This document shows, in pieces, positions 1 to 64,000 of a DNA stretch of 64,000 nt. The notes beneath the pieces are model-generated. The model had not been told where the DNA came from and searched no databases. It worked only from the letters and a program-made list of their open reading frames with translations. Positions within the stretch are counted from its first letter, which is position 1, and each line of letters starts with the position of its first letter. Origin of the DNA: a virus (Duplodnaviria > Caudoviricetes); IMG/VR virus record IMGVR_UViG_3300017922_000003, positions 1,340 through 65,339 of that record; one strand, given 5' to 3'. The position numbers were made by a program, and so were the translations under genes.

Positions 1-379
1 TATCAAAGTACGGATCCATATATTTGCTCATTGTACTTGTTATTTTATCTAGCTTGCTGAATATCTCTTCATAATAACTATCTACGACAATCCAGTAGCT
101 GTCATCAAGATACAATCCAGACTTATCATATGAAGATATTACTGATACACGTGACAGATCCCATTTTCTGCTGGTAAGAGTCAAGACCATATTCTTTTTT
201 ATGTGTTCAACATCATCGCCCATATACCACTCATAAGCAACAACTTTTGTGTGGTTTTTGGCCGAATCGACAGGATTAGGTCCGGCACTTATAATCCTGC
301 CATCCATAGTCTCATAAAAATTCAGGAACTTATCCTTCTTGTTGCAAATTGACGCTATAAGTTCCAATTTCTCAGGCAT
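1..379 (-). CDS. Hypothetical early protein, partial (runs off the window start)
   Basis: ATG at 379-377 directly after the stop of the 380-871 gene, preceded by GAGGAGAG; frame is open to base 1 (MPEKLELIASICNKK...). Confidence 0.7.
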   Translation of the reverse strand, partial: MPEKLELIASICNKKDKFLNFYETMDGRIISAGPNPVDSAKNHTKVVAYEWYMGDDVEHIKKNMVLTLTSRKWDLSRVSVISSYDKSGLYLDDSYWIVVDSYYEEIFSKLDKITSTMSKYMDPYFD

Positions 380-871
380 TTAATCACTCTCCTCTACATA
401 CATTATTCCGTTTCGATTAGCAAATCTATATTTAGACGTTATATCAACTTCTTCTTTATCCTTTAATATTTTCATCGCTTTCTTTCTAAGTTGTTTTCTC
501 ACATCTCGATGCAAGTACAGGTAGATAGTCCTGCCGTCTTCACCACCAGCGAATGGAAATACTTTGATGTACCTCAAATCTTTCTTTTTCACCAAGAGTC
601 CAAGAGCGTTGTTGAGCTTTCTAACAGTCTTTATTGAAACTCCTTCCTCTCTCCATTCAAATTTCAACGCTTTATCTCTAATGGCATATTTCAACAACTC
701 GTTCACAAATTTATCGATTGCTTTCTGACCAAAGGCGATATACTTTATCTCAACTTCTGGTGTATCGCCAACGGCCTCAACCAGTTTTACCTCTCCATCA
801 ACTTCAACGAGGCATTTAAATCTAGTCATTAGCCAGTTTAGATAGTACGGAGCAAAAGCAAGTATCTTCAC
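380..871 (-). CDS. Hypothetical basic protein (~163 aa)
   Basis: ORF track 380..880; RBS AAAGGAG lies 8 nt before GTG at 871, so that start is preferred. Confidence 0.75.
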   Translation of the reverse strand: MKILAFAPYYLNWLMTRFKCLVEVDGEVKLVEAVGDTPEVEIKYIAFGQKAIDKFVNELLKYAIRDKALKFEWREEGVSIKTVRKLNNALGLLVKKKDLRYIKVFPFAGGEDGRTIYLYLHRDVRKQLRKKAMKILKDKEEVDITSKYRFANRNGIMYVEESD

Positions 872-1158
872 ATAAACCACTCCTTTAAAAGTAGAATATC
901 CTGCATTTGCATTACATTTTCCAAAATAAAATGTCCTTCATATGAGTAACAAATACTTTACAGAGGCCAGCGATACTCACTAACCCCTACACCACACAAT
1001 ACACACCCTTATTACATAACATACTAGTCTTAAGTACTACGCATACTACATAACACTAGCTTGCATAAATACACACGTAATGCCACTTAAACCCTCATCA
1101 CAACCACTGTATAAACACTTTGGAGGATTGAAGTTTTGGCCGAAATGTGCTGATCTCT

Positions 1159-1170
1159 TCATGTGCTGGG
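1159..1170 (-). promoter_or_regulatory. Early-region motif copy (CCCAGCACATGA, variant)
   Basis: One mismatch to the CCCAGCTYATGA motif seen at 2006, 2696, 3846, 4289 and 4408; intergenic. Confidence 0.45.
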
Positions 1171-1479
1171 TGGAAAATTTACAAGAATGTGTACGAATAT
1201 ACGTAAATAAGGGGAAGAATACTATTCACTCTCGCTATTCGGCTCACAGACAGGCACACAACGCCCTGAGTATAGCCTCATAGATCCCCCAACGCACCGG
1301 ATATACAGCAAAACAGCCTAACTTCAGCACTAATATTCAGTCGTTCGACCTAATTCAAGGGCAATAGGCTCCACGGAGCCATGCGGGTTTGAGGTCTATT
1401 GACGCCAAATTTCCTACACAGTGGGGCGACAGAGTACGCCCATAAATATTTGGTCATTTGACTGAATTTATACAAGCAA

Positions 1480-1707
1480 TTATTTCCACCATTCGAACCC
1501 TCCGCCGGCGGACTCCATAATTTCGTTCTTCTCTTCCTGCGTGAGTTCTCTGACTCTATAGAAGCAACCACAACTAGAACACGTGTAGAATGCGGAGTTA
1601 CCTCTTCGCCAGATCTTCTCGCCACATCTCGAGCAGACGAAATATCTGTCGTCAGTGTCGTAGGGCCAGTACTTTATCTCCATATCCTTGTTGTCAAGAT
1701 CTTCCAT
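1480..1707 (-). CDS. Small Zn-ribbon protein (75 aa)
   Basis: CSRC...CSSC double CxxC; RBS AAAGGAGG before the ATG. Confidence 0.75.
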   Translation of the reverse strand: MEDLDNKDMEIKYWPYDTDDRYFVCSRCGEKIWRRGNSAFYTCSSCGCFYRVRELTQEEKNEIMESAGGGFEWWK

Positions 1708-2005
1708 TTCCTTCGCCTCCTTTATATTATCTGTTTAGATAACATATTCACCCAAAATCCTAAGGGTAATTGTCAGAAGACACGATTTCCTAAGGGTAAA
1801 TACCTTACCCCGGCTATAAAAACGCCTTAGAATCCATTCTCGCAAGGAAAGTTGTTAATGCGCTTAAATAGCCGTTTAGCACAATCGCCAAATCGCGCAA
1901 ACCCGCATAACACCGTTGGCGTTAATGCGAGTGGGTAAGTTCAGCGCAAATTCAGCGATTTCATGTCATTTTCGCTATTCAAGATCTGATCTTGTTTATA
2001 TTATA

Positions 2006-2017
2006 TCATAAGCTGGG
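2006..2017 (-). promoter_or_regulatory. Early-region motif copy (CCCAGCTTATGA)
   Basis: Exact 12-mer shared with 2696-2707; intergenic, just after a hairpin. Confidence 0.5.
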
Positions 2018-2019
2018 AT

Positions 2020-2045
2020 AAAACAGCCCGGGTTATTCACCCGGA
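2020..2045 (-). terminator. Possible intrinsic terminator
   Basis: Minus strand CCGGGTGAATAACCCGG hairpin then GCTGTTTT, immediately after the stop at 2047. Confidence 0.45.
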
Positions 2046-2046
2046 A

Positions 2047-2421
2047 CTACTTCTCTCTCGCAAATCTTTCTTTAGCAGAAATTGTATTCAGAGTACCGTC
2101 GTTCTCAATGAGGCGTTTAAGCCAATCGGTATTTGAGTCGTTGTCCCAAATTGTTTCCGGTACCCTATTATATTCTTCCCCGTCTTTGTAGAATATAATT
2201 TCGTAAACGTTAACGTCGTCCTGGTCGTGGCGAGTTGTTCCCTCGTCCACGAAGTACTCATCACAACCAGCGAACAGCATCGCATCCAGCTCACATTCTG
2301 CTGCGAGCTTAGCGATGTTTGTGTCTTCTGAGATCTCGCTATGACCATAGTCGCCTACAGCCAGATCCCAAGCCTTCCATGTTGTTGCTAGTCTTAACTT
2401 ATCACATTCTATTAACATCAT
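2047..2421 (-). CDS. Hypothetical acidic protein (~124 aa)
   Basis: 3' part of track ORF 2047..2577; ATG at 2421 follows GGAGGTGGAG and the stop of the upstream gene. Confidence 0.7.
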   Translation of the reverse strand: MMLIECDKLRLATTWKAWDLAVGDYGHSEISEDTNIAKLAAECELDAMLFAGCDEYFVDEGTTRHDQDDVNVYEIIFYKDGEEYNRVPETIWDNDSNTDWLKRLIENDGTLNTISAKERFAREK

Positions 2422-2422
2422 A

Positions 2423-2641
2423 TTACTCCACCTCCACAAGTTTTGTTGTGTAGCTAACGTGGAACTCGTCATACATGAGTTCTTCGCCGTTGAATGTAAC
2501 ATGCACGGCGTTTTGATTTGCAAGCACTTTTTCGTGCTCGCCAGCGATATATTCAATTGCTTCATTTTTGCTATCAAATATTTCTTCTTCGAATGTTTCT
2601 ACGTCATTGTCATCTACTATATATGTTTCCACTTTCCACAT
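2423..2641 (-). CDS. Hypothetical small acidic protein (~72 aa)
   Basis: Track ORF 2423..2674; RBS GGAGG before ATG at 2641 (MWKVETY...). Confidence 0.7.
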   Translation of the reverse strand: MWKVETYIVDDNDVETFEEEIFDSKNEAIEYIAGEHEKVLANQNAVHVTFNGEELMYDEFHVSYTTKLVEVE

Positions 2642-2695
2642 GACAACCTCCACATATTTTACCCACTCAGCCACTTGCTGAAGTGGGAGATCTTT

Positions 2696-2772
2696 TCATA
2701 AGCTGGGTGGTACATAGGTAAGTATATAAGATACTGCCGATAAGTATTTTACATATTTACTCACGCACCACC
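2696..2772 (-). promoter_or_regulatory. Long hairpin ending in the early motif CACCCAGCTTATGA
   Basis: Minus-strand stem GGTGGTGCGT...ATGTACCACC (2772-2706, with G-U pairs) runs directly into the motif at 2707-2696. Confidence 0.55.
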
Positions 2773-2895
2773 TATACTCTTACACTTTCACAACCAGCGA
2801 CTATTACCCCACCACCCCCGTACTAACACTCTTAACTGTCTTGAGACATAAGAGCTATCGTACATCCCCCAACGCCTTTTTCTCGCAGACTTTTG

Positions 2896-3064
2896 CAAGG
2901 TCGTTAACGCGGGCTTTTTCAAAGTCGTTACCCTTTGGGCAACGGCTGGAATTCAAAGTCGTTACCTACGTCTCGACCTGAGATTCAAGGTCGTTAACGC
3001 GTTGCGTCTCGACTCGAAATTCAAAGTCGTTACCTACGGCTCGACTTGTTTTTCAAGGTCGTTA
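2896..3064 (+). repeat. Iteron-like array of six CAARGTCGTTA boxes
   Basis: Boxes start at 2896, 2920, 2954, 2986, 3022 and 3054 (spacing 24/34/32/36/32); inter-box sequences are also related (e.g. CCTACG..CTCGAC). Confidence 0.85.
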
Positions 3065-3078
3065 ATGCGCTTAACTTT

Positions 3079-3121
3079 AAAAAAATCCCCCTCGCCAGCG
3101 CCGATAGGCGTGGTGAGAGGG
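3079..3121 (-). terminator. Intrinsic terminator closing the early RNAP cassette
   Basis: Minus strand CCCTCTCACCACGCC-TATC-GGCGCTGGCGAGGGGG followed by A and T7. Confidence 0.7.
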
Positions 3122-3241
3122 CAAAAGGGGGTGAAAAGTTGGTAACTCAGGGTTGCTTCGGGAACCAAGTCACGTTGAGTAACTTGATTCTCGGAGTAAC
3201 CCTCCCCAGGGACAGGTGGGTCCCCGGGGAGATGATGGATA

Positions 3242-3526
3242 TTATTTAGATTCGAAGCGAACGAGGGAAATAAATTTCAGAATATTTCCCTCTCGATTAG
3301 TTTGAGTTTTACCATCGACGAGAGGTATAGAGATTTGCCACCCCTCGACGAAAGTCTTAGCAGACCTTATCGGGAGCCAGCTCTGTTCGTACACGCAGTT
3401 AACAGTTTCGCCAGATGGCGTCTTTAGCACGCCACCACGCCTATATGGTTTAACAGTTTGTGGTGAGCGCTTATATTCCAAAATCTCTGGATCTACTTTA
3501 ACAATTCTTTTCTGATTCAAACTCAT
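3242..3526 (-). CDS. Hypothetical protein (94 aa)
   Basis: ORF with RBS AAGGAGG; overlaps the end of the upstream gene. Confidence 0.7.
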   Translation of the reverse strand: MSLNQKRIVKVDPEILEYKRSPQTVKPYRRGGVLKTPSGETVNCVYEQSWLPIRSAKTFVEGWQISIPLVDGKTQTNREGNILKFISLVRFESK

Positions 3527-3773
3527 TCAAATCATCCTCCTTTAAATTTTTACCAACCTCTGGCTCGGTCGGCTTGATTTTGCTCACAAAACGTTTCCAT
3601 TTACCAATGAGTGCTTCCTTAACGCTCCAAAGAACGAGCGCAAGAAGAGCACCTAAGAAACCAAAGAATATTTCTCGCACAACAACACCCCTTCCGGAAA
3701 AGATTTCTACACTGGCAACAACGGATGGTAGTGCCAACATAGACAAAGTGAAAATAAGGATTAGTTTTCGCAA
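3498..3773 (-). CDS. Small membrane protein (~91 aa, signal/TM helix plus a second TM helix)
   Basis: Track ORF 3498..3842; RBS AAAGGGTG before TTG at 3773; hydrophobic segments LILIFTLSMLALPSVVA and IFFGFLGALLALVLW. Confidence 0.65.
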   Translation of the reverse strand: MRKLILIFTLSMLALPSVVASVEIFSGRGVVVREIFFGFLGALLALVLWSVKEALIGKWKRFVSKIKPTEPEVGKNLKEDDLNEFESEKNC

Positions 3774-3845
3774 AGTGCACACCCTTTCAAAAAGATTTCC
3801 CTGCCGGTGGGGAACCGACAGGGATATGGGGTAAAAGTGCATAGT

Positions 3846-3883
3846 TCATGAGCTGGGTGTAGCCGGATGACCACACCCAACTC
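3846..3883 (-). promoter_or_regulatory. 15-bp stem-loop whose 3' arm is the early motif CCCAGCTCATGA
   Basis: Minus strand GAGTTGGGTGTGGTC-ATCC-GGCTACACCCAGCTC then ATGAA, 9 nt after the stop at 3893. Confidence 0.55.
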
Positions 3884-3892
3884 TGATTGAGT

Positions 3893-4225
3893 TTATGCCT
3901 CTTGTAGACGGGTAACGGCAACGATTCTGCCGTTTTCCCGTACTGCTGACTTCCCGGTGTCGGGAGCCAGTACGTCCGTTCGACTGGTTTTAGATGCAAC
4001 CAGCGACGAGGTTATATAGACAGTGCCATTTTCTGGTTCAGGGATACCCTCGATATCCCCGAACACTGTCTTCACGACGGGGATTTCAAACCCGTCAACG
4101 TTCATGCTTCCATTAGGCACCTGTTGCACTGAGGCTCGTGCGACGGTACCGGATGGTTTAATCTCTAATTTTCCCCTATCGGTCTCAATGACCAGGGGGT
4201 GGGGTGTCAAATTCACTAACTTCAT
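3893..4225 (-). CDS. Conserved phage protein of the N-terminal NLTPH family (function unknown)
   Basis: MKLVNLTPH...PSGTVAR...GIPEP.NGTVYITS.LVA...R.DVLAPDTG..AVR..GRIVAV pattern recognised from many phage hypotheticals; RBS GGAGG. Confidence 0.8.
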   Translation of the reverse strand: MKLVNLTPHPLVIETDRGKLEIKPSGTVARASVQQVPNGSMNVDGFEIPVVKTVFGDIEGIPEPENGTVYITSSLVASKTSRTDVLAPDTGKSAVRENGRIVAVTRLQEA

Positions 4226-4288
4226 AAGTAACCTCCATATATTTATCCCCCGCCGGACACATTCCGGAGGGAGAAGATTTTTAATACT

Positions 4289-4470
4289 TCATGAGCTGGG
4301 TGCCTCGGAATAGCAACACAACCAGCGACAACCAAGCACATAAGAATGTACTTGAGTCGTTGATAGTATTGCTACCGAGACACGGCTCAATCCATACCAA
4401 CTACAATTCATAAGCTAGGTGGTACATATGGTGATTCAGTTCGACTGCCGACCAAGGTAACCACTCGGCT
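4289..4470 (-). ncRNA. Candidate structured non-coding RNA or leader: two tandem long hairpins, each ending in the early motif
   Basis: Stems 4470-4413 and 4389-4292 (TGAGC/GCTCA, GTGTCTCGG/CCGAGGCAC, TAGCAA/TTGCTA and others); motif copies at 4419-4408 and 4300-4289; no credible ORF. Confidence 0.45.
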
Positions 4471-4598
4471 TTGTCCCCCAACGCGCACGTGCTACAATAG
4501 AAGGGGCAAGGGAAGGTGAGAAGGCCATGCTCATCAGACTCCCGAAGCCTTCTCTTGTGGGAGTGACGAGAGGGCCGAAGCCCCCTCGTTTCGCAGAG

Positions 4599-7211
4599 TT
4601 ATTCTCGGTAATTGACAAGGAAGTCGGCTATTTCAGCCTCCTTGTCGTATGCGTCTTTGTCCAGACACTGTACGTCCGGACAATTTTCAGTTGCTTCCTC
4701 ATAGACTCCGCGGAGGAAGTCACCACGGAGTTGAGGAAGACCGAACCACCAGAGGCAGACGATGTCATCGTCATCGTCTCCTCCGATCCATTCGGCGTCC
4801 TTGTAACCAACGACGATTACATCTTCAGGTAGATATGCCGTGGTTACTTGGACTGTTGGGATCCTCTTAAGAACAGGATCCCTTTGGAGCCTAAACGTGA
4901 GCTGAGAGAGGACTTTATTAACGGCATCTGGACCAGCCGCTATGAGGTCCTCTCTCTGTTTCTTACTCAACGTTGTATTCATTTGGAGCAGTCTATTAAT
5001 AGTTTCCGCTTTGAACGGAACGACCGCTCCTCTTTCGAAAGCGCCCGTAGCCATTCTGCCACTTACAACGGGCAGTCTGGGTGTGAACGCAATCTTGGAT
5101 CGTTTGAGTAAGAATTCCATATACTCAAACAGGCGGTCAAATGTATAAGTACCGCCTTTTTCTTCGGTAACCACGATTTCCATGGCCTTACGAAGTTCTG
5201 GACCAATCATTGTGGTACCGTCGTTCTTAATAAGGTACTTTGCCGGGAGCAATTTAATGCCTCTGACCATTAGAGGCTCGTCTACTCCCTTAAGTACCAT
5301 CTTTATCTCCTTGTCAGACAGGCGTGTATCTTCCCATCTAACCTTTTCTGCCACCAGAGTCTTCACAAACTCGAGACTTGGTGGGACGGATGAGCTCTTC
5401 TCGAAAAGCTTGTTGAAAGCCTTCCTTCTGAGCTCATTCAGCTCTTTCTTCTTCATGCGGTCAATGCTCTTGGGACTATTTTCTTGAACCATTTCATCGA
5501 CCTGCTGGAGAATCATCGTTATTGACTTGATATTGTCTATGATTCTCCTAATTTCCCACTGATGTTTCTTAGCATGGTGCCTAAGCAGTGGGTTGAGCTG
5601 GCTGAACACGTCAGGAGATGTTGCTTTTTCCTGAGCGTACAGCATTGATTTCATGCGTACCCCTGTCGATCTGTCTACCGAGAGGTCTATGGTAACCTCT
5701 GATAGGCAGATATAGCACGGTACACCATTAACCGTGCCTTCAACGAGGTGCACGTTTTTGGGATCAACGTTTCGAGGAATAGTCACTTTCTCTTCCTCAT
5801 TAAGATAAGCGTTCATCGCTATTGTTCCTGAAGCGAACAACGCTTTCTTGAGTCTTCTTGATCCCTGGGAATCGAATACGAGATCAACTTGCATCTCGCG
5901 ATCCCCAACCTTGGCCCGATAGTTTCCAGACCATATTCCAATGCCTTTGGACTTGAGTCCGCCAGCATTGAACTTGGCATTAACTGCGTGACCGTCGGCG
6001 TACAGTTCCTTAAACTTCTTGTTGACTAATACGCCATTGCCACGATTAGATACAAAACCGTTACTCAGGGCAGGAAAGCCCTTTTCACAGTTCTTTGGGA
6101 TAGCTATAATAGCCTGTGTTGAAGCCTCAGGCATTTTATATGTCCCGTTTGGCAGTTCAGAGTACATCTTAATGTACTCCTTCCTGCGCTCACCCAGATC
6201 AACCGCAAAGTGCACGGCTGACTGGATTGTTCTCTTGACATCCGCTGTGTCCATCAACGGATTCAAGAGGTACATCAGGAAACTGTAGTGATAATTCTTG
6301 TTCTTAGGTACAGCCAGTTTCCCGATGGAATTTGAACTAGAGAACGATGCAAAGTCCAGCATGTCCTCTGTCCATTCTTTGCTCCCTTTGTAGGAAGCAA
6401 ATGCTTTTTCAGGGAGTTTGTTGATTAGATCCCTGAATATTTCCTTATCGTCGTATGGGTCAACTTCAACCCATAGACGTTTGCTGATCCACTTATACTT
6501 TCCAGCAAAGCGGATCAGTTTTGATTTGAGAGTCCTGAAAAGGTCTCTCCGGTGGATCTTATAGGCATATTTAAAGAGCGTAGAACTCTTTATCAGCCTA
6601 TACGTCTTACTCTTCTGGTGATAAAAGAAAACACCAGAGAGCAGGACTTTGGAGTAGTATCTCGACAGGTGACCGAGATCATCTATGATGACCTCACCAT
6701 CGAGGTCCTCACTGGACCATCGTGATGGATCATCATAGGGACTGCTGGTACTCTCGGTTTCGAATACCAGTGTTTCTTCCATCATTTCAACCAAAGGTTG
6801 CAACCTCTCAGGGTCGCCGTATGCTTCCTTGCGAGCCCTGAAAATGTCTGTTACAACCATGTGGTTGATTTTCCCGAAGGCTTTCTTTATCTCTTTCAAT
6901 TCTGCCTTCGAGAAATCCTTTCCACACAATTGGAGGAATATACTCCATTCCTCCGCCGGTTTGTATATACCCTTGTTGGAACTGTTACCGGGTATAACCG
7001 GCATGGACTTTTTGTCCAACAGAGGCTGTATTACATTTGCCTCCATGGACAGTGCTACTTTCTCCTTCAATTGCTCAGGCACATATGGCGCTAAGTGCAT
7101 AAGCAATCGAACTGGAATCCCTATGGAGTCCTTGAAATCTTTCAAGACTCTCAACTGACTACGAAATTCATCGTAAGTCAGAGGGGTTTCCAGCTTCATG
7201 AGATCGACCAT
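4599..7211 (-). CDS. Putative single-chain two-barrel (DPBB) DNA-directed RNA polymerase catalytic subunit, 870 aa
   Basis: beta-like motifs GNGVLVNKKF, K413-FNAGGL-K420-S-K422-G and VD443LVFDSQG, then beta'-like R777-D-P-V-L and GG-D812-DDD-D816. R-to-D spacing is 35 aa, as for E. coli beta' R425-D460. RBS AAAGGGGGT. Confidence 0.7.
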   Translation of the reverse strand: MVDLMKLETPLTYDEFRSQLRVLKDFKDSIGIPVRLLMHLAPYVPEQLKEKVALSMEANVIQPLLDKKSMPVIPGNSSNKGIYKPAEEWSIFLQLCGKDFSKAELKEIKKAFGKINHMVVTDIFRARKEAYGDPERLQPLVEMMEETLVFETESTSSPYDDPSRWSSEDLDGEVIIDDLGHLSRYYSKVLLSGVFFYHQKSKTYRLIKSSTLFKYAYKIHRRDLFRTLKSKLIRFAGKYKWISKRLWVEVDPYDDKEIFRDLINKLPEKAFASYKGSKEWTEDMLDFASFSSSNSIGKLAVPKNKNYHYSFLMYLLNPLMDTADVKRTIQSAVHFAVDLGERRKEYIKMYSELPNGTYKMPEASTQAIIAIPKNCEKGFPALSNGFVSNRGNGVLVNKKFKELYADGHAVNAKFNAGGLKSKGIGIWSGNYRAKVGDREMQVDLVFDSQGSRRLKKALFASGTIAMNAYLNEEEKVTIPRNVDPKNVHLVEGTVNGVPCYICLSEVTIDLSVDRSTGVRMKSMLYAQEKATSPDVFSQLNPLLRHHAKKHQWEIRRIIDNIKSITMILQQVDEMVQENSPKSIDRMKKKELNELRRKAFNKLFEKSSSVPPSLEFVKTLVAEKVRWEDTRLSDKEIKMVLKGVDEPLMVRGIKLLPAKYLIKNDGTTMIGPELRKAMEIVVTEEKGGTYTFDRLFEYMEFLLKRSKIAFTPRLPVVSGRMATGAFERGAVVPFKAETINRLLQMNTTLSKKQREDLIAAGPDAVNKVLSQLTFRLQRDPVLKRIPTVQVTTAYLPEDVIVVGYKDAEWIGGDDDDDIVCLWWFGLPQLRGDFLRGVYEEATENCPDVQCLDKDAYDKEAEIADFLVNYRE

Positions 7212-7234
7212 TTTGTTACCCCCTTTTCAAAATT

Positions 7235-7261
7235 GACAGTTTAACGTCATGTCTGGGACGT
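7235..7261 (-). promoter_or_regulatory. H-type pseudoknot in the 5' leader of the RNAP gene
   Basis: Minus strand ACGTC-CCAGACAT-GACGT-TAAAC-TGTC: stem 1 ACGTC/GACGT, loop GACA pairs with TGTC; ends 8 nt upstream of the RBS. Confidence 0.45.
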
Positions 7262-7390
7262 GAGCTACCCGCTCATACCTGCCATCCGGCATGCATCAAC
7301 GAGCAGTCGTTAGAGCTTAGTCGTTAACACATTCAACTAGTCCCCTACCGCACCTACTCTCACAGCAAAGGGGCTAATTGAATTTTTGCG

Positions 7391-7459
7391 TTAACGGTGT
7401 TGCATACCGCTACGGTTCTTAACCAACGATGTTTCATACCACAATGGATTCTTATCCAA
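7391..7459 (-). CDS. Possible 22-aa leader peptide (MDKNPLWYETSLVKNRSGMQHR)
   Basis: Perfect AAAGGAGG 8 nt before TTG at 7459; the RBS is folded into a GGAG-GAAA-CTCC hairpin. Confidence 0.3.
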   Translation of the reverse strand: MDKNPLWYETSLVKNRSGMQHR

Positions 7460-7529
7460 TGGAGTTTCCTCCTTTCCAGAGCGATTAACCCGCTCATATC
7501 TGCCTGAGGCAGGTATCAGAGAGTTAATC

Positions 7530-7566
7530 AAAATAAAGCAAAAGGCGGGGGCCGAAGCCCCTCGCC
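7530..7566 (-). terminator. Intrinsic terminator after the 174-aa gene
   Basis: Minus strand GGCGAGGGGC-TTCG-GCCCCCGCC then TTTTGCTTTATTTT. Confidence 0.7.
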
Positions 7567-7575
7567 AAAAAAATA

Positions 7576-8100
7576 TCACTTAAGGTTCTTGCGAACCTCC
7601 GACAGAAGCTTTCCAGCCTCCGTCTGTCCCAGTTTCACCTGGGACTTTTGGGGCTTTTTGCCCCTTGAGGACTTTTCGGTCCTCTTTTTCCTAGTTTTCT
7701 TTTTCGAGGACTTCTCAGTCCTCTGTTCCTTTTTGACTGCCTTTACGACAGTCATTGAGGAGAATCTTTCGACCTCCTCTTTGTTTAGAGAGCTGAGCAG
7801 CCCCCTCGTCTGGACGAAGGCTACCCTCCTCTCACGGAGCCACTTATCTTTCAAGCGCTCCGTTCTTTTTAGGCTAGCCACTACTGTGGCGTAGCCTTCC
7901 TTACTATTGGGGTCCGGATAAAGTTCATCCATCCCCCTTTTAATCGTCAGCAAGGTGCTCTTTGCACCCGCTAACTTTGAGAGGACCATCTCGGCCCTCT
8001 CGTATTTTTCATTCAGGGTTTCAACCCTTTTCAGGGCTTCCGCCCTCCTTTTCTTTTCGAGACCTTTCTCAAGGTCTCTTTTCAATTTCAACAAATCCAT
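7576..8100 (-). CDS. Highly basic coiled-coil protein (174 aa), probably nucleic-acid binding
   Basis: K/R-rich with a repeated RTEKSS unit; RBS GAAAGGGGG. Confidence 0.75.
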   Translation of the reverse strand: MDLLKLKRDLEKGLEKKRRAEALKRVETLNEKYERAEMVLSKLAGAKSTLLTIKRGMDELYPDPNSKEGYATVVASLKRTERLKDKWLRERRVAFVQTRGLLSSLNKEEVERFSSMTVVKAVKKEQRTEKSSKKKTRKKRTEKSSRGKKPQKSQVKLGQTEAGKLLSEVRKNLK

Positions 8101-8361
8101 GATTTTTCCCCCTTTCTCCTCGCCACACCCATGGACTAGTGTGGGTCACAGGAGTAGAATTTAGGTCTTTTATTTTTAGTCAATAGGGTCATTACCCAGG
8201 ACCCGAGCCCATTGCTCGTATCAACCCAACTGTTAACAGTCAGGCTCATATGAGGAATGAGCGTGGTAAAATAAAAATGTGTCCCCGGCGTGGGGCCGAG
8301 GACAAACCCCGTGTTGATTTACACAGCACACGGGAAAGCTGCGATACCCAAGGGGGAGGAT

Positions 8362-8508
8362 TTATTCCTCCTCCTTGTTTTCCTCAGGCTCCTCGATGGG
8401 CATATTGCCCTCGAGGATTTCGCTTATACTGGCATATTCGCCAGCAAAGCTTTTCTCATCCACCGTTGCTAGGCGGACAAGAAATTCAAGACCCTTTTTC
8501 CAATCCAT
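8362..8508 (-). CDS. Small acidic early protein (48 aa), first gene of the leftward arm
   Basis: Perfect RBS AAAGGAGGTGA before ATG at 8508 (MDWKKGLEF...EEPEENKEEE); 3' half of track ORF 8362..8664. Confidence 0.7.
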   Translation of the reverse strand: MDWKKGLEFLVRLATVDEKSFAGEYASISEILEGNMPIEEPEENKEEE

Positions 8509-8608
8509 GATGTCACCTCCTTTCAAATAATGTCTCCTACACCGGCTGAGAAGAAGGGCACGGGCAAAAATCTCAGCCCCTCTACCACCCGGATATAGGA
8601 GCATAGTT

Positions 8609-8732
8609 CTCCCTCCCTGTAATCCTCTCTTTTTACATTCAGTACCCCCCTCTGTTTTCTTCACTTTTCCCAGTACTCCCTCCCTGTATACGAAGTAGAT
8701 TCGTATCTTCCACGAATAATCCTCTCTTTTTA
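8609..8732. repeat. Pyrimidine-rich block with two interleaved direct repeats
   Basis: CTCCCTCCCTGTA at 8609 and 8676; TAATCCTCTCTTTTTA at 8620 and 8717. Confidence 0.7.
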
Positions 8733-8741
8733 TCTAACTGT

Positions 8742-8760
8742 TGTTATATCTACATATGAG
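8742..8760 (+). promoter_or_regulatory. Late promoter motif TGTTATATCTA-N5-GAG (terminase operon)
   Basis: Matches the motif found at the start of eight other late operons. Confidence 0.7.
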
Positions 8761-8774
8761 ACGTGAACACCTTA

Positions 8775-8844
8775 TAACGACCTTGAAAAAGCCGTTGCCT
8801 GAAGGGTAACGACCTTGAGTTTCAGGTCGTGCTGTAGGTAAGGA
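8775..8844 (-). repeat. Inverted copy of the iteron array (two perfect boxes, one degenerate)
   Basis: TAACGACCTTG at 8775 and 8807, TAAGGA at 8839 (32-bp spacing); spacers match the reverse complement of parts of 2913-2990. Confidence 0.8.
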
Positions 8845-8851
8845 AAGAAAG

Positions 8852-9613
8852 GTGGAGGTGCGACTAGTGTCCCAAAACAATGGACGAGAGTCTAAAAATA
8901 AAGAAATAGATCTCCTGTCTGAAGTGAGTAATGCGTTAGAGCGCAAGGAGAGGCAGAAGCGTAGTTTACGTGAGAAGTTAGCGTTGGCACGTGTTGGTAG
9001 TGGGGCAAACACGGGGCCGTTAGAGATACGCGATGTTGATCCATACATTGATTTAAGTGGTGTGGATGATGAGACGAGGGAGAAGATACAGCAGAGGCTC
9101 AGGTTACTTAGCAGGGGAATTAGTTTTACTGGTGTATTGAATTGCAAGGGGCACAAGGCGTGTCCTTACCGGGACGGTTGTCCATTTATTGGGTTGGAGC
9201 CCAAGGGGGAGAAGTGTCCTATGGAGATGGCGTCGCTGGATCGTATGTTTGACGCTTATTTTCAGAGTCTTGGTATAGATGGTCAGGATGCTGCGGAGAT
9301 AACGCAGTTACAGTCCCTATTGGATTTAGAGCTTAAGATCATGCGTGCGAATGCGCAATTGAGTGAAGATGGGATGGAGCAGAGCACGTACAAGCAGGGA
9401 CAGGACGGTTCGACGTTTGTTGAGAAAAAACAGCATCATTTGCTGAAGACGCTTGAGACCTTGCACAATCAGAAGATGAAGATGCTTAAGAGTTTCAAAG
9501 CCACGCGGGAAAGTCGCGATGTGGAAAGGGATGTCTTTGATTTATCCAACAGAATAAACGAGCTACACAAAGCCCAGGGGCAGAAATCTCGGGGTCAAGG
9601 GAGTGATAAATAA
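8852..9613 (+). CDS. terS: Probable terminase small subunit
   Basis: First late gene, upstream of TerL; Cys cluster (C.GHKAC....CP....CP.E) and a helical C-terminus (...KKQHHLLKTLE...KMLKSFKATRESR) typical of TerS oligomerisation regions. Confidence 0.6.
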   Translation: MEVRLVSQNNGRESKNKEIDLLSEVSNALERKERQKRSLREKLALARVGSGANTGPLEIRDVDPYIDLSGVDDETREKIQQRLRLLSRGISFTGVLNCKGHKACPYRDGCPFIGLEPKGEKCPMEMASLDRMFDAYFQSLGIDGQDAAEITQLQSLLDLELKIMRANAQLSEDGMEQSTYKQGQDGSTFVEKKQHHLLKTLETLHNQKMKMLKSFKATRESRDVERDVFDLSNRINELHKAQGQKSRGQGSDK

Positions 9614-10500
9614 TGGTTGCTGGTAAAAGTGTTCTTGATTATTTAATTGGTGCTATTGGCGGAATGGGTAAGAGATGGAAGAAGGCAGCTGGTGCTGAAG
9701 CTGTTGAAAACGCCAAGGGTGCTTTAAATAAGGTGTTTGGAGCAATAGGTTTTCGTCGAGCCGGCAGACAGGCTGTGGTTGATGCAGGACAGGCTGCTGG
9801 TGGTGGCAGTAAGTTGTTTAGAGGTATCTTTGGTTTTGCTGGTGGTGACGCTGGTTTTGAAGCTAAGAACACCATCGCTGCTGTTTCCCAGCCATTAGCC
9901 GAATATGCTAGTGATGTTCAATACTATAGAACCTTGAAAGGTAAAGCTGCTGGAATAACAAAAAAGCTTAGCAAAGATACTCCTGAGAAAGTTAAAGCAA
10001 TAGCCAAAAAGGTTGAAAATGCCTATGCAAATGGCGATGTCGATGCTATAAAGGCAGCCAACAAAGATGCTTTTGATTACATAAAAACTTTGAAAAACGC
10101 AGACTACAGAGAACAAGCCGCAAAACAATTTAGAGAGACAGGTCTTGGTGAATTACTCAATGCAAGAGGAATGTCACGATACAACTCTTCGTATGATCGT
10201 CTCAAAGGTAGTTTGAATCAAGTTGGGGCAGAAATTGCAGATGAAAAAGCTTTAACGAACTGGGCTGCTAATGCCTCTGCTTCTGATCTAAAAGCCTTGC
10301 GTGCTATTAAACCAGACACTGGTTTGAGTTTCTGGGGAAAATCAGCTGTAGCTGGAATAACAAGAGGCGGTCTTGTTGGAGGGGTTGCAAGGGCTTCGCT
10401 ACCATTCGTGGGAATAGGCGGTACCATATATGCTTTCAAGAAACCTTTCGAAATGATTGATGTTGCTACCGAAGAGATAAAGAGAAACGGAGGGCTATAA
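9613..10500 (+). CDS. Gly/Ala/Lys-rich protein with C-terminal hydrophobic segment; possible internal/ejection protein
   Basis: 295-aa ORF coupled to terS by TAATG; call rests on composition only. Confidence 0.6.
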   Translation: MVAGKSVLDYLIGAIGGMGKRWKKAAGAEAVENAKGALNKVFGAIGFRRAGRQAVVDAGQAAGGGSKLFRGIFGFAGGDAGFEAKNTIAAVSQPLAEYASDVQYYRTLKGKAAGITKKLSKDTPEKVKAIAKKVENAYANGDVDAIKAANKDAFDYIKTLKNADYREQAAKQFRETGLGELLNARGMSRYNSSYDRLKGSLNQVGAEIADEKALTNWAANASASDLKALRAIKPDTGLSFWGKSAVAGITRGGLVGGVARASLPFVGIGGTIYAFKKPFEMIDVATEEIKRNGGL

Positions 10501-10501
10501 C

Positions 10502-11413
10502 ATGCCTTCTGCTGCATATTTTCTCAACAATGACGTAACAGCACAGTCTCAAAGTGATGCTCTTGCTGCTACCGGTGGAGCATTAAAAGCCGGGCTGGGA
10601 CTTGGTGGAGCGTGGTTTGTTGAAGAAATGCTTGCTGAACGCATGGAGCTGGCTCCGTTCCAAAAAACCGGGAGAATTACCAGTGCTATTAGCGAAAGGA
10701 TATTTGGTTTAAAGGGAGTAGGATTGCATCAACTTTCAGATGTTAACTATCCACTTGCATTTAAAGAAAAAGCCAATGTATTGTTGTGGCGTAACAGGTA
10801 CGCCCGTAAAGCTGCTAAGTACGTAAATGCTTCGATCGAAGGGAAAGCTGCCGGTGAGTTCTTGAGTTCTGCGGTTAAGGCTGGAAATAAGACTATTTCA
10901 CTCAAAACACCCACAACCCTATTTGGTTTTAAAACTGAAAATCAGGGGTTGCTCTTCAATATGAATTTAACTGGCGGAGGAAAGAAATTTTCTAAAGGAT
11001 TTATAGGTCAGGCGAGAGGCAAGATAGCCAGTCTTATTAAGAGTAAAAATTATGCAGCTGCAAAGAAACTCGGTGCCTATGCCACTTCTGTACTTGGTCA
11101 GTCTATAGGTTCTTACATAATTGCCTTTGATGTCGCCAGCACGGTGGCTATGGGAATCAATCTGGCACGTGGAGCATTTAACTATTTTGAAGGTTTGGGA
11201 CAGGCTGCCAAAGCTTATGCGCGCGAGTCCATAGGATCCGAAAACTCTGTTGCTGTTCCGGACTTTGTTGATTCTCAGGCCAATCAGGCTATGAGACAGG
11301 CGAATGTGCAGGAACTTATGCAGTCCCGACAGCAGACGGTTATGCAAAACACGAACGAAGCTTCCATGCTGAAAAACAACCCATACAAATTTTACAGATA
11401 TATTGGAGGTTGA
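10502..11413 (+). CDS. Gly/Ala-rich amphipathic protein; possible internal/ejection protein
   Basis: 303-aa ORF in the operon with GxxxG-type hydrophobic stretches. Confidence 0.6.
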   Translation: MPSAAYFLNNDVTAQSQSDALAATGGALKAGLGLGGAWFVEEMLAERMELAPFQKTGRITSAISERIFGLKGVGLHQLSDVNYPLAFKEKANVLLWRNRYARKAAKYVNASIEGKAAGEFLSSAVKAGNKTISLKTPTTLFGFKTENQGLLFNMNLTGGGKKFSKGFIGQARGKIASLIKSKNYAAAKKLGAYATSVLGQSIGSYIIAFDVASTVAMGINLARGAFNYFEGLGQAAKAYARESIGSENSVAVPDFVDSQANQAMRQANVQELMQSRQQTVMQNTNEASMLKNNPYKFYRYIGG

Positions 11414-11417
11414 TTTC

Positions 11418-13127
11418 TTGTCAACCAAAACACTTAATATGCAACAGCAATACCAGAAGATGGCTCAGGAGTATCTTGGTGTGGATTATGAGCTTGAGCA
11501 AATGTGTGTTGACTGTGTTCTCAGAAGACTTGAGAACGATATAAACGAGCACCGAATACCTTGTAAACCTCTTGAAAAAGGTACGATAGATGATCAGATA
11601 CCTCAAACTAAAGATGATTATTTACTTAAATTAGCGGAAGATCCCGCATTCTTTTCAAAAGAGATGTTTGAAATGGAATTGCGAGGATTTCAAAAAGAGA
11701 TATTGTACTGCACGTCCCGTAGGAAAGTGCTCAGGATTTGTCGTAGAGCCGGTAAGACTGAAGCGATGGCTATAGCTGCTATCAAGCACGCCATTACACA
11801 TAAAGATCAGGAAATACTGGTCGCTGCTCCCATGGAATCACAGGTTAAAAATCTGTTTGAAAAGATGAACAAGCATCTTATCAATTCAGAAGCGTTGCGT
11901 AATTCCGTGATTAAACAATCCACAACCAAAACACGGCTCTATCGTTCAAAACCTTTTGAACTTGCGTTCAACAACGGGTCTAAGATAGAAGGTTTTACTA
12001 CTGGGTCTCAGGGTGCCAAGAATATTCGTGGTCAGGACGGTTCTATGATTGTGCTGGACGAGGTTGACTATATGAACAGACCGGATATAGAAGCCATACT
12101 CGCTATCTTAGCAACCAGTCCAAAAACCACGCTTATAGCAAGTTCCACACCCTCGGGCAGACGAGATTACTTCTATCAGTGGTGTCATTCCTCTTCATTT
12201 AAAGAAATACATTATTCCTATCAGGATATAGAAATATACGATCCCAAACAGGACAGAGAGTTTAAAGAACAGTACGATAAAGAGGCGTACGAGCGTGAAA
12301 TCCTTGCCATGTTTACCCTTATGGAATCGGGCGTTTACAGGCCTGACAAGATCCAGCAGAGTATAGAAAATTACAGTTTTGATGACCCATACAACGTACC
12401 TGAAGGGCTATACACCATGGGGGTTGACTGGAATGAAACAGCTGCTGGTGTACAGATTGTAGTGGTGCGTTACGAGCCTGATAAAGGCAAGTTTAGAACG
12501 TGCAATGTGTTGGAAATACCTCCATCTCAATTCACTCAGATAGAGGCTGTGGAGAAGATTATCGACCTCAACACCATGTATCAGCCGCGCAAGATAATGC
12601 TGGACGCCGGTTATGGTAATACCCAGTTCCAGATGCTTCAAAAACATGCTGAACAGCACCCGGAATCAAAACTGGAAGAAAGGCTGGAGATGATACCGTT
12701 CCAGTCCAAGGTACATCTTGTAGATCCCGCGACAGGCAACAAGGTTAGCAGAAGCATAAAGACCCACATGGTTTCTATAAGTGCGCGTTATGTGGAAAAC
12801 AATCGTATTATCATGCCAGCTTCAGAAGATTATCCTGGCAAGCTGGTAGGTATTATGCGTAATTACGCCATTGAAAAGATAGGCAGCAACGGTGAGCCTC
12901 AATATTCCAAAGGAAAGGTTCACATATTGGAAGCATGGATACTCGCCATGTACGGCATGTGGAAGATAAGCGAAGATGGCGGTGGATTCAATATGAGAAA
13001 TCCAATCATTGTTAAAACAGAACGAGACAAGAACAGCAAACAAAGCGTTAGACGTAGTTTCAGACGCTCTCGTGGTGCTCTGGACTTATCGCGTGGAGCG
13101 CTTGGCGGTAGGAGGCGTTGGACTTGA
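11418..13127 (+). CDS. terL: Terminase large subunit
   Basis: Walker A RRAGKT, Walker B IVLDE, coupling motif SSTP, RNase H-like GVDW and LDAGYG; RBS GGAGG before TTG at 11418 (track start 11403). Confidence 0.95.
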   Translation: MSTKTLNMQQQYQKMAQEYLGVDYELEQMCVDCVLRRLENDINEHRIPCKPLEKGTIDDQIPQTKDDYLLKLAEDPAFFSKEMFEMELRGFQKEILYCTSRRKVLRICRRAGKTEAMAIAAIKHAITHKDQEILVAAPMESQVKNLFEKMNKHLINSEALRNSVIKQSTTKTRLYRSKPFELAFNNGSKIEGFTTGSQGAKNIRGQDGSMIVLDEVDYMNRPDIEAILAILATSPKTTLIASSTPSGRRDYFYQWCHSSSFKEIHYSYQDIEIYDPKQDREFKEQYDKEAYEREILAMFTLMESGVYRPDKIQQSIENYSFDDPYNVPEGLYTMGVDWNETAAGVQIVVVRYEPDKGKFRTCNVLEIPPSQFTQIEAVEKIIDLNTMYQPRKIMLDAGYGNTQFQMLQKHAEQHPESKLEERLEMIPFQSKVHLVDPATGNKVSRSIKTHMVSISARYVENNRIIMPASEDYPGKLVGIMRNYAIEKIGSNGEPQYSKGKVHILEAWILAMYGMWKISEDGGGFNMRNPIIVKTERDKNSKQSVRRSFRRSRGALDLSRGALGGRRRWT

Positions 13128-14542
13128 AATTATCTGATCTAAAAAAGAATAAATATATAGGCGAATATGTTGGTGAAAGCGATTCGAGCAAAGAAGAAAA
13201 GGCAAAAAGGCCCGTTGAGGAAGAGGAATTAGACGAACGACAACTCGCACTGCGTAAAGCTATTAGAAAGTTAGAGCTGGCAGAAAGTGCTATGAACAGC
13301 CTTTCTGACACCACCACGCAGGAAGCGAACGATTCCTACGTGGAGATCACACCAACCAGAGATGACGTGATAGAAGCGTTACAAAAGTTAAGGGAAGCCG
13401 GAGGAAAGGTTTCGCCACCATCTACAGAACAGCCCACGGGCGGAAATCTCGGATCCGGTAATCAGCCAACATCTCCTTCTGGCGAAGAACCCACAGAACA
13501 TGATATACCAATCAAAGAATACGATCCCGGCGACCCCAGTAAAATCACATTCGACGATTACATGTACGCTGCGGATATAGTCAAATATTCCATACCACCT
13601 GCAGAGGCATTTGAAAATTCTGAAGACCTTATGCCTAAATTTACGGGTGGACATGTCAGGTACGGCGACAATGTATTTGTGGATGAAAACGGTGATGTCG
13701 TTACGCTGGAAGAAGGCGATCCAGAACCGGTGGAACCGTGTATCCCATCTGGTTCATGGTTCAAACGCTTCCTTCTTAAGTTAGTGTTAAACGAAGGACT
13801 GGAAGTGGACTTTATATGGTTGTACGGAAAGATCTCTTTATGTCCCATGACAAAGATTTGGAACACCATATGGAGTAAATTGAAAGGCATTAAATTGAGC
13901 CTTCCGTGGCCCGTTGGTGATATAAACATCGGTGAAAAACTGTTCGGCTGGATTCCCTACATCTATCTTCCTGAAGAAGCTGCTTACTGGCTGGCCAAGA
14001 AAAAGCAGGAGACAATGTGCAGACCTGTGTACCTTTTAAAGAGTTACAGCTGCCATAAAATTTCCAGAAACGCATTCCTCGAAGCGCATCCAAATGACAG
14101 ACTGGCACAAGAGGTTGTCAGTGAAATAGATTCACCGGTAGCAAAGAAATTCAGAGACTCTGATGTCTTGGAAGAGTACAGCAAGTACAACGAAAATACA
14201 GCTGATGCCATACTGGCATTTGTCAATATGAGCAAGCAATTGTTCACTGGAGTAACTCCACCCACGTTAGATCAGTACGAAAATATACAGTATCAGATAG
14301 ATGTGCAAGTACCTAAAGACCTGTTCATTCTCTGCGGTTCAAATACGCTCAGCAGTGCCCTCAATGCTTTTGAAAATGGTAACAGAGATAAAGGAAACGG
14401 TATTTTAAACAAAAGAATTATGAGGCTGTTCAACATGCGAAAGAGCAGGGATTTGGAAACTACCATTGCAGATATTTCCGAATACAGAATGAATACAGGA
14501 TTCTACTATGTTGAAGACGGAATTTTCCCGGGTGATAGATAA
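13124..14542 (+). CDS. Hypothetical virion-associated protein (~472 aa)
   Basis: Long ORF overlapping the terL stop; RBS AGGAGG before TTG at 13124. Confidence 0.75.
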   Translation: MKLSDLKKNKYIGEYVGESDSSKEEKAKRPVEEEELDERQLALRKAIRKLELAESAMNSLSDTTTQEANDSYVEITPTRDDVIEALQKLREAGGKVSPPSTEQPTGGNLGSGNQPTSPSGEEPTEHDIPIKEYDPGDPSKITFDDYMYAADIVKYSIPPAEAFENSEDLMPKFTGGHVRYGDNVFVDENGDVVTLEEGDPEPVEPCIPSGSWFKRFLLKLVLNEGLEVDFIWLYGKISLCPMTKIWNTIWSKLKGIKLSLPWPVGDINIGEKLFGWIPYIYLPEEAAYWLAKKKQETMCRPVYLLKSYSCHKISRNAFLEAHPNDRLAQEVVSEIDSPVAKKFRDSDVLEEYSKYNENTADAILAFVNMSKQLFTGVTPPTLDQYENIQYQIDVQVPKDLFILCGSNTLSSALNAFENGNRDKGNGILNKRIMRLFNMRKSRDLETTIADISEYRMNTGFYYVEDGIFPGDR

Positions 14543-16377
14543 TGAAAAGAAGAAAGAATGGCGTTAATGTAACGTACAACAGAAATAAAAAGAACAGTGA
14601 TTACAGGGTACATCCTTTGCAATCAGGCGGTGATCCCGAAGTAAGAGTTGCCGCAATGACTGTTATGAATTACTTCAAGGAAAATCAGGATAAATTGCAG
14701 GTTCCAAAAGGCGATGAGCAACAGGTAAAGGACATGGTTTACCACACCGATGAATATGAGAATGGGGAAAAGCAAAATATGGACGCGGCAATGAATATGT
14801 TCAAATCCGAACAGGAATCAGAAGGAAATAGCTTTTTGCCCATAGCCGCGAATGTAAAAGGACTTGCAGGACAGTTCAAAAACCGTACAGAGAAACTTGT
14901 AGAAACGTTCAAAGGTTTTGATCCAGAAGCGGACGCACCCATTGTTATGATGCTCGAGTACAGCGAAGCTGCGTATGATTACGTAGTCGATGTGCTTAGA
15001 TTAATGCAGAATTCTGAAGACATGGAAGCAATGGGATGTTGCCTACTAGTTTACCTTCGCATGATGGGCATACGTAAAAACTCAATTGATGTGGATATAA
15101 ACACAGCGGAAGATCTTGAGAAAATCAAGGAAGCGCTTAAGAAATGGAAGAAGGTTCTCCAAACTGCATCCTCATTTTTTGATCTTCTAAACAGTCTTGC
15201 AAACTCACTTATGAAGATAATACGTTCTGCCATGATGATGGCAACATATGCATTGTTGGATGCAGTGCGGGAAATATACAACGACCTTACCGAAGGGGTG
15301 CGTGAATGGATAACAGACGCCATGGGGAATGTCGGAATCAGCATGTGTTCCGATGACGTGGTAAACATACTGAGCACATCCGACTTCGAGAGCACCGATG
15401 AGGTAATGAGCTATATCAGTATGATACTCAGTTCAAATCCTGATATAAAGGGAGCAGACGCTCAGGAAAAGGTATCAGCCTTGTTTGATTTTCTAAAAAG
15501 TACCAATGACAATGTCTCAGATATTGAAGGAGAACTTAACAGGCGTATACAATCAATTCTGGGGGATAAAAAACTCACCCAGCAGGATATCTGTGGCACC
15601 TGTCTGCCCTTTTACCGTATGACCAAAGAGATAGTTGTGAAGTCTTTTGATAACCTTGACGCAACCGTGTTGAATTTGATGGACAAATGCCTTGCCTCTA
15701 TTCCATCGTTACCTTCACTACCCAGAGAGTCTGTGTTGCTAAGGTACTCAAAACTACTTATAAAGATAATCGATAAGATATTGGAACTAGATCTGGAAGG
15801 TTTTCACGTAACGATGAACCAATGCACAAAACGTTTCGGCGGTGTGAGGGATATATCTGAAGCACCCGCCGGTGATCTCGAGAGTCCCGCTACCGGCGAA
15901 ACAGACGAAAGGCAAACTGGTAATAAACCTATCAAGGACAATGATTACGAAATTGGTAATTTGTTTGGTGTCGATATAGATAGCCAGACACCGAAAGAAG
16001 AAACAACAGGCAATATTACAGAAAGATTGCCGCTACCCCCGGAAATTGAAGCTGAACTTGGTGTTCCCACAAACATTTCTGAGATAGTTGAACGCAGTAT
16101 TACGGACTTGGGAGGCATGTTGCCGGAACTTGAAGAACTGTATAAAACCCTTGGTTCATCAGATTTAGAGGGTTTGATTAACGCATTATTACAGTCCACC
16201 GATGGTGACCTGGGCTCTCTCTTAGAATTACTTGGTCTCGATCCTAATGCCTCTACACAGGAAATACTTATGGCACTATACGATTTCCTAAAGCGTGTTG
16301 GGGACAGGCATGTAGGAGACAAATCAAGAATATTACGGCTAAGTGACAGGATAGATGAAATCATAAACACTTTTTGA
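14542..16377 (+). CDS. Hypothetical acidic helical protein (611 aa)
   Basis: Long ORF coupled by TAATG, between terL and portal. Confidence 0.75.
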   Translation: MKRRKNGVNVTYNRNKKNSDYRVHPLQSGGDPEVRVAAMTVMNYFKENQDKLQVPKGDEQQVKDMVYHTDEYENGEKQNMDAAMNMFKSEQESEGNSFLPIAANVKGLAGQFKNRTEKLVETFKGFDPEADAPIVMMLEYSEAAYDYVVDVLRLMQNSEDMEAMGCCLLVYLRMMGIRKNSIDVDINTAEDLEKIKEALKKWKKVLQTASSFFDLLNSLANSLMKIIRSAMMMATYALLDAVREIYNDLTEGVREWITDAMGNVGISMCSDDVVNILSTSDFESTDEVMSYISMILSSNPDIKGADAQEKVSALFDFLKSTNDNVSDIEGELNRRIQSILGDKKLTQQDICGTCLPFYRMTKEIVVKSFDNLDATVLNLMDKCLASIPSLPSLPRESVLLRYSKLLIKIIDKILELDLEGFHVTMNQCTKRFGGVRDISEAPAGDLESPATGETDERQTGNKPIKDNDYEIGNLFGVDIDSQTPKEETTGNITERLPLPPEIEAELGVPTNISEIVERSITDLGGMLPELEELYKTLGSSDLEGLINALLQSTDGDLGSLLELLGLDPNASTQEILMALYDFLKRVGDRHVGDKSRILRLSDRIDEIINTF

Positions 16378-16406
16378 AGCGCCCTACGTAAACTAAGGAC
16401 CCATGC

Positions 16407-16417
16407 TGTTATATCTA
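16407..16417 (+). promoter_or_regulatory. Late promoter motif TGTTATATCTA (head operon)
   Basis: 18 nt upstream of the portal ATG at 16436. Confidence 0.75.
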
Positions 16418-16435
16418 CCTTCGGGTGGTGAACGC

Positions 16436-17911
16436 ATGGGTCTTTTCGATTTTTTTAAGAGGAATAAAAATAACACCAATGCACAAAAACACAATATTTA
16501 CGATGACGCTGAATTAGAATCTGCCAAGAGGGTAGTTAAGAATGAAAGCGAAAATTGGCAGAAGATGTACGACTACGATACCACCAGCCTTGAGGTTTTT
16601 AAGGCCATCTCTTCAGATTCCACTCTCAGGCAAATTGTTGCCAGATATATAGAGGTTACTCTCAGGCAAGGATTTACCATTAAAAGCGACGACGAGGAGA
16701 TAAACAAAAAGCTTCACAAGAGATTGCTGGAAATAGAGATCGCTTCAGGAAGCAAACTGTACATGATCTTACGCAAGATGATGCATGATCTGATTGCATA
16801 TGGCAACGCTTTTCTTACACTGAAACGCAATGCTGCCAATTCTTCAGGCAAACCATACGTGTTTATTGACGGTTCGAAGCTGGAACCGGTTTCGGCTGTT
16901 TTTCACGTTGACCCTTACAACATGATGGTTTCCAGAAACAAACATGGCAGGATCGTTGGATATCGTCAGGATATCAACATGAACGACTGGAAATATGACT
17001 ACACGTGGTATGCAGATCCAGACAGGGAAATCATTCCCCTTGGTACGGGTGGCAAGAGGTCATCTGGCGTGGTTACGTTTGATCCCAATGATGTAGTGCA
17101 CGTTAAGTATGATGAATCCAATCTTGCTTTTGGCAGGAGTTTCTTGCTGGAAGCCATAGAAGATCTTCTTATCTTAAGACGTATTGAATCCGTTATTACC
17201 CGCATGATCGACGAAGGCGAATTTTACGTAAAGATCTACACGGTTGGAACAAAGGAATCCCCCGGTACGAAAAAACAGACCATGGCTGCCAAAGAGATTA
17301 TAGAGGACAGCGTACCGGAAGAGTTCTTGCTCATACCCGGCAACCACGATATTGACTTCAAAGAAATGTCTTCGCTGAAGGATCTCAAGGAATATGCCGA
17401 ATATTTCAAGAGACGCTACTACGGTGCTCTTGGTGTTTCGCCGGTTTCCATGGGTGAACCCGGAGCAGCCAATAGAGCCACAGCGGACTCTTCTAACGAA
17501 GGTATGTATGACAAAGCAAGAGATTTTCAGATGATTCTTTCCAGCGTTTTGGAATCCACACTGATGACTCATATCGTTATGGATTTGGGTTACTCGCCGG
17601 AAGATCTGGACGAGCATTCCATGCCAAAGGTAGTGTTCCCCGATCCCGACGTAGATAAGGCTATCAAGCTGGAAAACGAGGCAACACATCTATACGAACA
17701 CTTTGCCATAACACGTGAAGAGATGAGACGAAAGTTAGGTATGGAACCAATCGCCGATGATGATAAGGGTACTTACCTGCATCAGGTAAAGATACCGATT
17801 ATAGAGGCCGAGGCTAGAGCCAAAGCCAAAGCTGCCATGGAAAGCGGTTCTGCTGATACAGATAACCGTGTGCAGCCACAGAATCAACATTCTAATGGAG
17901 GTAATGAATGA
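16436..17911 (+). CDS. Portal protein
   Basis: DLIAYGNAFL, DVVHVK...FGRS, LGVSPVSMG...NRAT and ITREEMRRKLGMEP motifs of HK97-like portals; position before the protease; RBS GGTGGTG. Confidence 0.9.
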   Translation: MGLFDFFKRNKNNTNAQKHNIYDDAELESAKRVVKNESENWQKMYDYDTTSLEVFKAISSDSTLRQIVARYIEVTLRQGFTIKSDDEEINKKLHKRLLEIEIASGSKLYMILRKMMHDLIAYGNAFLTLKRNAANSSGKPYVFIDGSKLEPVSAVFHVDPYNMMVSRNKHGRIVGYRQDINMNDWKYDYTWYADPDREIIPLGTGGKRSSGVVTFDPNDVVHVKYDESNLAFGRSFLLEAIEDLLILRRIESVITRMIDEGEFYVKIYTVGTKESPGTKKQTMAAKEIIEDSVPEEFLLIPGNHDIDFKEMSSLKDLKEYAEYFKRRYYGALGVSPVSMGEPGAANRATADSSNEGMYDKARDFQMILSSVLESTLMTHIVMDLGYSPEDLDEHSMPKVVFPDPDVDKAIKLENEATHLYEHFAITREEMRRKLGMEPIADDDKGTYLHQVKIPIIEAEARAKAKAAMESGSADTDNRVQPQNQHSNGGNE

Positions 17912-19428
17912 TGGACAAAGGAAGTTTTGTAACCAACGCCACGTTTATACCGGATAACAAAAACGAAGACTCACAGAACCTGAAAACGTGGATAGTAGCC
18001 ACTCATTCAGATCTTGAGATAAACAATAGAATTTATCCCGGATATGTGATGAAAAGAGAAGTAAAAACTTGGACATCGCCCTATCGCAAACCTGTTTTGG
18101 CTCATCACGACGATAATGCTGATGCCATAGGTAGGGTTTTAGAGGCTTATTACTTTGACAGTGCCGACAAGATGTCTGCTGAAAGACTTATAAATAAGGA
18201 AATAGATGTTCCTGCAGGTGCTTCTGGATTCATTCTTCTCAGAGCAAATATAAGCGATCCCAGGGCAATAGACAAGATTCTTGACGATCGTTATATGACG
18301 GTGAGTATAGGTTTCGCATCACACCGTGCCGTTTGTTCTATATGTGGCAACAACTGGGCAGAAAAACCATGTAAGCACATACCCGGAAGAAAGTACGATG
18401 ACGAAAAGGCTCTCTTGATCATGGAGAGTATGGATTTCAAAGAAATCAGTTTTGTTAACAATCCCGCTGATGTACATGCGCAGGTTGTTATCAAAGAAAA
18501 GGAGGACGCTTCAATGGAGATAGACGCAAACAAAGACAACGTAACTGTAAGTGGCGACGAAATGGAAAAACACGCAGTGAAGATTCCCAAAGCAAAGAAA
18601 TTAAAGGATATGACATTTGAGGAATTCTATCAGGTTGTTTTACAGGAAGACACGGAGGAAGAAAACGAGAAACAAGCTGCATATATAGATGAAGAACAAA
18701 ACAATGAGGAGGACAGCGAAATGGTTTCACAAGAGAAGTTTGAGACTTTACAGAAACGTTTCGATGAGCTCTACGATTTCGTTAAAGGCCTACTTATAGA
18801 CAAGATCATAGAGGCAAAGAAAGCTATGGGTGTTAAGGGCTACGATGACGAAGAGTTTGTTGAAAAAAAGCGTGAGATGTACCTAAAAAGAGATCTTCAG
18901 ATTCTTACCACCATCGTTGACGAATTGAACGAAACGATGTTTGAAGAAGAATGTGAAGAATGCGAGAGCGACGAGAAAACAGAAGAAGATGCACAGGAAG
19001 AAACAAATGAGGAGACAACAACAGATGAGGAAGAAACTACTGAAGCAGACGGCGAAAATGAAGAAAAAGATGCCGAGGAAACAGACAACGAAGAAGAGGT
19101 AGAAACAGATACTGAAGAATCAGAAGAAACAGATGAGGATGCAGAAGAAACGGAAACAGACGAAGAAGAAACAGATAACACCGATGAAGATACGGATAAG
19201 AATGAAGATTCAGATGAAGAAAATGTTTCCGAAGATGACAAAAACGAAGATAGTGAAGAAACCGAAACTGAGACTGACAGCGAAGAAGAGGCGACAAACG
19301 AAGATAAAGAAGACGTTAAAAACGGGGGTATCACTCGTGAAGACCCACCTAGTGTTATGTCTAATGGTGCCACCAGTAAGAAAGTCGAAAATTCACAAGA
19401 TGTCGCAAGACGAAAACTAGGTATTTAA
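17908..19428 (+). CDS. Prohead maturation protease with C-terminal acidic scaffold
   Basis: PVLAHHD..DAIGRV, TVSIG, CSICG..C.HIPG and EISFVNNPAD motifs; very D/E-rich tail. Confidence 0.88.
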   Translation: MMDKGSFVTNATFIPDNKNEDSQNLKTWIVATHSDLEINNRIYPGYVMKREVKTWTSPYRKPVLAHHDDNADAIGRVLEAYYFDSADKMSAERLINKEIDVPAGASGFILLRANISDPRAIDKILDDRYMTVSIGFASHRAVCSICGNNWAEKPCKHIPGRKYDDEKALLIMESMDFKEISFVNNPADVHAQVVIKEKEDASMEIDANKDNVTVSGDEMEKHAVKIPKAKKLKDMTFEEFYQVVLQEDTEEENEKQAAYIDEEQNNEEDSEMVSQEKFETLQKRFDELYDFVKGLLIDKIIEAKKAMGVKGYDDEEFVEKKREMYLKRDLQILTTIVDELNETMFEEECEECESDEKTEEDAQEETNEETTTDEEETTEADGENEEKDAEETDNEEEVETDTEESEETDEDAEETETDEEETDNTDEDTDKNEDSDEENVSEDDKNEDSEETETETDSEEEATNEDKEDVKNGGITREDPPSVMSNGATSKKVENSQDVARRKLGI

Positions 19429-19445
19429 ACAGGAGGTAAGAGAAG

Positions 19446-20519
19446 ATGCCTAAGAAAGTATTTGGAGCAAAGATAAATAAGATGAAAGAGTATTCTGATG
19501 GCGATCGCATAGGCGGAGGTTTGAAATTTAGGCCCGCTCCATATCTCCCCATTATAACAATGGACAAACAAACAGATATGGGCATCGTCATCAAGAAAGG
19601 TACCATCGTTTCACTCGACTCCAACGGATATATTGTTCCAGCCAATGGCGGAACTGCTCAGGATGTTCTTTATTCATCCACAGATATCGAAGAAGGCGTT
19701 ATTGACCTTGATTCATTTGGTGCAACAAATGACGCGGTTGCTGCAACAGGAGATTGTGGATCGGACATTCCAGCAAACACACCGATTGGAGTCGCACAAT
19801 ACGACATGTTCCAGTGGGACATGGAAGCAGATCCTTGGTACCAGATTCAAAGAAATGTAGCCATTTTGGAAGACAGAATGGTTCTCTACGCATTGGGTAC
19901 ATACAACAACATCTTCAATCAGAACGGAACAGTAGATTATTCAGGTTACACATATTCTCCAGGACATTGGGTAGTTCCTGATGGAAACGGTTATCCCGTT
20001 CCAATAACAGCAGATTCACTTGCTGCAACAGTTACAGTAACCAACCCAAAACCACAGATGGTAACGGAAACGGTAACCCTTTCAGGAGATCCTGTTGACA
20101 TTGAAGCATGTACAGCAATCCCCGCACTTGTAGAAGGCGAATATCCTGAATCAGGTTATGTCGGAACATTCATGCTCGTTTCCGGTACAAACACTGTCTA
20201 TTTAGGTTCTGTAGATGCAGACAGAAACGTAGATGTTGGCGGAGCCTCAGCTGCAGATTATACGCTTGTTTACTGGACATCAGATGTTGACACAGCAATA
20301 GAATCAGTCGAATCAGATGTTGAAGGCGTACTTAACCAGCTCGTAGGTAGAGTTGTAAGACATGTTGACCTTTCCGGTGACGATTCAGACATGATTTCTG
20401 GTTTTGACAAAGTCATACCAGTTCCCGGACTTGGATTACCAGGAACAGAAACAGACGGTTACGGAGACGGCGTAGATGCAACAACAGGAGAAGGAGTAGT
20501 AATACAGCTCCAATTTTAA
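19446..20519 (+). CDS. Head decoration / capsid-stabilising protein
   Basis: Lies between protease and MCP; IKKGTIVSLD..GYIVPANGG...PIGVA pattern; RBS AGGAGGT. Confidence 0.65.
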   Translation: MPKKVFGAKINKMKEYSDGDRIGGGLKFRPAPYLPIITMDKQTDMGIVIKKGTIVSLDSNGYIVPANGGTAQDVLYSSTDIEEGVIDLDSFGATNDAVAATGDCGSDIPANTPIGVAQYDMFQWDMEADPWYQIQRNVAILEDRMVLYALGTYNNIFNQNGTVDYSGYTYSPGHWVVPDGNGYPVPITADSLAATVTVTNPKPQMVTETVTLSGDPVDIEACTAIPALVEGEYPESGYVGTFMLVSGTNTVYLGSVDADRNVDVGGASAADYTLVYWTSDVDTAIESVESDVEGVLNQLVGRVVRHVDLSGDDSDMISGFDKVIPVPGLGLPGTETDGYGDGVDATTGEGVVIQLQF

Positions 20520-20575
20520 TCAGTGAAGAATTTAACACCGCAAGGTAGATTATCACGCACGAAGGAGGAAAAGCG

Positions 20576-21823
20576 ATGCCTAACAAAGTAAATAACGCGT
20601 ACAGACAATTTAAGGATTTTGTCGCTGAAGAGGCATATAAAAACATAAATTTAGATAAGCTTGAAGAATTTTATAAACAATTGGGCGTTGAAGATTTTGA
20701 CAAATTTCTCGAAAGGGATACAAAAGCCGAACTGGTCAGAAACATTATAGAGAACAACGGTTATGTCAGTATGGATCATGCACAATTCGATTCAGAAGGC
20801 AACAAGAAAATAATGTTCAAAGACCTTGTTGGTATGCCCGATTTCTCTTCAGTATTTCCAACCACAGTTACCAAGATGGTAATAGAAGCAACAGAACCAT
20901 CTGTAACGCTAACTCCTATGTTAGAGCAAGTTCCATTTAAGGGCATCAGTACAAGATTACCAGCAATTACAGGTGATGCATGGAACTTCGATATAGCAGA
21001 AGGAGACGAACCACCCGAGTTAACAGCGAAACTCGGTGCTTGGAAACAGGTCACCATGGGAAAATCAGGTGTGGCTGTCCAGCTAACCGACGAAGCACAG
21101 AAATATTCCAATTACCCTGTTATGAACTTCCTTATAACAGAAGCAGGAAAAGCACTCAAGAGATGGAAGGAATACAAGGTAGCCCAGATGCTCAACTCAA
21201 CATCAAACAACACCGTTACAAGCGGTTCCGGACTAGACGCAAGCGGCTCTGATAACGACTCACTCACATTTGACGATCTCGTAGATGCCATGGTAGCCAT
21301 TATAAACAACGGAGCCAATCCAAATCTTATAATCATGCACCCACTTGCATTCTCAATATTCTTAAGAAACCCATCATTGAGAGCATTCTTCTTGCTTACA
21401 GGCGGAAGACAGGGCGATGTTATAAATTGGCAAGGGCCACAGTTCCAGAAGACTTTTGAACAGTTAGGAACATGGGAACAGAAACCTGCACAGGGTCAGC
21501 AGGTAAGCAAGATAAACTTCCCATCTGGAATATTCGGAAGACCGATGTCAATAGTTCTCTCAAACTACATGAGCTTCAATACATCAACTGACGCAACAGA
21601 AATTATAGTCGCAGATTCAGAAGAACTTGGATATCTCATGGTTGACGAACTTCCAACAGCTGAAAAAATGAGAGACGGCAAACATGGTATTGACAGATTC
21701 CAGATCATCGAACGCTATACCGTAACGCCTAAGAACGATTACAAAGGCGTAGAGCTTATGAGCGGTATTAAGGCTGTTAAGGGTTACGATCCAATAGCAA
21801 CACTTGATCTTAGCTCAGCTTAA
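20576..21823 (+). CDS. Major capsid protein (HK97 fold)
   Basis: IAEGDEPPE, KSGVAVQLTDE, LTFDDLVDA...PNLIIMHP pattern; 415 aa; RBS AAGGAGG; followed by a terminator. Confidence 0.88.
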   Translation: MPNKVNNAYRQFKDFVAEEAYKNINLDKLEEFYKQLGVEDFDKFLERDTKAELVRNIIENNGYVSMDHAQFDSEGNKKIMFKDLVGMPDFSSVFPTTVTKMVIEATEPSVTLTPMLEQVPFKGISTRLPAITGDAWNFDIAEGDEPPELTAKLGAWKQVTMGKSGVAVQLTDEAQKYSNYPVMNFLITEAGKALKRWKEYKVAQMLNSTSNNTVTSGSGLDASGSDNDSLTFDDLVDAMVAIINNGANPNLIIMHPLAFSIFLRNPSLRAFFLLTGGRQGDVINWQGPQFQKTFEQLGTWEQKPAQGQQVSKINFPSGIFGRPMSIVLSNYMSFNTSTDATEIIVADSEELGYLMVDELPTAEKMRDGKHGIDRFQIIERYTVTPKNDYKGVELMSGIKAVKGYDPIATLDLSSA

Positions 21824-21858
21824 TAGATAACCCATCCACATAGCACTTTCCTACATTA

Positions 21859-21885
21859 GGCCGCTCTAAACGGGCGGCCCTTTTT
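21859..21885 (+). terminator. Intrinsic terminator after the MCP gene
   Basis: GGCCGCTC-TAAAC-GGGCGGCC then CTTTTT. Confidence 0.8.
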
Positions 21886-21887
21886 AT

Positions 21888-21962
21888 GCCAGTGTAGCTC
21901 AACGGAAGAGCAGCTGATTTGTAATCAGCAGGTTGGGGGTTCAAATCCCTTCGCTGGCCCCA
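21888..21962 (+). tRNA. trnT: tRNA-Thr (anticodon UGU) with encoded CCA
   Basis: Acceptor GCCAGTG/CGCTGGC, D arm GCTC/GAGC, anticodon arm GCTGA-TTTGTAA-TCAGC, T loop TTCAAAT, CCA at 21960-21962. Confidence 0.95.
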
Positions 21963-21970
21963 GAATCACG

Positions 21971-21988
21971 AGGGCATATGCCCTTTTT
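21971..21988 (+). terminator. Possible terminator after the tRNA
   Basis: AGGGCATATGCCCT palindrome followed by a T run. Confidence 0.5.
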
Positions 21989-22070
21989 ACAGGACATATA
22001 CCAGCCGGTTATCTTCACTTCGGGCCGTGAGCACCGGAGAACGGAGAGCCGGCATTTTTATTTATTTGGC

Positions 22071-22081
22071 TGTTATTTCTA
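22071..22081 (+). promoter_or_regulatory. Late promoter motif TGTTATTTCTA (neck-sheath-tube operon)
   Basis: Exact motif directly upstream of the 390-aa gene. Confidence 0.8.
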
Positions 22082-22089
22082 TTTAGGGA

Positions 22090-23262
22090 GTGAGAATAAT
22101 GCAGATAAATTCGGTATATCCGTCTAGTGGTGCGACCAATATAAGCAGGATGGTTACGATAGAAGTTGAGTTTGATATGGCTGTGGACACGACCACAGTT
22201 AGCGATGCCAATGTATTACTTCAGGAAAGTGGCACAGGTTCGGCCATAGCCTCTACCATAAGTTTTTCTAATGATGAAACAATTATGTACGTCAAGCCAG
22301 ACCTTGCCCTTGACCCGGAAACAACCTACACATTCAAGGTAGTTGCAACCGATTATATGACCGGTCAGACTATAACGTCTCAGACCAGCAGTGCTCTTAC
22401 CAGCGACTGGATATCGCGCTTCACAACAACCTCTACATCTTCAGCAGACGAATCAGGACCTCTTTCGGATGAAGATCCCATGTATTCGGATATTGTTGCA
22501 CCTGAAGGTTATATAGGCAAATTGCGTTTTATGAGCGCATTTCCCAGACACGCAGTTGTGTTCGGCACGGAGATAAAACTCGAGTTTTCTAAGAAACTTG
22601 ATCCCACACAGGCATTCAGTTCGTTAATTGATATACAGCATGCATCTCTTATAGACGGCGAGATGTTTGATTTTACGCCCAGTTATTCAGTTAATGAAAA
22701 CGTGCTTACCATAAATTTTGATTCCCTCAGGGGAAACTGCTATGTGAGTATTTACGTCAGTCAGGGTCTTGAAGCAGATGATGGTAATACGCTCAGCGAA
22801 CCTGTAGAAGTAGACTACTTCACTCGCATATATCCTACGTTTTTCCAGACACGGGCCATTTATTTGAGGCTTGGCAATCTTCGCAGTTTGATTATGGAGA
22901 AAGACGTTTACATGGCTTTGTTTGACGCAATAATAAGGCTTGAGAATTTGGCAGGTAAGCAGATACTGGACAACACCAGCGCAAATATTACGCAAACAGA
23001 TAGATCCTATGTTGTTGATAGAGCCATGCTTACGCTTTACGAAAATGTTATAGCTGCCAAAGAAGCTCAATCCGGAGATTCTATGAGTGTTGGTTCTTTC
23101 AGGGTAGACATAGGTCCTTCCAAAACATCCATGGTTGAGTATCTCAACAAGAAGGTTAAGAGCGAGGAACGTTCCATTGAAGCCGATTCAACACTTGATT
23201 ATGCTAGAAGATCAGCAAACAGAACGATACTGTTCTCCCGTGACTGGAGGACCGTACAATGA
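22090..23262 (+). CDS. Ig-like (Big_5-type) domain protein with probable C-terminal head-tail adaptor domain
   Basis: VYPSSGATNI...IEVEFD..VD...YVKPD.ALDPETTYTFKV, a second Ig-like repeat, then a helical region with SMSVGSFRV; first gene after the MCP. Confidence 0.7.
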   Translation: MRIMQINSVYPSSGATNISRMVTIEVEFDMAVDTTTVSDANVLLQESGTGSAIASTISFSNDETIMYVKPDLALDPETTYTFKVVATDYMTGQTITSQTSSALTSDWISRFTTTSTSSADESGPLSDEDPMYSDIVAPEGYIGKLRFMSAFPRHAVVFGTEIKLEFSKKLDPTQAFSSLIDIQHASLIDGEMFDFTPSYSVNENVLTINFDSLRGNCYVSIYVSQGLEADDGNTLSEPVEVDYFTRIYPTFFQTRAIYLRLGNLRSLIMEKDVYMALFDAIIRLENLAGKQILDNTSANITQTDRSYVVDRAMLTLYENVIAAKEAQSGDSMSVGSFRVDIGPSKTSMVEYLNKKVKSEERSIEADSTLDYARRSANRTILFSRDWRTVQ

Positions 23263-23666
23263 ACGAACCAATTTTAAAAAGGTTAAAAAAAGCAATTGAG
23301 GACTATGGTAACGACTACATATTGCGTCACCGAACTGACACCGGTCCTAGAGATATTATTTTCAGGGGTATAAACGATCTAATTACTCCACAACGTTCAC
23401 TTGCGGATGCATTGAAATATTTCAATCTGGGTTCTAACAAAGACGTTTCCATACGTTTTTATATTGACCCATACAGCTTAGATGCTGCTCCACAAGAAAA
23501 AGACATAATCTTCGATGTTAACAGAGGCCCGGATGGAATAACTGTGCCTATACAGGTTAGAGAGGCTTACAGAATAAATCACGTGGGGTATGTGGAAATC
23601 GATAATACCCTGTTATTTCTAGAACTGGTCTGTAACAGAGAGGAGATGGGATCTTGGAACAGGTAA
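23259..23666 (+). CDS. Probable head-closure (stopper) protein
   Basis: 135 aa, synteny, beta-rich P..KD.I pattern. Confidence 0.55.
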   Translation: MNEPILKRLKKAIEDYGNDYILRHRTDTGPRDIIFRGINDLITPQRSLADALKYFNLGSNKDVSIRFYIDPYSLDAAPQEKDIIFDVNRGPDGITVPIQVREAYRINHVGYVEIDNTLLFLELVCNREEMGSWNR

Positions 23667-24226
23667 ACGCAAACAGTTATGACCTAAATATTATATATCC
23701 CGTCATTGAGGAAAATTTCTCCGATTACTGTTCAGAAAACGTAAATGTCGTTCCCTACAAACCATACAACGAGTTTTCCGAGATGATAGCAAAAGGTCCT
23801 ATTTTGACATACAGACTATACGAGAGAAAGTTAGCGTCTTTAGACAGCGACCCTCTTACTGGTGGCACGTTTACGAACCCGATTTTACTCGAAGAGGATT
23901 TTGATCAATACCGGTTTTCGTGCAAAACAAGCAGATATGTATTTTACGACAACCTTTTAGAATTCACAATCGGTTCGACAAACGCAGGAATGAGGGACCT
24001 TGTTAGAGATGAGTTTGAAGACTTCATGCTGGTGGCGTCGGTCAATTTACGAGAGGCCGGCATTAAGCAGATCTATCTATGGGAGCATCAGCCTGACGAT
24101 TCGATAGATGTTGATGGCACTAACACTTACATTTCAACAGTCAGGTATTTTGCAAGAACACGCAAAGAAATAACAGCTTCCGAAGGATTGCTTAAGAGCA
24201 TAGAAGTTAGCGTAACAGTTGATTAA
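23654..24226 (+). CDS. Probable tail terminator/completion protein
   Basis: 190 aa, directly before the sheath gene. Confidence 0.55.
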   Translation: MEQVNANSYDLNIIYPVIEENFSDYCSENVNVVPYKPYNEFSEMIAKGPILTYRLYERKLASLDSDPLTGGTFTNPILLEEDFDQYRFSCKTSRYVFYDNLLEFTIGSTNAGMRDLVRDEFEDFMLVASVNLREAGIKQIYLWEHQPDDSIDVDGTNTYISTVRYFARTRKEITASEGLLKSIEVSVTVD

Positions 24227-24240
24227 AGGAGGAAAAATCA

Positions 24241-25860
24241 ATGACTAAGTATCCAAACTTACCCGGCGTTGAAGAGTACGTCTACGACGGTGGGGCAAGG
24301 GTTTACATAAACAACTCTCTTCCAGTGGCTCTGGTGTTTGGAACTGTAACCAGCGATTCGTTTGACGATGGAACGCCCATTAGATTCAACGAACCCTATC
24401 CAATCCCAAACAGTTCAGCGATAACCGCACTGTTCTCTGCACAATCATTAGGCAAAGCACTTGGCGATGTTTACAAAGGTTCCAACCAAACAGTTACGCC
24501 TGTTGGCGTCAGAGTGGGTTACAAATCAACAGAATTTGATGCAACCACGGTTGCAAAGAGTGGAACAGATGATTCTGAAATAGCCAGTCCCGGTGCGACA
24601 GGCGCTGTTAGTGCAATAAACACTGAATATACAGGTGATTGGAATGGTACGGTAAGACTCGATGTACTCACCGATCAGACAGCAGCAGATTCGTTGGCCG
24701 GACTCACGATAGGCGTTTCATTTGACGGTGGAAACACTTATGAGTACGGGCTGGAAGAAGTTGAAGTGACAGATGAAAACAATACAATAAGCATACCTTC
24801 CATAGGTTTAGAAGTTGCATTGACCGCAGGAGCAGTTGAAGACACAGCACTATCAGCAGGCGATTACATAACATTTGACGTCACATACGGTTCAACACCC
24901 GCAAATAACGATGAACTTTATGCTGCGCTTCAGGATGCATACGATGCAGTTGAAGGCTACGAAGCAGATTACGTATTCTCACCACTGGCCAAACTTGGCA
25001 TGGAAGTATCAGACGCTACAACAGCAGCCCCAAGTGGTTCTGTTGATAACGGAGAGGACGCTGCAGATCTTAGCTTTGTTTACCAGTTTGCGAGATTTGC
25101 ATATGACAATTCCACAATGAGCAGACAGTGCATCGGTTTTGTCGGTGTGGAGACACCAACCAACTATGGAAGAAGCTACATAAAGACATGGGTAGATGGA
25201 CTTACATTACCCGATCTTTACAAAACAGATACAGATACCATGAGCGGCGAAGCTCTAACCGATCCTGAAGGTTCTTACATCGACATGGGCAAAAACGTTG
25301 TCGTTGTTCTGGGACACGGACAGGTACAGGGCAGAGACGGACTTGACGATCTTTGTAATTATGCTGGCGGAGTTATTGCGTCTGTTGGTGTAGGACAGGG
25401 AATCGTTAAAACTATATTGCCTCAATGCTCACTGGCCTACGATCTCAGCCTTAACGAAGCAAACACTGCAGTTGGAAACAGAATAACACCACTTTACTAC
25501 GACAATCTAGTTGGCGGAAACGTAAGGATCATGGTAGGCAGAACAGCCGCTAAATCTTCAAGTTCCTTCACCAAAGTCGGAACCATGAAGGTAGTTAACT
25601 ACACCTTGAACGCAATGAGAAGAATAGCCGAGAGATATCTGGGTAAACGTAATAGTGCGATAAACAGAGAATCGATGAAGACACAGATGCAGACAGTTAT
25701 TGTCAACGGCGTTGAAAGCGGACTTTATGCCGGCGGAACTATAAACGTGAACGTAGGCACAGCCAGATCTCTTGGAACGGTAAACGTAAGATGCGTTCTC
25801 AGGCCATACGCAGAAATCGAAGACGTAGTGATCTACTCTACCTTCGAACAGGTAGTATAA
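24241..25860 (+). CDS. Contractile tail sheath protein
   Basis: N-terminal YPNLPGV...DG; C-terminal RRIAERYLGKRN and V.V...LRPYAEIEDV motifs; 539 aa. Confidence 0.9.
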   Translation: MTKYPNLPGVEEYVYDGGARVYINNSLPVALVFGTVTSDSFDDGTPIRFNEPYPIPNSSAITALFSAQSLGKALGDVYKGSNQTVTPVGVRVGYKSTEFDATTVAKSGTDDSEIASPGATGAVSAINTEYTGDWNGTVRLDVLTDQTAADSLAGLTIGVSFDGGNTYEYGLEEVEVTDENNTISIPSIGLEVALTAGAVEDTALSAGDYITFDVTYGSTPANNDELYAALQDAYDAVEGYEADYVFSPLAKLGMEVSDATTAAPSGSVDNGEDAADLSFVYQFARFAYDNSTMSRQCIGFVGVETPTNYGRSYIKTWVDGLTLPDLYKTDTDTMSGEALTDPEGSYIDMGKNVVVVLGHGQVQGRDGLDDLCNYAGGVIASVGVGQGIVKTILPQCSLAYDLSLNEANTAVGNRITPLYYDNLVGGNVRIMVGRTAAKSSSSFTKVGTMKVVNYTLNAMRRIAERYLGKRNSAINRESMKTQMQTVIVNGVESGLYAGGTINVNVGTARSLGTVNVRCVLRPYAEIEDVVIYSTFEQVV

Positions 25861-25873
25861 GGAGTGATTGCGA

Positions 25874-26494
25874 ATGCCTATAACTGACAATTGGAAAGAT
25901 TCTTCGACCATCACAGGTAGTGATATTTATGTTGCTGTTGGAGACGTTGTAATAGGAACCGGTACCGGTTTGGTTTTGGATGTAACAAGAGATAAGAGAC
26001 CGGCTTACACATTTGGTTCTGTTGATCCAAGAGCCATAGGTAGAGGCGTACGACAGATCACAGGTATGATGAATGCGGTTAACATAAAAACCAGTGTAGT
26101 CTTTGAAATAATGTCTCAGACAAATGAAACGATATCCATGCTTGTAGAAAAAGATGAAGTTGAAGAAGGATCTACAGAAAAACTTAGCAGAGGATTTCAA
26201 GATTACAAACTTGATGGTAGTTGGCAACCTAGAGAGTATGGAGGCCACTGGCTTTCTGCAGATGTAAAACCCATCTTATTGGACGAACTGCCGCCTGTTA
26301 ATTTAGTTCTCATAGGAATGAATGAGGCAGGATTAAGTACCAAGATGGCAGTTAACGGTGTTGAATTTACATCCGTACAGTGGGCCATAACAATGGATGA
26401 TGTAGCCAGCGCAGAAAGAGTTTCATTCATCGCTAGATCTTACCAACCTCTAGCACTTACAGACGGAGAAGATTACGGACCAGATTACTTATAA
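25874..26494 (+). CDS. Tail tube protein
   Basis: Follows the sheath; GSDI, RDKRPAYTFGSVDPRAIGRGVRQITG, LDELPP and NGVEF motifs; RBS AAGGAG before ATG at 25874. Confidence 0.75.
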   Translation: MPITDNWKDSSTITGSDIYVAVGDVVIGTGTGLVLDVTRDKRPAYTFGSVDPRAIGRGVRQITGMMNAVNIKTSVVFEIMSQTNETISMLVEKDEVEEGSTEKLSRGFQDYKLDGSWQPREYGGHWLSADVKPILLDELPPVNLVLIGMNEAGLSTKMAVNGVEFTSVQWAITMDDVASAERVSFIARSYQPLALTDGEDYGPDYL

Positions 26495-26513
26495 CATTTA
26501 AATAAAACCAATT

Positions 26514-26536
26514 GAGCCCCTTAGGGGGCTCTTTTT
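26514..26536 (+). terminator. Intrinsic terminator after the tube gene
   Basis: GAGCCCC-TTAG-GGGGCTC-TTTTT. Confidence 0.85.
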
Positions 26537-26542
26537 CATTGC

Positions 26543-26560
26543 TGTTATTTCTACTCTGAG
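26543..26560 (+). promoter_or_regulatory. Late promoter motif TGTTATTTCTA-N4-GAG
   Basis: Exact motif 6 nt after the terminator. Confidence 0.8.
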
Positions 26561-26570
26561 GTGAATAGCC

Positions 26571-26882
26571 GTGTCCAGAATGCTCGAATATTATCACCGG
26601 GTTGAAGCTATCCTGCATGTAATCGTTCATATGGGAGATGATGGCGAGATTCTTTGTCATCAATCTTTACTGTTTACCCAGATGAGGTTTTTCGATGACG
26701 GTTGCATTGTGTTTGGCGATGATGAATTTATCACTCACAAAAATGTTTTGACCGAATCGGAAAAGAAAATCGACAGAGACTTGCATCCCAAACTCATTTT
26801 AAAGAAACCACATATGAAACTTATGATCGAGTTTCTGGATAAAAAATCATTTGGCATCCTCAATAAATGGATTAAGGAGTGA
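26571..26882 (+). CDS. Hypothetical protein (103 aa)
   Basis: RBS GAGGTGA, GTG start, coupled to the next gene. Confidence 0.7.
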   Translation: MSRMLEYYHRVEAILHVIVHMGDDGEILCHQSLLFTQMRFFDDGCIVFGDDEFITHKNVLTESEKKIDRDLHPKLILKKPHMKLMIEFLDKKSFGILNKWIKE

Positions 26883-27475
26883 ATCTAATGCCCGTAACTG
26901 GTTCGGACGTAATTATATCGATAGATCAGACCATGATAGCAACGGCAACAAGTCTTAGTTATTCAGTTTCCAGAAGAAAATTGCCTGTCTATACATTTGG
27001 TAGTGTTGATCCCAAAGCTTTTGGCAGGGGGGTAAGGCTAATAAACGGAGTCTTAGATAATGTAGTAATAAGTGGAAAGAGTATCCAAAGGGTTCTCGAT
27101 GAGAAGATGAAGGAAATGGGACCCATCTTTATTTCAGATAAATCAGATCTCGTTCTTTACGAACAGGCACTTGCCAATATGTTTGGTGAGGATTTTCCTT
27201 TCAAGAAAGAAGAGATTCAGGATAATGAAGGCAATACATTTGCTATTAAAATGCCTTCTGCGGTCCATCTTGACCAACTGCTTCCTGTTGACATCATTAT
27301 GTTAGGCGCCAGTGAAAAAGGAAAGTTCGTAAAGACGGTTATCAACGGCGCTGAATTTACCACACACAGAACGACTATCTCGATGGATCAAACGACAATG
27401 GTAGAACGAGTTGAATTCATAGCACAATCAAACAAGCCCATGAGCGAACTTGATGTGGTAATGCCCAACGAATAA
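26879..27475 (+). CDS. Tail tube paralog 2
   Basis: Shares TGSD, YTFGSVDP.A.GRGVR.I.G, LD.L.PV, NG.EFT and ERV.FIA with the 25874 gene. Confidence 0.75.
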   Translation: MNLMPVTGSDVIISIDQTMIATATSLSYSVSRRKLPVYTFGSVDPKAFGRGVRLINGVLDNVVISGKSIQRVLDEKMKEMGPIFISDKSDLVLYEQALANMFGEDFPFKKEEIQDNEGNTFAIKMPSAVHLDQLLPVDIIMLGASEKGKFVKTVINGAEFTTHRTTISMDQTTMVERVEFIAQSNKPMSELDVVMPNE

Positions 27476-27486
27476 GGTGATTATAT

Positions 27487-28089
27487 ATGGATAGTACGCA
27501 GATACTATCTCCTTCAGACACATTAATTTACGTAGAAGTTTGGCCTAAGAAGCAACAGCTTTGGCTGGACACATTGCTTTCTATGTCTGTCAGCACGGAC
27601 ATGAGTATGAATCCTGTGTGGAATCTTGGCGAAAATTCTGTCGCTGGACATACAACAGGAAATTTAATAGTTGCCGGATCCCTTGTTTTTCCAAAGACAT
27701 CTGGTGCAACGTTCGAACATGTCTTAGCAAAGGCGAGAAGAGGATTTTTGTTGTCCGAAGACAGATTAAGCAAGGTAAAAGCAACCAATGATTTGAGAGT
27801 GGTTCAGGAACACGAGCTAAGTTCAGGCTCTCTTTTTGATATATATACCATTTCTCTAAGCGAACTTGATGATCCATCAAACGGCATACCAATGACTGTG
27901 TTTAAAGACGTGAGGATCATGCAGTCGGATGAACAAAGTCAATCGGGCAACACAATAAGTGCTGTTGCTTACAAATATATGGCTCGTAATATGTATCACC
28001 GTTCTACGCTGGGTGATGAAATGAGTTATGAATCCAGTAGCAATACAGGTTCATATCTGGAACGAAGAATAAAAGTGATAATGGGTTGA
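27487..28089 (+). CDS. Tube-fold protein (tube initiator-like)
   Basis: PVWNLG...TTGNLIVAGSL and YKYMAR motifs parallel the tube genes. Confidence 0.55.
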   Translation: MDSTQILSPSDTLIYVEVWPKKQQLWLDTLLSMSVSTDMSMNPVWNLGENSVAGHTTGNLIVAGSLVFPKTSGATFEHVLAKARRGFLLSEDRLSKVKATNDLRVVQEHELSSGSLFDIYTISLSELDDPSNGIPMTVFKDVRIMQSDEQSQSGNTISAVAYKYMARNMYHRSTLGDEMSYESSSNTGSYLERRIKVIMG

Positions 28090-28093
28090 TGAT

Positions 28094-28657
28094 ATGGAAC
28101 AGTGGCAGCTAGAAGAACTTAAAAATAATATGTATTTTTCCGGTAGCTCTATAAACCTGTACATTGGCGGAACGGAAAGCCAGCCATTTTCAGGCGTAGA
28201 ACTTTCCTGCTCTTATGTTCAATTTTCACCAAACCAGACCGTTCTGCCCGTTTATGGCATTTACTCATCCGAACCAACACTGTTCGGTCAGGGGAATTCC
28301 ATTGCCAGGGGTACAATAGGTTTTAATTTCACGCTTGCTACCTATCTAACTGGTCTGGCAAACGAGGAAGATGCTGAATATTATGAAGGCAGCAAGGCAA
28401 CATGGAAACAAAAAGTTACCGTTATGGACAACGGAAGCATATACGTGCCTATGTGGAAGATAGTTTTTGTTGGTAACACTATTCAGACTATGGCTGAAAC
28501 AGAAATTCCTGTTATCGTGCCAACCATAACGCTGTACGACACATTCTTTACCGGAGGTGTTGTTACAGGGGCTCCTGACGGCAATCCCGTGCAGGATATC
28601 TATCAATTTATGTCCAAATCATATAGACGAGACGATATAAAAACAGACGTGATATAA
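28094..28657 (+). CDS. Tube-fold protein (tube initiator-like)
   Basis: YFSGS, PVYGIYS...GQGNSIARGTI and G.PVQDIYQFM motifs. Confidence 0.55.
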   Translation: MEQWQLEELKNNMYFSGSSINLYIGGTESQPFSGVELSCSYVQFSPNQTVLPVYGIYSSEPTLFGQGNSIARGTIGFNFTLATYLTGLANEEDAEYYEGSKATWKQKVTVMDNGSIYVPMWKIVFVGNTIQTMAETEIPVIVPTITLYDTFFTGGVVTGAPDGNPVQDIYQFMSKSYRRDDIKTDVI

Positions 28658-28670
28658 CGGAGGTGTCATT

Positions 28671-29105
28671 GTGGCAGAAGAACAGGAAGTAAAACAAGGA
28701 CAGGAAGAAACGCAGGACTTTGATATGGAAGTAGATGCTAGCAAAATGATACAACAGGCAAACGAAACGGTCAAAAACGAAGCGTTGAATATTATCAAAG
28801 AAAAAGATCCTGAACTTGAGAATAAGATTAAGGAATTGAAGGAAGAGCACGGCGAGGTTTATCTGTACATATTCGATCCAGAACAGTTCTATATCTATAG
28901 ACCCGTTAAGCGAGGAGAGTATGTAAGAATAATGAGTCAAGCTGAGGACGAAGACGATACGCAGCTCTTACTTGTCAACTCATGTGTTCTCTATCCGAAG
29001 GTTCAGTTTGATGATTCTACAAAAGCCGGAACCATCGATGTGCTTGTTAACTTAATCATGTACGCGTCGAACTTCGCTTCAAACAATCCCGTGGTGAAAC
29101 TGTAA
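28671..29105 (+). CDS. Tail assembly chaperone
   Basis: LKEEHGEVY...YIYRP..R.EY...CVLYP...AG pattern; position between tube genes and tape-measure-like genes. Confidence 0.7.
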   Translation: MAEEQEVKQGQEETQDFDMEVDASKMIQQANETVKNEALNIIKEKDPELENKIKELKEEHGEVYLYIFDPEQFYIYRPVKRGEYVRIMSQAEDEDDTQLLLVNSCVLYPKVQFDDSTKAGTIDVLVNLIMYASNFASNNPVVKL

Positions 29106-29106
29106 G

Positions 29107-29784
29107 TTGAAGGATATTGCTTTAATATCCATTTTGATAAAGTACAAGGCCAAATATGGCAATGTGTACTTTGTTGAGCTGCCTGTCAACAACAAAAGTA
29201 TTTTGTATATTGCCCGTCCGCCCAGCGTGAACGAGGTAGAAAACTGGCAGGACACGGTTGACAATTTGGATCTAAACGATGTAGCAGCTTCGTCTGTGGT
29301 TGGTTATATGTGTTTTGAGGCAGCATACGAAAGAAAGAAGCCCCAAAACGGCAGCGAGTATTACGCAAAAATAAAAGATCCATACTTTGATGATTCCATC
29401 GCATATGATCTAGGCCTAACTGTCTTGGAACAAACTCCTATAACATTTGATGATATATCAAAGACACTGGAAGAGGAAACAAAACTTTCCGCTGCCGGAA
29501 TGGTTGCGTATGATATAGCTACGCTAACTGGACAGCCTATAGACGACCTAAAGGATATGTCAACCGAGGTTTTACTGAAACTGTACGATTTCATTATCAA
29601 GTCGACCGGTCAGGAAGATATCTTTAAACGCTTGCAGCTAGGCAATACTCAACCGCAAGCCGAACAACAACCACAACAAGAAGGTAAATTCAAACAGGAA
29701 GATTTAACGGAAAATTTCGAAAAGGTACAAAAGGAGTTTGAAAAGTTTTTGAGAGGTGATGATAGTGGACAACAAGATGATTGA
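29107..29784 (+). CDS. Second tail assembly chaperone-like protein
   Basis: N-terminus KAKYGNVY...YIARP...E resembles the previous gene; TTG start after GTGGTGA. Confidence 0.6.
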   Translation: MKDIALISILIKYKAKYGNVYFVELPVNNKSILYIARPPSVNEVENWQDTVDNLDLNDVAASSVVGYMCFEAAYERKKPQNGSEYYAKIKDPYFDDSIAYDLGLTVLEQTPITFDDISKTLEEETKLSAAGMVAYDIATLTGQPIDDLKDMSTEVLLKLYDFIIKSTGQEDIFKRLQLGNTQPQAEQQPQQEGKFKQEDLTENFEKVQKEFEKFLRGDDSGQQDD

Positions 29785-30055
29785 CTCTCTTTTGGAAAAC
29801 GCAGACGAAATTATGAATGCGCTTGAAGTGTTAAATGCTTGGGATCCACCAAAGTCAGGTTCCAAGAAACGAAAGGAAATGCCCAGAAGTTACTTCCTGG
29901 ATCCAAAAAATCGCAAGTATCCATACAAAAAGAATGGAAAGATCTCTTGCGAGGGTCTCAGAAGTGCAATAAGAGTGGCAGGATTACAGGGCGATACCAA
30001 GATCAAAAAGAAAGCTCAAAGATTATACGAAAAACATTGCAAGAAATCTAAGTAA
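29756..30055 (+). CDS. Small basic protein, possibly DUF6582-like
   Basis: RKEMPRSYFLDPKNRKYP...LRSA pattern resembles the R..LP.S.F..P..RKYP family seen near phage head genes. Confidence 0.55.
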   Translation: MMIVDNKMIDSLLENADEIMNALEVLNAWDPPKSGSKKRKEMPRSYFLDPKNRKYPYKKNGKISCEGLRSAIRVAGLQGDTKIKKKAQRLYEKHCKKSK

Positions 30056-30088
30056 TACTTTAAATAATTAAAATGCGGGTTCAAATAT

Positions 30089-30121
30089 TTGCACTTCCAC
30101 AGTGTTATATTTAATATTGAG
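30089..30121 (+). promoter_or_regulatory. Sigma70-like promoter overlapping a late-motif variant
   Basis: TTGCAC(30089)-17 bp-TAATAT(30112); also TGTTATATTTA-N5-GAG at 30103. Confidence 0.55.
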
Positions 30122-30145
30122 AACAATAAATTGGAGGTGCGATAT

Positions 30146-30223
30146 ATGATGGATGACTTCACTATGCTCGAACTCGCTAAAGCAAAAAACAAACAATTGC
30201 TGAAAGAATTAGGTATAGAGTGA
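30146..30223 (+). CDS. 25-aa peptide (MMDDFTMLELAKAKNKQLLKELGIE)
   Basis: RBS GGAGGTG, own promoter upstream and terminator downstream; below the ORF-track cutoff. Confidence 0.55.
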   Translation: MMDDFTMLELAKAKNKQLLKELGIE

Positions 30224-30239
30224 GCATATCATAGAGAAA

Positions 30240-30270
30240 GCGGCAGTCCTTTGAGGGCTGTCGTTTTTTT
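30240..30270 (+). terminator. Intrinsic terminator
   Basis: GCGGCAGTCCT-TTG-AGGGCTGTCGT then a T run. Confidence 0.8.
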
Positions 30271-30334
30271 GTTACCCGGCTCTCTTGCTCGACTTTAGCG
30301 CGGTCCACGACTGATCAAATATACGCATCACCCC

Positions 30335-30352
30335 TGTTATTTCTACCCTGAG
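30335..30352 (+). promoter_or_regulatory. Late promoter motif TGTTATTTCTA-N4-GAG
   Basis: Exact motif upstream of the 157-aa gene. Confidence 0.8.
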
Positions 30353-30377
30353 ATGAAATCACACAGGAGGTATAAAG

Positions 30378-30851
30378 ATGAAGTATGTTGTTTCTATTCT
30401 ACTTATTCTCTCGCTTGCTACACTTTCCTTTGGGTTTACTTTTACCGACATCGTCGACAATTTCTGGGGTAGAGCAATATTTGGGGGTTATTTTGCCTTC
30501 ATGGCCTATCAGATACTTGCACCCAACCCCGTTGTATTTGAAATACCACTCGGAAACACAATTGCAGGAATGAATGCCGGTCCATTTATTGTTGTGAACA
30601 GCAATGTTACCGACAAGTACAAAGACATTTATGTGGGTCATGAATATGAGCACCTTTGTCAACACGCCGTATTTGGCATGTGGGGACACGGTCCTTTTGT
30701 TATGTTTGAAGCTGCGAGACAGCATCTTACAGGTAACGACTGGTATCTAGATAACTGGTTCGAGGTACTTGCCAGAAGAGTTGGAGACTGGTCTGAAGAT
30801 GGATCGCTTGAAGTTAAATTTATACCTATTTTAACCATTGAGGGTGATTGA
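30378..30851 (+). CDS. Secreted/membrane HExxH zinc-metallopeptidase-like protein, paralog 1
   Basis: Signal peptide, hydrophobic segment, G.N.GPFIVV, HEYEH and DNWFE. Confidence 0.7.
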   Translation: MKYVVSILLILSLATLSFGFTFTDIVDNFWGRAIFGGYFAFMAYQILAPNPVVFEIPLGNTIAGMNAGPFIVVNSNVTDKYKDIYVGHEYEHLCQHAVFGMWGHGPFVMFEAARQHLTGNDWYLDNWFEVLARRVGDWSEDGSLEVKFIPILTIEGD

Positions 30852-31315
30852 TGATGAAAAAACTTTTATTGACAGCTATTGTTCTCAGTCTATGTGCAAC
30901 ATTCTTTGGATTTTCATTTACCGAACTTGTGGAGCATCCTCTTGGCAAAACGATTGTAGGGGGATATTACACTTTAATGGCATATCAGGTAATCAGTCCA
31001 TACCCACTTGTCATAAGATATCCCACCACACGTTGCTCCGGCATAAACTGGGGACCTTTTATTGTGGTTGACAGCGAAGCATCATATAGCTCGCAACTAA
31101 ATACAGTGGCACACGAAAGGGAACATCTATACCAGAACGCTGTTTGTAGTACAATCATATTCACTATTTTCTATACACTGGAGAGTGTCAAACAATGGTG
31201 TATAGGACACGATTATTATATGGACAACTGGTTCGAACGCCTTGCATATGACATCCAATGGCGCTACGCCAACGGTAAAGTGATCAATTATTTTACGGTA
31301 AGTTTGGAGTTCTAG
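30848..31315 (+). CDS. Secreted/membrane HExxH zinc-metallopeptidase-like protein, paralog 2
   Basis: Same architecture: signal peptide, GINWGPFIVV, HEREH and DNWFE. Confidence 0.7.
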   Translation: MMMKKLLLTAIVLSLCATFFGFSFTELVEHPLGKTIVGGYYTLMAYQVISPYPLVIRYPTTRCSGINWGPFIVVDSEASYSSQLNTVAHEREHLYQNAVCSTIIFTIFYTLESVKQWCIGHDYYMDNWFERLAYDIQWRYANGKVINYFTVSLEF

Positions 31316-31408
31316 GTACATTTAGTCTACCAGAGGTAAAAGTCCTCTTAGAACGCATCCTCGCAAGGATATGAGGGTATTCTGGGAACATATACGAGAA
31401 GTTTTGCA

Positions 31409-31440
31409 ACCCGTCGTTTAGCAGCGGCGGGTTTTGTTTT
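31409..31440 (+). terminator. Intrinsic terminator
   Basis: AACCCGTCGTT-TAGC-AGCGGCGGGTT then TTGTTTT. Confidence 0.75.
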
Positions 31441-31445
31441 GGGTA

Positions 31446-31462
31446 GTTATTTCTAAATCGAG
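31446..31462 (+). promoter_or_regulatory. Late promoter motif GTTATTTCTA-N4-GAG
   Basis: Lies between the terminator and the ATG at 31471. Confidence 0.75.
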
Positions 31463-31470
31463 GCGATGGC

Positions 31471-34400
31471 ATGAACCTTGACGAACTGAGAAAGTATGCA
31501 CAAGAGGCAGAACAAGTTCATGAAGAAGCGTCAAGCAATTTCAATCTTGGCGGTCTGTTGCTCGCAGGTACCGCTGCGCTTGCTATGGGAACTCCCGTTC
31601 GCAGCATGCTCAAACGTGTGGAATTCAGTGTATTTGGGTCTTTGCTCGAAACACGCTGGGGTCGGAAGTTACTTTCGAGGGCAGGTGTTGAAGCTTCTCA
31701 AAAAGGATTGGAACAAGCTTTTGGAACAATAGGCGGTAATTATTCAAAAGCAGGTTCCAGCATATTCTTGCGCTCTATTGAAAAGATGCCCGATATCACG
31801 TTGGGTGGATTTACCAGAGCAGCAGGAAAAAAGATACTTGGTGCGGATGCAATAAAAAAGATAGACGACTTTCCGCTCGATATAGGCGCTCTTTCTATGG
31901 AATCTTATCTCGCATTCAGGGTTGCCTCCACAGTTACCGGACAGCGCGATAACGATCAAGGTTACTTTAAATATGCTGCTACCATAGGACCTATGATTGC
32001 CGGTATGGCCTTCGGATATCGAAAGGCCGGCGACATGGTTCAGGAGGTTCTCAAACGAACAGGTTATGACGAGGTAATAGCAAAGGGACTCTCGAAAGTA
32101 AAGAAAGCCGGTTTGAAGGTAACTGCATTTAGAAAAGCGATACGTGAAGCGTCAAGTTCGGGCATAAGTCTGGGTAGGATTATAAAAGGCGCTCCGGGAG
32201 AATGGTCTAGGCTAAAGGGATTGTATCGCCAGTTTGCCGGCGAAATGGCAGAGGACGATATCGTTGAATCAACAGACAGTCTGAGACAGTTGATCAGCGT
32301 GGCAAGAAAATACAGTAGTCAGGTTGATTCTGCAGGCGATGAGGCAGGTAAGCTTTATGAAATGTTTGAACCTGCAGCGAGGGAGATAGAAGACCGTTTT
32401 CAGGTACGTTCGCCCGGACTGCTGAACGAACTGCTTGGATTGAAAACCCCTAGTGTTGAACAGATTATCAAGCAGGGAGACGTTATAAGCGAAGATAATG
32501 TTAAGGCATTGCGTAGATTCTCGAAGGTCTTCGGGGTTGATCTATCCAAGGTATCTGCTGGCGAGGGCATCTCAATGAGTAGGGCAGGATCGTTGTTGCC
32601 TATTGCTTCTGGCAGAAGACGAACACTGGATATGTTCTACAAAGCAGCAACGAGTTTCCATATACCATATCTGAATTTCAATCCACTTGCAATATTCCAA
32701 CCAAGACTGTTCAGAGAGTATGCAAGGCGTCCTGTTTACGGTGTTATGGACGCAAAAGAAGCTATCCCTTACATCATGGGTGGAAAATCCAAGAGTGGAA
32801 CGATCGGTGAATTTAGCTATGAATATCTCCAGAAGCTGGGTATTTTAAAGTCAGGCAAAGAAGCAGAAGGAGCCCTGTTAAAAGCCGCAACCCGTTCTCA
32901 GTTACATGTTTCTGGTGGCAGGTCGTTCCTTTCGGTTGATTTAAAAGACATCGAATCCTTCTTGGATACCGATCACGCAGGCAAACAGGCAAGGGATATG
33001 CTCGAAAATGCTCTAAACCGCAATCGCGGAAGGCTTGTTGTAGATGTTACAGAGCATTTTGGAGAGGGCTATCTGCTTCCAAAGAGTGATGTAGGCGGCG
33101 CATTCGCACGTTCATACTACATGCAGTCAGGCATGTTGCTGCCAGGCAGACAAGAAGCCGATATGAACTGGTGGCAAAGAGCCGATTTGCCCTTTACCAA
33201 CACCGAAAATATTGAAGAACCTATATTTAAACGATTTTATAAAAGTATAAAGAGATTTGTTGGCGGTTCAAAACTCAAAAGAGCTCTTGCTGCAGCTGGT
33301 GGGCATGCAGGAAAAACAACCGAACAGCGATTAAACAACCAATTCTGGGGAGCAAGAGAGATATACAAACTGTTCAGACAAATGGGAATTGGTGATATTC
33401 CCGAGGATGTCATACAGAAGATATCAAGAAACATCGGCGATGGACCTATAGAGTTTGGTGGTATAAAGAACACTCAGGACATAGTCAACTCGTTCTACAA
33501 CTATCTAAGAACGGTCCCACGCTTCAGAAGTGCTTCTGATGATGTTGCGAAACTGTTCAGAACTGTTGGTCCTACAGATTACGAGTGGCATATATATAGA
33601 GAACTCAAACATTTTAAACAAACAGGCATGGAGCCAAACAGAGAATGGCTTGACGCCATCATATCAAGTTCCGGAGAGTCCCGGCTGGATATTATGAAGC
33701 GTTCCGTAACCATGGGTCTTCTGCAGAATGTAGAAAACCCAGAACAGGTTATAAAAGGTATGGCCGGCTCATATAATAAAGGATTCATAGACAACCTGCT
33801 CAGCATGGCAGAATACGCAAAAAGGGAAAGAGCGGTTTACAGTGCTGCGATAGGTGAGATGAGTGCCAGTAAGGCGACCGAACAGATTCTTGATATGGGT
33901 GGAATTCAGCGTTTCTATGGAAGCATAAAGTCACGACCGTTCAGTCCAAGATGGTTCAAAAATGTGCGCATTATGACCGCTTACGAGCAGGTACCCGAGG
34001 AAAGGGCAAAGATTTCCAGCGCCAACGTTAACCTGTTTATTCGACGTACACAGGGTCCTTTCAGCACAAAGGAAGGCTTTGCCAAGCAACTGCTTCCTAC
34101 TACCGATACTCGAGCCAGCACAACAATACCCGGTGTACTAGGCTTTTACTTTGCCGACAGACCCGTTCAATTGCTCGAAGAAATAGGACTGGGAAGACCA
34201 TCTTACGATCGTCCAGGTGTTCTTATAAAACTTCTCAATCAGCTGGGGTTCAAACAGGCTGGTAAGTTCGTCGGACCAAATGCGCTGTACTCAATATCAT
34301 CTGTGATATTCAAACGTGTCATGCCGGTATTTTTTGCATATGAATTGTTCAAATATCTGGACTACAAGACAGAACAACTGATGGGAGAGAGCCCTTCAGA

Positions 34401-37179
34401 CCTTGCGGTTGAGGGAGCCAAGAAGGTTATAGAAGGTCTTAATATAGCAGCCGAGAAGGTCGGCATGGTTGGCGCCATGGAATATATGCACAACTATCTA
34501 CCCGGCCTCTTGCCTCTTGCAACAGGTATGGCAGCAAGTTATGCCGCCGGACCTTTTGGGTTCTTTATGGGTGCCGGTGCTGGAGCTTTAGCAGAAAACA
34601 TGCCACGTGCCAAAGAAACGATTCTCGAATTTGAGGGCATGAAGGATGTTGATGTAAGAAGAGGTAGATACTGGCACTTTGGCGTTCAGCCATTTGTCGG
34701 CGGAAAGGTTGTAACAAGGCGACCACATTTGATGCACCTGGCACAAACAGACTGGCAGTACACCGACGTTTTGTGGGGATCCAAGAAGGAATATTGGCAG
34801 CATCGCTCGTGGATGCCAACACCTGAAAATCTCTTTGGTCTTAAGAAAGTATTGCAACCTTACTACTTCGAAAAGAAAAATCAGTATATGAGGCCGTATC
34901 CGGTAACCGGAGAGTCTGGAATAACAGACTTTCCTATCGTTGGAAATCTTGCTGCTCCGTTAGCAAGTGCAATGAAACCACTCAGAAAGTTTGCGGATAT
35001 TTCAATAGAACCTTCATATGGTTCGACTCAGAAAAACGCGATGCAGGTAGGTTCTATGCCGGGATTCAGTCTTATAGAAGCCAAACAGAGGCAAACAGAC
35101 GAAAGAACCGGCATACTGCCGTACCCTCAAATAGATTATGCACCGGAAATTGAATCTGCTCTAGCAGGACAGGTACGCAATGCTGTTGACGATGTCGCTG
35201 ACTACCTTGGTCTGTTTGGTTTTATGGGCGCCAATGTTTTGGGTTTCAACACAACACCTCAGTCAGAAGAACCAAGACTGGCGCATTCGGGATTGGCTTA
35301 TTCCAGACAGTGGCAATATTACCGCATGCAACTGGGTGATCCGTTTGGAAACACCGAGCTGCTCAGACGTTTTATTGTTAGAACCAACCCAACATACACG
35401 CTTGATTACATAAATCCTGTACCGAACGAATATTTTAAAGAGAACTTTCCATGGTTGCCTAAAGATTATTACTACAGTTTCTATCAGGGAGATGTTTACA
35501 GAAAGATAGGGGCTTACGGTGAAGTTAGAGGCCCCGGTCCGGGTTATGAGGCAACTCACAAGCTCTACGATAATTACGGCATGATTGATCGTTATCTTAT
35601 TATGTCCAATATTGCTCCTTATTCAAGAGAACAGCAGTATCTTGAAAAGGATGCCGTTAAATTGATGCGTTCTGATCAGGTAAGCCCGGAAGTGCGATAC
35701 AGGCTTTATGAAGCCAAGCTCGGAGCCGAAGATATGAGGGAAAAATACAACTTCAAAGAGAAGGTATTTTCCAAAAAACTTGAGACTACCGAAGTAACGC
35801 TTGGTAGTTATCTGGGCAGCGGACAATTTGAAATGCTTCGCGAAGGAGAACCTACGGGGATTAAAGTCAGGGTTGCCGGTCTTGCACAAAGTGCTGAACA
35901 GATAGCGGCGAAAATTTATGAAACACAGCTTGGTGTTAGCTCTGCAGAAGCATTTGGCAAAGCAGAGAGGTATATGGAAGACATTAACCAGAAACTGGCT
36001 GCGCTCAGTGGCAAGACAGTTGATGTTAGGGTGGCAGCTGACGAATCTGAAAGGTTTGTCTACCGATCGTCTGAAGACATAACCATGCCAGCCATATTCC
36101 CTCAAATGAGCGGAATGATGAGGTCAAGGCAGGAGCTGACGCAAAAAGAAAAACACTGGATGGACAGAAGGGCTGTACTCGGAGACAGTGTTGTTGGTGC
36201 GTTATGGGAAGACGTTGCACACGCCAACGTGTTCTTTATGGAAAAATTTGCCGGTGTTCAATCACCAGAAGAATATTATAAACGCTATGTGACGTACGGG
36301 AAAGAAAGACGGTTGTGGCAGCATCCTATAGAGGATTTTGTCAAACCTGTATTGAGTAACATCGCTGCTTCCGGTCCTTTAGACGCCATGTTGCACGGCG
36401 GTTACTTGGGACTGCTGAGCGCAGGGATGGGCAATAGAATATTTGGTACCATGCTCGGTGGTGCTATGGGTCTTGGTGCCTCTATAGCGACGCCCCCAGG
36501 TTGGGTCCCTAATAAAACCAAAGAAAGATGGGCACTGGAAGCACGCATGGACGCCATGCAGACGATACGGAATGAGTACACAGGCGAAAGAGAGCGAACC
36601 ATGCTGGGAGCCGATCACATCGCCGATATTGAGAACGCAAGTTACAGGTTGCCGAGGGTCGAACGCGAGTTTTTTGAAGAATTTGTCAACGCTCCTATAA
36701 GCAAACGTGAGGAACTAATGAATATAACACCGCCTTACATGCAAGCGTATTTAAAACATTTTTGGCAGTTAAAGGACGTTTCAGTCGAAGCAAAGTTGAA
36801 TAAAGGAACAATACCCCAGAATGCTTATGAGATAGATCTGAGCGAATATAGAGAATATACAGATAGTGTAACAGGTAACTATGATGAGGCTCTTGTGAGC
36901 AACCCGCTTATTGATCTGGATAAATACAGGGCGTTGCAGGTTGTGAATAATTTCAGCGACTACACAAAGTTTGGTGTGTACGCTGATGAGATAACCAGTG
37001 CCAAAACAAGCTTGATAGACATGGAGAAGCTGTACGGTGAGCAATGGAACCAGCACAACCAACTATTGACATCCTATGTAGGTTTGCAAGACATCGCAGC
37101 CATGAACAACGGGTATATGTCTAAGTTTTCCATAGCTCCCCACTACGACGGTGTCAATCTTGTTTACAACAGCTATTGA
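31471..37179 (+). CDS. Giant tape-measure-like / ejected virion protein (1902 aa)
   Basis: Position after the chaperones; helical, Gly/Ala-rich, several TM-like segments; VRRGRYWHFG.QPF.GGK motif. Confidence 0.6.
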   Translation: MNLDELRKYAQEAEQVHEEASSNFNLGGLLLAGTAALAMGTPVRSMLKRVEFSVFGSLLETRWGRKLLSRAGVEASQKGLEQAFGTIGGNYSKAGSSIFLRSIEKMPDITLGGFTRAAGKKILGADAIKKIDDFPLDIGALSMESYLAFRVASTVTGQRDNDQGYFKYAATIGPMIAGMAFGYRKAGDMVQEVLKRTGYDEVIAKGLSKVKKAGLKVTAFRKAIREASSSGISLGRIIKGAPGEWSRLKGLYRQFAGEMAEDDIVESTDSLRQLISVARKYSSQVDSAGDEAGKLYEMFEPAAREIEDRFQVRSPGLLNELLGLKTPSVEQIIKQGDVISEDNVKALRRFSKVFGVDLSKVSAGEGISMSRAGSLLPIASGRRRTLDMFYKAATSFHIPYLNFNPLAIFQPRLFREYARRPVYGVMDAKEAIPYIMGGKSKSGTIGEFSYEYLQKLGILKSGKEAEGALLKAATRSQLHVSGGRSFLSVDLKDIESFLDTDHAGKQARDMLENALNRNRGRLVVDVTEHFGEGYLLPKSDVGGAFARSYYMQSGMLLPGRQEADMNWWQRADLPFTNTENIEEPIFKRFYKSIKRFVGGSKLKRALAAAGGHAGKTTEQRLNNQFWGAREIYKLFRQMGIGDIPEDVIQKISRNIGDGPIEFGGIKNTQDIVNSFYNYLRTVPRFRSASDDVAKLFRTVGPTDYEWHIYRELKHFKQTGMEPNREWLDAIISSSGESRLDIMKRSVTMGLLQNVENPEQVIKGMAGSYNKGFIDNLLSMAEYAKRERAVYSAAIGEMSASKATEQILDMGGIQRFYGSIKSRPFSPRWFKNVRIMTAYEQVPEERAKISSANVNLFIRRTQGPFSTKEGFAKQLLPTTDTRASTTIPGVLGFYFADRPVQLLEEIGLGRPSYDRPGVLIKLLNQLGFKQAGKFVGPNALYSISSVIFKRVMPVFFAYELFKYLDYKTEQLMGESPSDLAVEGAKKVIEGLNIAAEKVGMVGAMEYMHNYLPGLLPLATGMAASYAAGPFGFFMGAGAGALAENMPRAKETILEFEGMKDVDVRRGRYWHFGVQPFVGGKVVTRRPHLMHLAQTDWQYTDVLWGSKKEYWQHRSWMPTPENLFGLKKVLQPYYFEKKNQYMRPYPVTGESGITDFPIVGNLAAPLASAMKPLRKFADISIEPSYGSTQKNAMQVGSMPGFSLIEAKQRQTDERTGILPYPQIDYAPEIESALAGQVRNAVDDVADYLGLFGFMGANVLGFNTTPQSEEPRLAHSGLAYSRQWQYYRMQLGDPFGNTELLRRFIVRTNPTYTLDYINPVPNEYFKENFPWLPKDYYYSFYQGDVYRKIGAYGEVRGPGPGYEATHKLYDNYGMIDRYLIMSNIAPYSREQQYLEKDAVKLMRSDQVSPEVRYRLYEAKLGAEDMREKYNFKEKVFSKKLETTEVTLGSYLGSGQFEMLREGEPTGIKVRVAGLAQSAEQIAAKIYETQLGVSSAEAFGKAERYMEDINQKLAALSGKTVDVRVAADESERFVYRSSEDITMPAIFPQMSGMMRSRQELTQKEKHWMDRRAVLGDSVVGALWEDVAHANVFFMEKFAGVQSPEEYYKRYVTYGKERRLWQHPIEDFVKPVLSNIAASGPLDAMLHGGYLGLLSAGMGNRIFGTMLGGAMGLGASIATPPGWVPNKTKERWALEARMDAMQTIRNEYTGERERTMLGADHIADIENASYRLPRVEREFFEEFVNAPISKREELMNITPPYMQAYLKHFWQLKDVSVEAKLNKGTIPQNAYEIDLSEYREYTDSVTGNYDEALVSNPLIDLDKYRALQVVNNFSDYTKFGVYADEITSAKTSLIDMEKLYGEQWNQHNQLLTSYVGLQDIAAMNNGYMSKFSIAPHYDGVNLVYNSY

Positions 37180-37189
37180 GGTGAGATAG

Positions 37190-40100
37190 ATGGCAGAGGA
37201 AAATGATAAGTTAGAGCAATTGCGAAAAGCGTTCGGAGATAGATTTTACAAAAAGATAAGAAGTGGCGAAAAACCCACACTGGATGATCTACTGCTAGCT
37301 CGAAGCATAGACAGTGGTAATCTAAAACACTTCTTTGCCGGTACCGGAGGTAAGCCATTTGCCAGTGCAGACGGTGTTGAGGTTTCCACCGAAATGGCAA
37401 TGCACATGATGGGATCATCCAAGTTTGATGTTGCCGGGAGACCAACCGGAGATTTCACCATGATTCCTCTGCTGCCTCTTGTTAAGCGTTCCGGTCAGGA
37501 AACAACACCGCTCATGCTCGGTTCCAGAGGAAGTTCCCCTAAAATATTTGTTAGAACAGGGAAGTTGATACCAGAACGCGAGGGCATGGAACCATATGTT
37601 TTTACAGAAAAATTTTTGAATGATGTTGCAGGCCAACGTTCTCTAGACCAGAGTGTTTACCTTCCATTTGCGAAACGCAATCCTTTCAGGCACGGAGAAA
37701 TAGAATCTACAAAACCACAGATAATCGTTGATTCCGAAGGCAGGGTTCGATTGACTTCGTCACAACGTATCTATCCCAATTCGCCTGATGTGAAAAATCT
37801 TACATACGAAGTAACCGGTTATCGTGTTGGTAACAAGCGTTACACGCCTGAAGAGATGGTAAGACTCAGTAAACAGGGCTTTCACGAAAATGTTGAAGGA
37901 AGAGAATTTTGGCATGAAGGTATAAGAGATAAACCAGAGCCAATTGTGAAACTACGGCTGGAATCAGAACAGGGATTAGTTTTTGAAGAAGAGTATGACA
38001 TTGGCAAACTTGAAGCAGAAGAGAGACGAATCATTAAACAACTTTCGGATGTTAAAGCTGGTGACGTTGCTTTAAATCAATCCGATCAGGCTGTGAGAAG
38101 AATGGCCGCACAGTATGCAGATCAAGCGTATGGTGGGCAGATAGCAACAGAAATAACGAGAAATATAAAAGAAAGCGGAAGAAAACTTACCGATTTCACT
38201 ATAAATGATTCCGATGTTTTCTTTGACATAGAAAGTGTTTCAAGACCGACGAAGGGTGACTTTTATATCACTCAGCTTGGTGTTGCGAAAGGTGCCTCGG
38301 ATCCATATAGTGTCCTTCCAACCTACATGTTCAACACAGAAGCCGCAAGAGAAGCACTGGAATATACACCCGGAGGAAAGTTACAAGAAGCAGGTAAAGT
38401 TGCACGACGCATGATAAATGTGATTAATAGAAAGAACCCCAGATTACAAAAGGGTGAACAGATAGCAGGCAGTGTTGCTGATATGCGTGCCGCTCTTGGA
38501 CTTACAGGAGAAGGAAAACCAAGGTTTATAGGATATAACATATCGCGTGATGGCGGTTTTGATATTCCCGCGCTCATAGAAAAAGGCGTCCTAACAAAGC
38601 AAGAAGCCGATGAACTAGAGGTTGTGGACCTTTTCAAAACTATACAGCAAAACAGAAGAGCGGTAGAACAGGTTTATGGAATAGATCTGAGCGAAGGATT
38701 GTCCCTAGAGAATGTTTACAAACAAATGTATAGAAGATTTGAAGGTAAAGAAGCAATGGCGGGACAATCACATAACGCTGCATTTGACGTTGAAATGACC
38801 AGATACGTGTACAAAAGATTGCAGCCATTTATGGAAGCAAAGCGAAAACTAAATACACCGACATCCAGAGTACAGATGTTAACAAGAAATAGACTTGAGA
38901 GTATATTCAGTGGCGCTATTAAAGACAGAAATCTTTCTCCTATGGGTAATCAATACAGCTTCGATCCTATGGGCAGACTGGTTTACAGCACCAGGCTGTC
39001 CAAAACTAGAATGGAGCGCAGAGGAGGACTGGGACTTTTTCACGAAGGAACATACGATTATACAAAAGGTAATATTAGAGGTAAATTTAATATTGCCGGC
39101 AAAGACGCTATGTTAACGATAGAGAACACAGAGTATGCCGGCGAATTTAAACCATACTATTCACGCGCAAGCCAGCTGGATAATATGCTAAAAGACTTTA
39201 CTCCAGAAAAAATTTCCACACGTGCTGCTGGAGAAGTTGGTCAAATATTCGAAGCAGTTAACACAGATAGATTATTAGAATCTATAGCAGGAGCTGCGGA
39301 TGAAGATATCTACTCTGTTATTGGCGGAAAGATACCAAGCGGAACTGTAGGTATCTCGGGTAACCCAAAATTTGTAGGTCAGGCATACGCCTTTATGGGG
39401 GAAATGGCACAACGCACAGGATTGGCTAGCAAAGAAAACATTGCTAAATCCATTAACTTATCCGCTGGCTATTATGGAAAGTACGGCAACCAAGTCGGAG
39501 AGGTTTTTGCCAGCATGGAACTTGGAAAGATGTATGCAGATCAACTTGGTGGAAGACAAATGGTTGAACTGTTAAGCAGTGCGTTTGGAGTGCAGGCAGG
39601 AGCCAGAGTTACTTTAGAAGACCTCAGATCAATAACCACAGCTGGCGGCATAAATATTTACGCTGATAAGAACTGGTATTTCAGACAGGCTTCCGAAAGC
39701 GTGAAACGACCGATTTCAATTGCCGAGATGATAGACGCAATGAAGGACGCTCGCAAACCAAGAGACATGGTGTTAAAAGATATAATGCAGTCCATATCTA
39801 CGATGTTCCAAAGCAGTAATGTGAACATCACACCGTCAGAGATTAGAAAATCCTTGGGCGTTGGACTTACAGATTTTACTGACCAGGTATCGAATATACG
39901 CAGGAGTTTTGAAGATTTCACCAAGGAAATATTCACCACATATCAGAGAGGCATTGCAGATATGGCTGAGAACATTGGCGATCTTCAGTATTCCTTGCTG
40001 AAGCAGGGGAACATACCTCAGGATGTTATCAGTAAATATGCTCAGTTGTTAAGCGATGAAGTACGGCAGACAGGCAAAATTGATGTAGAAGGTGCTGTTA

Positions 40101-42934
40101 GAAAAATTACAGCCAGTGCGAATCTTTCTAATGAACAAATCGATGTACTTAGAAGATTATCCGATCAGGTCATCAACGTCCCATACGTTACGGAACATTT
40201 TGGGATGGTAGGAACAAGCATACGAACCATGCCCGAAGACGTCATAGATGAACTGACCAACATACTTGATGTTGAAGGACTTGAAGGAATAAGAGATGTA
40301 AAAGCCGGTGTGTTGGCTCAAGAACTTGCGGATATAAGTGAAAACAGACTCAATCAGGACCAGCTTGAGATTTTAGAGAAAGGTATTAATAGAATAGCTG
40401 GAGACGACAATTTTATATACAATGCAATGGATGCGGCCGAAGGTGCCACTGATTACGAATCACTTTACCGTCCCACTATTATCCCCGCAAGAGGAATAGG
40501 TTCAAGCGTTGCAGGCGTGCCACAAAAATATAGGTATACAGAAACCACTCTTAGCGAAGCGGTTTATGAACCGATAAAAAGAAGACATATACAGGAATTG
40601 ATACCCGGCACTTCGAGCTTACTGCGTTCAAGGGCAGATTACTCAACAACAGCGTTTGAGCCCATATCACCAGAACATCTCCTTAATCCAAGCGAAAAGA
40701 TTAGAAGAAGCATCGAGAGCGGTTCAATTGATACCAGAGATGTTCTAAAACACAGAATATTGCAGGTTATGGGTTCAGAAATAGAAGAATTTCAATCGGG
40801 AACAAGGGAAGAATTGGCAGCTCTGACAAGGGTTAACAATCTCACAAAGACCATATATTCAGATTCATATATACCTCCTTCTAAACGTTTGATCAAAATG
40901 GGTAAGCAGGCTTTCTCAGAAAGAATGTCCAAATATATAGGTACGTCCGTTGATATGGGCAAAACATACAAAGACTATACCAAGTTGTACAACAGGTTTT
41001 TATGGGCAGAATTGAATTTGACATACAACTCTCCTGGCGGTAGAAATATTTCAGGATCCTTCGATGAGTTTATCACCAATCTCGATACGGATTATGAGGT
41101 TCTCGCAACACACGCTTCAAAAAGGGCCAGTCAAAACGCTTTCATGGTTCTCAATGGAATGGAAGAGGCTGGCGGTCTTTTAGAAAGAAGCGGCGACAGA
41201 GCGTTTATGGAAGTATCCATGCTCAACAAATTGATGGAATACAGAAGACAGTTTACAAACCAGAGCGAAGCCGTGGCTGGATTCGGGGTGTCTTTGACCG
41301 AAAATACAGTTACAGTGGCGGGAAAAACCTACGATGTCACAGGGCTCATGGAAGAATCCAATGATTTTGTCAAGCTCATGAGACGGGCTAACAAGATACA
41401 AGGCATTCGCAATACGCCAATCGCACAGATGGCAACAAATATAGGAATAGCAGTAGAAATTGCAAAAAGACCCGATCTCGTTACGATTGGTGATAAGACT
41501 TTACAGGAAGTAAGTGGCGATTTAAGATTAGGAAATCTTAGATTGAATGATTTACTGAGTGGTAAAGTAGAGAATTTGGACATAGGTAGTTTTATAAAGC
41601 TGAGTTCGTATTCTCCAGAAATACTTGCCAGCGTGTACGGAGTTAAAACAACCTCGGCTATGATGCAAAAACAGGATATCGAAAACATGGTATTCTTTTC
41701 CACCATGGACACACAGGATTTAGGAGATAACGCAACTCCTGAAGATCTTGAAAATTACTACAGAATGCAGGCGCTTATCTCTGATGAAGTTGCAGATGCT
41801 TACCAAGCTGAAGGTGCGGACATTCCAGACTCTCAAATTGTAAGAGCCATGATGGGACTGAATGAAGGTGGAGAAGTTCCTCCGGAAGTTATGTACACGC
41901 TCACAGAAGGTATGGAAGTAACCAGAGGCGGAAGACGTTACTCTGTTGAAAGCTGGATAAACACAAACGTGCTTTTGCGAGATATAGAAACAGACGAACT
42001 TACTGCGGTTAGTGTTGGTAGTCAGAAGATAAAGTTTTCGGAGCGTTCTTTCTCTGCACTATTTTCAAATGTATATGCAGAAGCTCAACCCAACGCAGCT
42101 GACGCCAAAGCGCAACAGGCACTGGTGGATACATTCTACAAGAATTTCAGCGAAGATCTAACATTTGAAACCCCGGATGAAATGATAGAAAAAGCGCCGA
42201 AAATTCTGGATGACTACAGAGCGTTCACGCGTGTCCTTCACGGTTATATGAATAATACAAAACAGTATTCATCGTCATCACTTATGAATTATGTGGATAA
42301 GTTGCAGAGAAGAATAAAGAGCGGTAACTATTCCGAAGACACCATCAATACATATAGAAGGATACTCTCTATTATGTCACAAGAAGAGGTTTCAAGAAAC
42401 ATCGTGGATAATCTGGGGACATTGAGCGATGAAAGTGTAGAGAAAGCCATTTCTGATTTCGGATATATGTACGGCACCGACCCAAAAATAGACAGATTGT
42501 CGTTGAATTTTGGCACTCGCCAAACAACAGAACAGGCATTCAGTGATCACGAGACACGAAAACTGGCAGAGAAGATGGGGATAGATACCTCTAAACAGGG
42601 TAAAGAAACAACGCAACAATCGATGAAAAAGATGGATTACAATTTTTGGAAGAAAGCCAGTAGATACGCTCCTGTTGCTGTAGGTATGTTTGGGTTCTTT
42701 GGACTCATGGGAGCTATGTCTTCGGTTCAGGCAAAACAGGAAGCAGAACAGGCAAAACAACAACAGGTAATGAACACCATATCGCTGACTCCCTCGTTAG
42801 CAAAACAAATGAGATATCAGCCCAGTCAGCCGGAAGTTTCCGCAGCAATAAATGCAGAAAATACTTCAAAACAGCAGTTGAGTGCTTACACTCAGGCTCT
42901 TGGCATGAGCAACGCATATGTGAGACACGGTTAA
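37190..42934 (+). CDS. Giant virion protein (1914 aa) with a DEDDh 3'-5' exonuclease domain
   Basis: ExoI VFFDIES, ExoII IGYNI...FDIP and ExoIII HNAAFDV at about 38213-38825; C-terminal hydrophobic segment. Confidence 0.75.
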   Translation: MAEENDKLEQLRKAFGDRFYKKIRSGEKPTLDDLLLARSIDSGNLKHFFAGTGGKPFASADGVEVSTEMAMHMMGSSKFDVAGRPTGDFTMIPLLPLVKRSGQETTPLMLGSRGSSPKIFVRTGKLIPEREGMEPYVFTEKFLNDVAGQRSLDQSVYLPFAKRNPFRHGEIESTKPQIIVDSEGRVRLTSSQRIYPNSPDVKNLTYEVTGYRVGNKRYTPEEMVRLSKQGFHENVEGREFWHEGIRDKPEPIVKLRLESEQGLVFEEEYDIGKLEAEERRIIKQLSDVKAGDVALNQSDQAVRRMAAQYADQAYGGQIATEITRNIKESGRKLTDFTINDSDVFFDIESVSRPTKGDFYITQLGVAKGASDPYSVLPTYMFNTEAAREALEYTPGGKLQEAGKVARRMINVINRKNPRLQKGEQIAGSVADMRAALGLTGEGKPRFIGYNISRDGGFDIPALIEKGVLTKQEADELEVVDLFKTIQQNRRAVEQVYGIDLSEGLSLENVYKQMYRRFEGKEAMAGQSHNAAFDVEMTRYVYKRLQPFMEAKRKLNTPTSRVQMLTRNRLESIFSGAIKDRNLSPMGNQYSFDPMGRLVYSTRLSKTRMERRGGLGLFHEGTYDYTKGNIRGKFNIAGKDAMLTIENTEYAGEFKPYYSRASQLDNMLKDFTPEKISTRAAGEVGQIFEAVNTDRLLESIAGAADEDIYSVIGGKIPSGTVGISGNPKFVGQAYAFMGEMAQRTGLASKENIAKSINLSAGYYGKYGNQVGEVFASMELGKMYADQLGGRQMVELLSSAFGVQAGARVTLEDLRSITTAGGINIYADKNWYFRQASESVKRPISIAEMIDAMKDARKPRDMVLKDIMQSISTMFQSSNVNITPSEIRKSLGVGLTDFTDQVSNIRRSFEDFTKEIFTTYQRGIADMAENIGDLQYSLLKQGNIPQDVISKYAQLLSDEVRQTGKIDVEGAVRKITASANLSNEQIDVLRRLSDQVINVPYVTEHFGMVGTSIRTMPEDVIDELTNILDVEGLEGIRDVKAGVLAQELADISENRLNQDQLEILEKGINRIAGDDNFIYNAMDAAEGATDYESLYRPTIIPARGIGSSVAGVPQKYRYTETTLSEAVYEPIKRRHIQELIPGTSSLLRSRADYSTTAFEPISPEHLLNPSEKIRRSIESGSIDTRDVLKHRILQVMGSEIEEFQSGTREELAALTRVNNLTKTIYSDSYIPPSKRLIKMGKQAFSERMSKYIGTSVDMGKTYKDYTKLYNRFLWAELNLTYNSPGGRNISGSFDEFITNLDTDYEVLATHASKRASQNAFMVLNGMEEAGGLLERSGDRAFMEVSMLNKLMEYRRQFTNQSEAVAGFGVSLTENTVTVAGKTYDVTGLMEESNDFVKLMRRANKIQGIRNTPIAQMATNIGIAVEIAKRPDLVTIGDKTLQEVSGDLRLGNLRLNDLLSGKVENLDIGSFIKLSSYSPEILASVYGVKTTSAMMQKQDIENMVFFSTMDTQDLGDNATPEDLENYYRMQALISDEVADAYQAEGADIPDSQIVRAMMGLNEGGEVPPEVMYTLTEGMEVTRGGRRYSVESWINTNVLLRDIETDELTAVSVGSQKIKFSERSFSALFSNVYAEAQPNAADAKAQQALVDTFYKNFSEDLTFETPDEMIEKAPKILDDYRAFTRVLHGYMNNTKQYSSSSLMNYVDKLQRRIKSGNYSEDTINTYRRILSIMSQEEVSRNIVDNLGTLSDESVEKAISDFGYMYGTDPKIDRLSLNFGTRQTTEQAFSDHETRKLAEKMGIDTSKQGKETTQQSMKKMDYNFWKKASRYAPVAVGMFGFFGLMGAMSSVQAKQEAEQAKQQQVMNTISLTPSLAKQMRYQPSQPEVSAAINAENTSKQQLSAYTQALGMSNAYVRHG

Positions 42935-42942
42935 ACCGCCAT

Positions 42943-42960
42943 TGTTATTTCTACACTGAG
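42943..42960 (+). promoter_or_regulatory. Late promoter motif TGTTATTTCTA-N4-GAG (baseplate operon)
   Basis: Exact motif in the 31-bp gap between two giant genes. Confidence 0.8.
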
Positions 42961-42965
42961 AGGCG

Positions 42966-45900
42966 GTGGTTGCCATAAACGTTTACACACCCGAATACTT
43001 CAATGCTGACATAGACGATTTGACAATAATAGGCGCGGTTGCCCTACCGGGCGGGCCGGCCAATATTAACATATCAGATCTCCCTAAAACGGCGGTTAGC
43101 AGCACGATCAACGGTAATACAAGCGTCAAAGACACCGGTCGCAAAGAGACTATGTTTGTCATTACCGCTATATTCACAGATGAGTTTGTCAAAGACAGGG
43201 TTTATATAGAACACCCTGTTGCTCCGTTGCCTCTCCCATGCAGTATGACTGCTCTACTTGGTGAACTTCAGGCAACCCCTTATGTCCCTATTTATTCAAA
43301 ACAACTTTATTCTCTTCTTGGTTTTAATGAAGATAGTTACAGCTATGATACCGGTTTAACTGCTGTCCTTACATCTATAAAGGTTCAAAGCATAAACGAT
43401 TTCAACCATGCTTATCAGGTAGATATGCAGTTCAACCTAACAAATATGAACGCAGCTTGTGGCGGACTTGTATCATTTGTTGATAAAGACGACGACAAGG
43501 AAACAAGCAGACTGTTTATGTACTCGTCTGAAGACATAATAAAGCGCATAGACGATCCAAAAGGTGAAAGAGAAACTACTTTAGCAGATGAACTACGCAC
43601 AAGTGCTTTGTTTGAAACGTTTAATCTAGGAATCGATTTATATACCATACAGAGCAAAATAGAACAGTATAAAGACAAAATAGCTGAATTGGCAAAACAA
43701 ACGTGGGGTACGAACAAAGAAAAAGAAGTAGAGAGCGAACTTGAAAAGATGCAAAGTATGTATCGCGAACTCAAGCAAAACATAGAAACTTCAAATACCG
43801 CTTTGCTCAAAGAAGCCAGTGATCTGGCAAAGGACAGTCACGCAGTTGAAGTTTACAATGCAAACGAAGGTTCAAGTACCGCAACAAGAATAAGATTCAA
43901 TACCCTGTCCAGTGTTGCTATTGGATATGACAACATTGTTTCTCCAATTTATTTACAGGACTCAGAAGTTCCAATCCATATTTTAACAGGACGTTCTCCA
44001 ACCAGCGGTACGGTATCAGTTGTAGTTAATGATACACGTGATATAGCAGCGGTAAAGGCACTCCATTCTAAGTTACAAAGAATGATCAGAAAGCTGGAAT
44101 TTATGAACAACACATTGCCGTGCTCGGTTGAAAATGAACTGACCAGTATGTTCAATATGGATAACATAACGCTCACCAGAATGGATGTACAAACACCAGA
44201 AGAGACACAAAACACATTTATTATGAGACTCAATTTTGCTTCCGGATATTACTCAGATATAAACGAGAAACTAACCTATGTAAATTATGCCATTCAAGAA
44301 GAAGTAATGAAGGCTATAGATGAAGCAATATTCCCTAAGAATAGCACATCCATAGGAAAAATCTTGGACGATGGATGGATGAAAGATTACAAAAAAGACG
44401 ATGAAGTGGCAGCTTTCATGGTCAAACCATATGTTGAATTATTACGCTCAACATATCGCGGAATATCTTCAATGACACTGGGCATAACACTTCTAATAGA
44501 ACTGATCAATCGAAGCGATCCAGATACAGTCGAATCTCTTGTCAAAGCTTTAAACAAGATGACTAACAATAAATTCAGCAATCTAATAAACCCTGGGTCC
44601 AAAAATAACAAGCTGGTTCTAGAATACACATTAGAATATCCCAAGTATTCCCAAAAGGCAAGCAAGGCTCTTTTAGCTGGTTTGAGTTTATTTAGAGAAG
44701 AAGCCTATAAAGAAGGCATTAAAGGGGCTACATATCAAACAGCAATTGATTTAACATTTGCCTCTAAAGACAAAACGTTACCTTTATCGTTACAACGCCT
44801 TATGGGTTTCAGAACAAGAACAATTGTTCCTGAGGAAACTTCCAGTCGTCGGCAACTTAGTGGTTTATTTCCTACGGTTTCTATTCCCGGCGGTGCAAAT
44901 GCTAACAGCAGAAATCTATTTTTGCTGGCAGGAAGAGAAATTACACTTGAGGATGGAACAACAAAGATATTTGGAAAAGAAGTTATTGACCGAGGCTTAT
45001 CCGATTCTATCGCCACATATGAAAACAAAGCGTTGGAATTTGCAAAAACAAACAACGATATAGAGATATATCCAAAATTGAATAAAATACGACAGATGGT
45101 TAACGATGTAGATACTGAATACACACATAACATAGACATGCTCTCCAAAGTAATTAACACCAATGAACCCATGACAGAACAGGAAATAAAGATCAAATAT
45201 CATTTTTTAAAGGCACTTTATATTGAAGCTTTAATTGAATTCGGCAGATTCAATACAACATCACCGGAGAATCTAAGGGAACTTGAGTACCTTTCCGGTC
45301 TCAGTCAAACAAATATAAGGGAATTTTTTAACAGATACAGTACCGCAGAAGAAGCAGCTTCGGCCTTAGAACAACAATTTAACGTTCTTGCCGAGGAGCC
45401 TCGCAGAATCAATGATGTTACCAGACGCAGCGATGTTAACCTAAATGAAGATTATATTCCTATCCTTATAGAAACAGAAGTCGATTCACAACCAATGAAA
45501 ACGGTATGTGATCGTGTTGGTAAATCTTCTATAAACAACTTTGATGTAAGCATGGCAGACAAATTGTTTAGCGACTTCGAAGGCGCCGAAAAGATGGAAG
45601 ATATATCCTTCGTTCCGTTGAGGGTGCATAACATAAAACAAGATTCAGCATTTGAAACGCCGGATATAACAGATGTATTCTCCGAAGACTCGGATTATTT
45701 CTTTTCCATTCCTGATGTTTCCGGTACCGTGCTTGAAGATACGTTTAGGCAAGTGGGAAAAATTTTGATTTCTTATATCGTCAATGGCAATGGCGACGAT
45801 ACAGAAAATTCAAAAATGGACCGAATCAGGCGACTTGTTTCCTTTCCGGAGCTTGGCAGTCCCGTTTATATAACATATATCAACGATATGGCCAAAGGTC

Positions 45901-48900
45901 TCGAGTACATCACATATCCACACAACATCGAATATCTTCCCGCTTTTGGAACCAAGATTTTTGATATCGTAAACAATTATTACATTGAAGACGCCAAGCC
46001 AATGGTTGACCTAAGCAAATTCTATATTGGCAACGCATTTGATATTGCAGAGATTAAAAACATCGTTACCGATTACAAAAACGCGGTTGACAAGAGCGGA
46101 CAGGTAAACGCCAAGGGAGAACTGACGGAAATTCCTGAGGATAACGAGTTGGATCAGCTCAAGGCGTGGCTGGATAAGATCGCTGCAGATGCAGCAAAAT
46201 CACTGGAACACGGCAACGAGAAGTATACCAATCACGATCAACTTAAATCGCTAAGGATCGATCTACTGTCGCACGATACACTGACCGTTCCTAGATCTGG
46301 AACCTCTGCAGCACCATCTAACAGTACTGTAGAAGAAAAAGTACAGGATGTAGAAAGTGCAAAAAAATGGGTTGAAGAGGAGTTAAAAGACGAAGAACCA
46401 CGAACGGATCTTATAAACCAAAAGATTCGCGACATTATTAAAGCAACCACAGAAATAAACAAAACTAGAAGGCAAACAGAAGAAGAGGCACTGATAATTC
46501 CAAACGATACCGCAACAGATTTTAGAAACACAACGTTTGAGCAGGCTATAGACAACATAGATAAATCCATAATGTCTCTAGACATGCTTTGTCCAGTAAT
46601 AACCGTACAGTTTCGTTGGCCTAAGCGCAATATATTACTGACATCTTCACATCTATTCTCCTATAATGGCGTAGTCAGCGTCGATATATCGAAAGCAAAG
46701 GACAATCCCGGACACACAGCGGTAATAGTTCTTTCAAACACCACAGGTAAGTTGGTACAGGAAACCAAAAACAATAGACAGGAGATAGGAAACACTCTAG
46801 ATAGCCTACTCATAACTCCGGGGGTAGATGTTGACGTTTATGAAGGTGTGGGCACGAACAAAAAGCTCGCATTCAGGGGAACTATAAGCAATGTGCAATT
46901 TGGAACAGAAGTGTCCATTGTTGCCACGGGTCACGGAGGAGAATTGATGACCCCCGTATTTGCGTCAAACGAAAAACTTGGCGGGATGGCTACCAGCCCA
47001 AGAGAAATGGTTGTTGACGCGCTCATGAAAACAGGAAGTGAACATTTTGGGGTTAACGAAAACGGTTTCTTCAGAATGCTTCTCAAGAGCGTGTTTGCTG
47101 GATCATCGCTCGATTATCTCAAGGCGTACTCGGATAAATATATATTCAGAAAATTGAGATATCGAGATGCACTATCAAGCATATACTTCCCCGACAAATA
47201 CTGGCCTATACTCGGACAATTTCGTGATCACACAGGAGCAAACAATTTTGAGCAGTATGGCGCAGACTATTCAGCGCAACCGGGGTACAGTGCATGGGAT
47301 GTTGTTACAGACGCTGTGAGAAGAGTACCGGGTTTTGTGGCATACGTAGTAGATTACGACAGTGGAGATTCACGACTGTTTTATGGAAAACCCGACTGGT
47401 ACTACAAATTCACCAAGATCATATCACCAGAATTTTGGACACGCATCGGTAAGGAAAAGAAAGAGAGTGCTTACGACAAGCTTAAAGCAGCAGTAGAAAC
47501 GTTTAAGAAGCAAACAGAAGATAGATTGGGTAAGTTAACGGACGACATAAAAACAGATTCAACGGAATATCAGATAACAAAAACGCCCGACAGCATGGTA
47601 AAGAAAATCAATGTCGGAAAAAAAGAATTATATATAGACACATCCTGCCCCGTCTATGAATTGCCTGAATATTACGAAGGCAACGGAGATTGGATTGCCG
47701 GAAAGATACTGGAAGATTACAATGGAACACCGTATATTACTCCAACTCACGTTATTGACGGTGACACTTTCTATTTCAAATCGCCTGACGGTCAGGAAAA
47801 AATAAGGTTACTTGGTGTGGATACGCCAGAAATCAACGATGAGTATTATGCCGAAGAAGCATATGAAACATTATGCCAACTTCTTGGGGTAAAACCAGCT
47901 CAGGATACAGAAAATACCAATTATAGCAATGCAAATGGTTTTGACGGCAGAAATATAATTGCATATTACACAGGAACCACAGATTCCTATGGTCGTAAGG
48001 TTTGTAGAATATATGTTGAGATAAACGGAGAGTACATAGATGTTGCAAACACATTATTGTTAAATGGATATGGAGACTTCTTCATGCCGCAATACCACGA
48101 ACTTTCCACGCCTTACATGAGAGCCGAAAAATATGCTGTTGTTAACAAGCTCGGCGTCAAAGAAAGTTTGAGCGACGAAAATGTGAACGCCATAGTTAAC
48201 ACCACAGACAATTCTATCAATAACAGAATAAAGATACTGGATGAAACAGCAGATGATCTTGAAGAAAAATATCTGTCCGTTAAAGATTGGCTCAACAGAT
48301 ATTATCACGGCAAAAAGGTTGTCGAAGGCGCCGGCAAGTATATACATAGGGCGTTGCACTGGATATCTAAATACTACTCAGACGTGGATTCCTTTGTTAT
48401 GCAATGCAAACGCAAACTGGTAGATCTGAGAGATTCACTGAACGAGGGAAAAGAATCTGATAGTATCGACAGAATTGCTCTTGGTTTGTTAAGAAGACCA
48501 CAGGGATTCATAAATACACTGCGAATGATTTTAGAATCGCCCATGACTGAGCTGCAAAACAACTTCAAAAACGCAATAGGTACGTACATGGAAGGGGTAA
48601 GAACACAGTACAAGATTAAGAACCTGAAAGAAATGACTTCAGATGGCACCCAGTCCTCGGATCAAATGTTAAAGCAACCATTTTATACCGGTACGGTTAA
48701 GCCGTTCCCTGGAACAAAACATTTCCGTAATTACTGGACTGTGACAGGCGGGCTTAATCTGATTGACAACGGCGTGTTTACCAGTTCTGATAATGTTGCA
48801 AACAGTATAACAGTCAGAGGATTAAGAAGAACAGCACAGATTCCCCTGTTCGGAGCCGTGTTTAAATTCTTCCAGTGGCTTATAGGACTGGCACCAGGAG

Positions 48901-49805
48901 CAGACGAAGTTGATGGAAACATGGCGTTGTACAGAGTGATGTTTGACGACAACATTCCTGAATATATGAAACGCTCTCTTGTTTACGAAGATGAATGGGC
49001 AGACACAACACAGACAAGGATCTTGGTTGGAGCCACCGTCCTTGCACAGAGTTTAAGCAATATGTATCAGGGTGAGATAACTATACTGGGTAATTCCGAG
49101 ATAAAACCCCACGATGTCATTGTGCTTTCGGATGAATTCAATGACATGTACGGTATGGCTGTTGTTAAGAGCGTCAAACACCATCTTGGAGGTCAGTTGG
49201 GTTTTGTTACCAAGCTAGAAATTGAACCCATGATGTCGTTCAGGGACCTGCATTCATCAATGAGCGCGACTATATTAAAAACACTTCTTGGTATAGCAGC
49301 AATAGCAGCGTTATGGTTCTTTATACCACCGCTTGCCGGGGCAATAACACCGGCAGCATTGATGGGATCCGCTGTTTCTGTAATGGTTTTCAGACTGGCG
49401 CCTATGTTTGTTAAAAGCCAGTTTTTGGACTACACGGATATTGTAAAACCAAGTCTTGAGATAGACCCAAAGGACAGTTCTGTTATAGAAAGTGGTCAAA
49501 TGAATGATACTTATGGAACAAGCAGTTTTTTGTATAACCCCATAATCATAAAACCGCTTATGCAACACAACAAACCAATGACAGCTGGATTGGGTGGATA
49601 TAAGTTGAACGAACTTAACGCTCTTTCTTACAGATTACAAAAATGGCGAGAAATGTGGGACAACGTCAAACTGGGAACAAAAGTATTCGGAACGGCATGG
49701 AGCATGATATTTAATTACGCTCGATCGTGGCTCAACTCGGCACTCCATGACATTGAGATAGCCAAGATGACTGTTGAAAGAATGAAGGGGTATGAACGTG
49801 ACTGA
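42966..49805 (+). CDS. Giant baseplate hub-like protein (2279 aa) with an inserted staphylococcal-nuclease domain
   Basis: Hub motifs (TAVIVLSN, G...L.FRGTISNV...I.ATGHG.EL, YQGEITILGN..IKPHD...VKSVKHH..GFVTKL); SNase motifs VIDGDT, IRLLGVDTPE, DSYGR, LLLNGYG at about 47730-48160; hydrophobic hairpin near the C-terminus. Confidence 0.75.
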   Translation: MVAINVYTPEYFNADIDDLTIIGAVALPGGPANINISDLPKTAVSSTINGNTSVKDTGRKETMFVITAIFTDEFVKDRVYIEHPVAPLPLPCSMTALLGELQATPYVPIYSKQLYSLLGFNEDSYSYDTGLTAVLTSIKVQSINDFNHAYQVDMQFNLTNMNAACGGLVSFVDKDDDKETSRLFMYSSEDIIKRIDDPKGERETTLADELRTSALFETFNLGIDLYTIQSKIEQYKDKIAELAKQTWGTNKEKEVESELEKMQSMYRELKQNIETSNTALLKEASDLAKDSHAVEVYNANEGSSTATRIRFNTLSSVAIGYDNIVSPIYLQDSEVPIHILTGRSPTSGTVSVVVNDTRDIAAVKALHSKLQRMIRKLEFMNNTLPCSVENELTSMFNMDNITLTRMDVQTPEETQNTFIMRLNFASGYYSDINEKLTYVNYAIQEEVMKAIDEAIFPKNSTSIGKILDDGWMKDYKKDDEVAAFMVKPYVELLRSTYRGISSMTLGITLLIELINRSDPDTVESLVKALNKMTNNKFSNLINPGSKNNKLVLEYTLEYPKYSQKASKALLAGLSLFREEAYKEGIKGATYQTAIDLTFASKDKTLPLSLQRLMGFRTRTIVPEETSSRRQLSGLFPTVSIPGGANANSRNLFLLAGREITLEDGTTKIFGKEVIDRGLSDSIATYENKALEFAKTNNDIEIYPKLNKIRQMVNDVDTEYTHNIDMLSKVINTNEPMTEQEIKIKYHFLKALYIEALIEFGRFNTTSPENLRELEYLSGLSQTNIREFFNRYSTAEEAASALEQQFNVLAEEPRRINDVTRRSDVNLNEDYIPILIETEVDSQPMKTVCDRVGKSSINNFDVSMADKLFSDFEGAEKMEDISFVPLRVHNIKQDSAFETPDITDVFSEDSDYFFSIPDVSGTVLEDTFRQVGKILISYIVNGNGDDTENSKMDRIRRLVSFPELGSPVYITYINDMAKGLEYITYPHNIEYLPAFGTKIFDIVNNYYIEDAKPMVDLSKFYIGNAFDIAEIKNIVTDYKNAVDKSGQVNAKGELTEIPEDNELDQLKAWLDKIAADAAKSLEHGNEKYTNHDQLKSLRIDLLSHDTLTVPRSGTSAAPSNSTVEEKVQDVESAKKWVEEELKDEEPRTDLINQKIRDIIKATTEINKTRRQTEEEALIIPNDTATDFRNTTFEQAIDNIDKSIMSLDMLCPVITVQFRWPKRNILLTSSHLFSYNGVVSVDISKAKDNPGHTAVIVLSNTTGKLVQETKNNRQEIGNTLDSLLITPGVDVDVYEGVGTNKKLAFRGTISNVQFGTEVSIVATGHGGELMTPVFASNEKLGGMATSPREMVVDALMKTGSEHFGVNENGFFRMLLKSVFAGSSLDYLKAYSDKYIFRKLRYRDALSSIYFPDKYWPILGQFRDHTGANNFEQYGADYSAQPGYSAWDVVTDAVRRVPGFVAYVVDYDSGDSRLFYGKPDWYYKFTKIISPEFWTRIGKEKKESAYDKLKAAVETFKKQTEDRLGKLTDDIKTDSTEYQITKTPDSMVKKINVGKKELYIDTSCPVYELPEYYEGNGDWIAGKILEDYNGTPYITPTHVIDGDTFYFKSPDGQEKIRLLGVDTPEINDEYYAEEAYETLCQLLGVKPAQDTENTNYSNANGFDGRNIIAYYTGTTDSYGRKVCRIYVEINGEYIDVANTLLLNGYGDFFMPQYHELSTPYMRAEKYAVVNKLGVKESLSDENVNAIVNTTDNSINNRIKILDETADDLEEKYLSVKDWLNRYYHGKKVVEGAGKYIHRALHWISKYYSDVDSFVMQCKRKLVDLRDSLNEGKESDSIDRIALGLLRRPQGFINTLRMILESPMTELQNNFKNAIGTYMEGVRTQYKIKNLKEMTSDGTQSSDQMLKQPFYTGTVKPFPGTKHFRNYWTVTGGLNLIDNGVFTSSDNVANSITVRGLRRTAQIPLFGAVFKFFQWLIGLAPGADEVDGNMALYRVMFDDNIPEYMKRSLVYEDEWADTTQTRILVGATVLAQSLSNMYQGEITILGNSEIKPHDVIVLSDEFNDMYGMAVVKSVKHHLGGQLGFVTKLEIEPMMSFRDLHSSMSATILKTLLGIAAIAALWFFIPPLAGAITPAALMGSAVSVMVFRLAPMFVKSQFLDYTDIVKPSLEIDPKDSSVIESGQMNDTYGTSSFLYNPIIIKPLMQHNKPMTAGLGGYKLNELNALSYRLQKWREMWDNVKLGTKVFGTAWSMIFNYARSWLNSALHDIEIAKMTVERMKGYERD

Positions 49806-50052
49806 TATAACAATATGCAACGTGCTAAACATAGATTTTTCCAAGAACACTGTAAAGGTTAAGTTGGACAAGGAGATTAAAGAAGTATCTTTTGCATACT
49901 TCGGACTTCAGAGTGATCTTATTGATGAAACAAAATATACAGCTGCGGTTATTTTGCAGGGAAACGTACCTGCATTTGCGCTTGTATTTCCCAAGAAAAG
50001 CAAAATGAGAGAACTGAGCATAAGAGATTTCAAATGCTGCATCATGACTTGA
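49792..50052 (+). CDS. Small baseplate protein, spike N-terminal OB-fold-like
   Basis: V.NID..KNTVKV pattern; position after the hub. Confidence 0.5.
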   Translation: MNVTDITICNVLNIDFSKNTVKVKLDKEIKEVSFAYFGLQSDLIDETKYTAAVILQGNVPAFALVFPKKSKMRELSIRDFKCCIMT

Positions 50053-50061
50053 GGTGTTTAC

Positions 50062-50445
50062 ATGGCTATCGAACAAAGTGAACTGGACAAGAAATTTGAA
50101 CAGAAAGAAAATGAAACCAAAACAGGCATACAGTCTCAAAAGAACGGTAAGTTGTTGGCTTCTGACTCCAAAAACGCCAACGCGTTTGTAAGGGTCAAGG
50201 AAGATCGTATAGAGATTGTTGTTAATGAGAAGGTTGGAATCGTCATTACACCAGATGGTATTTACACACAGGGACAGTTTCAACTCAACGGCACGCCTTT
50301 AGACAACAAGAAACTCGGCATGTTCGTGGACAATCCTGCAGACATGCTTTTCATTCCACCAACAATGGTAACACCAATTATGCGCTACTTGCCCGGCAAT
50401 CCCCTTAAACCCATCATTAAGATGAAGAGGAGGCTGGGAGTATGA
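50062..50445 (+). CDS. Baseplate spike-associated protein
   Basis: Short beta-strand repeats; synteny; RBS GAGGTG. Confidence 0.5.
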   Translation: MAIEQSELDKKFEQKENETKTGIQSQKNGKLLASDSKNANAFVRVKEDRIEIVVNEKVGIVITPDGIYTQGQFQLNGTPLDNKKLGMFVDNPADMLFIPPTMVTPIMRYLPGNPLKPIIKMKRRLGV

Positions 50446-50873
50446 CCGGAGATTTTGCGTTTGATAAAACAGGCGATTTAAAGATCAACAGCAACGACAT
50501 AGAAGTTTCCAGTGATATAGAAGCTATAGCTCAATCACTCATGACACGCATAGCCATGCCCAGCGGGGAATTCAGATACAACACCCGTCTTGGTTCAGAA
50601 CTGCAATCCATTTTATCCAGTGTGAAAACACATGGCGCAGATCGCAGAAAATTAGAGCAAATGATAAGCCGTGAAGTTCAAAGGGCTTTACATAAATCAC
50701 AGGCAGGCTCAACGTTGAATATTAATCCCATAGTGAAGATCAAAGACGATAAACTGTTTGTTCGCTTTCAGATCATTTATGAAGGACACGCTGCTGAAAT
50801 AAGCGGGTTTGTATTCACTGACGAGGGATTTGAATACAACTACGACGTTGAGGAATACAGGAGGCGTAACTAA
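50442..50873 (+). CDS. Baseplate wedge / sheath initiator (gp25/GPW-like)
   Basis: GDL...DI....IAQSL.TRI...GE...RLGSEL pattern. Confidence 0.8.
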   Translation: MTGDFAFDKTGDLKINSNDIEVSSDIEAIAQSLMTRIAMPSGEFRYNTRLGSELQSILSSVKTHGADRRKLEQMISREVQRALHKSQAGSTLNINPIVKIKDDKLFVRFQIIYEGHAAEISGFVFTDEGFEYNYDVEEYRRRN

Positions 50874-52012
50874 TGCAAATAAAGAATTACAGTCAAATAG
50901 CAAATGAAATCGTTGCTCAGATAGAAAATGAGCTGGATATCACCACACCACCAGGAGGCGTGGTTCAAACGCTTTCCAATATCGTTGGTGGTGAGATATC
51001 CAAGCTGTACGTTTTTCTCAATCAGGTTACAAATAATCTGTATATCGGCGATGCCGGTGGTGAATTGCTGGATGCCTTCGGTTCCATCTTTGGACTCGTG
51101 CGCAGACCTGCCAGATACTTTGATACCATAACAGGGATCAGGTTCTATGTTAACTCCGGTACTCTAGGTGATGTGATAGCAGCCGACTATTTTACCGCAA
51201 ACGATGTAACGGTAACTGACGGTAAAAATGAATTTGCCGTGCAACCAATTACCCTGACCGCAAACGATCTATCCAAACAATATGTGGAGGTTGTTTGTGA
51301 ACAAACAGATGTTTCAGATGCATTGGCGGAAAGAAACACTATCACTACCTATACACCAGATACAGATGGGTTGTATGTAACCAATCCTGCGGATATAAAG
51401 CTTTACACAATGGAAGAAACGGACGAGCAATTTAGATACAGGGTTTCGAGACATCTTGCTATCAACCGGATGGCTGACAATAGGCAGTACAGATTAAGCA
51501 ACAAAGCTTCTTTAAGAATTGCAGCTTTGACTGTAAGTGGTGTAGCAGATATTTATATAAAAGAATACACTTCCGGGGGCGGAAGCTTTACTATTTATGT
51601 GGTTGGGGAGGATCTCAACAATGATTCTCTTTTGCCTCAACAGGTCGCAAATGGATTAAACTCTATCATTCCTTACGGAACACAGTTTAAAGCCACGTTA
51701 CCTACAAAAACAAAAATTTATGTTGAGCTTAGTGGCAACTACAGTTCGACTACAGATATGCTAAATGAATTGGAAGACGTTCTGAGAGACTATGTTGATG
51801 ATGTGAGAATTGGCAGTGAGTTGAACCTCAAGGATTTCGAGCGCCTTATAACCCAGACCACCGCTTCGTACGGGACAACCAGCGACATAAAGGTATTTGC
51901 CGCACAAGACGATACACTCGGAGTCGAACACAGAAGGTTGTTAACAGACAGTTACCAGTGTCTTGACAACGAAAAGTTGATGTTGGCACCATCAAGCGCG
52001 GTGGTGATATGA
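50873..52012 (+). CDS. Baseplate J-like wedge protein
   Basis: A.GELLD.FG..FGL.R, VTNP, ETDEQFRYR and AL.V.GV.D motifs. Confidence 0.88.
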   Translation: MQIKNYSQIANEIVAQIENELDITTPPGGVVQTLSNIVGGEISKLYVFLNQVTNNLYIGDAGGELLDAFGSIFGLVRRPARYFDTITGIRFYVNSGTLGDVIAADYFTANDVTVTDGKNEFAVQPITLTANDLSKQYVEVVCEQTDVSDALAERNTITTYTPDTDGLYVTNPADIKLYTMEETDEQFRYRVSRHLAINRMADNRQYRLSNKASLRIAALTVSGVADIYIKEYTSGGGSFTIYVVGEDLNNDSLLPQQVANGLNSIIPYGTQFKATLPTKTKIYVELSGNYSSTTDMLNELEDVLRDYVDDVRIGSELNLKDFERLITQTTASYGTTSDIKVFAAQDDTLGVEHRRLLTDSYQCLDNEKLMLAPSSAVVI

Positions 52013-52013
52013 T

Positions 52014-54326
52014 ATGGAATTTCTTGAATTAAACTTCACTCCTCAGCTTAAACCTGATCCATCCCGAATATCGTACGTGGATGGATTATTAACACTGGAA
52101 TCTCCATTTAGTGTTGAATATGATGTTTACAAAAGAAATATAGAGAAACACACAGGCTGGGAATACTACGACACCACCACGTCAAAACAGCTTGATCTAG
52201 GAGACGAACACATGGTGAGGATAGTTCCTGAAGGCTGGAAACTTGGATACGGAATAGATCTCGCATTTCCAGTAAACACAGTTAATGACAACAATCCTTA
52301 CTATAATTCCGCAAAAGAGAACACACCCAGCACGTATATTGCCAAACAAAATGAAGATTCCAACTGGAATACGTTACTCAGAGGCATGACAAAGCAGATG
52401 GCTGATTTGCTCGAATCTTCTACTCAAGCAAGTCTAGAACACTCTGCAACACCACCAAGTTTCTTTGAGCCGTGGTGTGACAACACGATTCTGGTTAGCG
52501 AAGCAGAACCGGTTGGCGATAACTATGTTCTGAAGGGTGATGACATTACGCTGGATAACATAGCCAGCCTCGATAACGTTCTTCCCAGCAGGTTCACATA
52601 TAAAGAGACTATAGACCGGATACCCAAACAACCTCAAATAGTCTTTGAAGCTCCACATTTGCAATTCAATACAGTAAACGGCAATGAATATGTGAAGTTC
52701 TACTTGAACACCGGCACTAACGAAATAATAGGATTTTTGAGTGGCTGTGGAGAAGTTGTCTATCGCGTGCCTTTAAGTATTTCCGGCAGCAACATAGGAT
52801 TTTTTTACAGCCCGGATATGTTCTTTATCCTGCAAAACGACGGGTTATATTATCTGGATCTGGAACATTCTGTCGATGAACAAACACCCACGCAGATATC
52901 TTCCATATCAACAACAGGACATTATCTTATCGTTGTCCCGGGTGGATTTGCAATATACGACAGCGGTTTTAAACTGTATTCTGCCAGATACGATTACTAC
53001 ACAATTATCAACGACAGTATCCATGTCATAGATGATTACAGTTTCATAACCGCAACAGACAGGGTAACTATCACATTGAATCCTGAACACTCACTTATAT
53101 GGACATCTGAAGATGACAGAAAACAGATGATGGGCCTGTTCCGCTCGTATCACCAGAGTTTAATTGATTTTAATATAAGAGGCGAGCTTTTTTTAAGCAA
53201 GAACGCCACGCATAGCGAGGAATCACTAACAAAAGCTTTAGAGGCAATGGGTATAGACTGTACAGTCATTTCCACGGAAGATCTTTATTCCCTAACAGAC
53301 GATGAGCAAACAGCGGTTCTGGACGCTATGGATAAAGAGGTAACCTATTCGGAACTGACTGTTATAAACTACGACCATATCCGCAGCGGATTGGAACACG
53401 CCGTCACGGACTTAACCGATACCAGTCAGCCGGGAATTATAGATATTCTGTCCGAAGATCCTATTCCTAAAGTTATTTACGGTGCCGATAATCCCGTGAT
53501 TGTCTCTGATAAATTGCAGATAGAATCGTTTAGCGGTACCACTCACAATCCAGAGTATCATGTTGCAGACACAGGCATTTTTGTGTACGGAACCAGCGAG
53601 TTTATTAAAGTGCCGCAAGGAGACGAAAACAAATACGTTAAGCTTTCGGGCAACACACTGACAGCTAATGAAGATCAATCAGGTCTTGAGATAAGTTATA
53701 TCAAAGACAATGTGGTGAGTGAAGCTACGCTAAGCTTTTCTCCCAACGGTGATGTGTTTGAAGCAACCGTTCCTGATTACGACAGAGATCTCGTTATACA
53801 AGATGATCTCTATTTACTCACGGACGAGATACTGTATTCCTTTGACGGAAAGACGGTTAATTTCTCTGAATCGGCGACGGGATATATTGTCTATGACACA
53901 TCAGATGAGTTAAGCATGAGTAATATAAAGGACTATGTTTTTGGACTGTTGGAAGCCGATCTCAAACCGGAAATTGTTGATGCCGATCCTTCCTATACAC
54001 TCGAGGCGGAAATTTATAGAGAAGATGGTTATCTTTACCTTAACGCACAGGTTAAAGACAACGATGTTGTTGTGCCAGCAAGAGGAACGATCGAGGTAGA
54101 CAATGCGGGTTCTGTTAAAACACTAAGTCCGCTTTTATACGGCCCGCTGATTATAGACGAAAATCCACAGGGCGATTACAGCGTGAGTGTGGATATAGAT
54201 GAGGTTTATCCCTTTGCAGGTACCAAAACCTATGTTTCACTACAAACTACGCTCTCAGGCTATTTTCGAAGGGATTCTGGGCGTTTGCACAAGACATATC
54301 TACCACTGGAGTTTGATGCTGTATGA
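52014..54326 (+). CDS. Baseplate/tail structural protein (770 aa)
   Basis: Long acidic beta-rich ORF following baseplate J. Confidence 0.65.
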   Translation: MEFLELNFTPQLKPDPSRISYVDGLLTLESPFSVEYDVYKRNIEKHTGWEYYDTTTSKQLDLGDEHMVRIVPEGWKLGYGIDLAFPVNTVNDNNPYYNSAKENTPSTYIAKQNEDSNWNTLLRGMTKQMADLLESSTQASLEHSATPPSFFEPWCDNTILVSEAEPVGDNYVLKGDDITLDNIASLDNVLPSRFTYKETIDRIPKQPQIVFEAPHLQFNTVNGNEYVKFYLNTGTNEIIGFLSGCGEVVYRVPLSISGSNIGFFYSPDMFFILQNDGLYYLDLEHSVDEQTPTQISSISTTGHYLIVVPGGFAIYDSGFKLYSARYDYYTIINDSIHVIDDYSFITATDRVTITLNPEHSLIWTSEDDRKQMMGLFRSYHQSLIDFNIRGELFLSKNATHSEESLTKALEAMGIDCTVISTEDLYSLTDDEQTAVLDAMDKEVTYSELTVINYDHIRSGLEHAVTDLTDTSQPGIIDILSEDPIPKVIYGADNPVIVSDKLQIESFSGTTHNPEYHVADTGIFVYGTSEFIKVPQGDENKYVKLSGNTLTANEDQSGLEISYIKDNVVSEATLSFSPNGDVFEATVPDYDRDLVIQDDLYLLTDEILYSFDGKTVNFSESATGYIVYDTSDELSMSNIKDYVFGLLEADLKPEIVDADPSYTLEAEIYREDGYLYLNAQVKDNDVVVPARGTIEVDNAGSVKTLSPLLYGPLIIDENPQGDYSVSVDIDEVYPFAGTKTYVSLQTTLSGYFRRDSGRLHKTYLPLEFDAV

Positions 54327-55222
54327 GAATAGGATATAGATTTTCAGATGAAGGCGACAGAATACATGTCTATTCGTCTTCACTAAAGAACACGGAACTG
54401 CTAAGTTTTGATCAGGAATGGTTTACAACCCACAGCAAAGTACAATTAACCGATTCGGTTGATTATCCCAATATTCTGGCCACGGACGTGTTTCATCCAG
54501 ATACGGAACAACCGTTGTTTTATGTTATGAAACTGCCTCTTTTCAGCTACACAAAAGAAAAAGATATTCGCTCTGCTGTGAAGATGGTTAAGGGCGGAGA
54601 AGAAGTAGATGACAAACAATACTATGTTACTCATGACACGTCCAATATACTTCTCTACACCAATCTCAGAAACACAAACAGGCCGTATGAGGTTATTTAT
54701 GCCCCTTATCCGGATTCCACACTATCACGAAGTTCACGATTGTTGTTGAGTGTTGAACCAGCTTTAACTCTAAACGATGATTATACAATCAGTTACAACG
54801 GCAATTACAGGCTCTCTCAGGAACTTTACGTGAAACCCGATCCGGACAAAACCGGCGTACTCACCCATTTATATACCGCCGATGCAACGGTACCATGGTA
54901 TGTATTTATAAACAACATAACCACAAAGATGCTTCAGATTCTCCCAACAAGCAGAACAATCACTATTGAGCTTCCGGCAAGAAGACTGGAAAAGAATCTG
55001 TATAAGGTTGATGCAAGAGACGTTCATTCTGTTCAGTGCGACGGAATTAATGTACTGAGCTGTTCCAACGACGGTTTTGTGCGTATGAAAACCAACGATT
55101 ATGTAGTTACAACCAGCGTGAATATAAAGACAAAACGCAACATTGTCACAAGTAATTATCTTCCTTACGATTTCAGACCCACCATAAACAATTTTAACGA
55201 GTACAAACTCACTGCAATCTGA
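54323..55222 (+). CDS. Baseplate/tail structural protein (299 aa)
   Basis: ATGA-coupled ORF in the baseplate operon. Confidence 0.65.
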   Translation: MRIGYRFSDEGDRIHVYSSSLKNTELLSFDQEWFTTHSKVQLTDSVDYPNILATDVFHPDTEQPLFYVMKLPLFSYTKEKDIRSAVKMVKGGEEVDDKQYYVTHDTSNILLYTNLRNTNRPYEVIYAPYPDSTLSRSSRLLLSVEPALTLNDDYTISYNGNYRLSQELYVKPDPDKTGVLTHLYTADATVPWYVFINNITTKMLQILPTSRTITIELPARRLEKNLYKVDARDVHSVQCDGINVLSCSNDGFVRMKTNDYVVTTSVNIKTKRNIVTSNYLPYDFRPTINNFNEYKLTAI

Positions 55223-55255
55223 CATTTAACCTTCCAAGAGGCGCCTCCTCTTCGC

Positions 55256-55273
55256 TGTTATTTCTAAATTGAG
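55256..55273 (+). promoter_or_regulatory. Late promoter motif TGTTATTTCTA-N4-GAG (fibre operon)
   Basis: Exact motif, intergenic. Confidence 0.8.
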
Positions 55274-55311
55274 AGTTATCAACAAGACAGCGATCAGGAG
55301 GCGTTTCATAT

Positions 55312-55842
55312 ATGGCCGCAACAGTACAGTTAAGAATAACCTACGGAGCAGCACCGGGAACGGTTGAAGAAAAACACGCTTTAAACATTCCGTTACTGTC
55401 TTCAGATGTAGGCGCAGATGGTGTAAATCCTTCGGACCATCCTATTCAAATTCCATCACAGGTAGGAGAAACCAATTACAGCTATGAAAGATACATACAA
55501 TTCTATGTTGCAGACATAGATACCAGTCTTCATATAAATAACATTCGTTTCTTTACTGATTCAACCGAATTAATACCCGGGTCCACACTATATGCCCAGG
55601 TGAAATCCAAGGACAGCTACACGGCTCCTGTAGATACTGATGAAGCAGGCAGTACGGTAGCAGAGGGTTCTATTGTCCCGACGACCGAAGCAGAAGCTGT
55701 ATCGATAACGGTTCCTGATGACGGAAATCTCACAACGGGAGAATATTCCAACTTTCTTGTTTTGCAATTAGCTCTTCCTTATGGTTCCACTAATTCCGGT
55801 GGCAGCACAAATATTTATTTCGTATATGACGAGGTGGCTTAA
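55312..55842 (+). CDS. Virion structural protein (176 aa)
   Basis: PIQIP...NYSYER...INNIRF...FLVLQL...F.YDE pattern common in tail appendage genes; RBS AGGAGG. Confidence 0.65.
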   Translation: MAATVQLRITYGAAPGTVEEKHALNIPLLSSDVGADGVNPSDHPIQIPSQVGETNYSYERYIQFYVADIDTSLHINNIRFFTDSTELIPGSTLYAQVKSKDSYTAPVDTDEAGSTVAEGSIVPTTEAEAVSITVPDDGNLTTGEYSNFLVLQLALPYGSTNSGGSTNIYFVYDEVA

Positions 55843-56142
55843 ATGAAGTGGAAATGGGTTGAAGTATATCCAGATGCAGAGATAGTTCAGGACGAAAACA
55901 GACATTACACGGATATAGATTTTGACAACTTAATTGGTTTCAAGATGAGACACACATCAGGCAAAGAATTTGAGCTTGATATTTTCAAAGGAAAACCAGT
56001 GCATTTTTACAGAAATTATATTCGCTATTCCAATCGATGGAATTACAAAACCGTAAAAACAATAGCTGGTATTGAAAACGACCAATTTTACTGGTTCAAG
56101 GACAACGGGCAAGTTGAGCCTGTTGAAATAAACAAAACATAA
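55843..56142 (+). CDS. Hypothetical protein (99 aa)
   Basis: RBS GAGGTGG; adjacent to the previous stop. Confidence 0.65.
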   Translation: MKWKWVEVYPDAEIVQDENRHYTDIDFDNLIGFKMRHTSGKEFELDIFKGKPVHFYRNYIRYSNRWNYKTVKTIAGIENDQFYWFKDNGQVEPVEINKT

Positions 56143-56159
56143 ACAAGGAGTGATTTCTA

Positions 56160-56489
56160 GTGGCAATGAACACAGATTATCTAAATGAAATTGCCGACGC
56201 AGGAGGAGCAGTAGCCACACACATAATGCTCATCGATAATTCCGACACAAAAATCGATACTCTTAAAGCAGCCAATTGGACTGCAGCCAGCAACGGTACT
56301 ATAAGACCAGGTTCAGACCTTACATTTAGTGTACCGGCTGGAACAACTGTCAAAGGCTGGAGAGCATACGATTCTGAAGAAGTAACAAACTATGGCGGAG
56401 CAGATTTCGCCACACCCGAATCGTTTGAAAACGATGGTGAATTTACAATAATCGCTGCGTCAACAGGTATTGTTCACAGCGCAACATAA
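56160..56489 (+). CDS. Small tail-fibre-associated structural protein (109 aa)
   Basis: W.AASNG...LTFSVPAGTTV.G...F...GEFTI pattern; RBS AAGGAG. Confidence 0.65.
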   Translation: MAMNTDYLNEIADAGGAVATHIMLIDNSDTKIDTLKAANWTAASNGTIRPGSDLTFSVPAGTTVKGWRAYDSEEVTNYGGADFATPESFENDGEFTIIAASTGIVHSAT

Positions 56490-56546
56490 TGACATAACGG
56501 GGGCTGCAACGCCCCCATTCTGCCTTTCTTTCTTTGAGGTGATTTA

Positions 56547-58439
56547 ATGCCAAGACTCAATTCAGCCAATAATGCTAATTCTACGTTAGCTGCTGGAATA
56601 TCTGATGTTGATACTACGCTTACAATACAGGACGCTTCCGAATTTCCGGCAGCGCCTTTTAGATGTACTATATATGAAAGATATCCTGAAAATGGAGAGA
56701 TAGTTGAAGTTTCAGCCGTTGATGGAACTACATTCACTGTAACACGCGGAATGGAAGACACAACAGCTCAATCGTGGGATGCTGGTATGAAGGTCGGACT
56801 GTTTGGTACTGCAGGACAGTATGATGAACTTATCAGCGACTCTGACGTAGACAGTTCTAATACAGCGGACAAGATAGTTAAAAGAGACTCCAGCGGAAAC
56901 TTCAGCGCAGGAACAATAACAGCTGCACTGAACGGAAATGCCTCAACGGCTTCAGCTCTAGAAACTTCAAGAACAATCGAGTTGACAGGAGACGTTTCTG
57001 GTTCTGCTTCGTTTGATGGTAGCAGCAACGCATCTATTTCAGCGACAGTAGCTAACAATTCACATACACATACAAGTTCCAATATTTCCGATGCCACCGA
57101 TTCCAACACAGCCAATATGATTGTCAAGAGAGATTCAAGCGGTGGATTTAGCGCTGGAGCAATAACAATGGCCAGTGGTAATGTCGTGAACGATCTTGTT
57201 ATAGATGGCAATTTAACAGTTAATGGTACTGAAACTATCGTTAATGCAGAAACATTAGAAATTGCTGACAATGTAATGGTTTTGAATTCAAATTTTACTT
57301 CCGGAACTCCTACCGAACATGCCGGAATAGAAGTTTCAAGAGGAGACTCTTCAAATGTCCTATTGAGATGGAATGAAACAAGCAATTACTGGGAAATGAC
57401 GGAAGACGGTACAAATTATTACAGGTTGCTCACCACAGCTGATGAGGGCACAGGTAATGGTTTAGATGCAGATACACTAGATGGTAACGAAGCTACTCAT
57501 TTTGCAACAGCGTCAAACCTTTCCAGTCATACTGGAGACACAAGCAATCCTCACAGTGTTACATCAACTCAAGCCAGCTACGATAACACAACTTCTGGAT
57601 TAACTGCCACTAACGCTCAGACAGCCATAGATGAAGTAGAAGGGCGTCTTGATACAGCTGAAAGTAATATATCATCACATATAGGTACAACAACCGGTAA
57701 CCCTCATAACGTTACCAAGAGCGACGTTGGATTGGGCAATGTTCCAAATACCGATATTGCTTATTCAAGCACAATAGCTGCCGATGATTTCACACAGGCA
57801 GAGGTAGATAACCTTAGGGCAGCCAAATTGGATGATGGTACTACTCCTTGGACATCTAAAGCAGAAAGCACAGATAGTAGATTTCCAACAAGTGATGAGA
57901 AAGACGCTTTAGCTGGAACTGGAACACCGAGTAGTACAAATGTCTATGTAACTAATGATGATAGTAGGTTAAGTGATGCCAGAACACCAACAAGCCATGA
58001 TAATACACATCATTCTGAAACATATATAACTGAAGTATCAGACGACACTACTCCACAACTTGGAGGAAACTTAGACGCAAATGACAAAATAATAGGTAAA
58101 CCAGTTATAAAAGACTATGGAGAGGAAATTAAAGCTCATGGTACAACTGGCGGTTCAATAACCTGTGATATGCAGGATGGAAATATTCATACCATAACGC
58201 TTAATGCTGATACAACATTTACATTCTCCAACCCACCCGCAAGTGGAACAGCAGGTTCGTTCACACTTATGCTAAATCAAGACAGTACAGCGAGAACTGT
58301 TACATTTCCAGCAAGCGTTAAATGGGAAGGCGGGTCAGTCCCAGATTTATCAACTGTTTCAATTCTTTATATCCTAACGTTTATAACAACTGACGGTGGA
58401 ACAACTTGGTATGGCTGGCTTTCAGGAAGTGATTTCTAA
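56547..58439 (+). CDS. Tail fibre protein (630 aa)
   Basis: N-terminal ANNA.STLAAGI...EIV.V...TVTRG.E.T; repeated NTA..IVKRDSSG.FSAG; LDADTLDG; H...NPH.VT repeats; C-terminal TFSNPPASG...WEGG..P...DGGTTWYG. Confidence 0.85.
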   Translation: MPRLNSANNANSTLAAGISDVDTTLTIQDASEFPAAPFRCTIYERYPENGEIVEVSAVDGTTFTVTRGMEDTTAQSWDAGMKVGLFGTAGQYDELISDSDVDSSNTADKIVKRDSSGNFSAGTITAALNGNASTASALETSRTIELTGDVSGSASFDGSSNASISATVANNSHTHTSSNISDATDSNTANMIVKRDSSGGFSAGAITMASGNVVNDLVIDGNLTVNGTETIVNAETLEIADNVMVLNSNFTSGTPTEHAGIEVSRGDSSNVLLRWNETSNYWEMTEDGTNYYRLLTTADEGTGNGLDADTLDGNEATHFATASNLSSHTGDTSNPHSVTSTQASYDNTTSGLTATNAQTAIDEVEGRLDTAESNISSHIGTTTGNPHNVTKSDVGLGNVPNTDIAYSSTIAADDFTQAEVDNLRAAKLDDGTTPWTSKAESTDSRFPTSDEKDALAGTGTPSSTNVYVTNDDSRLSDARTPTSHDNTHHSETYITEVSDDTTPQLGGNLDANDKIIGKPVIKDYGEEIKAHGTTGGSITCDMQDGNIHTITLNADTTFTFSNPPASGTAGSFTLMLNQDSTARTVTFPASVKWEGGSVPDLSTVSILYILTFITTDGGTTWYGWLSGSDF

Positions 58440-58879
58440 TGATAGCCGATAGATTGAGAATGAAGAAAAAACCTTCTTCATATATTTATTATTATGGTGA
58501 AGGCAATGATAATTTAGATGCTCCTGATGGTTGTACTAAAGAAGAAGATTATATTTATATGTATGCAAGAGCTTCGGCTTGGGTAGTTACAGCAGCACAA
58601 TACTCTCTTGAAAATTATAATAGTGTAGAAGCAGTTATGATTGGAAATATTAGGGCTGAATGTACTAATTGGATTAAAGTAGCCATAAGTACTTATAGTA
58701 ATATGTCAACCCTTGATAGTACGTTTGACGCAGAAGAAAGAATAGATAATGTTGTTAATCAACTTTATACTATAACTTTGGACATATCTTCATTCAATAG
58801 CTCAAAGTATATTTATGTACTTACACGATCATCATACCCCTACTCTGCCAGTAAATTATACTCAGTTAGATTAATATAA
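58439..58879 (+). CDS. Probable fibre tip / receptor-binding protein (146 aa), AT-rich
   Basis: TAATG-coupled to the fibre gene; beta-rich, Tyr/Ser-rich; visibly lower GC. Confidence 0.55.
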   Translation: MIADRLRMKKKPSSYIYYYGEGNDNLDAPDGCTKEEDYIYMYARASAWVVTAAQYSLENYNSVEAVMIGNIRAECTNWIKVAISTYSNMSTLDSTFDAEERIDNVVNQLYTITLDISSFNSSKYIYVLTRSSYPYSASKLYSVRLI

Positions 58880-58953
58880 AGAATTGGAAGGTGTAATTAT
58901 GATAGCAAATAGATTGATAATTTTGAAATTAGAGTAAACGGAGAGTGATATAG

Positions 58954-59628
58954 ATGTATGTATTAGTTGAGAATAATGAAGTTGTAAAGAAAGGATTACC
59001 CAAAACAGGACAACTAAGCGATGGTAGATGGGTTTCCAATTATCATTTGTTGCCTGAAGAAACTTTACTTGCTGAAGGCTGGTTACCTCTGATAGATAAT
59101 ATTCCTGCTTATAACAGCGAAACTCATAGACCTGTTAGAACTGGTTTTGATATTTACCCAGATAGAGTTGAAGCCGTTTATACACTTGAGGAAATATTGC
59201 CACCACAGATAACAGAAGAAGAATTACAGGATAGAGCGGTAAAAAAGATTATCAAAAAGAATGTAAATGACCAGATAGCAAATGGTGAAATTTCAGGAAG
59301 CGAAGTTTATGAATATGAATCCTTCATAGATGAATGGAAAGCTGGAATTGCTTATTCAGCAGGTAACATAGTGAAGTATAATGAAAAGCTTTACAAGGTT
59401 TTACAAGCTCACACTTCACAATCAGACTGGACTCCAGAAAGAGCAGTTAGCTTATTTGCTGTTTATACAACTGGAATATCAGACTGGGTTCAACCAACAG
59501 GAGCTCATGATTGTTACAATGCTGGTGATATGGTTTCTTACAAAGGTAAAACATATAAGTCTTTAGTAGATGGTAATGTCCGGAATCCAGAAGAGTATGA
59601 AGGTAGATTGTGGGAACTACAAGAATAA
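58954..59628 (+). CDS. Tail protein with two C-terminal CBM5/12-like carbohydrate-binding modules
   Basis: W.AGIAYSAGNIVKYN.KLYKVLQAHTSQSDWTP and WVQPTGAHD.Y..GD.V.Y.GKTY.SL.DGNV motifs. Confidence 0.8.
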   Translation: MYVLVENNEVVKKGLPKTGQLSDGRWVSNYHLLPEETLLAEGWLPLIDNIPAYNSETHRPVRTGFDIYPDRVEAVYTLEEILPPQITEEELQDRAVKKIIKKNVNDQIANGEISGSEVYEYESFIDEWKAGIAYSAGNIVKYNEKLYKVLQAHTSQSDWTPERAVSLFAVYTTGISDWVQPTGAHDCYNAGDMVSYKGKTYKSLVDGNVRNPEEYEGRLWELQE

Positions 59629-59779
59629 TGAATATAACAATTGACTAATATGTAATAAATTAGTGAACACGCAATACAATGCGTGGTTACAACCATATAA
59701 GGGGTTAGGTGGATGTTCACTAATAGACATCAAGTAAATACAACTAACGAAAACTAAAAACACAAACGAGGTCTTATAA

Positions 59780-62629
59780 GTGTTTACCAATAGAGCTAAT
59801 TTTAACCAAATAGAATTTAACGGACTAGCTCTTCAAGTAGAATCAGCTGGTTCTGAAACAAATATCAGCGCCTCTGTAGAAATATCTGGGTACAAAGGTA
59901 TTTCACTTGGTGCTCAGACAACAGTTTCTGTTGGTACCGAAAGCTCTGTTGGTAAATCGACAAGTCTCTATTCCGAAACATCTGTAAGCATATCCACACA
60001 GCATGAATTTAGTATTCTAATTCGTGCGCCTCCTGCAGAATCTACAATAATAGCAGGAACGGAAAGTGATTTTTATAAATCAACAGATATTGGCATTGAT
60101 GCAAATGTTAATATCAATACAGAATATTCCTTCCAAAAAGAAATATCAGACAGCTCAGAAACACAAGTAAATGCTTCTGTTGAAAGTGGTGTAGAAAAAT
60201 CTACACAGCTTAATGTTGAAACAAGTGTACTAATTGCTCCTGAAATTGATGGTTTTAAGAAAATATCAGATAGCAATGAAACATCAGTTATAATAGATAC
60301 AGAATCAGACATTCAAAAATCATCTTCAAACAGTCAGGAAACACATACTTACATCAGTACCGAAGCTAATAGTTATAAAATAATATCATTGGCTAATGAA
60401 ACAGAAATAACAGCAGCTACTGAACGTTCTGGTTTAAAAACTACTTCACTTGGAAAAGACACCAATGTAGTAACTTCAACCGAGCATGATTTTTATAAAA
60501 CAGCAACTGTTGGTAATGAAGCTAATGTAATTACCATAACAGAGATAGATGGTTACAAGAGTGTATCTGCTGGTGCTGAAACAAGTATTACAACAAGTAC
60601 ACAAACAGCATATACAAAGCTGGAAAAACGTGGTGCAGATACAAGTGTAATTATAAGCACAGAGCAAGCTGCAACCAAATCAGTTTCTGTAGGTGCTGAG
60701 ACTTCAGTAACAGCAAACAGCGAATCATCTGTCAAGAAATTTACAGCTGACAGTATTGAAACTGAAACCCTTGCAACGACAGAAATTAATGGCTATAAAT
60801 CAATTTCAAATAACTCCGAAACAAATATATCAATATCTACCGAAGCAGGACTAATAAAATCTATTGAAAATAGTAATGAAGCCTCTATTAACGTCGCTTC
60901 AGAATGGGACGGTTACAAAAGTAATTTTATTGGTTCTGAAACAACTGTAGACGTACAAGCTTCAGGAACACCCAAAAAATCCGTGTCGGATTTTGCAGAA
61001 ACCGATATCTCTGTCAATACCGAATCTGAATATTACACTGGCGGAACAATTGTTTTTGTTTCTACAAAAGGTTACGGTGAAAAACAAGTATCGCTTGGTT
61101 CTGACACCGATGTTTATGCAACAACAGAAATGTCTGGTTATAAAACCGCTTTTGCTGGTGCTGAAACACAGGTTGCTACCTCTACTGAAAGCTCTGTTAA
61201 AAAATATGTATCTAACGGTTCAGACACACAAATAAATGTTTCCACAGAATCACTATATACACGTTCTGCACAAACGGCAGTGGTAATTTCTACTGAATAT
61301 GCTGCTACAAAGTATGTTTCTGCTGGTGCTGAAACTTCTGTCATAACAAGTACAGAAAGCTCTGTACAAAAAGAAATTACAGATAGCAGTGAAACAAGTG
61401 TCCTTGTAAACACAGAAAAAAACGGGCAAAAGAAGATAATCAATTTTAATGAAACCGATATATTTGTAAGTTCCGAAACCGCTGAATATAAAAATCCAAC
61501 TGTAGGTAAATCAGCTGTTGTAACCATTGATACATCTGGAAACGGGTCAAAACAAACGGACAACGATTCCGAAACAACTGTATACGTAACACCAGAAATA
61601 TTTGGACAAAAAATAATAGTCGATGAATCAGAGACAACAGTGAATATTTCTTCGACCTCAGATGTATTTAAGACAGTTTCTCAAAGTGCACAGACGGAAA
61701 TTGTTGTTTCTAGCGAATCAGAATATTCAGAATCTTCAAGCCGTGCTGGCGAAGCTACTGTTAACACAACCACAGACGCAGATGGTTATAAACATATTTC
61801 TTTAGGCTCAGAAACAAATGTTGGAGTATCCACCACAAGCAGTGTAAGTAAAGATGTAGAACTCGGCAATACTACCAATGTAAATGCAACTTGTGAAACA
61901 AATGGTTACAAACAAATATCGAACCAATCTGAAACAAACATTGTTACATCTACTGAAGGAAACGGTTTTAAAGCAACATCTTTGGCATTAGAAACAACTG
62001 TAAATGCTTCTACACAAATTGAAGCTATCAAACAAATTCCTGACAGCGCAACAACAACAGTGAATATATCAGCAAGTTCAGGATTATTTACAAGTAAATT
62101 TATAACATCTTCGCTGGATGCCATGGGAGTAATAATAACTCCGACCACAATAAGAAAGCGAATAAGGGTATCCACACTAAAAAAACAGTCACTGACAGGA
62201 ACAATCGAAGTGAATTCTATGGCTACAAACTCAATAAGTTCTACACTTCAGGCGCAGGCATACGAACCACCATGCATAACAAGCACCATATCTGCGGTAG
62301 CAGTGCCTGAAAATGAACACAAAATACTCTTTGGAGGTGAAAGCGGTAGCTATCTCGGCAGTATTGACGTTAGACAGCCGTCATCAAACAGCTATTCATA
62401 CACGCTGGTTGATGGAGAAACAGACGCTGTTATCGGTCAATACAATGGCATGAGATGGGATATCGCGCGAGCTACCAACTCCAGAGGAGTAATATTAAAG
62501 GCCTCGACTAAAGCTGACAAAGACAAGCTTGTAAATATGCTTGACAATCCAGATTCACCTCTATACATGTTAAAGTCCGCAGGAAAACCCATTGTGATTG
62601 TTTTTAACAACACAGCATACATTTATTGA
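59780..62629 (+). CDS. Ser/Thr-rich 20-aa repeat fibre-like protein (949 aa)
   Basis: About 35-38 repeats of ET.V..STE...K.(I/V)S; N-terminal FN..EFN motif; RBS GAGG before GTG. Confidence 0.75.
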   Translation: MFTNRANFNQIEFNGLALQVESAGSETNISASVEISGYKGISLGAQTTVSVGTESSVGKSTSLYSETSVSISTQHEFSILIRAPPAESTIIAGTESDFYKSTDIGIDANVNINTEYSFQKEISDSSETQVNASVESGVEKSTQLNVETSVLIAPEIDGFKKISDSNETSVIIDTESDIQKSSSNSQETHTYISTEANSYKIISLANETEITAATERSGLKTTSLGKDTNVVTSTEHDFYKTATVGNEANVITITEIDGYKSVSAGAETSITTSTQTAYTKLEKRGADTSVIISTEQAATKSVSVGAETSVTANSESSVKKFTADSIETETLATTEINGYKSISNNSETNISISTEAGLIKSIENSNEASINVASEWDGYKSNFIGSETTVDVQASGTPKKSVSDFAETDISVNTESEYYTGGTIVFVSTKGYGEKQVSLGSDTDVYATTEMSGYKTAFAGAETQVATSTESSVKKYVSNGSDTQINVSTESLYTRSAQTAVVISTEYAATKYVSAGAETSVITSTESSVQKEITDSSETSVLVNTEKNGQKKIINFNETDIFVSSETAEYKNPTVGKSAVVTIDTSGNGSKQTDNDSETTVYVTPEIFGQKIIVDESETTVNISSTSDVFKTVSQSAQTEIVVSSESEYSESSSRAGEATVNTTTDADGYKHISLGSETNVGVSTTSSVSKDVELGNTTNVNATCETNGYKQISNQSETNIVTSTEGNGFKATSLALETTVNASTQIEAIKQIPDSATTTVNISASSGLFTSKFITSSLDAMGVIITPTTIRKRIRVSTLKKQSLTGTIEVNSMATNSISSTLQAQAYEPPCITSTISAVAVPENEHKILFGGESGSYLGSIDVRQPSSNSYSYTLVDGETDAVIGQYNGMRWDIARATNSRGVILKASTKADKDKLVNMLDNPDSPLYMLKSAGKPIVIVFNNTAYIY

Positions 62630-62648
62630 TGTTATTTCTAACAGTGAG
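62630..62648 (+). promoter_or_regulatory. Late promoter motif TGTTATTTCTA-N5-GAG
   Basis: Exact motif immediately after the 949-aa stop. Confidence 0.8.
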
Positions 62649-62675
62649 CGATGAACGTACAGGAGGTATATTAAA

Positions 62676-63524
62676 ATGGCAGAAACAGTCACACTGACTA
62701 TAGAAGGAAGTAATTTTTCACTGGATAGCAATAGTTTTACCAACACAGCTTATAACTCAAATAACCAGACGGTGGTTTTGGATAGACCAGGAGACATTCC
62801 ATATATAGAATTCGGCGCAACGGCAAGTTCAAGCGAAACGGCGCCCGTTATTGATCTAGCAATAACATCAAGCATCCTCTCTGAATTTGGTGTTTCCAGC
62901 GGAGAAGTTGCAATAGAGGATTTTGCAATAACCGACAACAGTTACAACATCTTATACTACTGGGTATATGATGACAGCGGAGAATCACCAGCTTTGGTAA
63001 CGGATGGTTCTGTTAATTTAACAACAGATCATTACATAAGATTTCAGTTCAAAAAGCGTTCCGATAATTCAGAAATTACGTTGTCCAATACCGGAACCTT
63101 TAGATTGACAAGATACAACGCCAACGACAATAAAATGACAGATTCAGAACCAGGTACTGTTACTGCGGGAGTTAATATCGATGAAACATATACAACCTAT
63201 CACCCAACCGGAACATGGTTAAGTCCTGTCATTGATTTAAAAGAATCGCCCATCAGTATGTATTATGGATGGACAGCTGATGAATCTGGAGATACAAGGG
63301 TAGATATAGATATGATAGCACCCAAACAAATAGAATATAGAATATCCAATTCTATAAGTGCATCAGCTTCCAGCATAGGAGCTGTATCAAGTGGAGATGA
63401 AAGTTACTACCTATATCCAACAGACGCAATGGTTTCGCCGGACGATTGGTTAAGCACGGCGAACGGAATAGACGTAGCTTCAAAAGATAGATATGTACAA
63501 TTCAGAGTTACGTTTATTAGATAA
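62676..63524 (+). CDS. Virion structural protein (282 aa)
   Basis: GTWLSPVIDL and RYVQFRVT motifs typical of tail appendage proteins; RBS AGGAGGT. Confidence 0.7.
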   Translation: MAETVTLTIEGSNFSLDSNSFTNTAYNSNNQTVVLDRPGDIPYIEFGATASSSETAPVIDLAITSSILSEFGVSSGEVAIEDFAITDNSYNILYYWVYDDSGESPALVTDGSVNLTTDHYIRFQFKKRSDNSEITLSNTGTFRLTRYNANDNKMTDSEPGTVTAGVNIDETYTTYHPTGTWLSPVIDLKESPISMYYGWTADESGDTRVDIDMIAPKQIEYRISNSISASASSIGAVSSGDESYYLYPTDAMVSPDDWLSTANGIDVASKDRYVQFRVTFIR

Positions 63525-63542
63525 CACACGGAGGTTTAAACC

Positions 63543-64000
63543 TTGAATACAAAGAAACTATTTCGCAACCTCATAGATCAAAATAGGGGCGAATTTAATG
63601 TATTTGTTCGCTACGCCACGGGTATTGCGGGCATTTTTCCCACGCCGTCCGATCTTCCAGATTATGGCAAGATAGCGTTTGTGCTTGATCCAGAATCAAT
63701 ATATATACGCAAGAGTAGCGGGTGGGAACTGCTCGTTTCTTCAGAATCTGGGGCAAGTGAAGAATGGATAAGAAACATCGTTATGATGTACATAGCCCAG
63801 ATATTAAATGTATCTGGAACCAACACACTCATTGGCGGTGTGTTGTTGAACAAAGCTCTTGACGGAACGATTGAGGACGGTACGATACTTGTTAGAGGCT
63901 ATGACGAAAACGATATTCTTAATTATTCAGAACCAGCTAATTTTATAACTCCAACCAACAGTTATACGCTAAGTACAAACAAGTGTATATTTTCATATCC
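63543..64000 (+). CDS. Hypothetical structural protein, partial (runs off the window end)
   Basis: GGAGG then TTG at 63543; frame is open to the end (MNTKKLFRNLIDQIGGEF...). Confidence 0.65.
   Translation, partial: MNTKKLFRNLIDQNRGEFNVFVRYATGIAGIFPTPSDLPDYGKIAFVLDPESIYIRKSSGWELLVSSESGASEEWIRNIVMMYIAQILNVSGTNTLIGGVLLNKALDGTIEDGTILVRGYDENDILNYSEPANFITPTNSYTLSTNKCIFSY

Follow-up and report, generated by a model that had tools for sequence, protein, structure and literature searches.

Phage T7 has class II promoters and, right after gene 1, the arrangement phi1.1A - R1.1 - phi1.1B; in phage N4 every promoter of the virion polymerase is described as carrying, on the template strand, a hairpin with a stem of 5-7 bp and a loop of 3 nt. 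Among the two-barrel enzymes, gp64 (non-virion) and gp96 (virion) of phage P23-45 are assigned distinct motifs by ONT-cappable-seq and ChIP-seq in a report (PMC10770324) that also describes seven termination sites near the left end with a conserved motif of 26 nt in common; for the non-virion polymerase of phiKZ, the published account (PMC7598289) gives a late promoter that needs T(-3)ATG(+1) across the start. YonO, from the Bacillus prophage SPbeta, is presented in PMC5467207 as a ~100 kDa single-chain polymerase, distantly kin to cellular polymerases, which drives late genes; one start site was mapped for its promoter, P_YonO, the sequence of which was left undetermined by the authors in 2017.

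The DNA considered here (the window, 64,000 nt of a 65,339-nt contig with an estimated completeness of 45%) comes from an uncultured subsurface phage, the portal protein of which has its distant relatives in Moorella and Bacillus phages. As in T7, a conserved block of ~20 nt, here called M1, is repeated ahead of small genes, starting just behind the gene for the phage polymerase; as in phi1.1A - R1.1 - phi1.1B, two close tandem copies have a long RNA hairpin between them, and the transcripts are predicted to have hairpin-rich leaders. Unlike in T7, the polymerase is of the two-barrel kind, with no kinship to the T7 family, the sequence of the motif is unrelated, and the hairpins, as predicted from the sequence, share bases with M1.

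The polymerase gene

The product of the polymerase gene, P0001 (4599..7211, minus strand, as are the features of the left arm described below), is, as judged from its predicted fold, a single-chain two-barrel RNA polymerase of 870 aa, with a beta-like barrel at residues ~291-514, a beta'-like barrel at ~710-826 and the sequence GGDDDDD at 810-816, where D812, D813, D814 and D816 are invariant in the nine sequences that were aligned (9/9). The same ORF had been called an RNA polymerase in a previous sequence-only reading, and the fold supports the assignment, while searches with its sequence in Pfam, PHROGs and the PDB gave no match. Each of the 50 matches listed by Foldseek for the P0001 model is a multisubunit RNA polymerase chain (E from 3.8e-5); by VIA-align, residues 291-514 reach Z 11-13 with beta/Rpb2-type chains, residues 710-826 reach Z 8.1 with M. 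tuberculosis beta', and residues 288-827 match the single-chain enzymes QDE-1 (Z 10.4), P74-26 gp62 (10.3) and P23-45 gp96 (9.5).

The last two matches show the likeness to the single-chain two-barrel enzymes of the P23-45 type, and the two phages also have in common that the polymerase gene sits among the small early genes of one arm and that each gene class has its own conserved motif (PMC10770324). They differ in the length of the enzyme (870 aa in P0001, 592 residues in the gp62 chain) and in that the present window yielded no virion polymerase; moreover, P0001 has no detectable sequence similarity to P23-45 gp64. With YonO as described (PMC5467207), P0001 has in common the single-chain build, the size of ~100 kDa, the distant kinship to cellular polymerases and, judging from the portal protein, probably an origin in a phage of Bacillota. 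A scan of a subset of the ORFs in the window returned neither a second polymerase nor a sigma factor.

Distribution and surroundings of M1

On the minus strand the consensus of M1 reads (TATGTAC)CACCCAGCTYATGAA, a single, non-palindromic block of 15-22 nt with a conserved stretch of 12-22 nt; ATGA is invariant, and ATG is preceded by T or C in all six copies. This recalls phiKZ, where the essential promoter bases of a two-barrel polymerase overlap the start, although the phiKZ enzyme is multi-subunit and its 4-nt motif has no upstream conservation (PMC7598289). With at most one mismatch to the pattern CCCAGCTYATGA, six matches are obtained, at 1159, 2006, 2696, 3846, 4289 and 4408, all of them intergenic, co-oriented with the left-arm genes and confined to 1159-4419; the whole contig contains the same six sites and none besides. 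In shuffled controls the mean was 0.52 and the maximum 3 (six were reached in 0/100), and the reversed pattern had no match on the whole contig. The 1.5 kb upstream of the polymerase gene contains no copy, and in the late arm the 15-mer CACCCAGCTYATGAA, allowed up to three mismatches, has only two matches, at 32828 and 33887, each with three mismatches and within an ORF, the chance expectation at this threshold being 2.94 for the whole window. The six same-strand intergenic copies, the absence of the motif from the late arm and the 21 of 22 nt common to the 2696 and 4408 copies (2695-2716 and 4407-4428; repeat family D1, 95%), all proposed in the previous reading, are thus recovered. A sigma-70 scan placed no promoter at any M1 site (11 found overall, with no excess over the 13.4 expected); across the copies there are neither two separated boxes nor a consistent -10-like hexamer at fixed spacing.

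The first copy, the class A 22-mer TATGTACCACCTAGCTTATGAA (4407..4428), is located ~180 nt past the stop codon of the polymerase gene and is followed just by a hairpin and then by the next copy. The two class B copies, both CACCCAGCTCATGAA, are at 4288..4302, 62 nt ahead of an ATG at 4225, and at 3845..3859, ~65 nt ahead of a TTG that was picked by eye as the probable start of a gene for a small membrane protein; the other class A copy, the 22-mer TATGTACCACCCAGCTTATGAA at 2695..2716, precedes the ATG at 2643 by 51 nt. In these three cases, with the start codon 51-66 nt downstream, a GC-rich hairpin presumed to belong to the 5' leader and a GGAGG-type ribosome site are interposed, as had been noticed before; the hairpins are at 4246..4274 (leader z -2.43, then GGAGG), 3798..3824 (z -3.26, flagged as terminator-like because AAATCTTTTTG comes after it) and 2662..2690 (z -2.47, then GGAGG).

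The two remaining copies would, as starts, give leaders of ~280-300 nt. The one at 2005..2019 has the exact 12-nt core with divergent edges; it lies 2 nt past an intrinsic-terminator-like hairpin with the T-run CTGTTTTAT (2027..2045, from the terminator scan), and next to it downstream comes TGATATAAT, which is a perfect extended -10 sequence. The other, CACCCAGCACATGAA (1158..1172, one mismatch), is ~278 nt ahead of a GTG start at 880 and shares GATCTYTTCAT with the 2696 copy (repeat family D15). A further terminator-like GC hairpin, with a run of seven T (3078..3122), closes the first gene block; 360 nt further downstream comes the 2696 copy, the sole M1 copy between this strong site and the next genes. 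The site was recognised from the minimum-energy fold and the sequence, and is missing from the list of the simple terminator scan. A motif unrelated to M1, TGTTATTTCTA, has seven exact copies in the late arm, every one of them on the plus strand, and 18 copies within one mismatch, with 2.42 expected; the copies are mostly just past a hairpin with a T-run and just ahead of a gene, a terminator-then-motif layout common to TGTTATTTCTA and to the 2006 copy of M1.

Hairpins overlapping the motif

Four copies had been described as lying at the base of long hairpins, and for three of them the hairpin is significant, with stems of 15 to ~40 pairs and unrelated loops, while the stem at 4408 is not (z -1.44; 20/200 shuffles fold equally well); upstream of the copies at 2006 and 1159 no hairpin reaches significance. 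A hairpin of ~40 pairs located between the 4408 and 4289 copies (4293..4388; -52.3 kcal/mol, z -8.87; 5 G-U pairs) has GGCAC..AGCTC of the 4289 copy as the 3' foot of its stem; at 3850..3883, beginning 5-10 nt past the stop of a 110-aa gene, a 15-bp hairpin (-26.0 kcal/mol, z -6.58; 3 G-U pairs and zero A-C mismatches) has as its 3' arm CTACACCCAGCTC of the 3846 copy; an imperfect long hairpin at 2706..2772 (-28.6 kcal/mol, z -4.92) has CCTATGTACCACC of the 2696 copy for its 3' arm. All three end just ahead of AUGAA, none is followed by a U-run, and the partner arms at 4289 and 2696 are ~80 and ~55 nt away and unrelated in sequence. The further claim that G-U pairs favour the minus strand holds at 4289 and 3846, where the plus strand folds to -41.3 and -14.4 kcal/mol, but not at 2696, where it folds to -27.9 and no preference is seen; taken together, the three stems contain 14 G-U pairs and 4 A-C 1x1 mismatches, which would be G-U on the plus strand.

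In a related strain (contigs from the oil-field runs X3 and X6) the counterpart of the 4408 site has the 22-mer of the 2696 copy letter for letter, between flanks (29 nt and ~30 nt) that are unalignable at 80% likeness; in the 4289 hairpin of this strain the opposite arm is altered but, as read by eye, would still be able to pair with CACCCAGCTC. Since the upstream half of M1 is part of RNA-sense hairpins at 3846 and 4289, and since the altered arm would still pair, the sequence comparison suggests an RNA-level role under selection for the upstream M1 bases. Three loci with polymerases 34-36% identical have no M1 within their <=1.9 kb of flank.

Inverted repeats at or beside a candidate promoter of a phage polymerase are reminiscent of N4, but the polymerase families are unrelated, the stems here are of another size and occur at half of the copies, and for two of the three it is the non-template (RNA-sense) strand that gives by far the more stable fold; template-strand DNA hairpins of the N4 type, needed for initiation, are therefore disfavoured.

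Proposed middle promoters and competing interpretations

From the anatomy of the locus, M1 can tentatively be assigned to the middle class of promoters, with the phage polymerase as the probable reader. We infer as most likely that M1 is a start signal, that transcription would start in or just past the invariant ATGA, and that the reader would be the 870-aa two-barrel enzyme encoded just upstream; the small genes following the polymerase gene would be a second, middle wave, and this would differ from the late genes ascribed to YonO in PMC5467207. Each transcript would begin with a short leader in which the GC-rich hairpin forms ahead of the ribosome site, while the long hairpins overlapping three of the copies would be structures in RNA that comes in from further upstream, acting on its 3' ends, stability or processing much as the RNase III stems do in the early region of T7. 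Position, orientation, information content, the confinement to DNA lying past the polymerase gene, which fits promoters needing newly made enzyme, and the layout shared with TGTTATTTCTA make this the best reading; the short distance of three copies to a start codon, the 22-mer conserved in the related strain and the precedents of P23-45 and phiKZ also speak for it. Points against it are the long leaders expected at 2006 and 1159, the position of the 4408 copy ahead of just a hairpin and another copy, the RNA-level role suggested for the upstream M1 bases, the lack of M1 at the three loci with 34-36% identical polymerases, and the presence of a second motif beside one visible polymerase; none of the listed sequencing runs containing this DNA is recorded as RNA. 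Of the earlier proposal of promoters for the phage polymerase, possibly hairpin-dependent, the former part is retained and the latter is not.

The same earlier proposal offered RNA processing or termination sites similar to the RNase III stems of T7, an idea adopted above for the hairpins themselves and kept for M1 as the main rival. M1 would then act in RNA, as a sequence-specific processing, termination or pause site for left-arm transcripts, the upstream hairpin protecting or defining the upstream RNA 3' end, the cut or release falling within AUGAA, which is single-stranded, and the GC hairpin behind it protecting the new 5' end. This is rather doubtful, although the strand preference at 3846 and 4289, where CACCCAGCTC makes up the 3' arm of the hairpins, the surplus of G-U pairs, the onset of the 3846 hairpin few nt past a stop codon and the arrest of all three stems just short of AUGAA agree with it, as does the length of the 4289 and 2696 stems, RNase III substrates having ~20 bp. 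The termination-site motif of P23-45 (PMC10770324) adds a precedent for sequence-specific terminators of two-barrel phage polymerases. Nevertheless, half of the copies are without a significant upstream hairpin and the hairpins without a U-run; a second terminator would be redundant at the 2006 copy, directly past a complete one; and no gene intervenes in the ~360 nt between the terminator-like site and the 2696 copy, so that there is no upstream mRNA to finish. Were M1 not a promoter, the genes past the terminators at ~3078 and ~2027 would have only neighbouring repeats as candidate promoters, and the 62 nt between the 4289 copy and its gene are taken up by the hairpin and the ribosome site.

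M1 might also be a promoter read by another enzyme, either the host enzyme, retargeted by a phage factor, or a further phage polymerase that comes from the missing part of the genome or with the virion. The 45% of the genome covered reveals two unrelated promoter-like motifs and one polymerase, so that the 870-aa enzyme could read TGTTATTTCTA instead, in the way that late genes are transcribed by YonO, likewise single-chain and two-barrel (PMC5467207); the extended -10 TGATATAAT at the 2006 copy points the same way. That M1 begins immediately past the polymerase gene, with no copy ahead of that gene, that its single block offers no sigma-70-type architecture, and that the ORFs scanned include no sigma factor or second polymerase make such a reader unlikely. 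Least probable by far is an operator, bound by a phage DNA-binding regulator: the copies are intergenic and well conserved, and the 3846 hairpin makes M1 one half of a DNA inverted repeat, but M1 itself lacks a palindrome, all copies are oriented along transcription, the distant partner arms at 4289 and 2696 are unrelated, and at least four of the six copies have no adjacent core promoter; furthermore, each of the three mismatches in the 3846 repeat could pair as G-U on one of the strands, which indicates RNA rather than a symmetric protein site.

As middle promoters, the M1 copies would conform to the ordinary arrangement of phages with their own RNA polymerase, that is, start signals behind the polymerase gene; if this is true, M1 would be a promoter for a polymerase family without a known one.

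The polymerase gene and its genomic setting

The source record of this phage comprises 65,339 nt with a completeness of 45% (CheckV), so that about 55% of the genome is missing; the window corresponds to its bases 1340–65339. The GC content is 42%. The DNA is present near-completely in two subsurface-metagenome runs and partly in oil-field runs, and among the listed runs that contain it none is recorded as RNA. Structural genes occupy the plus strand from about 8850 to 64000 (the late arm: portal, major capsid, tail sheath and three proteins of 1902–2279 aa), while the minus strand of the left arm, from 1 to about 8700, carries small genes and a single gene for an 870-aa protein (4599–7211). 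Among GenBank phages, relatives of the portal are found only in Moorella phage MTATph1 and in large Bacillus myoviruses (24–28% identity), and the ribosome sites are strong GGAGG sequences; on these two grounds a host in the Bacillota, probably a thermophilic one, is suggested. The single tRNA of the window, a tRNA-Thr (TGT) at 21888–21962 (+), sits between the major capsid gene and the next copy of the late-arm motif described below. Rfam recovers no family over positions 1–10000, the sole match being a chance microRNA (E 0.22).

The sequence-only reading had taken the 870-aa protein to be an RNA polymerase, an assignment on which the sequence libraries are silent and which is borne out by the modelled fold. 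The protein has no Pfam family above cut-off and no PHROG, no PDB chain is recovered by phmmer or by profile search, and tblastn detects no homologue among GenBank phages. With the AlphaFold2 model (pLDDT 69.9, pTM 0.60) as query, the 50 matches listed by Foldseek are, without exception, chains of multisubunit RNA polymerases; in VIA-align, residues 291–514 align at Z 11–13 to beta/Rpb2-type chains, the AR9 and phiKZ non-virion enzymes among them, residues 710–826 at Z 8.1 to the beta' barrel of M. tuberculosis, and residues 288–827 to the single-chain enzymes QDE-1 (Z 10.4), P74-26 gp62 (10.3) and P23-45 gp96 (9.5). Two double-psi beta-barrel domains, one beta-like and one beta'-like, are thus predicted within one chain, and the beta'-like barrel contains the metal-binding DxDxD signature as GGDDDDD at residues 810–816. 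Its D812, D813, D814 and D816 are invariant in all nine aligned sequences and are preceded by a conserved R777-x-P779 and P785; near the C-terminus the nine-sequence alignment thereby shows an invariant R-x-P...P...GDDDxD pattern, with a conserved SGRHATGA block ahead of it. Foldseek and VIA-align, both applied to the model, settle at the level of predicted structure that the gene encodes a divergent single-chain two-barrel RNA polymerase.

The family to which this enzyme belongs is small. A word-indexed search returns four homologues (70, 34, 34 and 34% identity), the 70% one lying on a 3.2-kb contig, and a profile search of 1.84 billion representative proteins returns eight matches with E of 0.001 or lower, of which four reach 1e-30 or lower; one of the eight, an RTX-repeat protein (P0010), is probably spurious. 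No relatives occur in IMG/VR, in GTDB genomes or in GenBank phages. In the 64-kb window, taken from a genome 45% complete, no second polymerase is found, the family profile matching only the 870-aa ORF among 167 six-frame ORFs. The three giant proteins, considered at the sequence level as possible carriers of a second enzyme, give no profile match and contain no convincing DxDxD, the sole D.D.D string lying at residue 173 of the 2279-aa protein, and the 1902-aa protein has no match above 0.75 in the protein atlas. Their ORFs follow one another at 31471–49805 (+) (1902, 1914 and 2279 aa); neither of the first two has a Pfam or PHROG match, and the third carries both a staphylococcal-nuclease domain and an endolysin-like stretch near the C-terminus.

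The M1 motif and the layout of the two arms

Pattern scans and shuffles confirm that the minus-strand intergenic motif M1 occurs in six same-strand copies, named here by their window positions, and that none lies in the late arm, as had been noticed from the sequence alone. With at most one mismatch, CCCAGCTYATGA matches at 1159, 2006, 2696, 3846, 4289 and 4408, in each case on the minus strand (mean in shuffled sequence 0.52, none of 100 shuffles reaching six); the whole 65,339-nt contig holds no further copy, and the reversed-pattern control gives zero. Allowing up to three mismatches to the 15-mer CACCCAGCTYATGAA adds two 3-mismatch matches in late-arm ORFs and one match to the left of the window, inside an ORF within the 1.3-kb stretch; these extra matches are at chance level. 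The copies at 2696 and 4408 are identical at 21 of 22 nt, again as first read. All six are intergenic and lie on the coding strand, the over-represented, co-oriented placement to be looked for in a promoter; they are always ahead of genes, and never upstream of the polymerase gene. Two classes can be distinguished: class A (4408, 2696 and 1159) is marked by CCACC, with TATGTA upstream in two copies, and each of its members has an exact GCGTTGGGGGA 55–160 nt upstream, while class B (4289 and 3846) shares CACCCAGCTCATGAA(C/G)TAT; the 2006 copy, with an exact 12-nt core and different edges, falls in neither. At 2696, 3846 and 4289 the distance to the start codon is 51–66 nt and includes a leader hairpin (z -2.4 to -3.3). 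Several other explanations of the motif were discarded: mini-ORFs starting from its ATG have lengths of 3, 10, 40 etc. codons and neither conservation nor a ribosome site; a scan detects no sigma-70 site at M1 and no overall excess of such sites; by eye, M1 fits none of the sigma-54, sigma-28 or ECF-type patterns.

Read in the direction of transcription, all on the minus strand, the polymerase stop codon at 4599 is followed by two GC hairpins and by GCGTTGGGGGA, M1 (4408, about 180 nt past the stop codon), a hairpin of about 95 nt and M1 (4289), after which come a GC hairpin, a GGAGG and the gene for a 110-aa protein (4225–3893). A 15-bp hairpin ending in M1 (3846) and a GC hairpin precede two small genes extending to 3242; a structured RNA and a terminator-like hairpin with seven T (3122–3078) lead to six tandem TAACGACYTTGAA repeats (3064–2894), GCGTTGGGGGA and a long hairpin ending in M1 (2696), which lies about 360 nt past the T-run site and is followed by a GC hairpin, a GGAGG and two genes (2643–2047). 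An intrinsic terminator (2045–2027) with CTGTTTTAT stands two bases ahead of M1 (2006), which is separated by a leader of about 300 nt from a gene for a 75-aa zinc-ribbon-like protein (1707–1480); finally, GCGTTGGGGGA, M1 (1159) and a leader of about 280 nt are succeeded by more genes up to the contig end. The two long presumed leaders (1708–2005 and 881–1157) have no match in Rfam and contain internal repeats, CCTTAGGAAATCG / CCCTTAGGATTTTGGG, and GCATTAACGC-like words.

Other repeated elements accompany M1 in this arm. The exact 11-mer GCGTTGGGGGA is present in three copies against 0.46 expected (1285–1295, 2865–2875 and 4474–4484, minus strand) and is retained in a related strain, at the unaligned end of an oil-field contig. 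Its pairing with M1, considered as a means of closing an RNA domain, is robust in the minimum-energy fold only for the 1159 module, context-dependent at 4408 and absent at 2696, and was set aside as a common property of the copies. The TAACGACYTTGAA repeats (eight matches against 0.25 expected) comprise the six at 2894–3064 (-), about 32–36 nt apart, and two at 8775–8819 (+), between the late-type motif at 8742 and the first plus-strand gene. Both divergent arms have them oriented along transcription. They are possible operator or iteron arrays. Upstream of the polymerase gene, at about 7320–7340, TAACGAC-like pieces are seen as well. Two exact copies of GGCAGRTATGAGCGGGT (7267–7283 and 7488–7504, minus strand) lie within the 330 untranslated nucleotides that separate a terminator (7545–7566) from the polymerase start codon. 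They contain CAG...TATGA, as M1 does, and this pair may be the signal driving the polymerase gene.

The late arm has a motif of its own, (GC)TGTTATTTCTA, with seven exact plus-strand copies (22071, 23611, 26543, 30335, 42943, 55256 and 62630) and 18 matches at up to one mismatch where 2.42 are expected. Of the exact copies, six are intergenic, each 10–45 nt before a start codon, and four of these six lie a few bases past a hairpin and T-run; the seventh, at 23611, is inside the 3' end of the preceding ORF. One-mismatch copies at 8742 and 31445 are likewise on the plus strand, the former heading the plus-strand arm. Unrelated to M1 in sequence, TGTTATTTCTA is a candidate late promoter, and it shows that the promoter layout in this genome is terminator, motif and gene in that order, to which the layout of the 2006 copy of M1 is identical.

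Conservation of M1 and the hairpins that overlap it

A scan of IMG/VR for the M1 15-mer gives 111 stretches with one match each, in which there is neither extended flank similarity nor companion motifs and which are read as chance matches, and the 22-mer has no match in GTDB genome contigs. Three metagenome contigs with polymerases 34–36% identical to the 870-aa protein hold no M1 in at most 1.9 kb of flank; since a change in promoter specificity is expected at such divergence, this absence says little. A 3-mismatch match at the start of the polymerase ORF in one of them (L121) is taken as chance. In another (L119, polymerase 34% identical), a terminator-like hairpin and a further gene come within 60 nt of the end of the polymerase gene; that gene, at 4417–4822, begins with a part that resembles, by eye, the N-terminal hybrid-binding domain of bacterial RNase H1. 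A closer comparison is offered by contigs of the related strain in two oil-field runs, among four DNA runs of patchy cover: at the site matching 4408 they carry the exact 22-mer of the 2696 copy (aligned to 2694–2715), between flanks of 29 nt and about 30 nt that are under 80% alike, so that the 22-mer appears to be preserved amid drifting flanks. Inspected by eye, the diverged stretch of 29 letters takes in the arm of the 4289 hairpin that lies opposite the motif, and the related-strain version would still pair with CACCCAGCTC, which hints that the pairing of this hairpin may be maintained as well.

The upstream half of M1 is overlapped by three significant hairpins, at 3846 (z -6.58), 4289 (z -8.87) and 2696 (z -4.92). 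The sequence-only reading had placed hairpins at four copies; the fourth, at 4408, is not significant (z -1.44), nor is there a significant upstream hairpin at 2006 or 1159. Its remark that G-U pairs favour the minus strand holds for the 3846 and 4289 stems, for which the minus (RNA-sense) strand gives folds 11–12 kcal/mol more stable than the plus strand does, and fails for the 2696 stem, which has no strand preference. The stems are of about 40 pairs with internal loops (4289), about 27 pairs (2696) and 15 pairs (3846), with unrelated loops; together they contain 14 G-U pairs against four A-C mismatches, which would be G-U on the other strand, and in the 3846 stem each of the three imperfect positions is a G-U pair on the RNA-sense strand. 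Because of this folding preference and of the G-U excess, the three hairpins are best seen as RNA structures, through which transcripts must run. They are no ordinary intrinsic terminators, as no T-run follows them and AUGAA comes next; true hairpin and T-run sites are found elsewhere in the left arm (2027–2045, 3078–3122 and 7545–7566). An RNase III stem of the T7 early type consists of about two helical turns of double-stranded RNA between cistrons, often with an internal loop, a description that fits the 4289 and 2696 stems, the 3846 stem having 15 pairs. The hairpin-dependent promoter of the N4 type, which had been put forward from the sequence, does not fit: in N4 every promoter has its own short template-strand hairpin, whereas the hairpins at M1 are long and variable, occur at three of the six copies and are weakest on the template strand.

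Possible roles of M1 and their significance

M1 is probably a promoter of some kind. This is argued by its intergenic, co-oriented and gene-proximal placement, by its confinement to the region downstream of the polymerase gene, by its contiguous, high-information block of 15–22 nt, typical of phage-polymerase promoters, and by the position of the 2006 and 2696 copies after terminators, where there would be nothing for a processing or termination signal to do and where no other promoter candidate is available for the genes that follow; moreover, its invariant YATG is like the start element T(-3)ATG(+1) described for the phiKZ non-virion polymerase (PMC7598289). The main rival, in which M1 acts in the RNA as a sequence-specific processing or termination site, seems rather unlikely; in its favour, the RNA-sense hairpins take in CACCCAGCTC and stop just short of AUGAA, and a conserved 26-nt motif has been described at seven termination sites of P23-45 (PMC10770324). 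Promoter and RNA-level roles are not mutually exclusive. In T7, promoters and an RNase III stem are interleaved directly after gene 1, and the order of M1 (4408), hairpin and M1 (4289) is much the same here. As two recognition systems are needed in this genome and only one polymerase is visible, it is from the position of M1 and from the T7 precedent that we infer its reader to be the 870-aa enzyme, a proposal to which we give slightly less than an even chance; recognition of the promoter by another enzyme is distinctly unlikely. M1 could also be an operator, but it is without symmetry and strictly oriented, and such a role is very improbable.

Quite improbable is a composite signal, in which the template strand is made accessible to the polymerase by strand-asymmetric hairpins, or in which shared bases couple termination to initiation; it can be outlined as follows. 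Strand-asymmetric hairpin formation would help the two-barrel polymerase to start: at the copies with hairpins, the non-template strand would fold, its G-T wobbles being tolerated, while the template strand, where these positions are A-C mismatches, could not, and supercoiling or the passage of an upstream polymerase would thereby leave M1 single-stranded on the template, to be recognised by the two-barrel enzyme, much as AR9 nvRNAP and QDE-1 recognise single-stranded template DNA. If true, structure-assisted promoters would have been invented a second time, independently and with a strand logic opposite to that of N4. Alternatively, the same bases might serve as terminator foot and promoter, linking transcript release to the next start.

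Single-chain two-barrel RNA polymerases (YonO, P23-45 gp64 and crAss-like gp66) represent the cellular enzyme's minimal relatives, and little is known about the way in which they locate their promoters; for YonO, the 2017 report indicates that the promoter was left undetermined by its authors (PMC5467207). Phage polymerases with promoters of their own are already a well known kind of system; what is new is this very divergent polymerase family, its candidate signal and the overlap of that signal with RNA-sense hairpins. The phage pairs a very divergent 870-aa polymerase with an adjoining, compact candidate promoter of 15–22 nt, and, if the two work in vitro, they could be used as an orthogonal and possibly thermostable transcription system; the RNA-sense hairpins that share bases with M1 provide a concrete case for the packing of termination or processing and re-initiation in phage early regions.

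What the first reader, a model, noticed from the sequence alone, without database searches (positions are those of the whole stretch)
2896..8844. RNAP cassette bracketed by inverted iteron arrays: candidate long terminal repeat or packaging boundaries
Seen: six CAARGTCGTTA boxes at 2896-3064 and an inverted array at 8775-8844 with 32-bp spacing (about three helical turns). The spacers are homologous too: AGCCGTTGCCTGAAGGGTAACGACCTTGA versus the reverse complement AGCCGTTGCCCAAAGGGTAACGACTTTGA. The enclosed 5.7 kb looks self-contained: its first gene starts at 8508 and a terminator (3121-3079) lies just inside the left array. The right array sits immediately before terS. No transposase or recombinase was recognised inside. 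Inference: these are binding sites (TerS or an initiator) marking the ends of a T5/SPO1-style terminal redundancy that delivers the RNAP gene first. A replication origin or an invertible/mobilisable cassette are alternatives.
Basis: partly seen in the sequence, partly recalled or inferred. Interest (0 to 1): 0.8.

Follow-up and report, generated by a model that had tools for sequence, protein, structure and literature searches.

The report
Mirror-image repeat arrays flanking phage polymerase cassette
Two clusters of a short repeated DNA box sit in mirror orientation on either side of a 5.7-kb early gene block that encodes a phage RNA polymerase; they are probably protein-binding sites marking the edges of a terminal repeat, but they could equally be ordinary gene-control sites.

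Summary
CAARGTCGTTA occurs exactly six times on the + strand (2896-3064) and twice on the - strand (8775, 8807). A vestigial third copy lies in 32-bp phase. There are no other copies in the 65-kb record, and 0 of 100 shuffles reach 8. Whole 29-38-nt units are shared between the arrays.

The arrays bracket a self-contained minus-strand cassette. Its 870-aa protein has RNA-polymerase beta- and beta'-like folds.

The function is not settled. For terminal-repeat edges:
- The nearest TerL relatives include Bacillus phage 0305phi8-36. Its 6.5-kb terminal repeat sits at the syntenic place.
- Twort-like phages bracket their long terminal repeats with inverted 12-mers.

Against it:
- No read-level data were available.
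- Two further half-boxes lie inside the cassette.
- All three clusters have the same polarity relative to the downstream gene, as a regulator's operators would.
- No relative shows such arrays.

My odds are about 0.35 for terminal-repeat edges, 0.30 for operator arrays, and the rest for origin, partition, entry-stop, RNA or mobile-element readings. The TerS label is unproven. The scan's index holds no look-alike on other DNA. Interest is moderate.

The parts
2892..3069 (+). Left array: six exact boxes at 2896, 2920, 2954, 2986, 3022 and 3054. Two subtypes alternate (…GTCGTTAACGCG and …GTCGTTACC), giving a 68-bp higher-order repeat. Each unit carries a weaker inverted partner of the box.
   Evidence: (D1, D2)
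3079..3121 (-). Intrinsic terminator that closes the cassette, just inside the left array
   Evidence: -25.1 kcal/mol, U7 tail
3242..4225 (-). Three small genes of 94, 114 and 110 aa. The 110-aa product matches phrog_21731, of unknown function.
4599..7211 (-). 870-aa protein with an RNA-polymerase beta-like barrel (about residues 310-514) and a C-terminal beta'-like part ending in GDDDDD. Probably a single-chain two-barrel RNA polymerase.
   Evidence: no sequence-family hit
7305..7326 (+). Two 8-nt box cores (AGTCGTTA) 14 nt apart in the leader of the 870-aa gene. A weak inverted full-length match lies at 7388-7404.
   Evidence: (I12, I13)
7530..7566 (-). Intrinsic terminator after the 174-aa gene
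   Evidence: -19.4 kcal/mol
7576..8100 (-). 174-aa charged protein with a Lys-rich tail and no family match
8362..8508 (-). First gene of the cassette (48 aa), ATG at 8508 behind a strong ribosome-binding site
8775..8849 (-). Right array: two exact boxes (8775-8785, 8807-8817) and a vestigial third (8839-8849) in 32-bp phase. Its unit types B and C are shared with the left array.
   Evidence: (I1, I3)
8867..9613 (+). 248-aa protein (GTG at 8867). It is the first gene of the packaging module and is conserved upstream of TerL in related phages. It is a TerS candidate by position only.
11403..13127 (+). Large terminase subunit

Best explanation
The two arrays are cis-acting protein-binding sites that mark the two edges of a long direct terminal repeat of about 5.7 kb (roughly 3065-8774). 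That repeat is the early cassette carrying the phage RNA polymerase gene. In the concatemer a single copy of the repeat is flanked by the arrays in mirror symmetry. A terminase or end-processing complex bound at both arrays could then cut on opposite strands at the two edges, and the repeat would be duplicated by strand displacement, as is proposed for T7-type ends (recalled). In the virion each array would lie about 5.7 kb from one end and point towards it.

Shown: the arrays, their mirror symmetry, the shared units, the self-contained cassette, the synteny and the precedents. Inferred: the physical ends, the binding protein and the cutting mechanism.
For: 1. The arrays are non-random and confined to two places that bracket exactly one closed transcription block, from the divergent junction to a terminator.
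2. TerL is nearest to MTATph1 (31.2% identity over 78% of the query) and to 0305phi8-36 (30.6% over 73%), among 86 matching phage records.
3. In 0305phi8-36 the annotated 6,479-bp terminal repeat holds 7 minus-strand genes and ends in the divergent gap before the packaging module. TerL lies about 5 kb further on, and an RNA polymerase gene (gp99) lies just outside the repeat (PMC2147016 and PMC3357382 passages). Here the bracketed block is 5,710 bp between the arrays and 5,922-5,954 bp including them. It is minus-strand, ends in the divergent gap, and lies 2.6 kb before TerL.
4. The 248-aa first gene of the module is conserved upstream of TerL in 4 related phages, so the module is homologous.
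5. [quoted passage not shown] In phage K that 12-mer straddles the end of the left repeat on the - strand (8485-8496) and the start of the right repeat on the + strand (139,822-139,833).
6. The source-run contig spans both arrays unbroken and with no differences, so the arrangement is not an assembly artefact.
Against: - There is no read-level evidence for ends or doubled coverage. Only Logan contigs could be laid.
- The spanning contig (523-11132) has word depth 16.2, against 13.3-13.9 for its right-hand neighbours. By my arithmetic a 2x repeat would give about 21. The tool warns that per-contig depth cannot be used this way, so this is inconclusive rather than negative.
- Two box cores and a weak inverted match lie inside the cassette. 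Edge markers do not predict them.
- All three clusters read TAACGACYTTG on the sense strand of the next gene downstream (2674<-, 7211<-, 8867->). Transcription polarity therefore explains the 'inversion' as well.
- 0305phi8-36 has no arrays at its repeat edges.
- The syntenic regions examined in WH1 (9 kb up to the start of the homologue of the 248-aa gene) and in MTATph1 (the last 11.6 kb of its record) have none either.
- In a related strain (run X6) a contig aligns up to 8688 and again from 8908 but not across the right array at 80% likeness.
- The arrays are unequal (6 against 2-3).
- TerS identity is unproven.
Confidence: 0.35

Rival explanations
1. Operator arrays of one sequence-specific DNA-binding regulator, phage-encoded or host. 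It would control three transcription units: the packaging/late operon (right array, 20-90 nt before the 8867 start), the polymerase gene (cores at 7305/7319, 94 nt before its start) and the next early operon (left array, 220-390 nt before the 2674 start). The 'inversion' would simply follow the direction of the regulated genes.
For: All three clusters are intergenic and share one polarity relative to the downstream gene. Clusters 1 and 2 sit between an intrinsic terminator and the next gene, where a new unit must start. Units have dyad symmetry typical of dimer operators, for example GTCGTTACCC-TTT-GGGCAACGGC. Mean spacing is 31.6 bp, about three helical turns. No sigma-70-like promoter was found in either gap, so an activator-dependent or phage-polymerase promoter is plausible (none of the 8 promoter-like sites in 2400-9000 lies in an array gap; shuffle mean 8.0).
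Against: No DNA-binding domain was recognised in any nearby protein. The distance to the regulated start varies from about 20 to 390 nt. Six sites far upstream of a small early gene is unusual. Two other early gaps that carry the same promoter-like motif pair (at 1159/1285 and 4408/4474) have no boxes. There are no boxes before any other unit in 55 kb of late genes.
Confidence: 0.3
2. Iterons of a replication origin, or centromere-like partition sites bound by an initiator or a ParR/TubR-type adaptor, present as two separate clusters.
For: Tandem short direct repeats in rough helical phase are the classic form of iterons and of parC/tubC centromeres (recalled). The GC skew changes sign at about 8.7 kb.
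Against: There is no AT-rich unwinding stretch beside the left array: AT is 0.46-0.58 there against a window mean of 0.58. Only one 50-nt window of 0.70 lies beside the right array. None of 24 near-matches to the DnaA box falls in 2,600-9,000. No initiator, helicase loader, ParA/ParM/TubZ or ParB-like protein was recognised in or beside the cassette. The skew switch coincides with the switch of coding strand.
Confidence: 0.1
3. Entry-control sites like the T5 injection stop signal. Proteins bound to the arrays would hold the incoming DNA after the first 5.7 kb until the cassette's products, including the polymerase, are made.
For: T5 carries two inverted 131-bp composite repeats with paired protein-binding boxes about 3.2 kb apart, at the inner part of its terminal repeat. 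They are conserved in 25 relatives and proposed as the stop signal (bioRxiv 10.1101/866236 passages). The cassette here is transcribed from the right array towards the left array and ends with a terminator just before the six-box array.
Against: This reading depends on the unproven terminal position. The boxes are not DnaA boxes. The T5 model itself is a proposal. No A1/A2-like proteins were recognised.
Confidence: 0.07
4. RNA-level elements. If transcribed, the repeats form hairpins or protein-binding sites in leaders that control translation or read-through.
For: All clusters have the same sense-strand polarity. The B unit folds as a hairpin in both arrays (-11.9 and -10.0 kcal/mol). The right-array leader can pair with the ribosome-binding site of the 8867 gene (MFE -33.3 kcal/mol, z -3.1).
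Against: Fold z-scores are only -2.4 to -3.3 and follow from the inverted partial boxes. Both strands of the left array fold equally well. There is no covariation to test with only two copies. There is no Rfam match. The left array lies after a strong terminator.
Confidence: 0.07
5. Ends of a mobile or invertible cassette: several recombinase-binding repeats in inverted orientation, as at Mu, Tn7 or Tn402 ends.
For: Unequal clusters of inward-facing repeats (6 and 2-3) at the two ends of a 5.9-kb block match the layout of such transposon ends (recalled).
Against: No transposase, ATPase partner or recombinase was found. The only large protein has a polymerase fold. There is no flanking direct repeat longer than 5 nt. 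Two early-arm motif families occur both inside and outside the cassette, so the block is native. No strand-change joints appear in 4 runs, though these are contigs only. Distant homologues of the 870-aa gene have no arrays in the short flanks available.
Confidence: 0.04

Closest known systems
12-bp inverted repeats bracketing the long terminal repeats of Twort-like (Kayvirus) staphylococcal phages
   Same: Short inverted repeats sit at both edges of a several-kb direct terminal repeat made of early genes (PMC4111496 passage; checked in phage K).
   Different: There it is one 12-mer per edge. Here there are arrays of 6 and 2-3 boxes with conserved 30-nt units. The sequences are unrelated. The terminal repeat is proven there and not here.
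Terminal repeat of Bacillus phage 0305phi8-36 (6,479 bp)
   Same: The TerL is related (about 31% identity). The repeat is a block of minus-strand genes that ends in the divergent gap before the packaging module. A phage RNA polymerase gene lies at that end of the early arm. The size is similar.
   Different: No repeat arrays occur at its edges. Its polymerase (gp99, PF05183-like) lies outside the repeat and shows no detectable similarity to the 870-aa protein.
T5 repeat regions 2 and 3 (IRC-spacer-IRD and its inverse), the proposed injection stop signal
   Same: Two inverted composite repeats with several protein-binding boxes lie kilobases apart in the terminal-repeat region and bracket poorly conserved early genes.
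   Different: In T5 both copies lie inside the repeat. The boxes are DnaA boxes, and no DnaA box lies near the arrays here. The function in T5 is itself only proposed.
lambda cosB / SPP1 pac: small-terminase binding repeats next to the terS gene (recalled)
   Same: Several short repeats directly upstream of the first packaging gene.
   Different: Those systems have one site, not a mirror pair 5.7 kb apart. The 248-aa protein matches no terminase small-subunit family.

Membership tests
Long direct terminal repeat with bracketing inverted repeats (Twort-like type) | Physical terminal redundancy: doubled coverage and fixed read starts at both edges | tested here: inconclusive
   Only Logan contigs were available. 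One contig spans 523-11132 at depth 16.2, against 13.3-13.9 for its neighbours. Per-contig depth is not usable for this.
Long direct terminal repeat with bracketing inverted repeats (Twort-like type) | Short inverted repeats at both edges of the block | tested here: met
   Six + and two - exact boxes; shared units at 84-90% identity
Long direct terminal repeat with bracketing inverted repeats (Twort-like type) | Large terminase related to phages with exact long terminal repeats | tested here: met
   30.6% identity to 0305phi8-36 TerL over 73% of the query. The relation is distant, so this is weak.
Long direct terminal repeat with bracketing inverted repeats (Twort-like type) | The repeat is a block of early genes next to the packaging module | tested here: met
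   Minus-strand cassette 3242-8508 with its own terminator; TerL 2.6 kb to the right
Iteron-type replication origin | AT-rich unwinding element and initiator gene beside the iterons | tested here: not met
   AT is 0.46-0.58 in the left array against a window mean of 0.58. No initiator-like family was found.
Mu/Tn7/Tn402-type transposon ends | Transposase gene inside and a target-site duplication outside | tested here: not met
   No transposase family. The longest flanking direct repeat is 4-5 nt.
T5-type injection stop signal | Paired DnaA boxes in inverted composite repeats | tested here: not met
   None of 24 DnaA-box near-matches lies in 2,600-9,000
Small terminase subunit (for the 248-aa protein) | Match to a terminase small-subunit family | tested here: not met
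   No hit in Pfam (E up to 0.01), PHROGs, NCBIfam or PDB. The ESM Atlas's nearest named cluster (Terminase_4 in 19% of members) scores 0.84, below the tool's lead threshold.
Small terminase subunit (for the 248-aa protein) | Conserved position upstream of TerL | tested here: met
   tblastn relatives lie upstream of TerL in MTATph1, KLEB27-3, Edson and WH1
Single-chain two-barrel RNA polymerase (YonO / QDE-1 / crAss gp66 kind), for the 870-aa protein | A beta-like and a beta'-like double-psi barrel in one chain, with an Asp-rich metal loop | tested here: met
   Model pLDDT is 63.9. Residues about 310-514 align on Rpb2 with Z 11.9, rmsd 3.5 and 185 aligned. All listed Foldseek hits are bacterial beta' chains: best E 2e-4, probability 0.99, TM only 0.13. 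G811-D812-D813-D814-x-D816 is invariant in 8 sequences.
Single-chain two-barrel RNA polymerase (YonO / QDE-1 / crAss gp66 kind), for the 870-aa protein | Sequence membership in a described family (for example PF05183) | tested here: not met
   No Pfam, PHROG or NCBIfam hit. hhalign against 0305phi8-36 gp99 gives probability 0.2.

The most novel reading that the evidence does not exclude
The arrays are polar protein roadblocks at both edges of the terminal repeat, and they couple the phage's own two-barrel RNA polymerase to genome handling. On entry, the six-box array would stop DNA transfer or read-through after the 5.7-kb cassette until the polymerase is made (T5-like two-step entry with T7-like polymerase-driven pull-in). 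Late in infection, polymerase or terminase stalling at the mirror arrays of the concatemer junction would trigger the staggered cuts that regenerate the repeat. This resembles the T7 polymerase pause site at the concatemer junction (recalled). It would explain both the mirror placement and the common polarity relative to transcription.
Probability: 0.08. Interest if true: 0.8.

Novelty: new variant of a known kind. Interest (0 to 1): 0.45.

Why it matters
Long exact terminal repeats are common in large virulent phages (T5, SPO1, Twort-like, 0305phi8-36). How the terminase finds both edges, and how the repeat is duplicated, is poorly understood. The only described edge marks I found in the papers I read are single 12-mers.

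A phage in which both edges carry multi-copy, mirror-symmetric binding arrays would give a tractable handle. It offers footprints, cryo-EM of the bound complex and mutational scans. It would also tie an unusual early RNA polymerase cassette to the genome ends.

If the arrays are only operators, the finding is an ordinary, if neat, regulon of an uncultured subsurface phage.

Tried and rejected
Relatives
- Megablast of 2500-9700 against 50,697 phage records found no match.
- Single-protein and alignment scans of IMG/VR found no relative for the 870-aa protein, TerL or the 248-aa alignment. The tools say records of this genome or near ones may be left out.
- Genome contigs found none for A1 or A3.
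- Metagenome contigs gave 3 short loci with 34-36% identical polymerase homologues. Their flanks (1.9, 1.3 and 0.8 kb upstream; 0.5 kb downstream in one) hold no arrays. They are too distant and too short to count against conservation.
- A two-box pattern scan of IMG/VR gave 45 single hits. By my estimate that is about what chance gives. The only loci with 3 boxes (L012, L039) are unrelated tandem repeats of 15-16-nt period.

Reads
- All four runs laid are contigs.
- Depth (16.2 against 13.3-13.9 and 8.85) and the lack of inversion joints prove nothing either way.
- The parts of the stretch that runs X3, X5 and X6 leave uncovered are not evidence.
- The 4377->2694 'joint' in X5 is, in my reading, the 22-nt repeat at 2695/4407 aligned to the wrong copy.

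0305phi8-36 edges. The best inverted matches between its two edge regions are two 8-mers, one of them 53 and 52 nt outside the two edges. By my estimate chance gives about 1.3 such 8-mers, so I dropped this.

Other negatives
- No sigma-70-like site lies in the array gaps.
- There is no Rfam family apart from one tRNA.
- The first fold of the 870-aa protein was too poor to use (pLDDT 45.3).
- A search for 'MTATph1' found no paper.
- PMC5618024, PMC4113786 and PMC5418689 (passages only) added nothing on edge repeats.
- Supplements were not opened.

I did not run complex prediction, because no binding claim rests on it.

Full report
What is there

The window is bases 1340-65339 of a 65,339-base linear IMG/VR virus record that CheckV rates 45% complete. 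The genome is therefore probably about 145 kb.

The pattern CAARGTCGTTA, with up to one mismatch, has 8 matches, and all are exact. Six are on the + strand at 2896, 2920, 2954, 2986, 3022 and 3054. Two are on the - strand at 8775 and 8807. Shuffles give a mean of 2.15 and at most 6. The whole record holds no further copy, and the backwards control finds none.

A 19-nt weight matrix separates the eight sites (20.7-25.2 bits) from everything else in 64 kb (12.8 bits or less). It shows that the conserved box is about TTCAARGTCGTTA(A/C)C.

Left-array steps are 24, 34, 32, 36 and 32, mean 31.6. That is about three helical turns and not a multiple of three, so the repeat is not coding. The right-array step is 32. 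A third copy in phase (8839-8849) has lost the box but kept the spacer.

The arrays share whole units, not only the box: 29 nt at 90% and 38 nt at 84% (I3 and I1). The order of the unit types differs between the arrays. Each unit pairs the box with a weaker inverted partner 12-17 nt away, or is itself a palindrome (GTCGTTACCC-TTT-GGGCAACGGC).

What the arrays enclose

Between the arrays lies a closed minus-strand block.
- A 48-aa gene starts at 8508 behind a strong ribosome-binding site.
- A 174-aa charged protein follows, then a terminator at 7566-7530.
- The 870-aa gene follows, then three small genes.
- A strong terminator at 3121-3079 lies 15 nt inside the left array.

None of these proteins hits Pfam, PHROGs or NCBIfam, apart from one PHROG of unknown function.

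The 870-aa protein has only 4 close and 3-4 remote homologues in 5.8 and 1.8 billion proteins. All end in an invariant G-D-D-D-x-D. A second AlphaFold model, built on 8 sequences, reaches pLDDT 63.9. VIA-align puts residues about 310-514 on the second-largest subunit of cellular RNA polymerases (Z 11.9, rmsd 3.5, 185 residues). Every listed Foldseek hit is a bacterial beta' chain (best E 2e-4, probability 0.99, but TM 0.13). A single-chain two-barrel polymerase is therefore plausible. It belongs to no described sequence family and shows no similarity to 0305phi8-36 gp99.

To the right, the + strand module starts with a 248-aa protein (GTG at 8867) and reaches TerL at 11403.

A third cluster and a common polarity

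Prompted by an earlier first-reader note, I found two 8-nt cores (AGTCGTTA) at 7305 and 7319. They lie in the gap between the 7566-7530 terminator and the polymerase gene. Eight copies of this 8-mer are in the window against 1.6 expected, and five of them are in the clusters. A weak inverted full-length match lies at 7388-7404.

All three clusters are intergenic. Each reads TAACGACYTTG on the sense strand of the next gene downstream (2674<-, 7211<-, 8867->). The mirror arrangement can therefore also be described as one polarity relative to transcription.

The cassette is native to this phage

Two other motif families of the early arm lie on both sides of the left array.
- TCATRAGCTGGG: three of its six copies lie left of the array and three inside the cassette.
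- TCCCCCAACGC: two of its three copies lie left of the array and one inside the cassette.

They show that the cassette is not a foreign insert.

Comparison with related phages

TerL finds 86 phage records. The best are Moorella phage MTATph1 (31.2% identity) and Bacillus phage 0305phi8-36 (30.6%).

0305phi8-36 is non-permuted with a 6,479-bp terminal repeat (PMC3357382 abstract and passages). In its record the repeat holds seven minus-strand genes and ends in the divergent gap (6395-6671) before the + strand module that leads to TerL. On the other side, just outside the right copy of the repeat, lies a phage RNA polymerase gene (PMC2147016 passages).

The window has the same plan: an early minus-strand arm, a polymerase gene, a divergent gap, then the packaging module. 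The block between the arrays (5.7-5.95 kb) is close in size.

The 248-aa gene has relatives upstream of TerL in MTATph1, KLEB27-3, Edson and WH1, so the packaging modules are homologous.

However, no arrays occur at the 0305phi8-36 repeat edges. None occur in the stretches of WH1 (the 9 kb leading up to the homologue of the 248-aa gene) and MTATph1 (the last 11.6 kb of its record) that I examined.

Precedents for repeats at terminal-repeat edges

A paper on phage Team1 states that Twort-like long terminal repeats are separated from the unique DNA by 12-bp inverted repeats (PMC4111496, passage read). In phage K that 12-mer straddles the end of the left repeat on one strand and the start of the right repeat on the other.

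T5 carries two inverted 131-bp composite repeats with paired DnaA boxes about 3.2 kb apart in its terminal repeat. They are proposed as the injection stop signal (bioRxiv 10.1101/866236, passages read).

Direct test attempted

Sixteen runs hold part of the stretch, and all are kept as contigs. In the probable source run one contig covers 523-11132 without a difference. The arrangement, both junctions included, is therefore real. Its depth figure cannot show or exclude a doubled repeat.

Related strains in oil-field runs cover parts of the cassette and module at 80-95% likeness. One contig fails to align across 8689-8907, the stretch that holds the right array. I therefore have no evidence that the arrays are conserved.

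Weighing

The mirror arrays at the two ends of a closed early block, the TerL kinship and synteny with a phage that has a 6.5-kb repeat at this place, and the Twort-like precedent make terminal-repeat edges the single best reading. I put it at about 0.35.

The internal half-boxes, the common polarity, the dyad-symmetric units and the lack of recognisable promoters in the gaps make operator arrays of a regulator nearly as likely, at about 0.30. The two readings are not exclusive.

Origin or partition iterons lack an AT-rich element, DnaA boxes and any initiator or partition protein.

A mobile or invertible cassette lacks a recombinase and a target duplication, and the block shares native motifs with its surroundings.

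RNA-level roles rest on modest fold scores only.

Verdict

The feature is real and non-random, and it is a new variant of known kinds of phage cis-elements. Its function can be decided by read mapping. The scan's index holds no look-alike on other DNA.

Noticed in passing
window 4599-7211 (-): The 870-aa protein combines an RNA-polymerase beta-like barrel (about residues 310-514; Z 11.9 to Rpb2) with a beta'-like C-terminal part. It stops about 54 residues after the invariant GDDDxD loop, and three relatives stop within 10 residues of it. The family has fewer than 10 members in two very large protein libraries and no Pfam model.
   Followed up: partly
window 1159-4484: Two early-arm motif families occur only in gaps of the minus-strand arm. 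TCATRAGCTGGG has 6 copies against 0.43 expected. TCCCCCAACGC has 3 exact copies against 0 expected. They are candidate promoter or leader elements. The copy at 3846 ends 3 nt before the ATG of the 114-aa ORF, with no ribosome-binding site.
   Followed up: partly
window 8600-8735: The gap upstream of the cassette holds two further repeat pairs: AGT(T/A)CTCCCTCCCTGTA at 8605 and 8672, and TAATCCTCTCTTTTTA at 8620 and 8717. On the minus strand they could be tandem promoters of the cassette. No sigma-70-like site was found there.
   Followed up: no
window 2400-3300: GC skew jumps from about -0.24 to about -0.04 at the left array and stays weak up to about 6900, although the genes remain on the minus strand. 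This is a compositional step at the array.
   Followed up: no
window 8867-9613 (+): The 248-aa protein has a four-Cys cluster (C93, C99, C105, C117, invariant in its one close homologue) followed by coiled-coil-like sequence. It is conserved upstream of TerL in MTATph1 and three 0305phi8-36-like Bacillus phages. It may be a zinc-binding packaging or DNA-recognition protein.
   Followed up: partly
window 1-14000, runs X3, X5, X6: The same strain (no differences) turns up at low depth in a second subsurface sample. Relatives at 80-95% likeness appear in several oil-field metagenomes. In them the gap before the polymerase gene diverges completely from 7231 onward.
   Followed up: no

Follow-up and report, generated by a model that had tools for sequence, protein, structure and literature searches.

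A phage two-barrel polymerase chain that ends at the close of its catalytic barrel, with a predicted hammerhead ribozyme behind its stop codon

A bridge helix is regarded as common to all cellular-type RNA polymerases (RNAPs). In one structural comparison (PMC10770324 section 11), it was conserved in all RNAPs examined, and in every two-barrel RNAP compared the bridge helix and trigger loop lay C-terminal to the catalytic double-psi beta-barrel (DPBB), in agreement with what a first, sequence-only reading of the present locus had stated. Single-subunit enzymes such as P23-45 gp64/P74 gp62, P23-45 gp96, the crAss-like phi14:2 gp66, QDE-1, and YonO carry DPBB-B, a connector, and DPBB-A in a single chain; past DPBB-A, their chains continue with a helix/loop, the bridge helix, part of the trigger loop, and in most cases a clamp element at the C-terminus (PMC10770324). 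Other systems split beta'. Cyanobacterial and plastid RpoC1 (gamma) and the N-beta' chains of the jumbo phages phiKZ and AR9 end just past the DxDxD barrel, and jumbo-phage vRNAP and nvRNAP share with cyanobacterial RNAP a split site after DPBB-A (PMC7598289), so the natural splitting of beta' that had been invoked for this locus has a real precedent. The two-barrel catalytic core of archaeal PolD DP2 has neither a bridge helix nor a trigger loop (PMC10770324).

The window analysed here is a 64,000-nt stretch of phage DNA from IMG/VR record IMGVR_UViG_3300017922_000003, a record classed as linear with a CheckV completeness of 45%, in which most ORFs had no family match. The 870-aa ORF P0001 (4599-7211, minus strand, as are the parts of the gene, P0009, the ribozyme candidate, and the leader below) encodes a single-chain two-barrel polymerase with the same DPBB-B, connector, DPBB-A order as the single-subunit enzymes. 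Its N-terminal region (residues 1-355; 6147-7211) was helical to about residue 165 and then mixed alpha/beta, and no fold was assignable to it. VIA placed the beta/Rpb2-like DPBB-B at residues 356-516 (5664-6146), secondary structure showed a helical clamp-like connector between the barrels at 517-709 (5085-5663), and VIA and Foldseek placed the beta'-like catalytic DPBB-A at 710-827 (4731-5084). A C-terminal tail (residues 828-870; 4602-4730) preceded the TAA stop (4599-4601).

The AlphaFold model of P0001 had a mean pLDDT of 62.5, built from only 8 sequences, with values of 70-90 over residues 364-824. Residues 356-516 matched Rpb2 8s52_B (VIA: Z 10.6, rmsd 3.1, 142 aligned) and, in a search independent of Foldseek, ASFV RPB2 8q3b_B (Z 10.5). 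Residues 710-827 matched beta' 345-477 in 7ye2_D, 9n9q_G, and 6psq_J (VIA: Z 9.0-9.1, rmsd 2.9-3.1, 112-113 aligned, 16-18% identity). Among the Foldseek matches listed (best E 8.7e-5), all were RNAP largest-subunit (beta'-type) chains, one of them the split Synechocystis RpoC1 (8gzg_D); the plastid RpoC1 (9epc_D) was among the VIA matches. The last 40-60 residues of the connector aligned with the pre-barrel part of beta'/A' (650-827 to 8x6f_D 228-464; 669-828 to 2pmz_A 232-474), and from about residue 306 the chain was colinear with the C-terminal half of beta (VIA rows beginning at 306-328 for phiKZ, AR9, and Thermus beta). Against the single-subunit two-barrel RNAPs, VIA gave Z 8.4-9.3 across both barrels, the highest being QDE-1 (residues 333-825, Z 9.3). 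When 48,161 chains were searched without Foldseek, the top 18 were all two-barrel RNAPs, and the chains spanning both barrels included QDE-1 (Z 8.9), P74 gp62 (8.4), P23-45 gp96 (8.4), and PolD (7.2). BFVD matches were viral RNAP-like proteins. P0001 therefore carries in one chain, in the order B then A, the two DPBB domains that characterise the two-barrel superfamily.

Sequence comparison was much less informative. Pfam returned only a sub-threshold MIF4G match, PHROGs nothing usable, and PDB phmmer nothing meaningful; the family profile had 0 matches at E ≤ 10 among PDB sequences, and hhalign against E. coli beta gave a spurious segment only. The ESM Atlas gave no usable feature match, and its structure rows for P0001 are meaningless because the Atlas's own model had a pLDDT of 0.34. 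As every sequence-level link to RNAPs was non-significant, the identification rests on the AlphaFold model. The proposal of a putative RNAP is thus borne out by the fold and by invariant residues rather than by sequence similarity.

K413, K422, G423, R777, P779, P785, D812, D813, D814, and D816 were invariant in 8/8 family members. The basic pair K413...K422-G423 in DPBB-B (5946-5975) fell within the range aligned to Rpb2 792-1100, and K413 and K422 are candidate equivalents of Rpb2 K979 and K987, as judged from the aligned range and not at residue level. In DPBB-A, the R-x-P motif R777-D-P779 (4875-4883) lay upstream of the DxDxD metal-binding loop D812-D816 (DDDDD; 4764-4778), in which D812, D813, D814, and D816 were the conserved positions. 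When aligned to E. coli beta' with hhalign, R777/P779 fell on R425/P427 and D812/D814/D816 on D460/D462/D464 in the top segment, which was non-significant on its own (E 0.15). Two-barrel polymerases are known to have an invariant Arg and an invariant Pro (Rpb1 R446 and P448) N-terminal to the Asp loop (PMC2919709), and P0001 has both this pair and the DxDxD loop in DPBB-A. The spacing from R777/P779 to D812 was 35 residues in 7/8 members and 33 in the remaining one. For the fourth Asp (Rpb2 D837/QDE-1 D709), no invariant acidic residue was present within 356-412; a G-N/D-G turn at 391-393 (Asp in 2/8, Asn in 6/8) is a candidate by position alone.

Exactly 54 residues separated D816 from the TAA codon, so the early stop reported from the sequence was confirmed by the ORF coordinates. 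These residues were acidic (pI 4.2), and the tail was modelled at pLDDT 40-54 and was confined to the subclade of P0001 and its relative P0002. For these reasons the tail is not a conserved bridge helix, and the refuting case raised for this locus, in which the last residues would take on a bridge-helix/trigger-loop fold, did not arise, as the tail does not model as a bridge helix. P0002, 70% identical to P0001, shares both its end position and its tail (42/54 identical). Across the 8 family members, 5, 7, 7, 8, 9, 17, 54, and 54 residues followed the last Asp; the P0001-type tail was missing from 6/8, and no homologue had a longer C-terminus. The distance of 54 residues therefore holds for P0001 but not for the family, most members of which end 5-17 residues past the last Asp. 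The P0001 chain stops where the catalytic barrel closes, leaving nothing at the usual position of the bridge helix and trigger loop, and the whole known family shares this end.

That family is very small. Protein libraries representing about 15 billion predicted proteins yielded 8 proteins in at least five groups with less than 40% identity between groups, and a metagenome scan with a narrower alignment (A3) added 3 short contigs with relatives (L001-L003). No relatives were found in IMG/VR, GTDB genomes, or GenBank phages, and none of the proteins came from an isolated phage. Given this extreme rarity, annotation pipelines would miss the family. Within the record, the family HMM detected no paralogue in any frame, and a search for a second two-barrel enzyme (family HMM and R-x-P...DxDxD motif over 459 frames of at least 50 aa) returned only P0001. 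A motif match at 56538-58436 was dismissed as chance, and the three giant ORFs had no match among PDB sequences.

The structured spacer behind the stop, 373 nt long and unusual for a phage operon, could point to an assembly error or to the 5' remnant of a longer or intron-interrupted gene. We give this explanation almost no credence. P0002 has the same end, the six members that end sooner are distant and come from other samples, and oil-field contig X5, a relative, reads across the stop with a 2-nt deletion behind it as its sole change; for these reasons the stop is genuine and not an assembly error. In L001, the only relative locus reaching that far downstream, a different gene follows the stop, and in the record no downstream frame resembled any RNAP part by family HMM or Pfam. 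A contig from a possible source run had 0 differences over 4100-5000, which is not independent support for the stop. Related contigs are present both in source-type subsurface runs and in oil-field runs. The spacer (4226-4598) contains no continuation ORF, as the next non-overlapping minus-strand ORF of at least 50 aa begins at 4225. The region 4226-4610 (385 nt) folded at −151.3 kcal/mol, compared with −119.7 ± 6.5 kcal/mol in 100 shuffles (z −4.85; 0/100 as good), and the earlier description of about 370 bp of structured non-coding DNA was therefore correct. No RNA runs carrying this stretch were listed. A 60-aa TTG frame (4436-4618) runs out of frame with P0001 across the ribozyme candidate described below, and as an extension it lacks conservation. 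A frameshift into this frame that would extend P0001 was rejected, as the frame traverses the ribozyme and has no counterpart in the relatives.

We propose, at a probability of about 0.42, that P0001 is the catalytic chain of a phage two-barrel RNAP in which the barrels are fused and the bridge helix and trigger loop come from a separate beta'-C-like partner. The beta-like barrel (356-516) and the beta'-like barrel (710-827) would be joined in a single polypeptide whose end, at the final strand of the catalytic barrel, is by design. The enzyme would make RNA from phage DNA, and a separately encoded partner would supply the bridge-helix/trigger-loop module. The break point, directly following DPBB-A, would be the one seen in cyanobacterial RpoC1/RpoC2 and in jumbo-phage RNAPs. 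P0001 differs from RpoC1 and N-beta' in the beta-like barrel fused upstream in one chain, in the end of most family members only 5-17 residues past the last Asp, and in a similarity below sequence detection. A separate subunit is preferred because beta' is split at the same point in cyanobacteria and jumbo phages and because the contig is only about 45% complete; the partner may be among the unassigned ORFs of the record or in the roughly half of the genome absent from the contig.

The record itself offered no partner. Pfam RNA_pol_Rpb1_5 (PF04998) had no match to a beta'-C gene in the 65-kb record; the sensitivity of such a search is low here, since the barrel found by fold is also missed by Rpb1_2 (PF00623). 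The sequence-only reading had named the neighbouring 174-aa basic helical protein (P0009, pI 10.4; 7576-8100), which is followed by an intrinsic-terminator-like hairpin (7545-7566), as a candidate. This gained no support, since P0009 had no family match, was unrelated to the conserved upstream gene of the relatives, and had no homologue beside their genes. A complex prediction of P0001 340-870 with P0009 scored 0.00 and, run without controls, counts neither way. Upstream of the relatives' gene, a 232-aa protein of no known family occurred in 3/3 loci and had no homologue in the record of P0001. The downstream ORF in L001 was RNase H1-type: Pfam PF01693, the RNase H1 hybrid-binding domain, matched it at E 3.5e-15. 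Neither of these neighbours resembles a bridge-helix subunit.

The lack of a partner gene conserved beside the family genes also fits a self-sufficient minimal enzyme, in which the 800-880-aa chain is the whole polymerase and the bridge helix and trigger loop are dispensed with or replaced by its own non-homologous helices. We regard this as a tentative alternative, with clearly less than an even chance. All 8 members keep the chain end despite the divergence between their groups. Unlike the single-subunit RNAPs, the family has none of the elements that follow DPBB-A; P74 gp62 has about 250 residues after the barrels and 88 before the first one, whereas P0001 has 355 before it. This N-terminus, together with the 190-residue helical connector, leaves room for bridge-helix substitutes, and the long connector helices 533-578 or the N-terminal helices 13-65 are candidates. 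Reduction of this kind has parallels: P23-45 gp96 is an example of far-reaching paring down and PolD shares only the barrels with RNAPs (PMC10770324), and YonO is fast and processive without detectable trigger-loop homology (PMC5467207). However, all two-barrel RNAPs in the structural comparison keep the bridge helix (PMC10770324). The N-terminal part folded alone (pLDDT 52.7) also matched nothing RNAP-like, its best VIA hit being generic helical bundles (Z 5.0) and its best Foldseek E 0.56. The helices of the N-terminus or connector could still replace the missing elements. A circular permutation with the bridge-helix/trigger-loop module at the N-terminus is considered less likely because the chain from about 306 is colinear with beta; for the same reason the N-terminus is more likely a reduced beta N-terminus, and the colinearity also speaks against the self-sufficient chain. 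That the family is a complete transcriptase of about 800 aa without any bridge helix or trigger loop, we consider unlikely.

A third explanation is that P0001 is not a transcriptase and serves phage DNA replication as a two-barrel primase or PolD-like replicative enzyme. PolD synthesises DNA, contains Zn modules, and is partnered by DP1. Its DP2 chain aligned with P0001 over both barrels (Z 7.2, 216 aligned) and, like P0001, lacks the bridge helix and trigger loop, but it scored below the RNAPs, and RNAP chains ranked above PolD at every level. The RNase H1 hybrid-binding domain encoded by the next gene in L001 would suit a replication enzyme, as would iteron-like repeats (2891-3069) located 1.5 kb from P0001 on the same arm; in jumbo phages, however, RNase H genes are found with RNAP genes in the core set as well (PMC7598289). 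The 65-kb record showed no recognisable DNA polymerase, primase, or helicase, which counts for such a role, but missing replication genes mean little in a record only about 45% complete. We judge a replicative role to be quite improbable, and the split transcriptase with a separate beta'-C-like subunit is preferred.

Directly behind the stop, a type II hammerhead ribozyme candidate (4518-4595) was detected with Rfam RF02276 and a core pattern. Stem II (4595-4593 with 4530-4528) had 3 bp and was followed by GAAA (4592-4589). Stem III (4587-4568) was a GC-rich 10-bp hairpin with a UUCG loop, closed by the pairs A4589-U4566 and C4588-G4567. The GUC (4567-4565) came next, with predicted cleavage between 4565 and 4564, and then the 6-bp stem I (4564-4559 with 4543-4538), the core strand CUGAUGAG (4537-4530), and the 3' strand of a pseudoknot (4526-4518) that pairs with loop I and has a potential of 8-9 bp. 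The core nucleotides were complete (CUGAUGA, GAAA, and a UH cleavage site) and in type II order, and stems I, II, and III and the pseudoknot between loop I and the 3' tail, all type II features, were present. As in type II ribozymes (PMC3088659), stem II was open, stems I and III were closed, loop I could pair just 3' of stem II, and the site was intergenic in a phage; the unusually long stem III (10 bp) and the 15-nt loop I set it apart.

The core pattern occurred once in the window and in 0/100 shuffles, and the motif was a single copy in the window. RF02276 gave 19.9 bits (E 0.18 in a 551-nt search), short of the gathering score of 37, and the hammerhead was not reported at E ≤ 1 in an Rfam search over the whole window. 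Contig X5 had no listed difference at 4524-4594, and contig X4 none at 4504-4594. As Rfam found no ribozyme at E ≤ 1 in L001-L003, the hammerhead candidate is specific to the P0001 lineage. The UUCG hairpin noted after the stop is thus present, but it is not a plain terminator-like hairpin: it likely belongs, from its sequence pattern, to a predicted self-cleaving hammerhead RNA as stem III. The P0001 transcript would probably be cut 34 nt behind the stop codon, and cleavage would leave the UUCG-capped 10-bp hairpin as the mRNA 3' end and separate the downstream cistrons. A structured leader (4226-4517), which includes a long imperfect hairpin at about 4290-4400, runs from the ribozyme to the next gene, a 110-aa ORF (3893-4225). 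Oil-field relatives carried almost the same leader, with only 3 differences and 2 gaps over 229 nt. The ribozyme would add a case in which the mRNA of a phage polymerase gene probably gains its 3' end by predicted self-cleavage.

The P0001 family is a natural fusion of both catalytic barrels that stops at the barrel boundary. One outcome would be a new way of splitting RNAP, with a fusion of beta and beta'-N and a separate beta'-C subunit; the other would be the most reduced working core yet seen. If the family were self-sufficient with neither element at all, it would be the first cellular-type RNAP without a bridge helix and trigger loop, it would set the true minimum of the superfamily's catalytic core, and it would be a living model of the pre-LUCA ancestor shared with PolD. 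Either outcome bears on the minimum needed for templated RNA synthesis by the two-barrel fold and on the relation between RNAPs and PolD.

The 870-aa protein P0001, encoded by the ORF at 4599-7211 on the minus strand, gave no meaningful match in Pfam, PHROGs or PDB phmmer searches, and the profile of its family (P0001 and seven relatives) found nothing among PDB sequences at E ≤ 10. The AlphaFold2 model of P0001 was built on the eight family sequences and showed a mean pLDDT of 62.5, with good quality (70-90) over residues 364-824 and poor quality over 1-24, 169-363 and 825-870. Foldseek against the PDB gave only RNAP largest-subunit (beta'-type) chains among the matches listed (best E 8.7e-5). 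VIA-align placed residues 356-516 on the Rpb2/beta barrel (Z 10.6, rmsd 3.1, 142 aligned) and residues 710-827 on beta' ~345-475 (Z 9.0, rmsd ~3, 113 aligned, 16-18% identity), while residues 333-825 followed QDE-1 across both barrels with a Z of 9.3. In a Foldseek-independent search of 48,161 chains, ranks 1-18 were two-barrel RNAPs, including P74 gp62 and P23-45 gp96 (Z 8.4 each, both barrels spanned). PolD DP2 stood at rank 20 (Z 7.2), and generic DPBB domains came below it with Z of 7 or less.

The family alignment showed K413, K422, G423, R777, P779, P785, D812, D813, D814 and D816 to be invariant in all eight members. Of the eight residues listed by Ruprich-Robert and Thuriaux (PMC2919709) as invariant throughout the two-barrel RNAPs, six or seven can be matched with this set; for the fourth Asp of the list the P0001 family shows no clear counterpart. 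Against E. coli beta' the top hhalign segment (762-821 on 410-469) had an E of 0.15, not significant alone, and its register, with R777/P779 on R425/P427 and D812/D814/D816 on D460/D462/D464, agrees with the structural register. We conclude from the predicted fold that P0001 is a single-chain two-barrel polymerase, composed of an N-terminal region, the beta/Rpb2-like barrel DPBB-B, a helical connector and the beta'-like catalytic barrel DPBB-A. The fold matches thus support the "putative RNAP" call of the sequence-only reading.

Searched exhaustively, 1.84 billion cluster representatives yielded four other proteins, and word-indexed searches of 5.8 billion clusters gave three more, resulting in a family of eight, one of them an N-terminally cut fragment. 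No member was found in IMG/VR, GTDB genomes or GenBank phages. The members form at least five groups with <40% identity between groups.

The D812-D816 codons lie at 4764-4778 and the TAA at 4599-4601, with 54 residues between D816 and the stop. The next minus-strand gene begins at 4225, and the 373 nt of non-coding sequence between them folded far better than shuffles (z −4.85, 0 of 100 as good). Translation and folding therefore bore out the stop position, the 54-residue tail and the structured non-coding DNA behind it, as first described. The last Asp is followed by 5, 7, 7, 8, 9, 17, 54 and 54 residues in the eight members; the closing beta-strand needs 5-9 residues, and the P0001 model shows a strand at 818-821. 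The 70%-identical relative P0002 has the same 54-residue tail (42/54 identical), and a contig of an oil-field relative from sequencing run X5 spans the stop, with a 2-nt deletion just behind it and, in the dozen codons before it, three substitutions. An assembly error at the stop is thus highly improbable. The tail is acidic (12 Asp+Glu vs 5 Lys+Arg, pI 4.2), was modelled with a pLDDT of 40-54 and is absent from six of the eight members, which marks it as an appendage confined to its subclade rather than a bridge helix; the missing module was therefore excluded from it. The lack of a bridge-helix/trigger-loop module after the barrel is genuine and holds for the family as a whole.

The two-barrel RNAPs compared by Chaban et al. 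(PMC10770324) all keep a bridge helix, and PolD has nothing but the barrels in common with them. P74 gp62 carries ~250 residues after its barrels. The P0001 family has no such part behind the barrels. The N-terminal 355 residues folded alone gave a poor model (pLDDT 52.7; best Z 5.0, best Foldseek E 0.56), and none of the matches was RNAP-like. From residue 306-328 onward the chain is colinear with several beta chains, which suggests that the N-terminus is a reduced beta N-terminus. PF04998 (beta' C-terminal part) found no match in the record, a test without power, since PF00623 also misses the barrel that is present. The family HMM found no paralogue in the record. In all three relatives' loci available (L001-L003) a conserved 232-aa gene, 58-88% identical among them, lies directly upstream of the polymerase gene; its product has no Pfam family and no homologue in the record. 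It also shows no likeness to P0009, the 174-aa protein of ORF 7576-8100 (minus strand; lysine-rich, helical, pI 10.4). The proposal that P0009 completes the enzyme found no support.

The source record is a single 65,339 bp sequence, of which the window covers bases 1340-65339. It is classed as linear, has no terminal repeat and has a CheckV completeness of 45%, so that probably more than half of the genome is unseen. The 65-kb record showed no recognisable DNA polymerase, primase or helicase, so the contig probably lacks many of the non-structural genes. We rank first, tentatively and at a probability of about 0.4, a separately encoded beta'-C-like partner that supplies the missing module, because the individual barrels of P0001 match multisubunit enzymes best, much of the genome is probably unseen, and beta' is naturally split following DPBB-A in the enzymes compared in PMC7598289 (cyanobacteria and both jumbo-phage RNAPs). 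A self-sufficient enzyme is possible and ranks second; the chain end is kept in 8/8 members across those divergent groups, and no conserved neighbour gene accompanies the polymerase across the family.

The structural block of a tailed phage runs on the plus strand from 8852 onward, with terminase (11403-13127), portal (16403-17911), major head protein (20576-21823), tail sheath (24241-25860) and baseplate J (50873-52012). One tRNA gene (21888-21959, plus strand; Rfam 67.7 bits) follows the major head protein gene and precedes the next structural gene. Two large plus-strand ORFs without a family match (474 and 611 aa, 13118-16377) lie between the terminase and portal genes, an unusual spot for ORFs of no known family. 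The tail and baseplate genes are separated by three consecutive giant plus-strand ORFs (1902, 1914 and 2279 aa; 31471-49805). Matches came from the last one alone, endolysin-like at 2016-2103 and weakly endonuclease-like at 1594-1702, and neither a two-barrel motif nor a PDB sequence match was found in the three.

The divergent minus-strand arm (1-8100), which includes the 870-aa ORF, holds small genes without known families, and we take these to be early genes. A 660-nt gene-free stretch contains an iteron-like array (2891-3069) of four copies of a 15-mer spaced 32-36 nt, with three copies of a related 21-mer lying among them, plus a 52-nt duplication; it may serve as an origin of replication or as a binding array for a regulator. 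These repeats, together with the RNase H1-type gene of L001 (L001 4317-4820; hybrid-binding domain, E 3.5e-15), a different gene that comes after the stop of the 830-aa relative with a 47-nt overlap, suggest a replication role as a primase or PolD-like enzyme. We consider this role unlikely and rank it third. A motif of ~16-22 nt, CCACC-C/T-AGCT-Y-ATGAA, occurs five times on the minus strand of the arm (1158-1179, 2695-2716, 3841-3876, 4288-4309 and 4407-4428), often near a second repeated 15-mer (538, 1096, 2259, 2786 and 4314); both are candidate early-arm promoters or processing sites. The 364-nt spacer upstream of the polymerase gene contains two copies of a 17-mer, 221 nt apart (7267-7283 and 7488-7504), and a GC-rich, terminator-like UUCG hairpin with a U-tract directly follows the P0009 gene (7545-7566), so the polymerase gene seems to be served by a control region of its own.

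A permissive Rfam scan of 4150-4700 detected Hammerhead_II (RF02276) directly behind the polymerase stop, at 4528-4595 on the minus strand, with 19.9 bits (gathering score 37) and an E of 0.18. The resulting type II hammerhead candidate (4518-4595, minus strand) is present in a single copy in the window, with all core nucleotides in type II order: stem II (U4595-G-C4593 with G4530-C-A4528), GAAA (4592-4589), a 10-bp stem III with a UUCG loop (4589-4566), GUC (4567-4565), stem I (4564-4559 with 4543-4538) and CUGAUGAG (4537-4530). The UUCG hairpin noted earlier behind the stop is present and forms stem III of this candidate. A search for the core pattern gave one occurrence in the 64-kb window and none in 100 shuffles. 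Pairing of 8-9 bp is possible between loop I and 4526-4518, which lies immediately 3' of stem II. Perreault et al. (PMC3088659) include precisely this pseudoknot in the type II consensus, and they also report stems II of only two pairs and hammerheads situated next to phage genes.

The X5 contig had no listed difference at 4524-4594, and the X4 contig none at 4504-4594, with a single difference at 4503; in a 30-letter loose end read by hand, X4 had one codon more and kept a TAA, placed three bases ahead of the ribozyme. In the oil-field relatives of runs X3-X5, 4100-4594 (downstream gene start, leader and ribozyme) differed by 0-1.3% and polymerase coding sequence (4692-4996) by 11-16%. This step points either to a recombination boundary that coincides with or lies close to the stop codon and ribozyme, or to strong RNA constraint. 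As the downstream gene start (4100-4225) is equally identical, a recombination mosaic explains the ribozyme conservation as well as RNA constraint does. In a hand-read loose end of run X3, two substitutions in the stem I 5' strand preserve pairing through G-U wobbles, the 3' strand being unchanged; this lends the ribozyme weak support. Cleavage is predicted 34 nt after the stop, between 4565 and 4564; the polymerase mRNA would then finish in the stable hairpin, and the downstream RNA would start with a 5'-hydroxyl. Among the sequencing runs listed for this stretch, none was an RNA run.

The literature searched describes no two-barrel polymerase in which one chain joins the two barrels and stops at DPBB-A; the 23 family alignments of PMC10770324 Supplementary Data 3, outside this search, might contain one. 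The chain architecture is new within a known kind of enzyme, and the phage protein family that carries it is very rare.
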